Below are positions 1-64,000 of a stretch of DNA of 64,000 bases, piece by piece. The notes beneath the pieces were generated by a model, which was not told the origin of the DNA, ran no database searches, and saw only the letters and a list, made by a program, of their open reading frames with translations. The DNA comes from Eledone cirrhosa. Its lineage: Eukaryota. The DNA is taken from assembly GCA_964016885.1 (NCBI GenBank), contig OZ024764.1, positions 22,506,001-22,570,000 on the forward strand. Reading direction: 5' to 3'. Within the stretch, counting starts at the first letter, position 1, and each line of letters starts with the position of its first letter. Position numbers and translations under genes: made by a program.

Positions 1-3000
1 GCATGTTCAGTGCTCTTTCTCTCCCACTGTATTTATCTGCCTCTCACATGACCACACTCCTCTCCACGCACTCATCATCTTCTCACTCCTTCTACACCTT
101 CCAAAGCTGGCCCTCTACTGCCGGCTGTTGCCAGCCCGCCACCTGATTGCGCCCTCTGTGCCCGCACTAACCAGTACTTAAAGACAATTAAGTCACCTAT
201 GCCACGCAACCTACCACAGAAGCTGTGTCGGCATCACTAAAGCTCAAGCCGAAAGGCTTCAACACTGGACCTGTCATCGGTGCCACTTCAGCTCCGACTA
301 TTCCGTGGGGATGACCAACACTCTACCGACGACTTTCCACAGTCCCCCAGGGCTTCTCCAAATCAAAGCTCGTTAACCGGACCCTTAAGAGAGCTCAGAA
401 CAGCTTTGCAGGTGCCCTCTCTAATTTACTGAAAAACGTTTGCTCATCCAACAATAGACTGGCAGATATTGTTTTTGTTTCCCCTCATCTCTCTTCACGT
501 GCACAATGCGAACTCGGGTTCCCTCAAGTCCTCTCTCAAGCGGCAGTTCCAGCTCTTTGAGTCCACCCCAACCACGTCTCATCTCAGTTCGTCTCCGAGC
601 TCGGTGTCCACCAACAGACAACCGGTAGACCTCAAGCGAGCCGTCAATGCCAAATTCAGCGAATTTGACATTAAAGGGGCTGTCCTCCCTTGCTCCATGC
701 AACTCTGACTCTCGTGAGCGTCTGAAAGAGAAGCACCCCCAGATGATCAGCAACACTGGCCCGAACCACCAGAATACTTGAGACCGGTTTACACCACCAA
801 TATCATCAGAAAGGCAATTTCATCCTTCATCCTCAACACCTCAAGGATGGTATCTCCTTATCGGCCGGTGATGCCGGACTCGAGCTCTTGGAGAGTCTGA
901 CTCAGTTTGTGAATCAGTGAACGTTCTCCCGTTCATCCGCCCACTGTTCTTCGGTGCAAAGCTATTTGGTCTCACCAAGCCCAACGGGGACCTGTGCCGC
1001 ATTGCGGTTGGCTGCACACCTCACCGCCTCACTGCAAAGGCGTGATTGCTGTTGGTCTCCAACCCACTGACGGAGGAATTTTCCCCCATCCAGCTGTGGG
1101 TGGGTACCAGGATGGGATGTGTGGCTGCTGTCCACGCTGCCAGAGCATTTGCCAACTTGCCCTCCTCATCCCCCAAGGTCATCCTCAAACTTGACCTCAG
1201 GAATGCCTTCAACTCCGTCAGCCGTAACATCGTCCTCGGCTCAGTAAGAGAGAGGGTCTCACAACTCTACCACTTTGCTTGGCAGGCTTATCGGGAGCCC
1301 TCCTACCTCTCTTTCAGTGACTAGATCATCACCTCTGCCTCAGGAGTCCAACAGGGTGACCCACTCGGAACCCCCCCTCACTGGACATTGATGACGTCAC
1401 CAAGATGGGGGTTGAGTTGGACCTCAATGTCTGGTAGCTCGACGACGCCTGTTTGGGGGGAACTCCGGATATGGTTCTCGCCACTGCCAACAGGATGGTG
1501 GAGGAGCTTGGCGCCGGGGTCTCCAGATCAATAGCTCCAAATGTGAGCTCTGGATCCTCAACCACCCGGCTTCTTAACACCAACAGCTGATCGACCTGTT
1601 CGCAGAGTCCTTCCCTTCCATCACGGTCCCTCCCCCGTCGGCTTGGTGCTCCTTAGGAGCCCCGATCACAGACCTGGCCTTCGAGTCAACCATCCAATCG
1701 AAGATGGTTGGCCTTGAGCAGCTGCTGAGGAATATTGAAGATATCGAACGCCATCAAGGTTTCTTCTTACTCAGGAACTACCTGTCTATTCCTAAGCTTC
1801 TGTATCTGCTCAGGGTCAGCCCCTCTCACAGATTTCCATCCTGCCTCGAACACTTCGACGACCTAATCTTCGAGAGACTCGAGTGTCTGGTTAATGTTAG
1901 TAAGTGTTCGTCCCTCTCTCTCCCCTGCTTCCTTTCCTCCACCCAAGCTTGCAGCATCCTCTCCTCTCCAACATGGACTAGTTGCAACAGGGAGTTGTGT
2001 GAAGCTCTCCAGCAATGGAGTGAGTTGGGCTTGTCTCTTCCTGAGAAGGTGGAGGACAGTCGAAGTCAGTAGAACTTGGGACAGGATACGTTGGAATGCC
2101 ACCTTCGACTCCCTCTTCGTCCTCTCAGATCAGTTTGCAAGGTGCCGCTTACCATCTGCCAGCGCCAAATACTCCGGTGACTGGGTCGATGCCTTACCCG
2201 TGGCCAACGTTGGAGGCCTACTCAGCCTGGATGAAGTTCGTGTCTCCATCACCCTCAGAGTGGGAGCTGACGTCTGCATGGGTTTGAGATGTGGCTAACT
2301 CCTCGACTCCACAGGCCCCCACAGTCTTTCTTGCTGCCTGAATGCCGGCCACTTTGCCCGTCACACGGAGCTAAACTTTATTCTGAAGAGAGCTTTGGCC
2401 CGGGCAAACATCTCCTCAGTCTTGGAACCATCTTGGTTGTCCAGAAGTGATGGCAAAAGACCTGACGGCCTTACCCTGTGCCCCTGGTCGAGAGGCAGGT
2501 GCTTAATCTGGGACGTCACTGTTTGTGACTCCTTTGCTCTTTCCCACATCCTTGATGCTGCGGTAAGGACGAGAGCTACATTTTTCAGCCTGTGGCTTTC
2601 GAGACGTTTGGGGGAGTCGGGCCGCTGACTGCGAGGTTCCTTTCCTCACTGGCGGCTCGCCTTATAGAGGTAACTGGCGAAATCGCGAGGGCGCTTGGCT
2701 GTTCCAGCACCTCAGCCTCGCCATCACCCGAGGTAACACTGCCAGTGTGCTGGCTTGCCTCAAAACTCATTAGAGAGGTTTCCCAGTACCCCTCGTTGCT
2801 GTCTTTTGCTCTGGTGTTGGCTCCGTTGTCCACCCATTCCTTTACATTTTCTTTAATATTGCAACATTGAAGGAATATATCTTTCATTATATCATCCTTT
2901 ATAGTGTTACCGAGGCATTTGTAATGTTATTTATATATTTAAAACATATTTGTTATGTTATTCTACTGTAAATTTATTTATATGCTCTGTTTATGTTTTC

Positions 3001-3108
3001 ATTCTGAAGGAACTTATCCACTTGTGTTGATATAAGTGATGCTATGACTTTCCTCTAAGCATTGTGTCATTATATATGTTATTATAAACGTGAATAAATT
3101 GAATTTAT
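1..3108 (+). mobile_element. CRE-clade (RT + restriction-like endonuclease) non-LTR retrotransposon, degenerate; 5' end outside the window
   Basis: Fragmented frames give RT motifs (KLDLRNAFNSVSR, GVQQGDP) and a C-terminal C/H-rich knuckle plus RLE motif (GKRPDGLTLCPWSRGRCLIWDVTV, FETFGGVGP). Several stops, frameshifts and deletions. AT-rich 3'UTR with AATAAA near 3094. The right junction matches the empty site at about 55610-55630. Confidence 0.85.
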
Positions 3109-3359
3109 AGTGTGATAATAGGCCACACCTCACACCCTAGGGGTTAACTACACACTTTGAGGCAAGCCAACACACTGGCAGCATTACAACGGGTGATGGT
3201 GAGGCTAAGGTGCTGAAATAACCAGGTCCCCTCACGGGTATCACCTGACGCCTCTGTAAGGTGAGGCTAAGGTGCTGAGATAACCAGGTACTCTTACTGA
3301 TATCACCTGACACCTCAGTAAGGTGAGGCTACGGTGCTGAAATAACCAGGTACCCACAC
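3109..3359 (-). mobile_element. Older CRE 3' fragment (antisense) with a 62-bp tandem amplification, about 3 copies
   Basis: Reverse strand translates to LTEASGDTREGTWLFQHLSLTITRCNAASVLACLK, homologous to the CRE C-terminus at about 2660-2765. Confidence 0.8.
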
Positions 3360-3719
3360 GGAAACGACTAGATTTGTAGAAAAAGTAGGGTGAAAGTATA
3401 CAAAGAGATGTAGTTTCACAGATCTACTCACACCTCACGTTGGATGGGAATAATTATCTTTCTTAGAATTCTTGCTATACCCCTTTTACAGTATTTTTTC
3501 TATAGACCCCTTAGATACTTGCAATAGACGTTTTATTTCCCAGTATTAGGATTAGGGTTTCCGTTTTCAGGAAGAAAAGTCGATTGCAAACATCTAAGAG
3601 GTCGAGAAATAAAATTAAGGAAAGATAATCATTTCCCAGCCAACTGGAGAAGTGTGTAGCTCTTCTAAACTCCGATAATCCTGTCTCCCACTTCTTTATC
3701 TACAAATCTAGTCGTTTCC
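3360..3719. mobile_element. About 360-bp foldback/MITE-like element
   Basis: Terminal inverted repeat GGAAACGACTAGATTTGTAGA / TCTACAAATCTAGTCGTTTCC, with further imperfect internal symmetry. Present in all four units. Confidence 0.7.
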
Positions 3720-3727
3720 TGCTACTT

Positions 3728-4350
3728 TGTTCCCTGGGGTATGCCTTAGTATTTGACACCATCTGTCTCTCTTACTGCCTAATTAGCAAGAAGTAAATCT
3801 GTCTCATGTGTTCACCTGATTGGTAGGTTATTAGGTGGTTGGTAGGTTTCTTGAAGTGTTGCAAATGGTTAGTTCACTTGCATCACAAGAAGCCTCACTC
3901 CTTCATCGTTTCTTGAGCCATAACCATGACCACCATGTACCCCAGAATATCCATCCTGGAGCTGTCCAACATGACCATTGAAGTCCCCTGCTATTATAAT
4001 TAGGTCTCTGTCATTGTGGTTATCTCTACTTATTCCTTTTCTACATATGGAGCAGGGCCACTTTCCTGAAGGTGTCAGGGTCTTCTCTCCTATCCATTAG
4101 CACTTTAGTTTTGGCTAAGTATATTCTCAGAACTTACCATTTCAAATTCTATATCTATAGCTGGTCATCTACATAGAGAAGTTTCCATAGACAGCCAGTC
4201 TTAAACCTCTCTGTTATGGCTAGGAGAACTATGATGAACAACAGTGGGCTAAGAACTAAACCATGATGAACTCCTACCTGTATCTTCAATTCCTCACTAA
4301 ACACACTTTACTGACAGCTTCTCACAAGCCATTCTTCTACACCTAATTTC
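3728..4350 (-). mobile_element. RTE-clade LINE fragments (APE endonuclease end plus a short RT piece)
   Basis: Minus-strand GDFNGHVG and GVHGGHGYGSRNDEG motifs; LWKLLYVDD resembles PWELLYADD. Decayed. Confidence 0.7.
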
Positions 4351-4355
4351 CTTAA

Positions 4356-4563
4356 TCCTTTAGTATATAAACTGGCCATATCTGGCCAGAATTGTCTCAT
4401 ATCTTTCTGTTCAAACTGGCCGTTACTGGTCACTTATACTTATGTTAAGGTATGGTTCTCCAAATAAGTAACATCAAAATTTCATAGATTTGATATTATG
4501 TGAGATAAAGCATTTACTGTGAAAATATAATAGTAAATATAGAGTAATGTGAATACTAAAGGG
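4356..4563. mobile_element. piggyBac-type MITE with TTAA target duplication
   Basis: TTAA-(T/C)CCTTTAGTAT ... ATACTAAAGGG-TTAA. The CCC end is perfect in the copies at 26386, 41518 and about 60351. Confidence 0.75.
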
Positions 4564-4754
4564 TTAATCTGATATCACTAATAACTACTTTTATCAGTCA
4601 GTTTAATCTAATGTCACTAATAACTAACCTATGTTAGTCATCACATTCTTCACCAAGGAAGGCCTTAGTATTTATTACAGTCCATTTATCAATATAGAAA
4701 TATTATATGAAATTTGTACTGATGTATTACAAGTTTCTGAGTATCTTATAATGT

Positions 4755-4770
4755 TCTTTTATTATTTCAG
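4755..4770 (+). other. Predicted 3' splice acceptor of the coding exon (also at 26839, 44355, 61155)
   Basis: ttcttttattatttcag|aatacc conserved in all four units upstream of the ZNF ATG. Confidence 0.6.
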
Positions 4771-5486
4771 AATACCGGAGGACATTGGCAATAAAGAGCA
4801 CGTTACATCAGACATATCCTCAACATTAACCATTTCTAATGAAAGACACTACCCATCATTTTCAAATAAATTTTGAAAACAATCAAAAATTTGAAGGGAT
4901 TTAATAATATAACTAAAGTTCTCAGTATTAAGCTGCTATTTGGAACATAACTTTGCACAATTTTATGAAGTTACAATGGAAAGTTTTTAGATAAATATAA
5001 AGACTGGTATGAAAAGGATAAAACACTTTTATATCAGTTGTTTCATCAACACCGTTATTTAAAGACTAAAGGAAGCTGTTATACAGTACAGATACAACCT
5101 TGTTTATATAAATCTATGGGAGAAATACTGAAAAATATTCTTTGTAAGATCTTCATATATTGACAAAGTTGATAGTAGATGGAACTACAGGAGTAGAAAT
5201 ATTTCCATTATTACAAGAATAACTAATCAAATAAAAACCAGAAAAATTAGATTCTTCACTGTCTGGAATATGTACAAGATGATTTTATATGTATATTAAA
5301 CTTGAAGAGATCTACCAAACAGTTTGTATCATCTTTAAATATAAAGAAAGACCAAAGTTGATAGAAGTATATCTGGAGGAATTTGTTTTAGGAATAATAT
5401 TATAAACATAACGAAGAAAAATATCCATATATTGCGAGGGGAAAAATATTAAAATTGTGAATTATATGAGAAACTGAGGTGATTGA

Positions 5487-6368
<882 letters not shown>

Positions 6369-6394
6369 CTGTATCAATATCAAACTCATTACAT

Positions 6395-7905
6395 CATACT
6401 ACAACAACAACAACAAATGTGTAGATCCATCATCCTTGCTAAAACTGGGGTCAACCTTGTAGGTTTTACCTAGGACAGGGATCATAAACACCAGGTTTCT
6501 ATTTTTGAAGCCGTGTTTGAAGATTTTGTGTAAATTAAAGTTTTTCACATTAAACTTTGATTTATTATACTTTAACAGGTAAGATATATATTTGTATTTT
6601 TAGTAAAGGTTTGGGAACTTCTGTAATTTAAACCTGCCAATAAAATGAAAACTTTTGTTGTTGTTAGTCAGACATTGATATTAATTCTATTGTACATTGT
6701 CTCAAATATCACAGATTAAACAGATTTTAACAATAACAACAGAAATCAATAACTTGTAAGCCTAATATCTAGCTTCCATTTTAACTATTTGATATTGTTG
6801 TTCCTCTCCTGTCTCTTCAGGTCTTTTAGATTTCAACTTCTATCTACTCTACTATTCCATCACCAAGGCAACATTCATCTTGCTGGCAGCTTACATCAGC
6901 TACAGATCTCATCAGTGGTTCACAACAGGCTGTCTGAAAGAAACTTCCAGATATCTTCTATGTCATAGCTATCAATCTCCTCCTCCTTATCATATGTATC
7001 ATGTAGAACATCTCTGAATTTATATTTAACAGGGAGATCTTTTACTATCCCTACCCTTTTCTCTAGGTTGTCTTGTACCTCTCTCACAGTCCCTCTAGAT
7101 CTTATATTTAACGGAGATATTTTACTGTCCTTACCCTTTTCTCTAGGTTGTCTTGTACCACTCTCACAGTCCCAGTAGATCTTATATTTAACAGGGAGAT
7201 GTTTTACTCTCCAACCCTTCTATCTCCAGATAGTCTTGTATCTGTCAGTCCCTCTAGATCTTACACCTAGTATCTAGTCTATGTTGAGTGGTACGTCCTT
7301 CTCCAGTAAAGGAGTTAATATTCCCAACCATCTGTCTATCCTGTTTTCTGATGAGAATGAAGTCAATCTAGTTTATCTCTTCACCTGATTGAAGTAACTA
7401 GATCAAGTAATTAGATGTTTTCCTGTAAGTTAGTGTTGCAGTGTTTGTGTCACCATGTAAGGTTTATATCTATTAATATAGAGATGTAGTAAAGTTTTCA
7501 CTGTTGTATCTCTACTTTCTAAATATCTTAATAATGTTTCTCTACTATTTCAGAATATCACATGACCTTGACAGAAAAGAGTCTTTTAAAGACAACAGAA
7601 AGATGTTACATACAAGTGATATAAACTTGTTTAGTCTGTGGTGAATTATGGTGAAATATTTCTTCTGAATTGAGATAAATAACAACATTTTCCTTTTTCA
7701 CTGTCTGGAATATTTACAAGATGATTTTACATTCTGATTAAATTTTGGATATTTACAAAGGAGTTTTCAAAATATTTGGATATTGACAAAGATCACATTT
7801 GGTAAAATTATGAACAATAGAAATATTTACATCAACATAGGAATATTTTCCAGAAGAGATGGGAAAATCATATACCACTAATATTTGTGGTAAAGTATTC
7901 TCTCT
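6395..7905 (+). pseudogene. Relic second ZNF gene (exon-1-like segment, donor at 6579, acceptor at 7553, decayed first finger)
   Basis: Shares ctacaacaaca and tgaaaacttttgttgttg with exon 1/intron 1 (21180, 21376). The acceptor and UTR are similar to 4740-5290. It ends in GKSLYHCNICGKVFS-like sequence, clearest in the copy near 47511. Confidence 0.6.
7020..7265. repeat. 82-bp minisatellite, about 3 copies
   Basis: Unit cttatatttaacagggagatcttttactatccctacccttttctctaggttgtcttgtacctctctcacagtccctctagat. Confidence 0.8.
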
Positions 7906-8046
7906 TCTTTATATGTAGAACATCTAACTAAACACTTTAACTAACAAACTATTGTGCTATAAAATTGACAAACTTGAGCAATGTTTAATAAATGTTACAG
8001 ATTTCTCCAAACTGTCGTTTACTAACTTTAATTTGAAGCTATGTTA

Positions 8047-8392
8047 TCTATATACTACTAAAACTCTGTAATTGTGTCTTGTCTAATTTAATACAGCTAA
8101 AACAGTGCATAATGGGGAAATACTTTGAAAGGAATAAAACAATTTTTGTATAAATTGGAGCACAGGTTCCCAAGATACGGGGATTTCTGGGTACCTTGAT
8201 ATATATAGGGAGAGAAAGAGATAGTGTTTGTGAGAGTGAGGGGACAGATGGAAGAGAGAGAGAGAGCTGGTGGTGTTGTTTAATAAAATGTCTGTGTGTG
8301 TATATATATATACGTATGTGTATATTTTAACTATTTAAAAATCACTTTTAAATGACTTTTAAAAAATAGTTTTAAGGGAACGTGACCCAACA
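8047..8392 (+). mobile_element. Non-autonomous Helitron, 3' end removed by deletion
   Basis: Same family as 14114-14442. A|TC 5' start, internal GA/TG/TA microsatellites. Confidence 0.6.
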
Positions 8393-8656
8393 TTAACATT
8401 AATATAAAAGATAATTATATATTTTTAGAGAAGAACTTCTAATTTCATACAGCTTAGGGCTTCAGTAGGTAAAAGTCTGCCCCTGCTTGTCTTGTATTTT
8501 TTAGGGGAGAAGTTAGGGAATACGGTTATTGTGTGAAAGTTTTCTAAATCTTCTTCAACCACTAACATGGAGAAGATATTTCAGTAAGAAGGTTCACATC
8601 CTGACATCTATAGCTGTTAACAATGAGATTGGAATTCATTATTAAACAAATGTTAT

Positions 8657-9195
8657 ATCATCATCACTGTTTAACATCAGTTTTTTCACGCTGGCATGGG
8701 TTAGACGAGTTATCCTGTTGTAAGCAAAGCCAGGTCAGGTGATAATGTGTTGCTCCTACAGAACAAATTTTGGTTTGGTTTCTGCAGCTGGATGCCCTTC
8801 CTAGCACCAACCTTATTTACATTGAGTACTGGGTGCATTTTATCATCTCACCATCAGGACCACTTTACAGTGTAGGCTGGGTGCTTTTTGTTGTGACACC
8901 TATATGACCACTTTACAGTGTGCATTGGTTACTTTTTGTTGTGACACCTACGCGACCCCTTTAAAGTTTGGGCTGGGTACTTTTTGTTGTCACCTACATA
9001 ACCACTTTACAGTGTGGACTGGTTTCTTTTTGTCATATCACCTCCATGACCACCTTATAATGTTGACTGTGTGGGCTGGTTTCTTTTTGTCATATCACCT
9101 ACATGACCACCTTATAATGTTGACTGTGTATTCTCTATAGTGTGGGTTGGGTGCTTCTTGTCATATCTCCTACCCAACCACTTTGCAGTGTGGGC
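8657..9195 (-). mobile_element. SINE/RTE-tail-like repeat followed by a 48-bp minisatellite derived from it
   Basis: The (cat)n run reads as a (GAT)n tail on the minus strand; core gctggatgcccttcctagcaccaacc; repeats of atgaccactttacagtgtgg.ctgggtgctttttgttgtgacacctac. Confidence 0.55.
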
Positions 9196-9199
9196 AGTG

Positions 9200-9760
9200 A
9201 AATATCAGTAATGCACCAGCTCCAATATTCACTAATCAGAAGAAGGGAGGTAGGCATAAAAGCCAAACTTGCTGTCTTCAATTAGGTTTTTGTGCCAACC
9301 CTTACCTATGGTCACATATCTTGGGTAATGACCAAAAGAATATGATTGGGAATACAAACGGCAGATATGGGATTCCTCTGAAGGGTCTTTGAAGGAACGT
9401 TTCTCAATAAAGTGCATAGCTCTGAGATCAGAGAGTCACTCCAGGTGGAGCTGTTACTTCTCCTAATTGAGAGATCACAGCTGCAATACTATGGCCATGT
9501 GGTTAGAACGTCTGAGGAAAGAATCACTGGATAGATTTCACAGGCAAAACTAACCGGCAGGAGACCCAGGGGTAGACCTGAGCAAGATGGTCACATAACA
9601 TCCATGAGCTTGGCTGGTCTCTCTGGGAGATCCAGCCAGACCAGTTGGAGTGGGTTGCTTCTGACAGGACCTGTTGGGGGGAGTGTTTGAGGACTCTGCC
9701 CCCAAGACCCTCTCTGGAATAAGTGGGTTAATAAGCAGAGGTTGAGGTTACATAATCAAC
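9200..9760 (+). mobile_element. RTE LINE 3' (RT thumb) fragment; copies at about 15830-16300 and 49045-49600
   Basis: Plus-strand VFVPTLTYGH..SW, QLQYYGHVVR and GRRPRGRP motifs, interrupted by stops. Confidence 0.7.
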
Positions 9761-10030
9761 ATCAGATTTCCCTGCTAGCAAGGGTTTAATGAGTCTACTT
9801 CAACCAAGTAAGTACTGAAGTGAGGCTACTGATCTCCCAGACAGACCAAGGATCTGAGACTTACTTACATAAGGTCTCATTTGCTACTGAGTGCACAGAA
9901 AAGGTTGTCATGTCTTTGTCATGATTGAAGGGTTCTCCGACACTATTGTTGGGCAAGCTTTCTATAGCTAGATGTCGTTCACATGACCAACCACATTACA
10001 GCCTGTGTTGGGTGTGTTTATCATGTAGGT

Positions 10031-12053
10031 GAGGTATAACAAACTGAGGGTTGCCCAAGGTCCACATAGGTCACATGTGTTGTCTGAGGGTTGCACACGA
10101 CAACTAAGTAGTCATTTAATAAAATATATTGCAGAAAGATTTGTTACTTAAATTTAGAAACATACAATGTACATACAAATGTTTTAGCAGCATTCATGAA
10201 TACAAAGTAATGAAGTAGTTTGACAAAAAACTAAAATTTAACATGTCAACATATACTTGCAGATTGTAACAGCAACAAATACATTGTACACAAATAACAA
10301 AAGTTGAAAACTGAACATTTATTTGCTGCTATTCAACCATTTTTAGTCTTTTGTCCTGAGGCTTGACAAGTCTTTCTGTTGACTATTTTTGGTATATCTG
10401 GCTGAAATGTCTGTACAGTTCCAACTTTAATCAGAAATGACAAGTGTTGATCAGTCAGCCTTGTTGTCTGAGAAGTTTTTGTTAAGCTAAGTACAGACTC
10501 AGTATGGGCAGTGATTTTCAGCTCTTTGCACATCAGAAAATGTATTAAATTTTCATCTGACAACGGAGACTTCCATAAGCTAAGTTTTCTAATGAAGAAC
10601 TTGATGTCATCATACAACTGAGTGATGGGTTTGTTTTTACCTTGTAATTTCAAATTAAGATCAGTTAATTGTGCAGTAATATCCATAACAAAAGCCAGAT
10701 TTTGGAGCCAACTTTCATCTTTTATTTCATCTGTGTTTTGACCTTTCATCTCCAAAAACATAATTATTTCAACAAATAGAATCTTTTCAGCACTTTGTGA
10801 CATGTCAACCAGCAGACTTCTGTGTAGAATGGAACATCGGTGAACTGATTATCCATATCTTCCAACAACTGGCTGAACTGACGGTGGTTGAGAGCATGGC
10901 CTCTGATTTAGTTCACTGTCTTTGTGACCAAGCTAAGCACATGATGCAATTTTAAAGTCTTTGAACATAAATTTTGCTGATGAATAATAGTGAAAATGTG
11001 CAAATGATGAATCTAGATATGAGTTTTCTATTTTTGTTTGTAACTTGGCAGCAACACCATTATGTCTACCAACCATATTTGCAGCACTGTCAGTAGATAA
11101 ACATGCAAGATTACTCAGATCAAAACCATGCAGACACTGCTTGACCTTCTCAAAGATGTCCTGGCTTGTTATAGTGTCATGCATGGGGACCAGTTCAATC
11201 AGTTCTTCATAAATATTAAATTCACAGTCACAGGCCCTGATGAAGAATGCAAGCTGTACTATTCCAGTGATGTCAACAGTCTCTTCAATAGCAATAGAAA
11301 CATGTTCAAACCTTGATGATACAGCCTTTAACTGTTGTTTCAGATCACCTGACATTTCATTAATCTGTTCAGCAACAGTGTTCCTGGTTAATGAAATGTC
11401 TTTGAATAACACTGCTTTCTCTGGACAATTTCAGCTGTTTTTACAAGACATTGCTTTACAAAGTCTCCTTCACTGTAAGATTTCCCACTCATGGCAATCA
11501 TTCGATTGAGTTCATAGCTTGCAGTAACGGAAGTGACATTCTCTTCCTGAATTAACATAAAACAGGTCTATTGCTGTGTCAAGTTAGACTTCAATTCCTT
11601 GAGTCTTGAAACACACATTGGGCTTTCATATTTATCGTAAGATCGAGGGTTTGTTTCATAATGTCTTTTTAAATTGTACTCTTTTGTCGTGGAGATGTAG
11701 TTGTTGCAAATTAAACTGTATCTTTCTGTTCACCATTGGGCAAAAATACTGTAATTCCCACTTTTCTTGAAACACTTGCCCTTCTTCGTTCACTTTCCTT
11801 TTTCTCTTAGCTGGAGGAGCACGAACCATTTCAAAAACAAAATCATTTGAAATTTTGAAAGAAAGTTTTCTGTTAATGAGCTGCACGTGATTAATGGAAG
11901 TTAAAAGTAGTTGACAAAAATTGCACCAAAAAAAATAATTGTATTGAAAATGTTTTAAATTTTATATTACGAAAATGAAACATGGTCGCACTGTAAAAAC
12001 CTTTGTGTGGGCCGCAGGTTTGCTTGCAAAGGGCCGCATGTTTGACATGTCTG
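10031..12053 (-). mobile_element. hAT transposon (Buster/SPIN/GTF2IRD2-like), defective
   Basis: 8-bp TSD ATGTAGGT at 10023-10030 and 12054-12061 (central TA as in Buster-type targets). End CAGACATGTCAAACATGCGGCCC. Transposase fragments KRKVNEEGQVFQEKWELQYF, EETVDITGIVQLAFFIR, STDSAANMVG, LNLKLQGK. Confidence 0.9.
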
Positions 12054-14113
12054 ATGTAGGTTACCAACACTAGGGAGGGCAGCATATCCTTCAGTGTGTT
12101 CTGCTACATTAACTACCAGGAGGTCACCACATGAGACAAAGACTACATTTCAAAGAGGGGTCATAAAAGAACTAAATACGAAAGTCCTCACAGCAAAAAG
12201 CAAATTATTGAGCTTTGGGTCTAGGTTAAGGGGGCAGAAGTGCTGTGCCCTGTGGATAAGACTGCAAAAGTATTCGCCCCGGACGATGGACAGTTACAGC
12301 CACCCCAACCTCATGGGACTCCCTCTTCAGAAGGGCCACCAACGTACTGATCTTACAGAGGAGCTTGGCAGTACGGGGTCTAAATACTTCTGAGGTCTCA
12401 ATGGTGACCAGTGTGAAGATACCTACAAATGATGTCATCCTAGTTATGTTGGACTGTAATATACTGGGGTATAGAGAGGCCTTAACCTGTCTCAGCTGAG
12501 TCACCCTGGGTTGTGTCATCTAGATACCAGATAGGGGTAACTAGACCATGTTGTCAACTGTCAGCACCAATAGGAGTGAGGCGAGTGGGTCCCCTTGCTA
12601 GACACCATATATAAAAACGTATTTGCTAATTACTTTAGTGAATAATTTGTTTCATACGTAATTATTACTTTTAACACAATAGGATTTTGTACACGTGTTT
12701 GTTTGAAAACATCTTTCAAAGAAGTATGAGACAGTCTTTTGCAGTCTTCTGGAGTTGCGACCGATAGATAGTATTAGCAATTGGAAAGACCAATGGAAAC
12801 ATTGTTTCCTCGGTCCGATTTGACGAAAAGTCGATCGTAAAAAAAATATATAGAGAGAGAGAAACACACAAACATACACTACTGTATTACATATGTAAGG
12901 GGAGACAATTCTCGTTACATTCCCCATTCTTTTTGATATACGTTCTTTAAATACTTTGTACAATGGAACCTGCTTTATTTTGTGTCCTAAGTAGATTTCT
13001 GTTTAAGTATTTACGAGATTCACAATGATTCACGTAACCAAGTTACTTACATAGAGATATATTTCACATAGAATCACGACAAATGAAAATATTAAGTCAA
13101 CACTCTGTCAATCAGTCTCACATCACATGGGGTGCCGGAGTCTCCCTCTAATACTTTCTGAGGCAGTCTTACCTCGAGTGGGATCTTTTACCATCTCTAC
13201 CTCTTTCTCTAGGTTGTCTTGTACCTCTCACAGTCCCTCTAAATCTTATATTAAACAGGGAGATCTTTTACTCTCCAACCCTTCTTTCTCCTTATAGTCT
13301 CGCATCTATCAGTCCCTCTAGATATTACACCTAGTATCTAGTCTATGTTGAGTGGTACGTCCTTCTCCAGTAAAGGAGTTAATATTCCCAACCATCTGTC
13401 TATCCTGTTTTCTGATGAGAATGAAGTCAATCTAGTTTATCTCTTCACCTGATTGAAGTAACTAGATCAAGTAATTAGATGTTTTCCTGTAAGTTAGTGT
13501 GGCAGTGTTTGTGTCACCATGTAAGGTTTATATCTATTAATATAGAGATGTAGTAAAGTTTTCACTGTTGTATCTCTATTTTCTAAATATCTTAATAATG
13601 TTTCTCTACTATTTCAGAATATCACATGACCTTGACAGAAAAGAGTCTTTTAAAGATAACAGAAAGATGTTACATTCAAGTGATATAAACTTGTTTAGTC
13701 TGTGGTGAATTATGGTGAAATATTTCTTCTGAATTGAGATAAATAACAACATTTTCCTTTTTCACTGTCTGGAATATTTACAAGATGATTTTACATTCTG
13801 ATTAAACTTTGGATATTTACAAAGGTGTTTTCAAAATATTTGGATATTGACAAAGATCACATTTGATAAAATTATGAACAATAGAAATATTTACATCAAC
13901 ATAGGAATATTTTCCAGAAGAGATGGGAAAATCATTATACCACTGTAATATTTGTGATAAAGTATTCTCTCTTCTTTATATGTAGAACATCTAACTAAAC
14001 ACTTTAACTAACAAACTATTGTGCTATAGAATTGACAAACTTGAGGAATGTTTAATAAATGTTACAGATTTCTCCAAACTGTCGTTTACTAACTTTAATT
14101 TGAAGCTATATTA

Positions 14114-14442
14114 TCTATATTCTACTAAAACTCTGTGATTGTGTCTTGTCCGTAATTTAATACAGCTAAAACAGTGCATAATGGGGAAATACTTTGAAAG
14201 GAATAAAACAAGATTTGTATAAATTGGAGCACAGGTTCCCAAGATACGGGGTTTTCTGGGTACCTTCATAAATATAGGGAGAGAAAGAGAGAGTGGGCGC
14301 TGGTGGTGTTGTTTAATAAAATGTGTGTGTGTGTGTGTATATATATACGTATGTGTATATTTTAACTATTTAAAAATTATTTTTAAATAACTTAAAAGAT
14401 AATTTTAAGGCAACGTGACCCAACAGGTTCCAGGTGGTCTAG
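14114..14442 (+). mobile_element. Non-autonomous Helitron
   Basis: 5' A|TCTATAT.CTACTAAAACTC; 3' GTGACC-CAACA-GGT.C hairpin, then CTAG|T; no TSD. Confidence 0.7.
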
Positions 14443-15044
14443 TTTGTTACTAAATACTAGATATTAGAGGGTCATGTTGTTCTAGATGTGCTGGAAGAGC
14501 CATTCCATCTTGTGAGGCTCACACCAGCAGCTAGCCACCTCAGCACCTATGGTGGTATATTTATTATATTATTTATTCTTTATCATTAACATTAATATAA
14601 AAGATAATTATATATTTTTAGAGAAGAACCTCTAACTTCATATAGCTTAGGGCTTCAGTAGGTAAAGTCTGGCCCTGCTTGTCTTGTATTTTTTAGGGGA
14701 GAAGTTAGGGAATACGGTTATTGTGTGAAAGTTTTCTAAATCTTCTTCAGCCACTAACATGGAGAAGATATTTCAGTAAAAAGGTTCACATCCTGACATC
14801 TATAGCTGTTAACAATGAGATTGGAATTCATTATTAAACAAATGTTTTATCATCATCACTGTTTAACAACAGTTTTTTCACGCTGGCATGGGTTAGACGA
14901 GTTATCCTGTTGTAAGCAAGGCCAGGTCAGGTGACCATGTCTGGCTCCTACAGAACAAATTTTGGATCGGTTTCTACAGCTGGATGCCCTTCCTAGCACC
15001 AACCTTATTTACATTGAGTACTGGATGCATTTTACCATCTCACC

Positions 15045-15830
15045 ATCACGACCACTTCACAGTGTGGGCTGGGTACTTTTTGTTGTGACACCTATATGAC
15101 CACTTTACAGTGTGGGCTGGGTGCTTTTTGTTGTGACACCTACATGACCACTTTACAGTGTGGACTGGGTACTTTTTGTTGTGACACCTACATGACCATT
15201 TTACAGTTTTGACTGGGTGCTTTTTGTTGTGACACCTACATGACCACTTTATAGTGTGGACTGGGTGCTTTTTGTTGTGACACCTACATGACCACTTTAT
15301 AGTGTGGACTGGGTGCTTTTTGTTGTGACACCTACATGACCACTTTACAGTGTGGACTGGGTACTTTTTGTTGTGACACCTACACGACCACTTTAAAGTT
15401 TTGGCTGGGTTCTTTTTGTTGTCACCTCCATGACCACTTTACAGTGTGGGCTGGGTGCTTTTTGCTGTGACACCTACGCAACCGCTTTATAGTGTGGGCT
15501 GGTTTCTTTTTGTCATATCACCTACATGACCAGTTTATAGTATTGGCTGTGTGTTCTTTACAGTGTGGGCTGGTTTCTTTTTGTCATATCACCTACATGA
15601 CCACCTTATAATGTTTACTGTGTGTTCTTTGCAGTGTAGGCTGGTTTCTTTTTGTCATATCACCTACATGACCACCTTATAATGTTGACTGTGTGTTCTT
15701 TACAGTGTGGGCTGGTTTCTTTTTGTCATATCACCTACATGACCACCTTATAATGTTGACTGTGTGTTCTTTGCAGTGTGGGTTGGGTGCTTTTTGTCAT
15801 ATATCCTACCCAACCACTTTGCAGTGTGGG
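15045..15830. repeat. 48-bp minisatellite (plus longer variant units), expanded
   Basis: More than ten repeats of the ctacatgaccactttacagtgtggactgggtgctttttgttgtgacac family, counting the longer variants. Confidence 0.85.
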
Positions 15831-16569
15831 CAGTGAAATATCAGTAATGCACCAGTTCCAATATTCAGTAATCAGAAGAAGGGAGGTAGGCATAAAAGCC
15901 AAACTTGCTGTCTTCAATTAGGTTTTTGTGCCAACCCTTACCTATGGTCACATATCTTGGGTAATGACCAAAAGAAGATGATTGGGAATACAAATGGCAG
16001 ATATGGGATTCCTCTGAAGGGTCTTTGAAGGAACTTTTCTCAATAAAGTGCATAGCTCTGAGATCAGAGAGTCACTCCAGGTGGAGCTGTTACTTCTCCG
16101 AATTGAGAGATCACAGCTGCAATACTATGGCCATGTGGTTAGAATGTCTGAGGAAAGAATCACTGGATAGATTTTACAGGCTAAACTAACCGGCAGGAAA
16201 CCCAGGGGTAGACCTGAGCAAGATGGTCACATAACATTCCTGAGCTTGGCTGGTCTCTCTGGGAGATCCAGCCAGATCAGTTGGGGTGGGTTACTTCTGA
16301 CAGGATTTCCCTGCTAGCAAGGGTTTAATGAGTCTACTTCAACCAAGTAAGTACTGAAGTGAAGCTACTGATCTCCCAGACAGACCAAGGATCTGAGACT
16401 TATTTACATAAGGTCTCATTTGCTACTGAGTGCACAGAAAAGGTTGTCATGTCTTTGTCATGATTGAAGGGTTCTCCAACCCTATTGTCAGGCAAGCTTT
16501 CTATGGCTAGATGTCCTTCAGATGAAAAACCACATTACAGCCTGTGTTGGGTGTGTTTATCATGTAGGT

Positions 16570-18556
16570 GAGGCATAACAAACTGAGGGTTCCCCAAGGG
16601 CCACATAGGTCACATGTGTTGTCTGAGGGTTGCACACTACAACTAATTATGTACACAACAACTAATTAAAGTCATTTAATAAAATATATTGCAGAAAGAT
16701 TTGTTACTTAAATTTAGAAACATACAATGTCCATACAAATGTTTTAGCAGCATTCATGAATACAAAGTAATGAAGTAGTTTGACAAAAAAATAAAATTTC
16801 ACATGTCAACATATACTTGCAGATTGTAACAGCAACAAATACATTGTACACAAATAACAACAGTTGAAAACTGAACATTTATTTGCTACTATTCAACCAT
16901 TTTTAGTGTTTTGTCCTGAGGCTTGACACTTCTTTCTGTTGACAATGTTTGGTATGTCTGGCTGAAATGTCTGTACAGTTCCAACTTTAATCAGAAATGA
17001 CAAGTGTTGATCTGTCAGCCTTGTTCTCTGAGAAGTTTTTGTTAAGCTAAGTACAGACTCAGTATGGGCAGTGATTTTCAGCTCTTTGCACATAAGAAAA
17101 TGAATTAAATTTCATCTGACAACGGAGACTTCCATAAGCTAAGTTTTCTAATGAAGAACTTGATGTCATCATACAACTGAGTGATGGGTTTGTTTTTACC
17201 TTGTAATTTCAAATTAAGATCAGTTAATTGTGCAGTAATATCCATAACAAAAGCCAGATGTTGGAGCCAACTTTCATCTTTTATTTCATCTGTGTTTTGA
17301 CCTTTCATCTCCAAAAACATAATTATTTCAACAAATAGAATCTTTTCAGCACTTTGTGACATGTCAACCAGCAGACTTCTGTGTAGAATGGAACATCGGT
17401 GAACTGATTATCCATATCTTCCAACAACTGGCTGAACTGACGGTGGTTGAGAGCATGGCCTCTGATTTAGTTCACTGTCTTTTTGACCAAGCTAAGCACA
17501 TGATGCAATTTTAAAATCTTTGAACATAAATTTTGCTGATGAATAATACAGTGAAAATGTGCAAATGATGAATCTAGATATGAGTTTTCTATTTTTGTTT
17601 GTAACTTGGCAGCAACACCATTATGTCTACCAACCATATTTGCAGCACTGTCAGTAGATAAACATGCAAGTTTACTCAGATCAAAACCATGCAGACACTG
17701 CTTTACCTTCTCAAAGATGTCCTGGCTTGTTATAGTGTCATGCATGGGGACCAGTTCAATCAGTTCTTCATAAATATTAAATTCACTGTCACAGGCCCTG
17801 ATGAAGAATGCAAGCTGTACTATTCCAGTGATGTCAACAGTCTCTTCAATAGCAATAGAAACATGTTCAAACCTTGATGATACAGCCTTTAACTGTTGTT
17901 TCAGATCACCTGACATTTCATTAATCTGTTCAGCAACAGTGTTCCTGGTTAATGAAATGTCTTTGAATAACTCTGCTTTCTCCGGACAATTTCAGCTGTT
18001 TTTACAAGACATTGCTTTACAAAATCTCCTTTACTGTAAGATTTCCCACTCATGGCAATCATTTGACTGAGTTCATAGCTTGCAGTAACAGAAGTGACAT
18101 CCTCTTCCTGAATTAACATAAAACAGGTCTATTGCTGTGTCAAGTTAGACTTCAATTCCTTGAGTCTTGAAACACACATTGGGCCTTCATATTTATCGTA
18201 AGATTGATGGTTTGTTTCATAATGTCTTTTTAAATTGTACTCTTTTGGCGTGGAGATGTAGTTGTTACAAATAAAAAGTGTATTTTTCTGTTCACCATTG
18301 GGCAAAAATACTGTAATTCCCACTTTTCTTGAAACACTTTCCCTTCTTCGTTCAATTTCCTTTTTCTCTTAGCTGGAGGAGCACTAACCACGTGATTAAT
18401 GGAAGTTAAAAGTAGTTGACAAAATTTGCAAAAAAAAATAATTGTATCGAAAATGTTTTAAATTTTATATTACGAAAATGAAACATGCGCGCACTGTAAA
18501 AACCTTTGTGTGGGGCGCAGGTTTGCTTGCCAAGGGCCGCATGTTTGACATGTCTG
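16570..18556 (-). mobile_element. hAT (Buster-type) copy 2, defective
   Basis: Same TSD ATGTAGGT (16562-16569, 18557-18564) and the same internal deletion as copy 1, so it was copied with the segment. Confidence 0.9.
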
Positions 18557-19118
18557 ATGTAGGTTACCAACACTAGGGAGGGCAGCATATCCTTCAGTGT
18601 GTTCTGCTACATTAACTACCAGGAGGTCACCACATGAGACAAAGACTACATTTCAAAGAAGGGTCATAAAAGAACTAAATACAAAAGTCCTCGCAGCAAA
18701 AAAACAAATAATTGAGCTTTGGGTCTGGGTCAAGGGGGCATAAGTGGCTTAACCTGTCACAGCCGGGCCACCCTGGGTTGTGTCATCTAGGTACCAGACA
18801 GGGGTAACTAGACCATGTTGTCAACTGTCAACACCAATAGGATGAGGCGAGTGGGTCGCCTTGCTAGACACCATATATAAAAACGTATTTGCTAATTACT
18901 TTAATGAATAATTTGTTTCATACGTAATTATTACTTTTAACACAATAGGATTTTGTACACGTGTTTGTTTGAAAACATCTTTCAAAGAAGTATGAGACAG
19001 TCTTTTGTCGTGTTTATTATAATAAATTACTGTATGTTGAGCTGTTTTAACTTCTCCACCTTCCATTATTTTATATTGTTTTTGTAAAAAAACGAGATCT
19101 TTTTCATATATATATATA

Positions 19119-19335
19119 TGAAGGCGTGTGGCTGAGTGGTTAGAGAATTGGATTCGGAATTGTGAGGTTGTGAGTTCGATTTCCAGACTGGGCGATTCGT
19201 TATGTCCTTGAGCAAGACATTTTATTTCACGTTGCTCCTTCTACCTGGAGTTGCGACCGATAGATAGTATTAGCAATTGGAAAGACCAATGGAAACATTG
19301 TTTCCTCGGTCCGATTTGACGAAAAGTCGATCATA
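19119..19335 (+). mobile_element. tRNA-derived SINE (copy at 53039-53255; partial at 12750-12840)
   Basis: A-box TGGCTGAGTGG and B-box GAGTTCGATT, then a CORE-like gtccttgagcaagaca. Inserted in a (TA)n tract. Confidence 0.7.
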
Positions 19336-19649
19336 AAAAATATATATAGAAAGAGAGAAACACAAACATACACTACTGTATTACATATGTCAGGGGAGAC
19401 AACTCTCGTTACATCCACCCTTCTTTTTGATATACATTCATTAAATACTTTGTTCAATGGAACCTGCTTTATTTTGTGTCCTAAGTAGATTTCTGTTTAA
19501 GTATTTACGTGATTCACAATGATTCACGTAACCAAGTTACTTACATAGAGATATATTTCACATAGAATCACAACAAATGAAAATATTAAGTCAACACTCT
19601 GTCAATCAGTCTCACATCACATGGGGTGCTGGAGTCTCCCTCTAATACT

Positions 19650-19822
19650 TTCTGAGACAGTCTTACCTCGAGTGATAGCAAGGCTAAGATGTTGGAACTA
19701 CCAAACAGCCTCATATGTATCACCTGACACCTCGGTAAGGAGAGCTGCCAACGATAACAAGAACCTCGTTGTCAGGGACCTATCTCCTCCAAACTTCTCC
19801 AACACCACAGACTAGAATATTC
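19650..19822 (-). mobile_element. Old CRE 3' fragment (copies at about 34840-35010 and 53570-53743)
   Basis: Minus-strand IF*SVVLEKFGGDRSLTTRFLLSLAALLTEVSGDTYEAVW*FQHLSLAITRGK matches CRE IFQPVAFETFGGVGPLTARFLSSLAARLIEVTG. Confidence 0.75.
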
Positions 19823-20039
19823 TACTCTTTATTCCCTATCAAATATTTTTCAGTCTAGTCATTTATCTTGTATCTTGTATATGTATTTTCAAAACTAACT
19901 GTCACATTTGTGAGACCCCAGTTAGTATTGTTTTCGTCTCCCTCCCACATCCTACATGCTGTAGTAAAAGTGAGGGTCACTGCTTCTGTAGACGAACGAA
20001 ATAAAAGTTAAACTACCAGTAATTATCGGCAAAGTATTT

Positions 20040-20365
20040 ATTCCAGTCTGTGATGTTTGAGAAGCTGGGCTGCTGACAACGAAGTTGTGGTCACTGTTGG
20101 CGGCTGGCTTTACCGAAGTACCCGATGACTCTTGTGAGGGTACTTAGCTGTTCTGGCGGTTTAGCCTCCATGACATGATTTTACTGAGATACCCGGTGAT
20201 CTCTATCAGGGTACTTAGCTGTTCTGGCGGTTTAGCCTCCATATGACCCGATCTTACCGAGATACCCGGTGATCTCTGTCAGGGTACTTAGCTGTTCTGG
20301 CAACTTAGCCCCCATATGACCCGATTTACCGAAGTACCCGGTGATCTCTGTAAGAGTACTTAGCT
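20040..20365 (+). mobile_element. Old CRE 3' fragment with a ~72-bp tandem amplification (4 copies; 2 at about 35230-35412; 4 at about 53960-54286)
   Basis: GLLTTKLWSLLAAGFTEVPDDSCEGT*LFWRFSL resembles the CRE C-terminus. gggtacttagctg recurs at 20138, 20209, 20282 and about 20354. Confidence 0.65.
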
Positions 20366-21017
20366 GGGCATAGGTTAAGTTTTACGTCCTCGAAAATGAA
20401 ACTAGGTTTTCTGACATGTGAATGTGTTTTTTTTTTTTTACAATGAAATTTACGATACACTTTTTGTTTATTTACAACAGGTCTCTATAGTGATATGGTG
20501 TTAATTAGTATTGCGTGTGTGATTATTTTCTCTTATATATATATGTGTGGGTGTGTATATGTGTGTATATATATGTGTGTCTGTATGTATATATATATAT
20601 GTGTTTGTATATATATATGTGTTTGTGTCATCATCATCGTTTACATGTTTTTACCCAAATCCCTTATCATTCTCTGTCCTTCCTATGACCCGGCCTTAAT
20701 TTGTTTATAGTTGGTGCCAACTTTGGCAAGATATTACAAAAACATCTAAACGATGATGATGACACAAACACATATATATATACAAACACACACATATATA
20801 TATATACATACAGACACACATATACACAGCCACACATATATATATATGAAATAATAATCACACACGCAATACTAATTAACACCATATCACTATAGAGACC
20901 TGTTGTAAATAAACAAAGAGTGTATCGTAAATTTCATTGTAAAAAAAAACAAAAAACACATTCACTTGTCAGAAAACCTAGTTTCATTTTCGAGGACGTA
21001 AAACTTAACCTATGCCC
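20366..21017. mobile_element. 652-bp foldback DNA element with 6-bp TSD TTAGCT
   Basis: Arms at about 20366-20652 and 20738-21017 are near-perfect reverse complements (GGGCATAGG...CCTATGCCC). TTAGCT lies on both sides. Empty site at about 35405-35410. Confidence 0.9.
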
Positions 21018-21104
21018 TTAGCTGTTCTATTTTAATTACATTTACTGATTTCAACTTCACTTTTTTTTATTACAAACTTTACATAATTTAATTCGGTAAA
21101 AATA

Positions 21105-21240
21105 TTTTTACGTCACAAAAAAACATTGAAGCATGCGCAGTGGTGCAGTTGTCGACTTCCTGTCCACGTGTTAGTCTTCCTACAACAACATTTAGACAAC
21201 ATTTCTGTAAATACTAAACACCTGAGACTATAATGTAAGT
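21105..21240 (+). promoter_or_regulatory. Predicted promoter and non-coding exon 1 of ZNF-2
   Basis: Cluster of TTACGTCA (ATF/CREB-like), GCATGCGCAG (NRF1-like), ACTTCCTG (ETS) and CACGTG (E-box), then donor AAT|GTAAGT at 21235. Found once upstream of ZNF-2, -3 and -4. Confidence 0.6.
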
Positions 21241-21439
21241 ATTATGTCTATTAATATTGTAGATTTAAGCTCACTTTTCACATCACAAATATATATTTTC
21301 TTGTTTGTTTCATTACTGGAAATATAAAATGTTATCGTAATTATCTATATTTTACCTACCTCTAATTAATTAAAGTGAAAACTTTTGTTGTTGCTGAAAA
21401 ATAAATTAACAAAACTAAATATTTAAATATTCTAAAGGT

Positions 21440-21989
21440 CCTTTTTATATTATGTGATGATATAATTAATATATTTTATTACAATTGTATAAATTTACAG
21501 TAGAATAACGTTGTAAATATGTTTTAAATATATACATAAATAACATAAGTGTGTAAATAACATTATAAATTGCTGGCAATTCCTTGAGAAAGACATTACA
21601 AATATATTGTCTAAACTGTGTATAATAATATAATTTATTGAACAATAATGATAAAGGAAAGAAAAACACAGTGGGAGATGGCAATTCACCACCAGGTGTG
21701 ATAATAGGCCACACCTCACACCTTAGGGGTTAACTACACACTTTGAGGCAAGCCAACACACTGGCAGCATTACTAAGGTGTTGAAATAACCAGGTACCCT
21801 CACGGGTATCACCTGGTACCTCAGTAAGGTGAGGCTAAGGATCTGAAATAACCAGGTACCCTCACGGGTATCACCTGACACCTCGGTAAGGTGAGGCTAA
21901 GGGGCTGAAATAACCAGGTACCCTCACGGGTATCACCTGACACCTTGGTAAGGTGAGTCTAAGGGGCTGAAATAACCAGGCACCCTCAC
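21440..21989 (-). mobile_element. Old antisense CRE 3' end (3'UTR plus C-terminal segment as a 62-bp tandem repeat, about 4 copies); empty site for the young CRE
   Basis: The reverse complement shares atatatttaaaacatattt...gttattctactgtaaattta with the CRE 3'UTR (2930-2975). gaaataaccagg recurs at 21783, 21845, 21907 and 21969. Confidence 0.75.
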
Positions 21990-22347
21990 GGAAACGACTA
22001 GATTTGTAGAAAAAGTAGGGTGAAAGTATACGAAGAGATGTAGTTTCACAGATCTACTCACACCTCACGTTGGGTGGGAAATAATTATTTTTCTTAGATT
22101 TTTTTCTAGACCCCTTTTCAATATTTTCTCTCAACCCCTTAGATACTTGCAATAGACGTTTTATTCCCCAGTATTAGGGTTAGGGTTTCCGTTTTCAGGA
22201 AGAAAAGTCGATTGCAAACATCTAAGAGGTCGAGAAATAAAATTAAGGAAAGATAATTATTTCCCAGCCAACTGGAGAAGTGTGTAGCTCTTCTAAACTC
22301 TGATAATCCTGTCTCCCACTTCTTTATCTACAAATCTAGTCGTTTCC
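21990..22347. mobile_element. About 360-bp foldback element, copy 2
   Basis: Same terminal inverted repeats as 3360-3719; central ttagggttaggg. Confidence 0.7.
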
Positions 22348-22489
22348 TGCTACTTTGAAGGCCCTATTTATTGATAACACCACTTGTAAATCTTTGTCAA
22401 CTTTTCATACGTAAATTGTGAATCAGTTATTTTTAAACAAACTATCAAAGAAGTGATCTCACAGTAACTGTGTTTGATTTAATCAACTT

Positions 22490-22700
22490 ATTCCCCCCCC
22501 CCCCCAACATTGTAGACCTTGTGTCTAAATCAGAAACTATTATAAGATCTTAAATCAACCTCGTAAAGATGAAGGGCAAAGCTAACCTCTGCGGGATTTC
22601 AACCCTTTATGTTATGAGTTCAAATCCCACCAAAGTTAACTTTGTCTTTCATTCTAACGGAGTGGATAAATTAAAGTTCCAGTAATCTACTGGGGTCTGA
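22490..22700. mobile_element. SINE fragments (Nin/Deu-like core) in opposite orientations; copy at about 56470-56680
   Basis: gagttcaaatcccaccaaagttaactttgtctttcattc..gataaattaaag on the plus strand and its decayed reverse complement immediately upstream. Confidence 0.5.
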
Positions 22701-22755
22701 GATATTAAGGTTTGAGTAGATTCTATCTTTTTGTGTGTTTGTATTTATAATCTTA

Positions 22756-22920
22756 CTAGAACACCTGTGACCTGTTGGGTCACGTTCCCTTTAAAAATAA
22801 TATTTAAATAATTAAAATATACACAGACATGTATATAATGTAAAATGAAATTAGTAGGCCCATGTATATATATATATATATATGCGTGTGTGTGTATATA
22901 TATATATATGCGTGTGTGTG

Positions 22921-22991
<71 letters not shown>

Positions 22992-23265
22992 GTCACTTGT
23001 TATAATTTTATAACTTTGTTCAACAGCACCACCAGCTATCTCTCTCACACACACCCATTATCTTTCTCTCTATTTATAAAGGTGCCAGAAAAACCCCATA
23101 TCTCGGGAACCTGTACATTGATTTACGTGAAACTTATTTTATCCCATTTGTATTCCCATTTCAGGGTCAACTTCCTTTCAAACTATTTTCCCATTATGCC
23201 CCGTTTTGGCTGTATTACATTACAGACAAGACACAATCACAGAGTTTTAGGTTTATAATGTTATA
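22756..23265 (-). mobile_element. Non-autonomous Helitron, independent antisense insertion (copy at 56736 to about 57200)
   Basis: Minus-strand 3' end GTGACC-CAACA-GGTCAC-aggtgtt-CTAG|T. The body is homologous to 14114-14442, with (TA)/(TG) expansions. Confidence 0.7.
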
Positions 23266-23429
23266 GTATCATGATAGGGTAATACAGTTATTTATAGACC
23301 TGTGGTAAATGTTGGTTCAGTCCACCCTGGGGGGTGTAAGTGTTGGTTCAGTCTACCCTGAGGGGTGTCAGTGTTGGTTCAGTCTACCCTGAGGGGTGTC
23401 AGTGTTGGTCAATGATAACCTTTATAACT

Positions 23430-23845
23430 AGAGACCTGTTGGTGAGGACAAGCTGGATGTGGTGACATCTTTCTGCTACCTGTGTGACATGTCAGCTGGA
23501 AGTGGAGCCAAGTTCACTGCCATCGTGCTGTGCCACTCCACAGGTAACAAGTTTAGGCAGCTTCTCCTAATCCTCAAGACATGCTGGCTACCATTAGACA
23601 CCATGGGGCAGGTTTATAACACCTGTGGGAGAAGTGTGTTGTTTCATGCCAGCGAGACCTGGGCCATGTTATCTGACTGTCTGAATTGACTCTGAAGAAA
23701 TGACAGAGCTATGATCCACTGGATGTGTTGTGTGACCATTGAGGATGATGTCAGCTCAACTGAGCTCTTAAAAAAACTGCTGATCGACAACCTCAAGGAT
23801 GTGTTTCACAGGAGACACATGCACTGGTATGGCCATGTTGTGCAT
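23430..23845 (+). mobile_element. RTE RT fragment, sense (copy at about 57330-57745)
   Basis: VVTSFCYL, RSVLFHASETW and HWYGHV motifs. Confidence 0.65.
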
Positions 23846-26130
23846 TCTCTCTCAACTCATCTATGCTTGGTCGTTGATGCACATTGACATTGCACATCCA
23901 ACGGAGCATACTTGCTTCATTTCTCTCCAGTCGTTGCATATCCTCCACAGTTGCTGTCCATGTCTCACTACCGTGCAGCATCACACATCTCACGCAGGCA
24001 TCACCAGCCATTCGTTCTTAGGGAGAAACGCTTCTTTGTCAACAGAGGAAGCAGCTCCCTAAACGTCTTCCAACCTGTCCTTATTCTAGATACTATGGCC
24101 TCGGAACACCCTCCTCCCATGCTAATCTGATCACCTAGGTATCAGAAGCTATCAACCACCTCTGTAGATCCTACCTGCATTTGAAAAATGTGTCTATCAC
24201 TGCGACTTCTACTGTCAAATTTCCCTGTACATCTACTGCATATGTAGTTTTCCCTACCTGTTAGTTTGCCTGCTATCCCACTACATTTCTTGTGTACCCA
24301 AAATCTGCATTGTGTACATTATAGAATTTATGCCAGTTCCTTTTCTACATATCGAACAAGGCCATTTCCCTGATGGAATGACAGTTTTGTCCTCTTTTCT
24401 ACTCATCAACACTTTTGTCTTAGCTAGGTTCACTCTCAGTCCTCTTGCTTCCAACTGCTGTTGCAATAGCCAGAATTTATTCTCTAGCTCCTCTACTGAT
24501 TCTGCTATAAGAACCAGATCGTCAGCATAGAGAAGTTCCCATGGGCAGCCAGTCTTAAACTCTTCTGTTATGACTTGGAGGACTATAATGAACAAGAGCG
24601 GGCTGAGGACCAAACCCTGATGTACTCCTGCATCTGTAATTCCTCACTAAACTCCATGCCTACCCTCACTTTACTGACAGTACCTCTGTACATAGCTTGC
24701 ACTGTCCTCACAAGCCATTCCTCTACACCTAGTTTCCTTAGGGACCACCAGATGACAGATTGGGGTACTCTATAAAAGGCCTTCTCTAGGTCAACAAAAA
24801 CTAAGTATAGTGGTTTTCTTCTCTAAGAACCTCTCTTGTAGTTGTCTCACTAAGAAGAGGGCATCTGTTTGACCCTTTCTCTAAGTTGCGCTAGTATTCT
24901 TTCTGTCACTTTCATAACCTGATCCATCAGTTTTATACCCCTATAATTACTCCCCTCCAGAACATCCCCTTTACCTTTACCTCAATTTATGAGAATACTG
25001 CTGCACCAGTCTTTGGGGGTGACACCACCATATATAGCTTGATTAATGATGCATGCAACCAGTTTAATTCCTACTTCTCCTGATGCCTTCAGCATCTCAG
25101 CAACTATCCCCAACAGTCCAGCGGACCTACCATTTTTCATTTCCTTAATTGCCTCTTGGACCCTATAGTCGTCAATCTCAATAGCTGGTCCCTCTGGCGG
25201 GTCTACTGAGGGTAGTTTCTCTCCCTTTCATTCTCTACATTCATCAGTCTCTCATAATGACATTTCCAGGCCTCCTTTTTTTTGAGAATCAGTGACACTA
25301 AGTGCACCAACATCCTGATTTACACTGACACACTGCCTTGCAATGTGGATCACCGCACATCTCTGATCTCCCTATCGCAGGACATTGGCAAACCTTCTCC
25401 TTTCAGCCTCCCTGCATGTTAAGTAAACCTGACATCTAGCTTCTCTCTTAGCGGCTGTGTATCGGTCTCTACCCCTACCATTTTTCAAAGCCTTTTGTCT
25501 CTAATGGCTCTATCTACCGTGCTGTTCCACCACCAGGTCACCCTCTGTTTGGTTGGAGCTCTGCTCCAGCCACAAGTTTCTTCAGTAACCTGCAGTAAGT
25601 TGTAACGTAAGAAATTCCAATTATCATCCATGTCATACGACATTGAAGGGCTTTCCTAAATTTATATTTTAGTGAAAGGTCTTTTAGTTTCCAGACCTTC
25701 CTTTTTCAAACCTTCTTGTATGTCTCATTTTGTCTCTTGGGGGGTTACATTGTTCCCTGGGGTATGCCTTAGTATTTGACACCATCTATCTGTCTTACTC
25801 CCTAACTAGCAAGAAGTAAATCTGGCTCATGTGCTCACCTGATTGGTAGGTTATTAGGTGGTTGGTAGGTTTCTTGAAGTGTTGTAAATGGTTAGTTCAC
25901 TTGCATCACAAAATACAAGAAGCCTCACTCCTTCTTCGTTTCTTGAGTCATAACCATGACCACCATGTACCCCAGTATATCCATCCTCGAACTGTCCAAC
26001 ATGACCATTGAAGTCCCCTGCTATTATAACTAGGTCTCTGTCATTGTGGTTATCTCTACTTATTCCTTTTCTACATATGGAGCAGGGCTACTTTCCTGAA
26101 GGGGTCAGGGTCTTCTCTCCTATCCATTAG
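23845..26130 (-). mobile_element. RTE-clade LINE (EN end plus RT), degenerate
   Basis: LSPLLFIIVLQVITEEFKTGCPWELLYADDLVLIAES, GLRVNLAKTKV, MLHGSETW and EN motif GDFNGHVG. Many frameshifts. Confidence 0.85.
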
Positions 26131-26385
26131 CACTTTAGTTTTGGCTAAGTATATTCTCAGAACTTACCATTTCAAATTCTATATCTATAGCTGGTCATCT
26201 ACATAGAGAAGTTTCCATAGACAGCCAGTCTTAAACCTCTCTGTTATGGCTTGGAGAACTATGATGAACAACAGTGGGCTAAGAACTAAACCATGATGAA
26301 CTCCTACCTGTACCTTCAATTCCTCACTAAACACACTTTACTGACAGCTTCTCACAAGCCATTCTTCTACACCTAATTTCTTTAA

Positions 26386-26593
26386 CCCTTTAGTATATAA
26401 ACTGGCCATATCTGGCCAGAATTGTCTCATGTCTTTCTGTTCAAACTGGCCGTAACTGGTCACTTATACTTATGTTAAGGTATTGTTCTCAAAATAAGTA
26501 ACATCAAAATCTCATAGATTTGATATTATGAGTGATAAAGCATTTACTGTGAAAATATAATAGTAAATATAGAGTAATGTGAATACTAAAGGG
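26386..26593. mobile_element. piggyBac-type MITE
   Basis: TTAA-CCCTTTAGTAT...ATACTAAAGGG-TTAA. Confidence 0.75.
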
Positions 26594-27050
26594 TTAATCT
26601 GATGTCACTAATAACTACTTTTATCTGTCAGTTTAATCTAATGTCACTAATAACTACTTTTATCAGTCAGTTTAATCTACTACCACTAATAACTAACCTA
26701 TGTTAGTCAGCACATTCTTCACCAAAGAAGGCCTTAGTATTTATTACAGTCCATTTATCAATATAGAAATATTATATGAAATTTGTACTGATGTATTACA
26801 AGTTTCTCAGTATCTTATAATGTTCTTTTATTATTTCAGAATACCAGAGGACATTGGCATTAAAGAGCACGTTACATCAGACATATCCTCAACATTAACC
26901 ATTTCTAATGAAATACACTAACCATCATTTTCAAATAATTTTGAAAACACTCAACACTTTGAAGTGATTTAGTAATATAACTAAATTTCTCAGTATTAAG
27001 CTGTGAATTATGTGAGAAACTGAGGTGATTGATATCTTTTAGTAGGAGAT

Positions 27051-28490
27051 ATGTCGAAAAATATAGTAAAATCACCATTCCACTGTGATATCTGTGGTAA
27101 ATCATTCTCTCGTAGTAATCACCTAACTACTCACAAACGTATTCATACAGGAGAGAAGCCATATCACTGTGATATCTGTGGTAAATCATTCAGTCGCAGT
27201 AATACCTTAACTAATCACAAACATATTCATACAGGAGAGAAACCATATCACTGTGATATCTGTGGTAAAACGTTCTCTAAAAATAATAACCTAACTACTC
27301 ACAAACGTATTCATACAGGAGAGAACCCATATCACTGTGATGTCTGTGGTAAATCATTCACTTGTAGTCATCACCTAACTACTCACAAACGTATTCATAC
27401 AGGAGAGAAGCCATATCACTGTGATATCTGTGGTAAATCATTCAGTGACAGTAGTAGCTTCAGAGTTCACAAACAAATTCATACAGGAGAGAAACCATAT
27501 CACTGTGACATCTGTGGTAAAACGTTCTCTAAAAACAATAGCGTAACTACTCACAAACGTATTCATACAGGAGAGAAGCCATATCAATGTGACATCTGTG
27601 ATAAATCATTCTCTCAAAGTAGTCACCTAACTACTCACAAACGTATTCATACAGGAGAGAAGCCATATCAATGTGATATCGGTGATAAATCATTCAGTGA
27701 CAGTAGTAGCTTCAGAGTTCACAAACAAATTCATACAGGAGAGAAGCCACATCACTGTGACATCTGTGGTACATCATTCAGTCACAAAAGTAACTTAACT
27801 ACCCACAAACGTATTCATACAGGAGAGAAGCCATATCAGTGTGATATCTGTGGTAAATCATTCTCTCGTAATAACCTAACTACTCACAGACGTATTCATA
27901 CAGGAGAGAAACCATATCACTGTGATATCTGTGCTAAAACATTCACTAAAAATAATAACCTAACTACTCACAAACGTATTCATACAGGAGAGAACCCATA
28001 TCATTGTGATATCTGTGGTAAATCATTCTCTCAGAGTAATCAGCTAACTTCTCACAAACGTATTCATACAGGAGAGAAGCCATATCACTGTGACATCTGT
28101 GATAAATCATTCTCTCATAGTAAAACCTTAACTACCCACAAACGTACTCATACAGGAGAGAAGCCATATCACTGTGATATCTGTGATAAATCATTCTCTC
28201 AGCATAAAACCTTAACTATCCACAAACGTACTCATACAGGAGAGAAGCCATATCACTGTGACATCTGTGGTAAATCATTCTCTCATAGTAATACCTTAGC
28301 TATCCACAAACGTACTCATACAGGAGAGAAGCCATATCATTGTGACATCTGTGGTAAATCATTCGCTGACAGAACTAGCTTAGCTACCCACAAACGTACT
28401 CATACAGGAGAGATTTACCTCATCTGTGGTAAATCATTCTCTCTTAGAGGTAACTTAACCAAGCATGTGCGTATTCATACAGAAGTTTAG
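27051..28490 (+). CDS. Tandem C2H2 zinc-finger protein, 17 finger units (2 lack a Cys) (ZNF-2)
   Basis: 479-aa ORF. Finger 8 (CDIG) and finger 17 (EIYLIC) are degenerate; finger 10 is one residue short. Confidence 0.92.
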
Positions 28491-28519
28491 CTGTATCAAT
28501 ATCAAACTCATTACATCAT

Positions 28520-30290
28520 ACTACAACAACAACAACAACAATTGTGTAGATGCATCCTCCTTGCTAAAACTGGGGTTAACCTTGTAGGTTTTACCTATGA
28601 CAGGGATCATAAACACCAGGTTTCCATTTTTGAAGTAGTGTTTGAAGATTTTGTGTAAATTAAAGTTTTTCACATTAAACTTTCATTTATTATACTTTAA
28701 CAGGTAAGGTATATATTTGTATTTTTAGTAAAGGTTGGGAACTTCTGTAATTTAAACCTGCCAATAAAATGAAAACTTTTGTTGTTGCTAGTCTGACATT
28801 GATATTAATTCTATTGTCCTGTACATTGTCTCAAATATCACAGATTAAACAGATTTTAACAATAACAACAGAAATCAATAACTTGTAAGCCTAATATCTA
28901 GCTTCCATTTTAACCATTTGATATTGTTGTTCCCCTCCTGTCTCTTTAGGTCTTTTAGATTTCAACTTCTATCTACTGTACTATTCCATCACCAAGGCAA
29001 CATTCATCTGGCTGGCAGCTTACATCAACTACAGATCTCATCAGTGGTTCACAACAGGCTGTCTGAAAGAAACTTGCTGATATCTTCTATGTCATAGCTA
29101 TCAATCTCCTCCTCCTTATCATATGTATCATGTAGAACATCTCTGAATTTATATTTAACAGGGAGATCTTTTACTGTCCCTACCCTTTTCTCTAGGTTGT
29201 CTTGTACCTCTCTCACAGTCCCTCTAGATCTTATATTTAACAGGGAGATCTTTTACTATCCCTACCCTTTTCTATAGGTTGTCTTGTACCAGTCTCACAG
29301 TCCCTCTAGATCTTATATTTAACAGGGAGATCTTTTACTGTTCCTACCCTTTTCTCTAGGTTGTCTTGTATCTCTCTCACTGTCTCTCTAGATCTTATAT
29401 TTAACAGGGAGATGTTTTACTATCCCTACCCTTTTCTCTAGGTGGTGTTGTACCTCTCTCACAGTCCCTCTAGATCTTATATTTAACAGGGAGATCTTTT
29501 AATATCCCTACCCTTTTCTCTAGGTTGTCTTGTACCACTCTCACAGTCCCTCTAGATCTTATATTTAACGGGGAGATTCTTTACTGTCTCTACTCTTTTC
29601 TCTAGGTTGTCTTGTACCTCTCTCACAGTCCCTATATATATCTTATATTTAACAGGGAGATTTTTTACTATCCCTACCCTTTTCTCCAGATTGTCTTGTA
29701 TCTCTTTTACAGTCCCTCTAGATCTTATATTTAACAGGGAGATCTTTTACTAGCCCTACCCTTTTCTCTAGGTTTTCTTTTACCTCTCTCACAGTCCCTG
29801 TAGATCTTATATTTAACAGGGAGATCTTTTAGTCTCCAACCCTTCTATCTCCAGATAGTCTTGTATCTGTCAGTCCCTCTAGATATTACACCTAGTATCT
29901 AGTCTATGTTTTCTAAATATCTTAATGTTTCTCTACTATTTCAGAATATCACATGACCTTGACAGAAAAGAGTCTTTTAAAGACAGCAGAAAGATGTTAC
30001 ATTCAAGTGATATAAACTTATTTAGTCTGTGGTGAAATATTTCTTCTGAATTGAGATAAATAACAACGTTTTCCTTTTTCACTGTCTGGAATATTTACAA
30101 GATGATTTTACGTTCTGATTAAACTTTGGATATTTACAAAGGAGCTTTCAAAATTTTTGGATATTGACAAAGATCACATTTGATAAAATTATGAACAATA
30201 GAAATATTTACATCAACATAGGAATATTTTCCAGAAGAGATGGGAAAATCATTATACCACTGTAATATTTGTGGTAAAATATTCTCTCTT
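28520..30290 (+). pseudogene. Relic second ZNF gene behind ZNF-2
   Basis: Donor CAG|GTAAGG at 28704, acceptor at about 29944, decayed finger GKSLYHCNICGKIFS at about 30242. Confidence 0.55.
29148..29890. repeat. 82-bp minisatellite, about 9 copies
   Basis: gggagat recurs at 29161, 29243, 29325 and onward. Confidence 0.9.
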
Positions 30291-30430
30291 CTTCATATGT
30301 AGAACATCTAACTAAACACTTTAACTAACAAACTATTGTGCTATAGAATTGACAAACTTGAGGAATGTTTAATAAATGTCACAGATTTCTCCAAACTGTC
30401 GTTTACTAACTTTAATTTGAAGCTATGTTA

Positions 30431-30659
30431 TCTATATACTACTAAAACTCTGTGATTGTGTCTTGTCTGTAATTTAATACATCTAAAACAGTGCATAATG
30501 GGGAAATACTTTGAAAAGAATAAAACAAGTTTTGTATAAAATGGAGCACAGGTTCCCAAGATACGGGATTTCTGGGTACCTTGATAACTATAGGGAGGGA
30601 AAGAGATAGTGGTTGTGAGAGAGAGGGAGCTGGTGGTGTTGTTTAATAAAACATGTGTG

Positions 30660-30691
<32 letters not shown>

Positions 30692-30776
30692 CGTATGTGT
30701 ATATTTTAACTATTTTAATATGACTTTAAAAAATAGTTTTAAGGCAACGTGACCCAACAGGTCCCGGGTGGTCTAG
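30431..30776 (+). mobile_element. Non-autonomous Helitron
   Basis: A|TC ... hairpin ... CTAG|T, same position as in the other units. Confidence 0.7.
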
Positions 30777-31669
30777 TTTGTTACTAAATACTAGATATTA
30801 GAGGGTCATGTTCTAGATGTGCTGGAAGAGCTATTCCATCTCGTGAGGCTCACACCAGCAGCTAGCCACCTCAGCACCTATGGTGGTATATTTATTATAT
30901 TATTTATTCTTTATCATTAACATTAATATAAAAACAAATAACTTAATTTAACTTAATTGATTAATATAAAAGATAATTATATATTTTTTAGAGAAGAACC
31001 TCTAACTTCATATAGCTTAGGGCTTCAGTAGGTAAAAGTCTGGCCCTGCTTGTCTTGTATTTTTTAGGGGAGAAGTTAGGGAATACTGTTATTGTGTGAA
31101 AGTTTTCTAAATCTTCTTCAGCCACTAACATGGAGAAGATATTTCAGTAAGAAGGTTCACATCCTGACATCTATAGCTGTTAACAATGAGATTGGAATTC
31201 ATTATTAAACAAATGTTATATCATCATCACTGTTTTACATCAGTTTTTCCACGCTGGCATGGGTTAGACGAGTTATCCTGTTGTAAGCAATGCCAGGTCA
31301 GGTGACCACGTGTTGCTCCTACAAAACCAATTTTGGTTTGGTTTCTACAGCTGGATGCCCTTCCCTGCACCAACCTTATTTACATTGAGTACTGGGTGCT
31401 TTTTACTATCTCACCAACTCGACCACTTCACAGTGTGGGCTGGGTACTTTTTTACTTTTTGTCATGGCACCTACATGACCACTTTACAGTGAGAACTGGG
31501 TACTTTTTATCGTGACACCTATGTGACCACTTTACAGGGTGGACTGGGTACTTTTTGTCATGACACCTACACAACCTCTTTACAGTGTTGGCAGTGAAAT
31601 CTAATGCGCCAGCTTCAGTAATCAGAACATACATATACACACACACAAACAGAAATATATATATATATT

Positions 31670-33738
31670 CAGTGGTACTTTGACTTACAAGTGTCCCAAC
31701 TAATAAGTTTTTCGAGATACGAGCCCTCTTTCGGCTGATTTTTTGCATTGAGTTCCAAAGTAAAATTCGTGTTACGAGTCAGCTTCAGATGCCCCGCCAC
31801 TAGTTGGCATAGTGACCGCCACAGGCAATACCGTAACACCCGCCCGGCATCCCATGGCTTCGAAGAAAGTGAGGGCGAAGGACAGTTCTGAGAAGAAGAA
31901 GCAGATGATGTGTATTGAATTAAAGAAAGAAATTATAGAAAAACATGACCAAGGTGTGTGTGTAGTGGACTTGGTGAAGTAGTACGAGCATAGCACTTCT
32001 ATGATATGTACCATACTGAAGTAGAAGGACTTGATAATGACTATAACCCCAGCTAAGGGTGGTAAAAGAATTTCTAAACAGCGGACATCTATCCATGAAA
32101 ATGTGGAAAAGCTGCTGATGGTGTGGTTGACGGAGAAGCAGCTCGCAAGAGATACTGTGATGAAGATTATAATATGTGAGAAGGCACGAGCCATTTACGC
32201 TGATTTGCTGCAGCAGACCCCAGGTACTTCTACGGACGAGCCATCGGCAAGCCCTTTAATGCCAGTCGGGGTTGGTTTGAGAATTTTAAAAAGAGGACCG
32301 GCATTCACTCCGTTGTCAGGCATGGTGAGGCAGCGAGCGCGGATATGAAGGCAGCTGAGGATTACCTCAAAACCTTTCCCTGAATTATAGCAGCCGAAGG
32401 ATACATCCCTCAGCAAGTCTTTAACTGTGATGAAACAGGACTTTTTGGGAAGAAGATGCCAAGGAGGACTTTTATAACGGCAGAGGAGAAGAGGATGCCT
32501 GGCCACAAACCCATGAAGGATAGGCTAACCCTCGCACTGTGTGCCACTGAGCGGCGAGTGTAAGATTAAGTTGCCGCTCGTTTATCATTCAGAAAACTCC
32601 AGAACCTTTAAGTCACATAAGATTCTGAAAGAAAAACTGCAGGTTATGTGGAGGGCAAACCCGAGGTCATGGGTCACCAGGTAGTTCTTTGTGGAGTGGG
32701 TGAATTTGGTCTTTGGTCCTGACGTTAAAAAATATCTCCATGAAAATAACCTACCCCTGTAAACCCTTCTTGTCCTACATAATGCACCTGCTCACTCACC
32801 CACCCTCGAAGAGTTCAAGTTTATAAAGGTCCTCTACCTTCCACCAAACACCACCCCTATCCTACAGCCCAAGGACCAGCAGGTACTTTCTAATTTCAAG
32901 AAGCTCTTCACCAAGCACCTGTTCAGTCGCTGCTTTGAAGTGACGGAGAGCACAAACTTCACCCTTGAGAGGTCTGGAAGGACCATTATAACATCGTGAT
33001 ATGCCTCAGAATTATCGATATGACATGGTAGGGTCTTACAAAGAGGACCTTGACCTCTACATGGAAGAAGCTGTGGCCTGAAGTTGTGTCTAAAACAGAC
33101 TTTGAAAGACTCGAACCCGAAGCGGCAGTGGTGGAGGAGATTGAACCCCTCGGTAAGCCCATGGGCCTGGACATGGATGAAGGTGACATCAACGAGCTCA
33201 TCGAGGAGCACCCCGAGGAAATGACAACGAAGGAATTAAAGGAGCTACAGACACAGCAATACACGGAGTTTTTGCAGGAAATAGGTGACACAGAGGAGGT
33301 TATCTCAACAAGTGAGATGAAACAAACCTTATTAGACAGGTTTTTATTGAAAATCCCTGCAGATAAAAGTGAGGAAAGCGTGGCGAAAAGAGCAAAAATC
33401 AGCGAATAAGATTCAGTTATTCAGTTCATCCTTTCTCCTCCGTCAACATCCTCAAGTCGTCTGATCTCCAAGATAGATGCTGTACATTATACTTAATAAA
33501 ACTAGTTTGTTGCAGTACATTCTATTGTATTGTTTTTTGTATACAATATTCGTCATTTATAAGTACATTTTTCTTATTTAAAAACACGTAACAAAACAAA
33601 CTGTGGTTTGGGGGGGTCTGGAACGGATTAACGGCATTTTATTTTATTTCAGTGGGGAAAATTGATTTGACATACGAGTAATTTAAGTTACGAGGTCCTC
33701 CACGGAACAAATTAAACTCGTAAGTGAAGGTATCACAG
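31670..33738 (+). mobile_element. Tigger/pogo (TIGD1-like) DNA transposon, decayed
   Basis: Imperfect TIR CAGTGGTACTTTGACTTAC / GTAAGTGAAGGTATCACAG within a (TA)n context. Transposase from ATG 31854 (MASKKVRAKDSSEKKKQMMCIELKKEIIEKH), FNCDETGL, LPPNTTPILQPKDQ, ending 33409, with stops and frameshifts. Confidence 0.88.
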
Positions 33739-33766
33739 TGTGTGTGTGTATATATATATATGAAGG

Positions 33767-33935
33767 AACGATCGACTTTCGTCAAATCGGACCGAGGAAG
33801 CAATGTTTCCATTGGTCTTTGCAATTGCTAGTACTATCGGTCGCAACTCCAGGTAGAAGGAACAACGTGAAATAAAGTGTCTTGCTCAAGGTCATAACGC
33901 ATCGCCTGGTCCAGGAATCGAACTCACAACCTCAA
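33767..33935 (-). mobile_element. tRNA-derived SINE, inverted relative to the other units
   Basis: Reverse complement of 19165-19332 (B-box, ccttgagcaagacac core). Confidence 0.7.
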
Positions 33936-35489
33936 GATATATATATATATATATAAATGAAGAATATAGAAATTATTGTAGCAAAAAGCCAACAGTATTC
34001 CATTATATATATGTATATATAGTATAAAAGAGAAAACACAGGTAAGCATTAAGAGAAGGATTTTATCCAGGTATTTACGACCGTTTCATTGGTAAGTGCA
34101 ACCTTATATTTCTATCCTGCAAATAGCAGCCACTCAATTATAATTGTTGTTCTGTTCACAGTCCAAATTTTCAAAATAGTAAGTTACTCTTGAAATAATT
34201 CTTAATATATAGAGAAAAACATTTATTTGGAATTGTATTTACTAGTATAGAGAGAGAGGAATCAGAAGGTGAGGGGACAGACGGAATAGTATAGAGAGAG
34301 AGGAAGGGGGAAGAGGTAGGAAGTAGAGTGACAAACTGAGATGGGGGGAGGGGTAGAGGTGGCAGGATTCTTTGGTCAGTTTTGACAGCAGACTTCATGT
34401 CGTGGAATGTAGTGAGTTAAAGAGAATTAAATTGATCATTTTTGGAGGGATGGATATATATATATATAGTTAAATATTAGACAGGAACAAAAAACAGGCA
34501 GTGCAAATGGTAGTTTATACCGAGAGAGAGACAGACAAACACATCTATACCCCTACTACAGTAAAACGAAACATATGTAAGGGGAGACAACTCTCGTTAC
34601 ATCCCCCCTTCTTTTTGATATACGTCCTTTACATGCTTTGTTCAATGGAATCTGCTTTATTTTGTGTCCTAAGTAGATTTCTGTTTAATTATTTACGAGA
34701 TTCACAATGATTCACGTAACCAAGTTACTTACATAGAGATATATTTCACATAGAATCACAACAAATGAAAATATTAAGTCAACACTCTGTCAATCAGTCT
34801 CACGTCACATGGGGTGCCGGAGTCTCCCTCTAATACTTTCTGAGACAGTCTTACCTCGAGTGATAGTAAGGCTAAGATGTTGGAACTACCAAACACCCTC
34901 ATATGTATCACCTGACACCTCGGTAAGGAGAGCTGCCAACGATAACAAGAACCTCGTTGTCAGGGACCTATCTCCTCCAAACTTCTCCAACACCACAGAC
35001 TAGAATATTCTACTCTTTATTCCCTATCAAATATATTTCAGTCTAGTCATTTATCTTGTATCTTGTATATGTATTTTCAAAACTAACTGTCACATTTGTA
35101 AGACCCCAGTTAGTGATGTTTTTCTCTCCCTCCCACATCCTACATGCTGTAGTAAAAGTGAGGGTCACTGCTTCCGTAGACGAACGAAATAAAAGCTAAA
35201 CTACCAGTAATTATCGGCAAAGTATTTATTCCAGTCTGTGATGTTTGAGAAGCTGGGCTGCTGACAACGAAGTTGTTGTCACAGTTGGCGGCTGGCTTTA
35301 CCGAAGTACCCGATGACTCTTGTGAGGGTACTTAGCTGTTCTGGCGGTTTAGCCTCCACGTGACGCGATCTTACCGAGATACCCGGTGATCTCTGTAAGA
35401 GTACTTAGCTGTCCTATTTTAATTACATTTACTGTTTTCACCTTTATTTTTTTTTATTACAAACTTTACATAATTTAATTCGGTAAAAA

Positions 35490-35640
35490 TATTTTACGTC
35501 ACAAAAAAACTTGACCTTTGACATTGAAGCATGCGCAGTGGTGCAGTTGTCGACTTCCTGTCCACGTGTTAGTCTTCCTACAACATCATTTAGACAACAT
35601 TTCTGTAAATACTAAACACCTGAGACTATAATGTAAGTAT
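35490..35640 (+). promoter_or_regulatory. Predicted promoter and exon 1 of ZNF-3
   Basis: Same motif cluster as 21105-21240, plus TGACCTTTGACA; donor at 35633. Confidence 0.6.
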
Positions 35641-36093
35641 TATGTCTATTAATATTGTAGATTTAAGCTCACTTTTCACATCACAAATATATATTTTCTT
35701 GTTTGTTTCATTACTGGAAATATAAAATGTTATCGTAATTATCTATATTTTACCTACCTCTAATTAATTAAAGTGAAAACTTTTGTTGTTGCTGAAAGAT
35801 AAATTAACAAAACTAAATATTTAAATACTCTAAAGGTCGTTTTTATATTATGTGATGATATAATTAATATAGTTTATTACAATTGTATAAATTTACAGTA
35901 GAATAACGTTGTAAATATGTTTTAAATATATACATAAATAACATAAGTGTGTAAATAACATTATAAATTGCTGGCAATTCCTTGAGAAAGACACTACAAA
36001 TATATTGTCTAAACTGTGTATAATAATATAATTTATTGAACAATAATGATAAAGGAAAGAAAAACACAGTGGGAGATGGCAATTGACCACCAA

Positions 36094-39000
36094 ACGAGGT
36101 AAACATTTTCAACTTTCCCCTTTTTTTGCTTTGTCCGAGACAACTCAAAATATTCTTCAAGGAACTGGATTTTCCATTCGGTTGGATCGAACGGATTTTA
36201 CCATTTATAATCTACGGAGAGGAATAACAGATGTTCGGAGGAAAAAAGAATTGTTTGTGGCAACAACGTAGGGAACCAACCTGGAGCAATTGTATCACAC
36301 AATTATACTTTCCTCCTTAACATACACTTACAATTTTTCAAAATCAAACCCCACAAATATAAAATATAAATAATTATAAATGGCGAGGAACCATCCCATC
36401 TCCCTCTTGAAATAACCTGAATCTATTTATAGTCAGGTGTGACTGAAAGGTCAATCCATACTTCCATTCTATTTCACAGAATTAGAAGCTTTGACCACTT
36501 GATAGAATTCAGGTCCAGTAATGTAATCACTCCGTAATTGTAAACATCTTGTATCACTATCATTCAGGTTTTGATTTTACTCAAGTCTTGCCCATGTTTT
36601 TTGTTTTTTTTCTTTTTTACACAAACTCACAATTTCGGTTTTTACTGCGGATTTACCCATGCGAACTATTACACAAACTCACAGCCTTAGATTTTGTATT
36701 TCTAGCGTTTTTATTTTCCTTCTCTTTGCATGTTCAGTGCTCTTTCTCTCCCACTGTATTTACCTGCCTCTCACAAGACCACACTCCTCTCTACGCACTC
36801 ATCATCTTCTCACTCCTTCTCCACCTTCCATCCCTCCCCTTGCTCAACCCTTACTTCCTCCTCACGCACAGCCCACCTAGGTATTCGTTCAACCCGCCGG
36901 TGGCCCGATGTTTCGACCGAACTATTACCGGCGATTGCCGATTGCTAAAGTTGCCACCACTTTAACCTAGTCCACTCTAGGTGGCGGTGGCATGCGTTGA
37001 ACGACCAAGAGACCTGCTTGGTGGAACGACTATGTGACAACCGGTCAGCCTTCGACCTCTCATTCTCCACCAACTGCAGCACGCACGAGAGGAGCTAACT
37101 TGACCCCACCTACCCCTCCTCTCCTTCACGGCAGATTCCGAACGAATCCAACCCGGCCAACCACACCACCCCTACAACTGTTAGCTCACTACCCAACCTC
37201 CGCTTTAGTCCCACCGTTAGAACCACTGTTGTCTCCTTTACTGACTCACTCCCTTCAGCGAATTCCAACGCTGGCCCTCTACTGCCGGCTGTTGCCAGCC
37301 CGCCACCTGATTGCGCCCTCTGTGCCCGCACTAACCAGTACTTAAAGACAATTAAGTCACCTATGCCACGCAAGCTACCACAGAAGCTGTGTCGGCATCA
37401 CCAAAGCTCAAGCAAAAAGGCTTCAACACTGGACCTGTCATCGGTGCCACTTCAGCTCTGACTATTCCGTGGGGATGACCAACACTCTACCGTCGACTTT
37501 CCACAGCCCCCCCAGGGCTTCACCAAATCATAGCTCGTTAACCGGACCCTTAAGGGAGCTCGGAACAGCTTTGCAGGTGCCCTCTCTAATTTACTGAAAA
37601 ACGTTTGCTCGTCCAACAATAGACTGGCAGAAATTGTTTTTGTTTCCCCTCATCTCTTTTCACGTGCACAATGCGAACTCGGGTTCCCTCAAGTCCTCTC
37701 TCAAGCGGCAGTTCCAGCTGTTTGAGTCCACCCCAACCACGTCTCATCTCAGTTCGTCTCCGAGCTCGGTGTCCACCAACAGACAACCGGTAGACCTCAA
37801 GCGAGCCGTCAATGCCAAATTCAGCGAATTTGACATTAAAGGGGCTGTCCTCCCTTGCTCCATGCAATTCTGACTCTCGTGAGCGTCTGAAGGAGAAGCA
37901 CCCCCAGATGATCAGCAACACTGGCCCGAACCACCAGAATACTTGAGACCGGTTTACACCACCAATATCATCAGAAAGGCGATTTCATCCTTCCCCGCTG
38001 GGTCAGGCGCGGGAATTGATGTCCTTCATCCTCAACACCTCAAGGATGGTATCTCCTTATCGGCCGGTGATGCCGGACTCGAGCTCTTGGAGAGTCTGAC
38101 CCAGTTTGTGAATCAGTGAACGTTCTCCCGTTCATCCGCCCACTGTTCTTCGGTGCGAAGCTATTTGGTCTCACCAAGCCCAACGGGGACCTGCGCCGCA
38201 TTGCGGTTGGCTGCACACCTCGCCGCCTCACTGCAAAGGCGTGATTGCTGTTGGTCTCCAACCCACTGGCGGAGGAATTTTCCCCCATCCAGCTGTGGGT
38301 GGGTACCAGGTTGGGATGTGTGGCTGCTGTCCACGCTGCCAGAACATTTGCCAAGTTGCCCTCCTCATCCCCCAAGGTCATCCTCAAACTTGACCTCAGG
38401 AATGCCTTCAACTCCGTCAGCCGTAACATCGTCCTCGGCTCAGTAAGAGAGAGGGTCCCACAACTCTACCACTTTGCTTGGCAGGCTTATCGGGAGCCCT
38501 CCTACCTCTCTTTCAGTGACCAGATCATCACCTCTGCCTCAGGAGTCCAACAGGGTGACCCACTCGGGACCCCCCCCCCCCCCCGCACTGGACATTGATG
38601 ACGTCACCAAGATGGGGGCTGAGTTGGACCTCAATGTCTGTCAGCTCGACGACGCCTGTTTGAGGGGAACTCCGGATATGGTTCTCGCCACTGCCAACAG
38701 GATGGTGGAGGAGCTTCGCGCCGGGGTCTCCAGATCAATAGCTCCAAATGTGAGCTCTGGATCCTCAACCACCCGGCTTCTTAACACCAACAGCTGATCG
38801 ACCTGTTCACAGAGTCCTTCCCTTCCATCACAGTCCCTCCCCCGTCGGCTTGGTGCTCCTTAGGAGCCCCGATCACAGACCTGGCCTTCGAGTCAACCAT
38901 CCAATCGAAGATGGTTGGCCTTGAGCAGCTGCTGAGGAATATTGAAGATATCGAACCCCATCAAGGTTTCTTCTTACTCAGGAACTACCTGTCTATTCCT

Positions 39001-40367
39001 AAGCTTCTGTATCTGCTCAGGGTCAGCCCCTCTCACAGATTTCCATCCTGCCTCGAACACTTCGACGACCTAATCTTCGAGAGACTCGAGTGTCTGGTCA
39101 ATGTTAGTAAGTGTTCGTCCCTCTCTCTCCCCTGCTTCCTTTCCTCCACCCAAGCTTGCAGCATCCTCTCCTCTCCAACATGGACTAGTTCCAACAGGGA
39201 GTTGTGTGAAGCTCTCCAGCAATGGAGTGAGTTGGGCTTGTCTCTTCCTGAGAAGGTGGAGGACAGTCGAAGTCAGAGAACTTGGGACAGGATACGTTGG
39301 AATGCCACCTTCGACTCCCTCTTCGTCCTCTCAGATCGGTTTACAAGGTGCCGCTTACCATCTGCCAGTGCCAAATACTCCGGTGACTGGGTCGATGCCT
39401 TACCCGTGGCCAACGTTGGAGGCCTACTCAGCCTGGATGAACTTCGTGTCTCCATCACCCTCAGAGTGGGAGCTGACGTCTGCATGGGTTTGAGATGTGG
39501 CTAACTCCTCGACTCCACAGGCCCCCACGGTCTTTCTTGCTGCCTGAATGCCGGCCACTTCGCCCGTCACACGGAGCTAAACTTTATTCTGAAGAGAGCT
39601 TTGGCCCGGGCAAACATCGCCTCAGTCTTGGAACCATCTGGGTTGTCCAGAAGTGGCGCAAAAGACCTGACGGCCTTACCCTGTGCCCCTGGTCGAGAGG
39701 CAGGTGCTTAATCTGGGACGTCACTGTTAGTGACTCCTTTGCTCTTTCCCACATCCTTGATGCTGCGGTAAGGACGAGAGCCACAGCTTCGGCAGCCGAG
39801 CGGAGTAAGACCCTCAAATACTCTGATCTGTCGGCCAGCTACATTTTTCAGCCTGTGGCTTTCGAGACGTTTGGGGGAGTCGGGCCGCTGACTGCGAGGT
39901 TCCTTTCCTCACTGGCGGCTCGCCTTATAGAGGTAACTGGCGAAATCGCGAGGGCGCTTGGCTGTTCCAGCACCTCAGCCTCGCCATCACTCGATGTAAC
40001 ACTGCCAGTGTGCTGGCTTGCCTCAAAACTCATTAGAGAGGTTTCCCAGTACCCCTCGTTGCTGTCTTTTGCTCTGGTGTTGGCTCCGTTGTCCACCCCT
40101 TCCTTTACATTTTCTTTAATATTGCAACATTGAAGGAATTTATCTTTCATTGTATCATCCTTTATAGTGTTACCGAGGCATTTGTAATGTTATTTATATA
40201 TTTAAAACATATTTCTTATGTTATTCTACTGTAAATTTATTTATATGCTCTGTTTATATTTTCATTCTGAAGGAACTTATCCACTTGTGTTGATATAAGT
40301 GATTCTATGACTTTCCTCTAAGCATTGTGTCATTATATATGTTATTATAAACGTGAATAAATTGAAT
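36094..40367 (+). mobile_element. CRE-clade non-LTR retrotransposon, near full length, degenerate, with an unexplained 5' extension
   Basis: Inserted after gaccaccaa (compare the empty site at 55611-55630). RT and RLE motifs as in copy 1 but with fewer deletions (keeps AAERSKTLKYSDL). Confidence 0.88.
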
Positions 40368-40514
40368 CACACCCTAGGGGTTAACTACACACTGGCAGCA
40401 TTACATCGGGTGATGGTGAGGCTAAGGTGCTGAAATAACCAGGTACCCTCACGGGTATCACCTGACGCCTCTGTAAGGTGAGGCTACGGTGCTGAAATAA
40501 CCAGGTACCCTCAC

Positions 40515-40874
40515 GGAAACGACTAGATTTGTAGAAAAAATAGGGTGAAAGTATACAAAGAGATGTAGTTTCACAGATCTACTCACACCTCACGTTGGGT
40601 GGGAATAATTATTTTTCTTAGAATTCTTGCTATACCCCTTTTCCAGTATTTTTTCTCTGGACCCCTTAGATACTTGCGATAGACGTTTTATTTCCCAGTA
40701 TTAGGGTTAGGGTTTCCGTTTTCAGGAAGAAAAGTCGATTGCAAACATCTAAGAGGTCGAGAAATAAAAATAAGGAAAGATAATTATTTCCCAGCCAACT
40801 GGAGAAGTGTGTAGCTCTTCTAAACTCCGATAATCCTGTCTCCCACTTCTTTATCTACAAATCTAGTCGTTTCC
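40515..40874. mobile_element. About 360-bp foldback element, copy 3
   Basis: Same terminal inverted repeats as 3360-3719. Confidence 0.7.
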
Positions 40875-41589
40875 TGCTACTTTGTTCCCTGGGGTATGCC
40901 TTAGTATTTGACACCATCTATCTGTCTTACTCCCTAACTAGAAAGAAGTCAATCTGTCTCATGTGCTCACCTGATTGGTAGGTTATTAGGTGGTTGGTAG
41001 GTTTCTTGAAGTGTTGCAAATGGTTAGTTCACTTGCATCACAAAATACAAGAAGCGTCACTCCTTCATCGTTTCTTGAGCCATAACCATGACCACCATGT
41101 ACCCCAGTGTATCCATCCTGGAGCTGTCCAACATGACCATTCAAGTCCCCTGCTATTATAACTAGGTCTCTGTCATTGTGCTTACCTCTACTTATTCCTT
41201 TTCTACATATGGAGCAGGGCCACTTTCCTGAAGGTGTCAGGGTCTTCTCTCCTATCCATTAGCACTTTAGTTTTGGCTAAGTATATTCTCAGAACTTACC
41301 ATTTCAAATTCTATATCTATAGTTGGTCATCTACATAGAGAAGTTTCCATAGACAGCCAGTCTTAAACCTCTCTGTTATGGCTTGGAGAACTATGATGAA
41401 CAACAGTGGGCTAAGAACTAAACCATGATGAACTCCTACCTGTACCTTCAATTCTTCACTAGACACACTTTACTGACAGCTTCTCACAAGCCATTCTTCT
41501 ACACCTAATTTCCTTAACCCTTTAGTATATAAACTGGCCATATCTGGCCAGAATTCTCCCACATCTTTCTGTTCAAACTGGCCGTAATT

Positions 41590-43502
41590 AAATAATAATA
41601 ATAATAATGAAATTATTGTGTACAGTGCTCAGGTGCACTACAACTCATCAAAGGTGCATGTATAGTACATAGAATAATGTACAAATGTCAGGAAAATGAA
41701 CAGTGCATGAATCATGATATAATAACAATAATGAAATATTGTGTATAGTGCCCAGGTGCACCACAACTCATCAAAAAAGTGCATGTACAGTACATAGGGC
41801 AATGCACAAACATCAGTAAAATGAACAGTGCACGAGTCATGATACACACGTGTGCATGTGTATGGAAGGGGTACATCAGGTGTAGTTTTGGCGTATTTCG
41901 GGAAGCTTGAGTGTCTTAAAGGATGCAGTGTCTCGGCAGCTAACAACTGACGCAGGCAGTTTGTTCCCTACTTCAGCAACTCTGAGCGTGAAAAAATGTC
42001 TACGAAAGTCATGGGAGCTGTGCTGTTTTCTGATCTTGTAGGCATGTCCACGTGTGTTAGACACATGGAGATCAAAGAGGCACTCAGGGTTGCAATTGGC
42101 GAGATGGTTAAAAACTTTGTGGGTATTCACCAAGTCCATTGCCAGACGTCGGAGCTTCAATGAATTCATGCCTAGGGAAGCAAGGCGTTCATAGTATGGT
42201 AGGTGTCTGATGGAGGGTATGTGCTTGGTTGGACGTCTCTGAACAATTTCCAGGAGGTCAATGTTCTGAGCAAGATAGCGGTTCCAGACTGATGATGCGA
42301 ATTCCAAGTGTGGTCGTACCATAGCTGTATACAGTTTTAAATAGATGGCTGGAGAACGGCTAACAAAGGTCTTGCTGAGTGATGCCAAGACACCCTCGGC
42401 CTTCTTGACAATCTTAGAGACATGCTTTGTCCAACGCAAATCGTTGCTGACAGTAATGCCCAGGTCACGTTCACAAGAGGACTTTTTGATATCAGTGTTG
42501 TGGAGGGAGTATGTGGACGCTGGATTTTTCCTTCCAAAATGCATGGTGGTACACTTGTCCACAGCCAGCTTCAGTTGCCAGTCTGTGATCCATTGCTGCA
42601 TTGTGTCCAGGTCTGATTGTAGGAAAGAGTTGTAAATTTCAGGATCAGTCCTTTGGATTTCAAGGTACAGCTTGATGTCATCTGCATATTTCAGTACCGT
42701 GGCATTCTGTAAGTTGGCATCTATGTCATTAATATATGCCACAAACAAAAGAGGACCAAGAACAGATCCCTGTGGTAGACCAGATGACATCTCATATGGT
42801 GAAGAATGCTGTCCTAGAACCGTGACTACTTCCTTTCGGCTGAGAATGAAGGATTTCAACCAGTCGAAAAGATCATCCCTCACACCCATTGCAGAGAGTT
42901 TTGCCATAAGTCTTTTGTGTGGCACAGAATTAAAAGCCTTAGCAAAGTCAAGGTAAACAACATCCACCCATGAGCCGCTGTCAGTGATCCGGGTGATGTC
43001 CTCAAGGAACTCGATAAGCTGATCACAGCAGCTGGAGTTAGGGATAAATCCAAACTGTGAGGACCGGATGAGGCTGTGAGAGCTCCAGAAGTTCCAAAGT
43101 GTTTCTCTGACACAGGATTCCATCAGTTTGGCCATACAGCTAGTAAGACTGACTGGACGATAGTTGACAGGTGACATGCGGTTGCCCTTTTTGAACAGGG
43201 GAATGACACTGGCAGTTTTCCACTGCTCCGGAGTAGCACCATTGTTGAGACAGTATTGAAAGAAGAGAGAAAGCTGGCGCAAAAGGAAATACCCGCCACA
43301 TTTGAGAAGCAGGTATGTCACACCATCAAGACCAGGGGAGGCATAGTTGCGCTTATTCTTAAGGTGACGTCGCAACATTGCAGGTGTAAATTCCATAGTT
43401 GTTATGGAATTTGATGTTAGAGATGGTGGAGATGGTACATTCTGGTTTTCAACAGTAAAAATACTTGCATAGCACTCAGCAACGAGTTCTGCGCATTACT
43501 TG
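41590..43502 (-). mobile_element. CR1/L2-group LINE, 5'-truncated, young; inserted inside the piggyBac-type MITE (41518-43641)
   Basis: (TTA)n 3' tail, possible 3-bp TSD ATT, duplicated block of about 100 bp in the 3'UTR. Absent from the other three units. Confidence 0.9.
41876..43396 (-). CDS. Reverse transcriptase (ORF2 C-terminal part) of the CR1-like LINE
   Basis: Uninterrupted 506 aa: NYRPVSLTS, YLDFAKAFNSVPH, GLPQGSVLGPLLF, YADD, VRPHLEFASSVW. The frame stays open upstream nearly to the truncation point. Confidence 0.85.
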   Translation of the reverse strand: MEFTPAMLRRHLKNKRNYASPGLDGVTYLLLKCGGYFLLRQLSLFFQYCLNNGATPEQWKTASVIPLFKKGNRMSPVNYRPVSLTSCMAKLMESCVRETLWNFWSSHSLIRSSQFGFIPNSSCCDQLIEFLEDITRITDSGSWVDVVYLDFAKAFNSVPHKRLMAKLSAMGVRDDLFDWLKSFILSRKEVVTVLGQHSSPYEMSSGLPQGSVLGPLLFVAYINDIDANLQNATVLKYADDIKLYLEIQRTDPEIYNSFLQSDLDTMQQWITDWQLKLAVDKCTTMHFGRKNPASTYSLHNTDIKKSSCERDLGITVSNDLRWTKHVSKIVKKAEGVLASLSKTFVSRSPAIYLKLYTAMVRPHLEFASSVWNRYLAQNIDLLEIVQRRPTKHIPSIRHLPYYERLASLGMNSLKLRRLAMDLVNTHKVFNHLANCNPECLFDLHVSNTRGHAYKIRKQHSSHDFRRHFFTLRVAEVGNKLPASVVSCRDTASFKTLKLPEIRQNYT

Positions 43503-43643
43503 ATTGGTCACTTGTACTTATGTTAAGGTATTGTTCTCAAAATAAATAACATGAAAATCTCATAGATTTGATATTATGAGAGATAAAGCATTTACTGTGA
43601 AAATATAATAGTAAATATAGAGTAATGTGAATACTAAAGGGTT

Positions 43644-44215
43644 AATCTAATGTCACTAATAACTACTTTTATCAGTCAGTATAATCTAAAGTCACTAATA
43701 ACTACTTTTATCAGTCAGTATAATCTAAAGTCACTAATAACTACTTTTATCAGTCAGTTTAATCTAATGTCACTAATAACTACTTTTATCAGTCAGTATA
43801 ATCTAATGTCACTAATAACTACTTTTATCAGTCAGTATAATCTAATGTCACTAATAACTACTTTTATCAGTCAGTATGAACTAATGTCACTAATAACTAC
43901 TTTTATCAGTCAGTATAATCTAAAGTCACTAATAACTACTTTTATCAGTCAGTATAATCTAATGTCACTAATAACTACTTTTATCAGTCAGTATAATCTA
44001 AAGTCACTAATAACTACTTTTATCAGTCAGTATAATCTAATGTCACTAATAACTACTTTTATCAGTCAGTATGAACTAATGTCACTAATAACTACTTTTA
44101 TCAGTCAGTATAATCTAAAGTCACTAATAACTACTTTTATCAGTCAGTATAATCTAATGTCACTAATAACTACTTTTATCAGTCAGTTTAATCTAATGTC
44201 ACTAATAACTAACCT
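43644..44215. repeat. 39-bp minisatellite, about 14.5 copies
   Basis: Unit aatctaatgtcactaataactacttttatcagtcagt(a/t)t. Confidence 0.95.
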
Positions 44216-44824
44216 ATGTTAGGCAGCACATTCTTCACCAAGGAAGGCCTTAGTATTTATTACAGTCCATTTATCAATATAGAAATATTATATGAAATTT
44301 TTACTGATGTATTACAAGTTTCTGAGTATCTTATAATGTTCTTTTATTATTTCAGAATACCAGAGGACATTGGCATTAAAGAGCACGTTACATCAGACAT
44401 ATCCTCAATATTAACCATTTCTAATGAAAGACACTACCCATCAATTTCAAATAATTTTGAAAACACTCAACACTTTGAAGGGATTTAGTAATATAACTAA
44501 ATTTCTCAGTATTAAGCTGCTATTTGGAACATAACTTTGCACAATTTCATGAACTTATGATGGAAAGTTTTTAGATACATATAAAGACTGGTATGAAAAA
44601 GATAAAACACTTTTATATCAGGTGTTTCATCAACACCATTATTTAAAGATTAAAAGAAGCTGTTATACAGAACAGATACAACCTTGTTTATATAAATCTA
44701 TGGGAGAAATACTGGGAAATGTTTAACATAAAGAAGAAAAATATCCATATATTGACAGAAGAATAATATTAATACTGTGAATTATGTGAGAAACTGAGGT
44801 CATTGATATCTTTTAGTAGGAGTT

Positions 44825-45937
44825 ATGTCGGAAAATATAGTAAAATCACCATTCCACTGTGATATCTGTGGTAAATCATTCTCTCGTAATCAGCTAACTA
44901 CTCCAAAACGTATTCATACAGGAGAGAAGCCTTATCACTGTGAAATCTGTGGTAAATCATTCTCTTGTAGAGATAGCTTAACTAATCACAAACGTATTCA
45001 TACAGGAGAGAAGCCATATCACTGTGATATCTGTGGTAATTCATTCTCTCAGAGTAATCACCTAACTACTCACAAACGTATTCATACAGGAGAGAAGCCT
45101 TATCACTGTGAAATCTGTGGTAAATCATTCAGTTACGGTAGTAGCATCAGAGTTCACAAGCAAATTCATACAGGAGAGAAGCCACATCACTGTGACATCT
45201 GTAGTAAATCATTCTCTTACAGAGATAGCTTAACTAATCACAAACGTATTCATACAGGAGAGAAGCCACATCACTGTGACATCTGTAGTAAATCATTCTC
45301 TTGCAGAGATAGCTTAACTAATCACAAACGTATTCATACAGGAGAGAAGCCACATCACTGTGACATCTGTAGTAAATCATTCTCTTGCAGAGATAGCTTA
45401 ACTACTCACAAACGTATTCATACAGGACAGAAGCCATATCACTGTGACATCTGTGGTAAATCATTCTCTCAAAGTAATCACCTAACTACCCACGGACGTA
45501 CTCATACAGGAGAGAAGCCATATCACTGTGACATCTGTGGTAAATCATTCTCTCGTAGTAATCACCTAACTATCCACAAACGTACTCATACAGGAGAGAA
45601 GCCATATCACTGTGACATCTGTGGTAAATCATTCTCTCATAGTAATCTCCTAACTATCCACAAACGTACTCATACAGGAGAGACGCCATATCACTGTGAC
45701 ATCTGTGGTAAATCATTCTCTCAAAGTAATCACCTAACTCTCCACAAACATACTCATACAGGAGAGAAGCCATATCACTGTGACATCTGTGGTAAATCAT
45801 TCTCTCGTAGTAATCACCTAACTATCCACAAACGTACTCATTTAGGAGAGAAGCCATATCACTGTGACATCTGTGGTAAATCATTCTCTCAAAGTGGTAA
45901 CTTAACCAAGCATGTGCGTATTCATACAGAAGTTTAG
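44825..45937 (+). CDS. Tandem C2H2 zinc-finger protein, 13 finger units (first is degenerate) (ZNF-3)
   Basis: 370-aa ORF. Finger 1 has H-to-P and a codon deletion. Repeated CRDSLT and xSNHLT helices. Confidence 0.92.
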
Positions 45938-45964
45938 CTGTATCAATATCAAACTCATTACATC

Positions 45965-47560
45965 ATACTACAACAACAACAATTGTGTAGATCCATCATC
46001 CTTGCTAAAACTGGGGTCAACCTTGTAGGTTTTACCTAGGACAGGGATCATAAAACCAGGTTTCCATTTTTAAAGCAGTGTTTGAAGATTTTGTGTAAAT
46101 TAAAGTTTTTCACATTAAACTTTGATTTATTATACTTTAACAGGTAAGATATATATTTGTATTTTCAGTAAAGGTTGGGAACTTCTGTAATTTAAACCTG
46201 CCAATAAAATGAAAACTTTTGTTGTTGCTAGTCAGACATTGATATTAATTCTATTGTCCTGTACATTGTCTCAAATATCACAGATTAAACAGATTTTAAC
46301 AATATCAACAGAAATCAATAACTTGTAAGCCTAATATCTAGCTTCCATTTTAACTATTTGATATTGTTGTTCCCCTCCTGTCTCTTCAGGTCTTTTAGAT
46401 TTCAACTTCTATCTACTGTACTATTCCATCACCAAGGCAACATTCATCTGGCTGGCAGCTTACATCAACTACAGATCTCATCAGTGGTTCACAACAGGCT
46501 GTCTGAAAGAAACTTCCAGATATCTTCTATGTCATAGCTATCAATCTCCTCCTCCTTATCATATGTACCACTCTCACACTCCCTCTAGATCTTATATTTA
46601 ACAGGGAGATCTTTTACTATCCCTACTCTTTTCTCTAGATAGTTTTGTACCACTCTCACAGTCCCTATAGATCTTATATTTAACAGGGAGATTCTTTACT
46701 GTCTCTACCCTTTTCTCTAGGTTGTCTTATACCTCTCTCACAGTCCCTATATATATCTTATATTTAACAGGGAGATCTTTTACTATCCCTACCCTTTTCT
46801 CTAGGTCGTCTTGTACCTCCCTCACAATCCCTGTAGATCTTATATTTAACAGGGAGATCTTTTACTCTCCAACCCTTCTACAGATAGTCTTGTATATGTC
46901 ATTCCCTCTAGATCTTACACCTCGTATCTAGTCTATGTTGAGTGGTACGTCCTTCTCCAGTAAAGGAGTTAATATTCCCTACCATCTGTCTATCCTGTTT
47001 TCTGATGAGAATGAAGTCAATCTAGTTTATCTCTTCACCTGATTGAAGTAACTAGATCAAGTAACTAGATGTTTTCCTGTAAGTTAGTGTTGCAGTGTTT
47101 GTGTCACCATGTAAGGTTTATATCTATTTTATATAGAGATGTAGTAAAGTTTTCACTGTTGTATCTCTACTTTCTAAATATCTTTATAATGTTTCTCTAC
47201 TATTTCAGAATATCACATGACCTTGACAGAAAAGAGTCTTTTAAAGACAACAGAAAGATGTTAAATTCAAGATATAAACTTGTTTTTATTCTGTGGTGAA
47301 TTATGGTGAAATATTTCTTCTGAATTGAGATAAATATTTTCCTTTTTCACTGTCTGGAATATTTACAAGATGATTTTACATTCTGATTAAACTTTAGATA
47401 TTTACAAAGGAGTTTTCAAAATATTTGGATATTGACAAAGATCACATTTGGTAAAAATTATGAACAATAGAAATATTTACATTAACATAGGAATATTTTC
47501 CAGTAGAGATGGGAAAATCATTATACCACTGTAATATTTGTGGTAAAGTATTCTCTCTTT
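45965..47560 (+). pseudogene. Relic second ZNF gene behind ZNF-3 (contains an 82-bp satellite at about 46570-46920)
   Basis: Donor at 46144, acceptor at about 47208, gggaaaatcattataccactgtaatatttgtggtaaagtattctct at 47511. Confidence 0.6.
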
Positions 47561-47696
47561 ATATGTAGAACATCTAACTAAACACTTTAACTAACAAACT
47601 ATTGTGCTATAAAATTGACAAACTTGAGCAATGTTTAATAAATGTTACAGATTTCTCCAAACTGTCGTTTACTAACTTTAATTTGAAGCTATGTTA

Positions 47697-48061
47697 TCTA
47701 TATACTACTAAAACTCTGTGATTGTGTCTTGTCTGTAATTTAATACAGCTAAAACAGTGCATAATGGGGAAATACTTTGAAAGGAATAAAACAATTTTTG
47801 TATAAATTGGAGCACAGGTTCCCAAGATACGGGGATTTCTGGGTACCTTGATATATATAGGGAGAGAAAGAGATAGTGGTTGTGAGAGTGAGGAGACAGA
47901 TGGAAGAGAGAGAGAGAGCTGGTGGTGTTGTTTAATAAAATGTGTGTGTGTGTATATATATATACGTATGTGTATATTTTAACTATTTAAAAATCATTTT
48001 TAAATGACTTTTAAAAAATAGTTTTAAGGGAACGTGACCCAACAGGTCCCGGGTGGTCTAG
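47697..48061 (+). mobile_element. Non-autonomous Helitron
   Basis: A|TC ... hairpin ... CTAG|T. Confidence 0.7.
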
Positions 48062-48639
48062 TTTGTTACTAAATACTAGATATTAGAGGGTCATGTTGTT
48101 CTAGATGTGCTGGAAGAGCCATTCCATCTCGTGAGGTTCACCAGCAGCTAGCCACCTCAGCACCTATGGTGGTATATTTATTATATTATTTATTCTTTAT
48201 CATTAACATTAATATAAAAGATAATTATATATTTTTAGAGAAGAACCTCTAATTTCATATAGCTTAGGGCTTCAGTAGGTAAAAGTCTGGCCCTGCTTGT
48301 CTTGTATTTTTTAGGGGAGAAGTTAGGGAATACTGTTATTGTGTGAAAGTTTTCTAAATCTTCTTCAGCCACTAACATGGAGAAGATATTTCAGTAAGAA
48401 GGTTCACATCCTGACATCTATAGCTGTTAACAATGAGATTGGAATTCATTATTAAACAAATGTTATATCATCATCACTGTTTTACATCATTTTTTCCATG
48501 CTGGCATGGGTTAGACGAGTTATCCTGTTGTAAGCAAAGCCAGGTCAGGTGACCATGTCTGGCTCCTACAGAACAAATTTTGGTTTGGTTTCTACAGCTG
48601 GATGACCTTCCTAGAACCAACCTTATTTACATTAAGTAC

Positions 48640-49045
48640 TGGGTGCATTTTGTTGTGACACCTACATGACCACTTTACAGTGTGGACTGGGTGCTTTTTA
48701 ACATCTCACCATGATGACCACTTTACATTGACTACTGGGTGCTTTTTGTCGCGACACCTACATGACCACTTTACAGTGTGGACTGGGTGCTTTTTGTTGT
48801 GACACCTACATGACCACTTTACAGTGTGGACTGGGTGCTTTTTGTTGTGACACCTACATGACCACTTTACAGTGTGGACTGGGTGCTTTTTGTTGTGACA
48901 CCTACATGACCACTTTACAGTGTGGACTGGTTTCTTTTTGTCATATTACCTACATGACCACCTTATAATGTTGACTGTGTATTCTCTATAGTGTGGGTTG
49001 GGTGCTTTTTGTCATATCTCCTACCCAACCACTTTGCAGTGTGGG
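48640..49045. repeat. 48-bp minisatellite
   Basis: 16-codon periodicity is visible in ORF 48762-48968. Confidence 0.85.
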
Positions 49046-49864
49046 CAGTGAAATATCAGTAATGCACCAGCTCCAATATTCAGTAATCAGAAGAAGGGAG
49101 GTAGGCATAAAAGCCAAACTTGCTGTCTTCAATTAGGTTTTTGTGCCAACCCTTACCTATGGTCACATATCTTGGGTAATGACCAAAAGAATATGATTGG
49201 GAATACAAATGGCAGATATGGGATTCCTCTGAAGGGTCTTTGAAGGAACGTTTCTCAATAAAGTGCATAGCTCTGAGATCAGAGAGTCACTCCAGGTGGA
49301 GCTGTTACTTCTCCTAATTGAGAGATCACAGCTGCAATACTATGGCCATGTGGTTAGAATGTCTGAGGAAAGGATCACTGGATAGATTTTACAGGCAAAA
49401 CTAACCGGCAGGAGACCCAGGGGTAGACCTGAGCAAGATGGTCACATAACATCCATGAGCTTGGCTGGTCTCTCTGGGAGATCCAGCCAGATCAGTTGGA
49501 GTGGGTTGCTTCTGACAGGACCTGTTGGAGGGAGTGTTTGAGGACTCTGCCCCCAAGACCCTTTCTGGAATGACTGGATTAATAAGAAGAGGTTACATAA
49601 TCAACATCAGATTTCCCTGCTAGCAAGGATTTAATGAGTCTACTTCAACCAAGTAAGTACTAAAGTGAGGCTACTGATCTCCCAGACAGACCAAGGATCT
49701 GAGACTTATTCACATAAGGTCTCATTTGCTACTGAGTGCACAGAAATGGTTGTCATGATTGAAGGGTTCTCCGACACTATTGTCGGGCAAGCTTTCTATG
49801 GCTAGATGTCCTTCACATGACCAACCACATTACAGCCTGTGTTGGGTGTGTTTATCATGTAGGT

Positions 49865-52233
49865 GAGATATAACAAACTGAGGGTTCTCCAAGGGCCACA
49901 TAGGTCACATGTGTTGTCTGAGGGTTGCACACTATAACTAATTATGTACACGACAACTAATTAAAGTCATTTAATAAAATATATTGCAGAAAGATTTGTT
50001 ACTTAAATTTAGAAACATACAATGTACATACAAATGTTTTAGCAGCATTCATGAATACAAAGTAATGAAGTAGTTTGACAAAAAAGTAAAATTTAACATG
50101 TCAAGATATACTTGCAGATTGTAACAGCAACAAATACATTGTACACAAATAACAACAGTTGAAAACTGAACATTTATTTGCTACTATTCAACCATTTTTA
50201 GTGTTTTGTCCTGAGGCTTGACACTTCTTTCTGTTTACTATGTTTCGTATTTCTGGCTGAAATGTTTGTACAGTTCCAACTTTGATCAGATGACAAGTGT
50301 TGATCAGTCAGCCTTGTTCTCTGAGAAGTTTTTGTTAATTTCATGAAGGAAAATAACTGTCCACTCACATAGGTAGAACCAAACATTGCCATAATTTTTG
50401 TGACAAACTTTCTGAAGTTAATACACTTTTCAGGAAGGTATGAAAAGAAACCAGGTATCCCCACTACAAGATACTTTGTTCTGAGTGTAGAATCTGACTG
50501 CATTTCCAATAGTTCCATCTGCAGGCATTCTTCTGCCTTCATCAAAGGTGAATGGTGCTGAGAATAATGTAATCTGATGTTCAAAAAATGAGAAATCACA
50601 AAATCTTTCTTGAAATTTCTTTAACAACAATTCCAGGTGACTGTCATACTTAGCTAAGCTAAATACAGACTCAGTATTGGCAGTGTTTTTCAGTTCTTTG
50701 CACATAGGGAAATGAACTAAATTTTCATCTGACAACGGAGATTTCCATAAGCTTAGTTTTCTAATGAAGCACTTGATGTCATCATTCAACTGATTAATGG
50801 GTTTGTTTTAACCTTGTACTTTCAAATTAAGATCAGTTAATTGTGCAGTAATATCCACAGCAAAAATCAGGTGTTGGAGCCAACTTTCATCTTTTATTTC
50901 ATCTGTGTTTTAACCTTTTCTCTCCAAAAACATAATTATTTCTTGTCTCAACAAATAGAATCTTTTCAGCACTTTGTGACATGTCAACCAGCAGACTTCT
51001 GTGTAGAATGGAACATCGGTGAACTGATTATCCATATCTTCCAACAACTGGCTGAACTGACGGTGGTTGAGAGCACGGCCTCTGATTTAGTTCACTGTCT
51101 TTGTGACCAAACTAAGCACATGATGCAATTTTAAAATCTTTGAACATAAACTTTGCTGATGAATAATAGTGAAAATGTGCAAATGATGAATCTAGATATG
51201 AGGTTTCTATTTTTGTTTGTAACTTGGCAGCAACACCATTATGTCTACCAACCATATTTGCAGCACTGTCAGTAGATAAACATGCAAGTTTACTCAGATC
51301 AAAACCATGCAGACCCTGCTTGACCTTCTCAAAGATGTCCTGGCTTGTTATAGTGTCATGCATGGGGACCAGTTCAATCAGTTCTTCATAAATATTAAAT
51401 TCACAGTCACAGGCCCTGATGAAGAATGCAAGCTGTACTATTCCAGTGATGTCAAGTCTCATCAATAGCAATAGAAACATGTTCAAACCTTGATGATACA
51501 GCCTTTAACTGTTGTTTCAGATCACCTGACATTTCATTAATCTGTTCAGCAACAGTGTTCCTGGTTAATGAAATGTCTTTGAATAACTCTGCTTTCTCTG
51601 GACAATTTCAGCTGTTTTTACAAGACATTGCATTACAAAATCTCATTCACTGTAAGATTTCCCACTCATGGCAATCATTTGACTGAGTTCATAGCTTGCA
51701 GTAACGGAAAAGTGACATTCTCTTCCTGAATTAACATAAAACAGGTCTGTTGCTGTGTCAAGTTAGACTTCAATTCCTTCAGTCTTGAAACACACATTGG
51801 GCCTTCATATTTATCGTAAGATCGAGGGTTTGTTTCATAATGTCTTTTTAAATTGTACTCTTTTGGCGTGGCGATGTAGTTGTTGCAAATTAAACAGTGT
51901 ATCTTTCTGTTCACCATTGGGCAAAAATACTGTAATTCCCACTTTTCTTGAAACACTTGCCCTTCTTCGTTCAATTTCCTTTTTCTCTTAGCTGGAGGAG
52001 CACTAACCATTTCAAAAACAAAAACTTTTGAAATTTTGAAAGAAAGTTTTCTGTTAATGAGCTGCACGTGATTAATGGAAGTTAAAAGTAGTTGACAAAA
52101 ATTGGAAAAAAAAAACAATTGTATCGAAAAATTTTTTAATTTTATATTACGAAAATGAAACATGCTCGCACTGTAAAAACCTTTGTGTGGGCTGTAGGTT
52201 TGCTTGCAAAGGGCCGCATGTTTGACAGGTCTG
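49865..52233 (-). mobile_element. hAT (Buster-type) copy 3, the most complete
   Basis: TSD ATGTAGGT/ATGTGGGT. BED-like CLICNNYIATPKEYNLKRHYETN. Keeps the C-terminal LQMELLEMQSD...FGSTYVSGQLFS segment deleted in copies 1 and 2. Confidence 0.9.
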
Positions 52234-54286
52234 ATGTGGGTTACCAACACTAGGGAGGGCAGCATGTCCTTCAATGTCTTCTGCTACATTAACTACCAGG
52301 AGGTCACCACATGACACAAAGACATTTCAAAGAGGGGTCATAAAAGAACTAAATACGAAAGTACCCACAGCAACAAGCAAATAATTGAGCTTTGGGTCTG
52401 GGTCAAGGGGCAGAAGTGCTGCGCCCTGTGGATAAGACTGCAAAAGTATTCGCCCCGGACGATGGACAGTGACACCCACTGCAACAGCCACCCCAACCTC
52501 ATGGGACTCCCTCTTCAGAAGAGCCACCAACGTTCTGATCTTAGAGAGGAGCTTGGCAGTATGGGGTCCAAGTACTTCTGAGGTCTCGATGGTGACCAGT
52601 GTGAAGAGACCTACAATTGATCTAATCCCAGTTATGTTGGACTGTAATATACTGGGGTATAGAGAGGCCTTAACCTGTCACAGCCGGGCCACCCAGGGTT
52701 GTGTCATCTAGGTACTAGACAGGGGTAACTAGACCATGTTGTCAACTGTCAGCACCAATAGGAGTGAGGCGAGTGGGTCCCCTTGCGAGACACCATATAT
52801 AAAAACGTATTTGCTAATTACTTTAGTGAATAATTTGTTTCATACGTAATTATTACTTTTAACACAATAGGATTTTGTACACGTGTTTGTTTGAAAACAT
52901 CTTTCAAAGAAGTATGAGACAGTCTTTTGTAGTGTTTATCATAATAAATTACTGTATGTTGAGCTGTTTTAACTTCTCCACCTTCTATTATTTTATATTG
53001 TTTTTGTAAGAAAACGATATCTTTTTCATATATATATATGAAGGCGCGTGGCTGAGTGGTTAGAGAATTGGGTTCGGAATTGTGAAGTTGTGAGTTCGAT
53101 TCCCAGACCGGGCGATGCGTTATGTCCTTGAGCAAGACATTTTATTTCACGTTGCTCCTTCTACCTGGAGTTGCGACCGATAGATAGTATTAGCAATTGG
53201 AAAGACCAATGGAAACATTGTTTCCTCGGTCCGATTTGACGAAAAGTCGATCATAAAAAATATATATAGACAGAGAGAGAGACAAACAGACACTACTGTA
53301 TTACATATGTAAGGGGAGATAACTCTCGTAACATCCCCCCCTTCTTTTTGATATACGTCCTTTAAGTACTTTGTTCAATGGAACCTGCTTTATTTTGTGT
53401 CCTAAGTAGATTTCTGTTTAAGTATTTACGAGATTCACAATGATTCACGTAACCAAGTTACTTACATAGAGATATATTTCACATAGAATCACAACAAATG
53501 AAAATATTAAGTCAACACTCTGTCAATCAGTCTCACATCACATGGGGTGCTGGAGTCTCCCTCTAATACTTTCTGAGACAGTCTTACCTCGAGTGATAGC
53601 AAGGCTAAGATGTTGGAACTACCAAACACCCTCATATGTATCACCTGACACCTCGGTAAGGAGAGCTGCCAACGATAACAAGAACCTCGTTGTCAGGGAC
53701 CTATCTCCTCCAAACTTCTCCAACACCACAGACTAGAATATTCTACTCTTTATTCCCTATCAAATATATTTCAGTCTAGTCATTTATCTTGTATCTTGTA
53801 TATGTATTTTGAAAACTAACTGTCACATTTGTGAGACCCCAGTTAGTATTGTTTTCGTCTCCCTCCCACATCCTACATGCTGTAGTAAAAGTGAGGGTCA
53901 CTGCTTCCGTAGACGAACGAAATAAAAGTTAAACTACCAGTAATTATCGGCAAAGTATTTATTCCAGTCTGTGATGTTTGAGAAGCTGGGCTGCTGACAA
54001 CGAAGTTGTGGTCACTGTTGGCAGCTGGCTTTACCGAAGTACCCGATGACTCTTGTGAGGGTACTTAGCTGTTCTGGCGGTTTAGCCTCCATGACATGAT
54101 TTTACTGAGATACCCGGTCATCTCTATCAGGGTACTTAGCTGTTCTGGCGGTTTAGCCTCCATATGACCCGATCTTACCGAGATACCCGGTGATCTCTGT
54201 CAGGGTACTTAGCTGTTCTGGCAACTTAGCCCCCATATGACCCGATTTACCGAAGTACCCGGTGATCTCTGTAAGAGTACTTAGCT

Positions 54287-54943
54287 GGGCATAGGTTAAG
54301 TTTTACGTCCTCGAAAATGAAACTAGGTTTTCTGACAAGTGAATGTGTTTTTGTTTTTTTTTACAATGAAATTTACGATACACTCTTTGTTTATTTACAA
54401 CAGGTCTCTATAGTGATATGGTGTTAATTAGTATTGCGTGTGTGATTATTTTCTCTTATATATATATGTGTGGGTGTGTATATGTGTGTATATATATGTG
54501 TGACTGTATGTATATATATATGTGTGTTTGTATATATATATGTGTTTGTGTCATCATCATCGTTTACATGTTTTTACCCAAATCCCTTATCATTCTCTGT
54601 CCTTCCTATGACCCGGCCTTAATTTGTTTATAGTTGGTGCCAACTTTGGCAAGATATTACAAAAACATCTAAACGATGATGATGACACAAACACATATAT
54701 ATATACAAACACACATATATATATATATATACATACAGACACACATATACACACCCACACATATATATATATAAGAAATAATAATCACACACGCAATACT
54801 AATTAACACCATATCACTATAGAGACCTGTTGTAAATAAACAAAGAGTGTATCGTAAATTTCATTGTAAAAAAAACAAAAAACACATTCACTTGTCAGAA
54901 AACCTAGTTTCATTTTCGAGGACGTAAAACTTAACCTATGCCC
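54287..54943. mobile_element. Foldback element copy 2, TSD TTAGCT
   Basis: As 20366-21017. Confidence 0.9.
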
Positions 54944-55027
54944 TTAGCTGTTCTATTTTAATTACATTTACTGATTTCAACTTTCATTTTTTTATTACAA
55001 ACTTTACATAATTTAATTCCGTAAAAA

Positions 55028-55165
55028 TATTTTACGTCACAAAAAAACATTGAAGCATGCGCAGTGGTGCAGTTGTCGACTTCCTGTCCACGTGTTAGTC
55101 TTCCTACAACAACATTTAGACAACATTTCTGTAAACACTAAACACCTGAGACTATAATGTAAGTA
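55028..55165 (+). promoter_or_regulatory. Predicted promoter and exon 1 of ZNF-4
   Basis: Same motif cluster; donor at 55159. Confidence 0.6.
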
Positions 55166-55364
55166 TTATGTCTATTAATATTGTAGATTTAAGCTCACTT
55201 TTCACATCACAAATATATATTTTCTTGTTTGTTTCATTACTGGAAATATAAAATGTTATCGTAATTATCTATATTTTACCTACCTCTAATTAATTAAAGT
55301 GAAAACTTTTGTTGTTGCTGAAAAATAAATTAACAAAACTAAATATTTAAATATTCTAAAGGTC

Positions 55365-55975
55365 GTTTTTATATTATGTGATGATATAATTAATATATTT
55401 TATTACAATTGTATAAATTTACAGTAGAATAACGTTGTAAATATGTTTTAAATATATACATAAATAACATAGGTGTGTAAATAACATTATAAATTGCTGG
55501 CAATTCCTTGAGAAAGACATTACAAATATATTGTCTAAACTGTGTATAATAATATAATTTATTGAACAATAATGATAAAGGAAAGAAAAACACAGTGGGA
55601 GATGGCAATTGACCACCAAGTGTGATAATAGGCCACACCTCACACCTTAGGGGTTAACTACACTCTTTGAGGCAAGCCAACACACTGGCAGCATTACTAA
55701 GGTGTTGAAATAACCAGGTACCCTCACGGGTATCACCTGGTACCTCAGTAAGGTGAGGCTAAGGTGCTGAAATAACCAGGTACCCTCACGGGTATCACCT
55801 GGTACCTCGGTAAGGTGAGGCTAAGGATCTGAAATAACCAGGTACACTCACGGGTATCACCTGACACCTCGATAAGGTGAGTCTAAGGGGCTGAAATAAC
55901 CAGGTACCCTCACGGGTATCACCTGACACCTTGGTAAGGTGAGTCTAAGGGGCTGAAATAACCAGGTACCCTCAC
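55365..55975 (-). mobile_element. Old antisense CRE 3' end with a 62-bp repeat, about 5 copies
   Basis: As 21440-21989. Confidence 0.75.
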
Positions 55976-56333
55976 GGAAACGACTAGATTTGTAGAAAAA
56001 GTAGGGTAAAAGTATACGAAGAGATGTAGTTTCACAGATCTACTCACACCTCACGTTGGGTGGGAAATAATTATTTTTCTGAGATTTTTTTCTAGACCCC
56101 TTTTCAATATTTTCTCTGAACCCCTTAGATACTTGCAATAGACGTTTTATTCCCCAGTATTAGGGTTAGGGTTTCCATTTTCAGGAAGAAAAGTCGATTG
56201 CAAACATCTAAGCGGTCGAGAAATAAAATTAAGGAAAGATAATTATTTCCCAGCCAACTGGAGAAGTGTGTAGCTCTTCTAAACTCTGATAATCCTGTCT
56301 CCCACTTCTTTATCTACAAATCTAGTCGTTTCC
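55976..56333. mobile_element. About 360-bp foldback element, copy 4
   Basis: Same terminal inverted repeats as 3360-3719. Confidence 0.7.
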
Positions 56334-56866
56334 TGCTACTTTGAAGGCCCTATTTATTGATAACACCACTTGTAAATCTTTGTCAACTTTTCATACGTAA
56401 ATTGTGAATCAGTTATTTTTAAACAAACTATCAAAGAAGTGATCTCACAGTAACTGTGTTTGATTCAATCAACTTATTCCCCCCAAACATTGTCGACCTT
56501 GTGTCTAAATCAGAAACTATTATAAGATCTTAAATCAACCTCGTAAAGATGAAGGGCAAAGCTAACCTCGGCGGGATTTCAACCCTTTATCTTATGAGTT
56601 CAAATCCCACCAAAGTTAACTTTGTCTTTCATTCTAAAGGAGTGGATAAATTAAAGTTCCAGTAATCTACTGGAGTCTGAGATATTAAGGTTTGAGTAGA
56701 TTCTATCTTTTTGTGTGTTTGTATTTATAATCTTACTAGAACACCTATGACCTGTTGGGTCACGTTCCCTTTAAAAATAATATTTAAATAATTAAAATGT
56801 ACACAGACATGTATATAATGTAAAATGAAATTAGTAGGCCCATGTATATATATATGCGTGTGTGTT

Positions 56867-56916
<50 letters not shown>

Positions 56917-57744
56917 CACACACGTCACTTGTTATAATTTTATAACTTTGTTCAACAGCACCACCAGCTATCTCTCTCACACACACCCATTATCTTTCTC
57001 TCTCTATTTATAAAGGTACCAGAAAAACCCCATATCTCGGGAACCTGTGCATTGATTTACGTGAAACTTATTTTATCCCATCTGTATTCCCATTTCAGGG
57101 TCAACTTCCTTTCAAACTATTTTCCCGTTATGCCCCGTTTTGGCTGTATTACATTACAGACAAGACACAATCACAAAGTTTTAGGTTTATAATGTTATAG
57201 TATCATGATAGGGTAATACAGTTATTTATAGACCTGTGGTAAATGTTGGTTCAGTCCACCCTGGGGGTGTAAGTGTTGGTTCAGTCTACCCTGAGGGGTG
57301 TCAGTGTTGGTCAATGATAACCTTTATAACTAGAGGCCTGTTGGTGAGGACAAGCTGGAAGTGGTGACATCTTTCTGCTACCTGTGTGACATGTCAGCTG
57401 GAAGTGGAGCCAAGTTCACTGCCATCGTGCTGTGCCACTCCACAGGTAACAAGTTTAGGCAGCTTCTCCTAATCCTCAAGACATGCTGGCTACCATTAGT
57501 CACCATGGGGCAGATTTATAACACCTGTGGGAGAAGTGTGTTTCATGCCAGCGAGACCTGGGCCATGTTATCTGACTGTCTGAATTGACTCTGAAGAAAT
57601 GACAGAGCTATGATCCACTGGATGTGTAGTGTGACCATTGAGGATGATGTCAGCTCAACTGAGCTCCTAAAAAAACTGCTGATCGACAACCTCAAGGATG
57701 TGTTTCACAGGAAACACATGCACTGGTATGGCCATGTTGTGCAT

Positions 57745-60100
57745 TCTCTCTCAACTCATCTATGCTTGGTCGTTGATGCACATTGACATTGCACATCCAA
57801 GGGAGCATACTTGCTTCATTTCTCTCCAGCCATCGCATATCCTCCACAGTTGCTGTCCATGTCTCACTACCGTACAGCATCACACATCTCACGCAGGCAT
57901 CACCAGCCATTCGTTCTTAGGGAGAAACCCTTCTTTGTCAACAGAGCAAGCAGCTCCCTAAACGTCTCCCAACCCGTCCTTATTCTATATACTATGGCCT
58001 CTGAGCACCCTCCTCCCATGCTAATCTGATCACCTAGGTATCGGAAGCTATCAACCACCTCTGTAGATCCTTTCTGCACTTGAAAAATGTGTCTATCACT
58101 GCGACTTCTACTGTCAAATTTCCCTGTACCTCTACTGCATATGTAGTTTTCCCTACCTGTTAGTTTTCCTGCTATCCCACTACATTTCTTGTGTACCCAA
58201 AATCTGCATTGTGTACATTATAGAATTTATGCCAGTTCCTTTTCTACATATTGAACAAGGCCATTTCCCTGATGGAATGACAGTTTTGTCCTCTTTTCTA
58301 CTCAACACTTTTGTCTTAGCTAGGTTCACTCTCAGTCCTCTTGCTTCCAACTGCTGTTGCAATAGCCAGAATTTATGCTCTAGCTCCGCTACTGATTCTG
58401 CTATAAGAACCACATCGTCAGCCTAGAGAAGTTCCCATGGGCAGCCAGTCTTAAACTCCTCTTTTATGGCTTGGAGGCTTATAATAAACAAGGGCGGGCT
58501 GAGGACCGACCCTGATGTACTCCTACTTGTATCTGGAATTCCTTATTAAACTCCATTCCTACCCTCACTTTACTGACAGCACCTCTGTACATAGCTTGCA
58601 TTGTCCTCACAAACTATTCCTCTACACCTAGTTTCCTTAGGGACCACCAGATGACAGATTGGGGTACTCTATCAAAGGCCTTTTCTAGGTGAACAAAAGC
58701 TAAGTATAGTGGTTTATTCTTCTCTAAGAACCTCTCTAGTAGTTGTCTCACTAAGAAGAGGGCATCTGTTTGACCCTTTCTCTAAGTTGCGCTAGTATTC
58801 TTTCTGTCACTTTCATAACCTGATCCATCAGTTTTATACCCCTATAATTACTCCTCTCCAGAACATCCCCTTTACCTTTACCTCAATTTATGAGAATACT
58901 GCTGCACCAGTCTTTGGGTATGACACCACCATATATAGCTTGATTAATGATGCATGCAACCAGTTTACTTCCTACATCCCCTGATGCCTTCAGCATCTCA
59001 GCAACTATCCCCAACAGTCCAGCAGACCTCCATTTTTCCTTTCCTTAATTACTCTTGGACCCTATAGTCGTCAATCTCAATAGCTGGTCCTTCTGTCGGG
59101 TCTACTGAAGGTAGACCCGACATTTCCAGGCCTCCCTTTTCTGATCATTCGTGACACTAAGTACATCGGCATCATCCCGTACAGATTTATCTCCAACAAC
59201 ATCCTGATTTGCACTGACACACTGCCTTGCAATGTGGAACACTGCACGCCTCTGATCTTCCCGTCGCAGAACATTGGCAAACCTCCTACTCTCAGCCTCC
59301 CTGCATGCTAAGTAGACCTGACATCTAGCTTCTCTCTTAGTGGCTGTGTATCGGTCTCTACCCCTACAATTTTTCCAAACATTCCATGCTAGTCTTTTGT
59401 CTCTAATGGCTCTATCTACCGTGCTGTTCCACCACCAGGTCACCCTCTGTCTGGTTGGAGCTCTGCTCCAGCCACAAGTTTTATGAGTAACCTGCAGTAA
59501 GTTGTCACGTAAGAAATTCCAGTTATCATCTATGTCATACGACGCTAAAACGTCTTCTTTTTCATCATACACATCTTGAAGGGCTTGCCTAAATTTATAT
59601 TTTAGTGAAAGGTCTTTTAGTTTCTAGACCTTCCTTTTTCACACCTTCTTGTATGTCTCTCTTTGTCTCTTGCTTACTGAGATATCACTAACGACTAACC
59701 TATGTTGGGGGATTACATTGTTCCCTGGGGTATGCCTTAGTATTTGACACCATCTATCTGTCTTACTCCCTAACTAGCAAGAAGTCAATCTGTCTCATGT
59801 GCTCACCTGATTGGTAGGTTATTAGGTGGTTGGTAGGTTTCTTGAAGTGTTGCAAATGGTTAGTTCACTTGCATCACAAAATACAAGAAGCTTCACTCCT
59901 TCGTTTCTTGAGCCATAACCATGACCACCATGTACCCCAGTGTATCCATCCTGGAGCTGTCCAACATGACCATTGAAGTCCCCTGCTATTATAACTAGGT
60001 CTCTGTCCTTGTGGTTATCTCTACTTATTCCTTTTCTACATATGGAGCAGGGCCACTTTCCTGAAGGTGTCAGGGTCTTCTCTCCTATCCATTAGCACTT
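57745..60100 (-). mobile_element. RTE-clade LINE, degenerate
   Basis: TWWWNSTVDRAIRDKR linker, VLIAESVAEL and EN end QHRLVVSD; same insertion as 23845-26130. Confidence 0.85.
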
Positions 60101-60560
60101 TAGTTTTGGCTAAGTATATTCTCAGAACTTACCATTTCAAATTCTATATCTATAGCTGGTCATCTACATAGAGAAGTTTCCATAGACAGCCAGTCTTAAA
60201 CCTCTCTGTTATGGCTTGGAGAACTATGATGAACAACAGTGGGCTAAGAACTAAACCATGATGAACTCCTACCTGTACCTTCAATTCCTCACTAAACATA
60301 CTTTACTGACATCTTCTCACAAGCCATTCTTCTACACCTAATTTCTTTAACCCTTTAGTATATAAACTGGCCATATCTGGCCAGAATTCTCCCACATCTT
60401 TCTGTTCAAACTGGCCGTAACTGGTCACTTATACTTATGTTAAGGTATTGTTCTCAAATTAAGTAACATCAAAATCTCATCGATTTGATATTATGTGAGA
60501 TAAAGCATTTACTGTGAAAATATAATAGTAAATATAGAGTAATGTGAATACTAAAGGGTT

Positions 60561-61015
60561 AATCTAATGTCACTAATAACTACTTTTATCAGTCAGTTTA
60601 ATCTAATGTCACTAATAACTACTTTTATCTGTCAGTATAATCTAATGTCACTAATAACTACTTTTATCAGTCAGTTTAATCTAATGTCACTAATAACTAC
60701 TTTTATCAGTCAGCATAATCTAATGTCACTAATAACTACTTTTATCAGTCAGTATAATCTAATGTCACTAATAACTACTTTTATCAGTCAGTTTAATCTA
60801 ATGTCACTAATAACTACTTTTATCAGTCAGTATAATCTAATCTCACTAATAACTACTTTTATTAGTCAGTTTAATATAATGTCACTAATAACTACTTTTA
60901 TCTGTCAGTTTAATCTAATCTCACTAATAACTACTTTTATCAGTCAGTTTAATCTAATGTCACTAATAACTACTTTTATCAGTCAGTTTAATCTAATGTC
61001 ACTAATAACTAACCT
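60561..61015. repeat. 39-bp minisatellite, about 11.5 copies
   Basis: Same unit as 43644-44215. Confidence 0.95.
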
Positions 61016-61954
61016 ATGTTAGTCAGCACATTCTTCACCTAAGAAGGCCTTAGTATTTATTACAGTCCATTTATCAATATAGAAATATTATATGAAATTT
61101 GTACTGATGTATTACAAGTTTCTGAGTATCTTATAATGTTCTTTTATTATTTCAGAATACCAGAGGACATTGGCATTAAAGAGCACGTTACATCAGACAT
61201 ATCCTCAACATTAACCATTTCTAATGAAAGACACTACCCATCATTTTCAAATAATTTTGAAAACACTCAACACTTTGAAGGGATTTAGTAATATAACTAA
61301 ATTTCTCAGTATTAAGCTGCTATTTGGAACATAACTTTGCACAATCTCATGAAGTTACAATGGAAAGTTTTTAGATAAATATAAAGACTGGTATGAAAAG
61401 GATAAAACACTTTTATATCAGTTGTTTCATCAACACTATTATTTAAAGACTAAAGGAAGCTGTTATACAGAACAGATACAACCTTGTTTATATAAATCTA
61501 TGGGAGAAATACTGTGAAATATTTCTTGTAAACTCAATAACCCTTCTATTCTTTGCTGTCTGGAATATGTAGAAGATACAAAATAAAGCTGAAGAAATTT
61601 ACACATGATTTTGTAAGATCTTCATATATTGACAAAGTTGATAGTTGATGGAACTACAGGAGTAGAAATATTTCCATTTTTACAGGAATAACTAATCAAA
61701 TGAAAACTAGAAAAATTAGATTCTTCACTGTCTGGAATATGTACAAGATGATTTTATATGTATATTAAACTTGAAGACATCAACAAAACAGTTTGTATCA
61801 TCTTTAAATATAAAGAAAGACCAAGTTGATGGAAATATATCTGGAGGAATATGTTTTAGGAATAATATTATAAACATAAAGAAGAAAAATATCCATATAT
61901 TGCGAGGAGAAAAATATTAAAACTGTGAATTATGTGAGAAACTGGGGTGATTGA

Positions 61955-63972
<2,018 letters not shown>

Positions 63973-64000
63973 GCTGTATCAATATCAAACTCATTACATC

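What the first reader, a model, noticed from the sequence alone, without database searches (positions are those of the whole stretch)
19650..21989. Four CRE-derived pieces crowd the ZNF promoter: a CRE family targeting ZNF 5' ends or itself?
Seen: within about 1.5 kb of the predicted TSS lie three differently diverged CRE 3' remnants (minus 19650-19822, plus 20040-20365, minus 21440-21989). In A units a fourth, near-complete CRE is inserted into the 3'UTR of the third. I found no CRE sequence elsewhere in the unit. Known: CRE-clade RLE elements are often site-specific (spliced-leader genes in trypanosomatids, telomeric repeats for Cnl1/MoTeR). Inference: a cephalopod CRE lineage may repeatedly home to ZNF promoter regions or to older CRE copies, using a multicopy gene family as a safe haven.
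Basis: partly seen in the sequence, partly recalled or inferred. Interest (0 to 1): 0.72.

Follow-up and report, generated by a model that had tools for sequence, protein, structure and literature searches.

The report
Retrotransposon lineage crowds zinc-finger genes
Four broken copies of one jumping-gene lineage surround the start of a zinc-finger gene in what is likely an octopus; they come from three or four old insertions at one spot that was later copied about 200 times, and the same lineage is also over-represented beside unrelated zinc-finger genes, likely because it favours such neighbourhoods rather than a specific DNA sequence.

Summary
The pieces are real: three 3'-part remnants (F1 minus, F2 plus, F3 minus) and a near full-length copy (CRE4) of an RT + restriction-like-endonuclease LINE lineage flank exon 1 of a C2H2-ZNF gene. 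They fall into three age strata, so 3-4 insertions; F1/F2 could be one fold-back event. Their recurrence in the array (207 promoter matches) is duplication: 30 of 30 CRE4 copies share one 3' junction. The lineage is dispersed (1,809 motif matches, control 1), with no shared flank, so strict homing is not supported. A soft bias is: the lineage occurs in 11 of 57 windows upstream of ZNF fingers in other clusters versus 1 of 74 background windows (p=0.0005), in different flanks, and 6 of 21 dispersed copies have a second copy within 5 kb. Hits also lie 3' of ZNF exons; RTE LINEs show a weaker excess; a generic promoter control was underpowered. Best reading: regional bias toward ZNF neighbourhoods plus tandem amplification. 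The scan noted the same ancestral pile-up earlier on another unit of this array (e1-9987525); the cross-cluster enrichment and recurrent 60-73 bp tandem arrays are added here.

The parts
19650..19870 (-). F1: remnant of the ORF end (last part of the endonuclease domain), oldest stratum
   Evidence: tblastx E=2e-14 to the long copy; profile hit 19650-19818; alignment extends to about 19870
19900..20365 (+). F2: remnant of the same region, head to head with F1, ending in a 71-73 bp tandem array (20109-20366, 3.6 copies); no stop codon or 3'UTR
   Evidence: profile hit 19900-20168, 140 bits; TRF; 65% to CRE4 over 276 aligned bases
20366..21017 (.). Long inverted-repeat (MITE-like) element with 8-bp TSD, present in B units only; not CRE-derived
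   Evidence: arms 20366-20439 / 20944-21017 97% complementary; absent at 35404
21110..21165 (+). Predicted promoter motif cluster (CRE/ATF-, NRF1- and ETS-like; motif names recalled); exact TSS not mapped
   Evidence: the only such clusters in the window are the three unit copies; a 26-mer of it has 207 matches, the first 100 listed all on C25:19.1-22.6 Mb
21235..26839 (+). Intron 1 (GT..AG) of the ZNF gene; exon 1 ends at 21234
   Evidence: a contig of run X4 (kind not on record) joins 21234 to the sequence at 26840 (sequence)
21440..21989 (-). F3: 5'-truncated copy in intron 1: 62-bp tandem array (21773-21991, 3.5 copies), ORF end and 3'UTR; middle stratum
   Evidence: 87% to dispersed copies L067/L109/L064, 76% to CRE4
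27033..28490 (+). C2H2 zinc-finger coding exon of this unit (about 16 fingers)
   Evidence: ORF; Pfam zf-C2H2 E=6e-85
36094..40365 (+). CRE4: near full-length, broken copy (PHD-like finger, RT, zinc knuckle, endonuclease, 3'UTR) inserted antisense into F3's 3'UTR in A units; youngest stratum
   Evidence: aligns over about 900 aa to intact relatives; RVT_1 E=3e-4 on one frame; PHD E=1.2e-4, below Pfam cut-off; 92-93% to dispersed L061/L247
1..3109 (+). Second array copy of the same CRE4 insertion
   Evidence: 96-98% to 37245-40363, same 3' junction
34841..35412 (.). F1 and F2 in the A unit (paralogous copy, no MITE)
53572..55984 (.). F1, F2, MITE, promoter and F3 in the second B unit (97.6% identical paralog)

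Best explanation
The four pieces are decayed copies of a dispersed CRE-like LINE lineage that inserted three or four times, in three age strata, around exon 1 of one ancestral zinc-finger gene, and tandem duplication then copied that promoter about 200 times; the repeated hits likely reflect a soft preference of this lineage for zinc-finger-gene neighbourhoods rather than a target sequence. Shown: identity of the pieces, age strata, single origin of the array copies, genome-wide dispersal, lack of a shared flank, and excess of the lineage beside other ZNF genes and beside other copies. Inferred: that the excess arises at insertion (target-primed reverse transcription into favoured chromatin) rather than only by retention; that the N-terminal PHD-like finger contributes is speculation.
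For: Single origin: 30 of 30 best CRE4 copies are on C25:19.3-23.9 Mb with the same 3' junction, 29 of 30 with the 5' junction; four features, among them two stops and a 63-bp deletion, are shared by 27-30 of 30. Strata: CRE4 92-93%, F3 87%, F1 77-78% and F2 73-74% to their best dispersed matches; F3/CRE4 71%, F1/F3 64%. Dispersal: 1,809 matches versus 1 for the control; 16 loci on 13 contigs outside the array for a CRE4 20-mer. No target motif in the 3' flanks printed. ZNF excess: 11 of 57 ZNF-upstream 10-kb windows versus 1 of 74 background windows (0 of 40 evenly spaced, 1 of 34 flanks of a composite family), p=0.0005, odds ratio 17, 95% CI 2.4-761; same result by blastn. The flanks and subfamilies of these hits differ. 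Reverse direction: 3 of 21 dispersed copies have a ZNF array within 5 kb versus 1 of 74, p=0.03. The excess persists in CpG-poor windows (7 of 33 versus 0 of 33, p=0.011), where RTE LINEs differ little (18 of 33 versus 14 of 33). A diverged paralogous promoter at C25:26.39 Mb (76-78% identical) has its own, younger insertion about 195 bp upstream of the promoter motif. Co-clustering: 6 of 21 versus 1 of 74, p=0.0004.
Against: With protein queries that catch all CRE-like lineages the excess drops to 15 of 57 versus 9 of 74 (OR 2.6, p=0.043), like RTE (27 of 57 versus 16 of 74, OR 3.3); the CRE-versus-RTE difference is not significant (p=0.08). Only 1 of 57 ZNF windows holds the exact 20-mer (expected 0.2-0.3, not significant). 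0 of 84 copies of the F3-like tag lie within 100 kb of a tagged ZNF site (expected 0.21). Long copies of other CRE-like lineages track YY1-motif promoter tags as well as ZNF tags (5 within 500 kb versus 1.2 expected, p=0.007). 54 of the 74 background windows come from a part of C1 that looks gene-poor (1 of 207 promoter tags, 1 of 116 ZNF tags). Some ZNF windows are paralogous to each other. Even at ZNF-neighbourhood density three further pieces in 2.4 kb are improbable (P about 4e-5 before selection of this locus), so an extra local effect is needed.
Confidence: 0.45

Rival explanations
1. General preference for gene 5' regions or open chromatin; ZNF windows score high only because ZNF genes are compact and numerous, so nearly every window holds a promoter.
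For: Long copies of related lineages lie nearer YY1-motif tags than chance (1 within 10 kb versus 0.02 expected; 5 within 500 kb versus 1.2). Flanks of 21 dispersed copies are CpG-poorer than composite-family flanks (median 0.38 versus 0.74, p=0.0008; versus random 0.52, p=0.057), and octopus methylation marks expressed gene bodies (PMC9476566, passages). Both well-resolved promoters (this one and L236) have insertions within 300 bp of the motif.
Against: 0 of 20 YY1-tagged sites had a piece within 850 bp, but that is only 34 kb with about 0.9 expected and mixed purity. Two of three ZNF-adjacent dispersed copies lie 3' of the ZNF exon. The 27 shorter flanks show no CpG depletion (median 0.61).
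Confidence: 0.22
2. Retention, not targeting: insertions fall broadly on genes but survive beside redundant, multicopy ZNF genes.
For: ZNF genes are highly redundant here (207 units); RTE is also in excess beside ZNF genes; all copies seen are old and broken, so only survivors are counted.
Against: Intergenic and intronic background windows, where insertions should be nearly neutral, hold almost none (1 of 74); overall repeat content is lower, not higher, in ZNF windows (0.40 versus 0.51, measured against background windows).
Confidence: 0.13
3. Self-targeting as in Cnl1: new copies insert into or beside older copies, and the promoter pile-up grew from one chance seed.
For: CRE4 sits inside F3; L081 has a young copy nested in an older 3'UTR; L078, L141, L137, L067, L084 and L195 have adjacent pairs of 65-83% identity. 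Near versus far second copies: 2 of 7 to 3 of 8 within 0.3 kb, p=0.07 to 0.013.
Against: The nested sites differ in position and orientation (sense, antisense, head to head, tail to tail), with no common target; 10 of 12 CRE-positive ZNF windows show no tight pair; several inverted pairs are single-event fold-backs (L038, L148 at 90-91%; inverted 3' termini at the 5' end of copies in L123 and L150). It does not explain the ZNF excess.
Confidence: 0.12
4. Chance and ascertainment: small samples and a gene-poor background inflate a weak effect.
For: Wide confidence interval; the broad protein-level test is weak; the locus was picked because it looked crowded.
Against: Two directions of test and two search methods agree; independent insertion at the paralogous promoter; chromosome-scale density is fairly even.
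Confidence: 0.05
5. Sequence-specific homing to ZNF promoters.
For: Most CRE, R2, R4 and NeSL elements are target-specific (PMC4640811, PMC3636483; passages).
Against: Dispersed copies with unrelated flanks; four different sites and both strands at this promoter; 0 of 99 dispersed loci match this promoter.
Confidence: 0.03

Closest known systems
CRE-clade RLE non-LTR retrotransposons (CRE1, SLACS; MoTeR related) (PMC3636483, PMC4640811; passages)
   Same: Single ORF with RT followed by a zinc knuckle and a PD-(D/E)xK-type endonuclease region; 5'-truncated copies; poly(A) and a 14-bp TSD in at least one copy.
   Different: No fixed target such as spliced-leader exons or telomeric repeats; thousands of dispersed copies; PHD-like N-terminal finger. 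Clade placement by RT phylogeny was not tested.
HERO clade and other non-specific RLE elements (PMC4640811, PMC3636483; passages)
   Same: RLE-bearing yet not site-specific.
   Different: A regional bias toward ZNF neighbourhoods is not described for them in the passages read; membership not tested.
Cnl1 of Cryptococcus (10.1101/2022.06.10.495668; passages)
   Same: Copies found inside or beside earlier copies.
   Different: Cnl1 forms tandem-orientation subtelomeric arrays; here orientation is mixed, pairs are a minority and sites are interstitial.
ERV enrichment in young mouse KZFP clusters (PMC12575710; abstract and section headings)
   Same: Retroelement copy number in a ZNF cluster inflated by segmental duplication: 45 of 84 matches of a CRE4 20-mer lie in the array and stem from one insertion.
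   Different: Non-LTR element, no KRAB; here an excess of independent insertions near other ZNF genes remains after duplication is removed; a role in driving recombination was not tested.

Membership tests
R2-group (RLE) non-LTR retrotransposon | Single ORF with RT domain | tested here: met
   RVT_1 in 8 of 8 intact relatives scanned; CRE4 aligns to them over RT at E down to 1e-99; weak direct RVT_1 hit. CRE4 itself is broken by stops and frameshifts.
R2-group (RLE) non-LTR retrotransposon | C-terminal CCHC knuckle and PD-(D/E)xK endonuclease after RT, no APE | tested here: met
   CRCG..H..SC, RPDG..WD and AE..K..KY segments visible in relatives and in CRE4 frames; reading these as the RLE motif is recalled; no APE family hit.
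R2-group (RLE) non-LTR retrotransposon | TPRT hallmarks: 5' truncation, poly(A) tail | tested here: met
   Variable 5' ends with a common 3' end carrying an AATAAA-type signal; A tracts after it in L123 and L138.
CRE clade | RT phylogeny groups with CRE1/SLACS/CZAR | not testable with these tools
   No named clade references were obtained: relatives are unnamed or 'hypothetical'; PDB search gave no relevant hit. The C-terminal QRLS.A..RGNA signature as a CRE mark is recalled.
CRE clade | Target-site duplication | tested here: inconclusive
   CRE4 has none (one base lost). A 14-bp TSD in the second copy of L123 and an approximate one in L081 were read by eye; the scripted search found no match above 8 bp in the copies with a terminus.
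CRE clade (site-specific members) | Insertion at a fixed site in a multicopy target | tested here: not met
   Dispersed copies with unrelated flanks.
Cnl1-like self-nesting elements | Most copies nested in tandem orientation in older copies | tested here: not met
   About 8 of 48 dispersed non-composite loci have an adjacent second piece, in mixed orientation.
H3K4me3-reading PHD finger | Aromatic-cage Trp in C-x-x-W-[FY]-H (recalled) | tested here: not met
   CRE4 has Ser there and P0030 Cys; relative P0037 keeps Trp.

The most novel reading that the evidence does not exclude
An RLE retrotransposon lineage that has lost sequence specificity uses its N-terminal PHD-like finger to recognise the chromatin of C2H2-ZNF gene clusters, a 'safe haven by chromatin' in the gene family thought to police transposons, and seeds these loci with homologous pieces and minisatellites that can aid their expansion.
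Probability: 0.15. Interest if true: 0.75.

Novelty: new variant of a known kind. Interest (0 to 1): 0.45.

Why it matters
Octopus C2H2-ZNF expansion is linked to transposon activity only by correlation (PMC12988792, PMC10547256; passages). A LINE lineage that is over-represented beside ZNF genes gives a testable physical link, and would be a case of an RLE element trading sequence specificity for regional targeting. If the bias is only generic promoter preference or retention, the locus is an ordinary pile-up multiplied by tandem duplication, like ERVs in mouse KZFP clusters.

Tried and rejected
Counting array units as independent hits: rejected. Exact-motif count in ZNF windows: 1 of 57, not significant and underpowered. 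Distance tests of 84 F3-like and 47 long copies to ZNF and YY1 tags: nothing under 100 kb beyond single hits, weak signals at 0.5-5 Mb for both tag sets. YY1-tagged promoter control: 0 of 20, uninformative at 34 kb. Promoter-motif clusters did not separate window classes (9 of 40 random, 9 of 57 ZNF), so TSS distances in other clusters were not obtained. No RNA holder listed; contigs cannot place the TSS. Two word-indexed protein searches found nothing; the PDB search found nothing relevant. A stem-loop around the repeated unit (z -2.1 to -3.0 in single copies) was weak across 25 aligned copies (-6.4 kcal/mol): not supported. SINE-tail origin of F1-F3 was considered: no shared head upstream of them. 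One ZNF window (L245) was fetched on the wrong side and dropped; five segmental duplicates (L131-L135) were dropped from the background; L193 was not counted as a LINE insertion because it belongs to the composite family; L148 and L038 were not counted as pairs (fold-backs).

Full report
Setting. The window is G000:C25:22,506,001-22,570,000 of a 3.0-Gb genome. It holds four C2H2-ZNF coding exons in 15-21 kb units that are mostly 88-98% identical. The best named protein relative of the element is an Octopus vulgaris hypothetical protein (72% identity), so the host is likely an octopus. A 26-mer of the predicted promoter has 207 matches; the first 100 listed are all on C25:19.1-22.6 Mb.

Observation. 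F1 (minus, 19650 to about 19870), F2 (plus, about 19900-20365) and F3 (minus, 21440-21989) all match the end of the ORF of the long copy CRE4 (36094-40365, also 1-3109). F2 and F3 carry tandem arrays of the same 62-73 bp stretch. F2 lacks the stop codon and 3'UTR. A contig of run X4 joins 21234 to 26840, so exon 1 ends at 21234 and F3 and CRE4 are in intron 1; the TSS itself is not mapped. CRE4 is antisense in F3's 3'UTR with one base lost and no TSD. No other CRE-like piece is in the window.

What the element is. CRE4 aligns over about 900 residues to intact 910-970 aa single-ORF proteins with RT, a zinc knuckle and a restriction-like endonuclease region; 2 of 8 such relatives have an N-terminal PHD above the Pfam cut-off, and CRE4 has a broken PHD-like finger (E=1.2e-4). 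This places it in the RLE group. The label CRE rests on a recalled C-terminal signature; no named reference was available for a tree.

How many events. The 30 best CRE4 matches are all array copies with the same 3' junction (30 of 30; 5' junction 29 of 30) and share lesions (27-30 of 30): one dead insertion multiplied by duplication. In a tree of 43 sequences CRE4 groups with young dispersed copies (support 100/100) and F1 and F2 fall among the oldest with weak support; F3, too short for the tree, is 87% identical to middle-aged copies. F1 and F2 are 70.5% identical, no closer than to dispersed copies, but they are of like age and nearly abut head to head, and single-event fold-backs occur in this lineage (L038, L148, L123, L150). 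So three or four insertions.

Is there a target sequence. A degenerate 20-mer of the ORF end has 1,809 matches against 1 for the control; the first 100 listed spread over 237 Mb of C1. I examined 99 loci outside the array (39 of 3 kb, 60 of 10 kb). 51 belong to a composite family with a fixed 5' boundary and shared head or tail; 48 look like ordinary 5'-truncated retrocopies. None matches this promoter, and the 3' flanks printed share no motif. An F3-like tag gives 136 matches at 3-6 per 100 Mb on six of seven large contigs tested, and 0 of 84 lie within 100 kb of a tagged ZNF site. Strict homing is not supported.

Is there a regional bias. Background: 0 of 40 evenly spaced 10-kb windows and 1 of 34 composite-family flanks hold the lineage. 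ZNF neighbourhoods: of 57 windows upstream of fingers tagged in other clusters, 12 score 18 bits or more, 11 after removing one composite copy; p=0.0005, OR 17, CI 2.4-761. Their flanks differ and they come from several subfamilies. Conversely 3 of 21 dispersed retrocopies have a ZNF array within 5 kb against 1 of 74 (p=0.03); one is upstream of the gene (L137, two copies head to head) and two are 3' of the exon (L108, L139). A diverged paralogous promoter (L236) has an independent insertion about 195 bp upstream of its motif, inside a partial duplicate of the promoter. 6 of 21 retrocopies have a second copy within 5 kb against 1 of 74 (p=0.0004). In CpG-poor windows the lineage is in 7 of 33 ZNF and 0 of 33 background windows, while RTE is in 18 of 33 and 14 of 33.

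Against a ZNF-specific reading. All CRE-like lineages together give only 15 of 57 against 9 of 74 (p=0.043). RTE shows OR 3.3 and the difference from the lineage is not significant (p=0.08). Long copies of related lineages track YY1-motif tags as well as ZNF tags at 0.5-2 Mb. The promoter control (0 of 20 sites, 34 kb) had about 0.9 hits expected and decides nothing. Most background windows come from a gene-poor part of C1. The windows were chosen upstream of fingers, so no 5' versus 3' ratio can be given.

Mechanism. Most likely the lineage inserts by target-primed reverse transcription (inferred from family knowledge; truncation, poly(A) and one clear TSD seen) without a fixed site, but more often in ZNF-gene neighbourhoods and at places already hit. 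One promoter collected three or four copies over a long period and was then amplified. Chromatin guidance is inferred. The PHD-like finger is a candidate but lacks the recalled cage Trp, as earlier notes of this scan also say.

Side result. The same 60-78 bp stretch at the ORF end is tandemly amplified in 15 of 48 dispersed retrocopies, in F2 and in F3, but in 0 of 51 composite copies (three 56-bp rows were spurious and dropped). Periods of 61-62, 63-67 and about 73 bp fit short direct repeats in the element (CTCGCC and GAGGTAAC, read from the sequence). The search motif lies inside the unit, which over-samples arrays, and the composite copies are younger. Slippage during reverse transcription is a guess.

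Literature. Read as passages: PMC4640811, PMC3636483, PMC9115989 (no whole-word 'CRE'), PMC10547256, PMC12988792, PMC9476566, 10.1101/2022.06.10.495668. Abstract and headings only: PMC12513265, PMC12575710. Ten searches listed no paper on CRE-like elements near cephalopod ZNF genes; Repbase Reports, subscription journals and supplementary repeat tables were not seen and may name this family.

Verdict. Observation confirmed with corrections; interpretation partly supported. A real but soft bias, shown on small samples, with the generic-promoter rival open. Interest 0.45.

Noticed in passing
window 20109-20366, 21773-21991; L046, L062, L070, L090, L138, L147 and others: One 60-78 bp stretch at the ORF end repeatedly seeds minisatellites (2-17 copies) in independent retrocopies, in three registers; none in the composite family.
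   Followed up: partly
L033, L066, L069, L074-L076 and 45 more; boundary equals window 39595: Abundant composite non-autonomous family that carries a CRE 3' piece with a fixed 5' end, a shared head and a shared tail; the tail resembles a Helitron-type end (recalled, not tested).
   Followed up: partly
window 37282-37477: Broken PHD-like finger at the N-terminus of CRE4; intact in relatives P0030 and P0037, of which only P0037 keeps the cage Trp.
   Followed up: partly
window 20366-21017 and 54287-54943: 652-bp near-palindromic MITE-like element with 8-bp TSD, about 100 bp upstream of the promoter motifs, in B units only.
   Followed up: no
L123 (second copy), L150, L038, L148: Inverted copies of the 3' terminus or of the 3' part at the 5' end of an insertion, like twin priming or fold-back during reverse transcription.
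   Followed up: partly
L137 (C1:215.32 Mb): A long and a short copy head to head about 3.4 kb from a predicted ZNF promoter, with an IS1016/Merlin-like DNA transposon (label recalled) in between.
   Followed up: partly
L108 (C1:143.39-143.78 Mb): Six-copy duplicated unit with a CRE remnant 0.9 kb 3' of a ZNF exon: a second case of amplification by duplication.
   Followed up: partly
window 21812-21943 in run X4: Summed contig depth rises into the thousands over the repeated unit; the run holds a spliced contig but is not on record as RNA, so expression of the CRE 3' part is only a hint.
   Followed up: no
window 61955-63927: The fourth ZNF exon is split over three frames (two frameshifts): pseudogene or assembly error.
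   Followed up: no
window 10333-11961, 17105-17991, 23440-25740, 31772-33420, 41876-43495: Other decayed elements in the unit: hAT/SPIN-like, RTE-like, Tigger-like and CR1/L2-like (labels recalled; only the RT domain at 41876-43495 confirmed by Pfam).
   Followed up: no
L151-L190 and composite flanks: RTE-like LINEs are in 14 of 33 CpG-poor but 2 of 41 CpG-rich background windows.
   Followed up: partly
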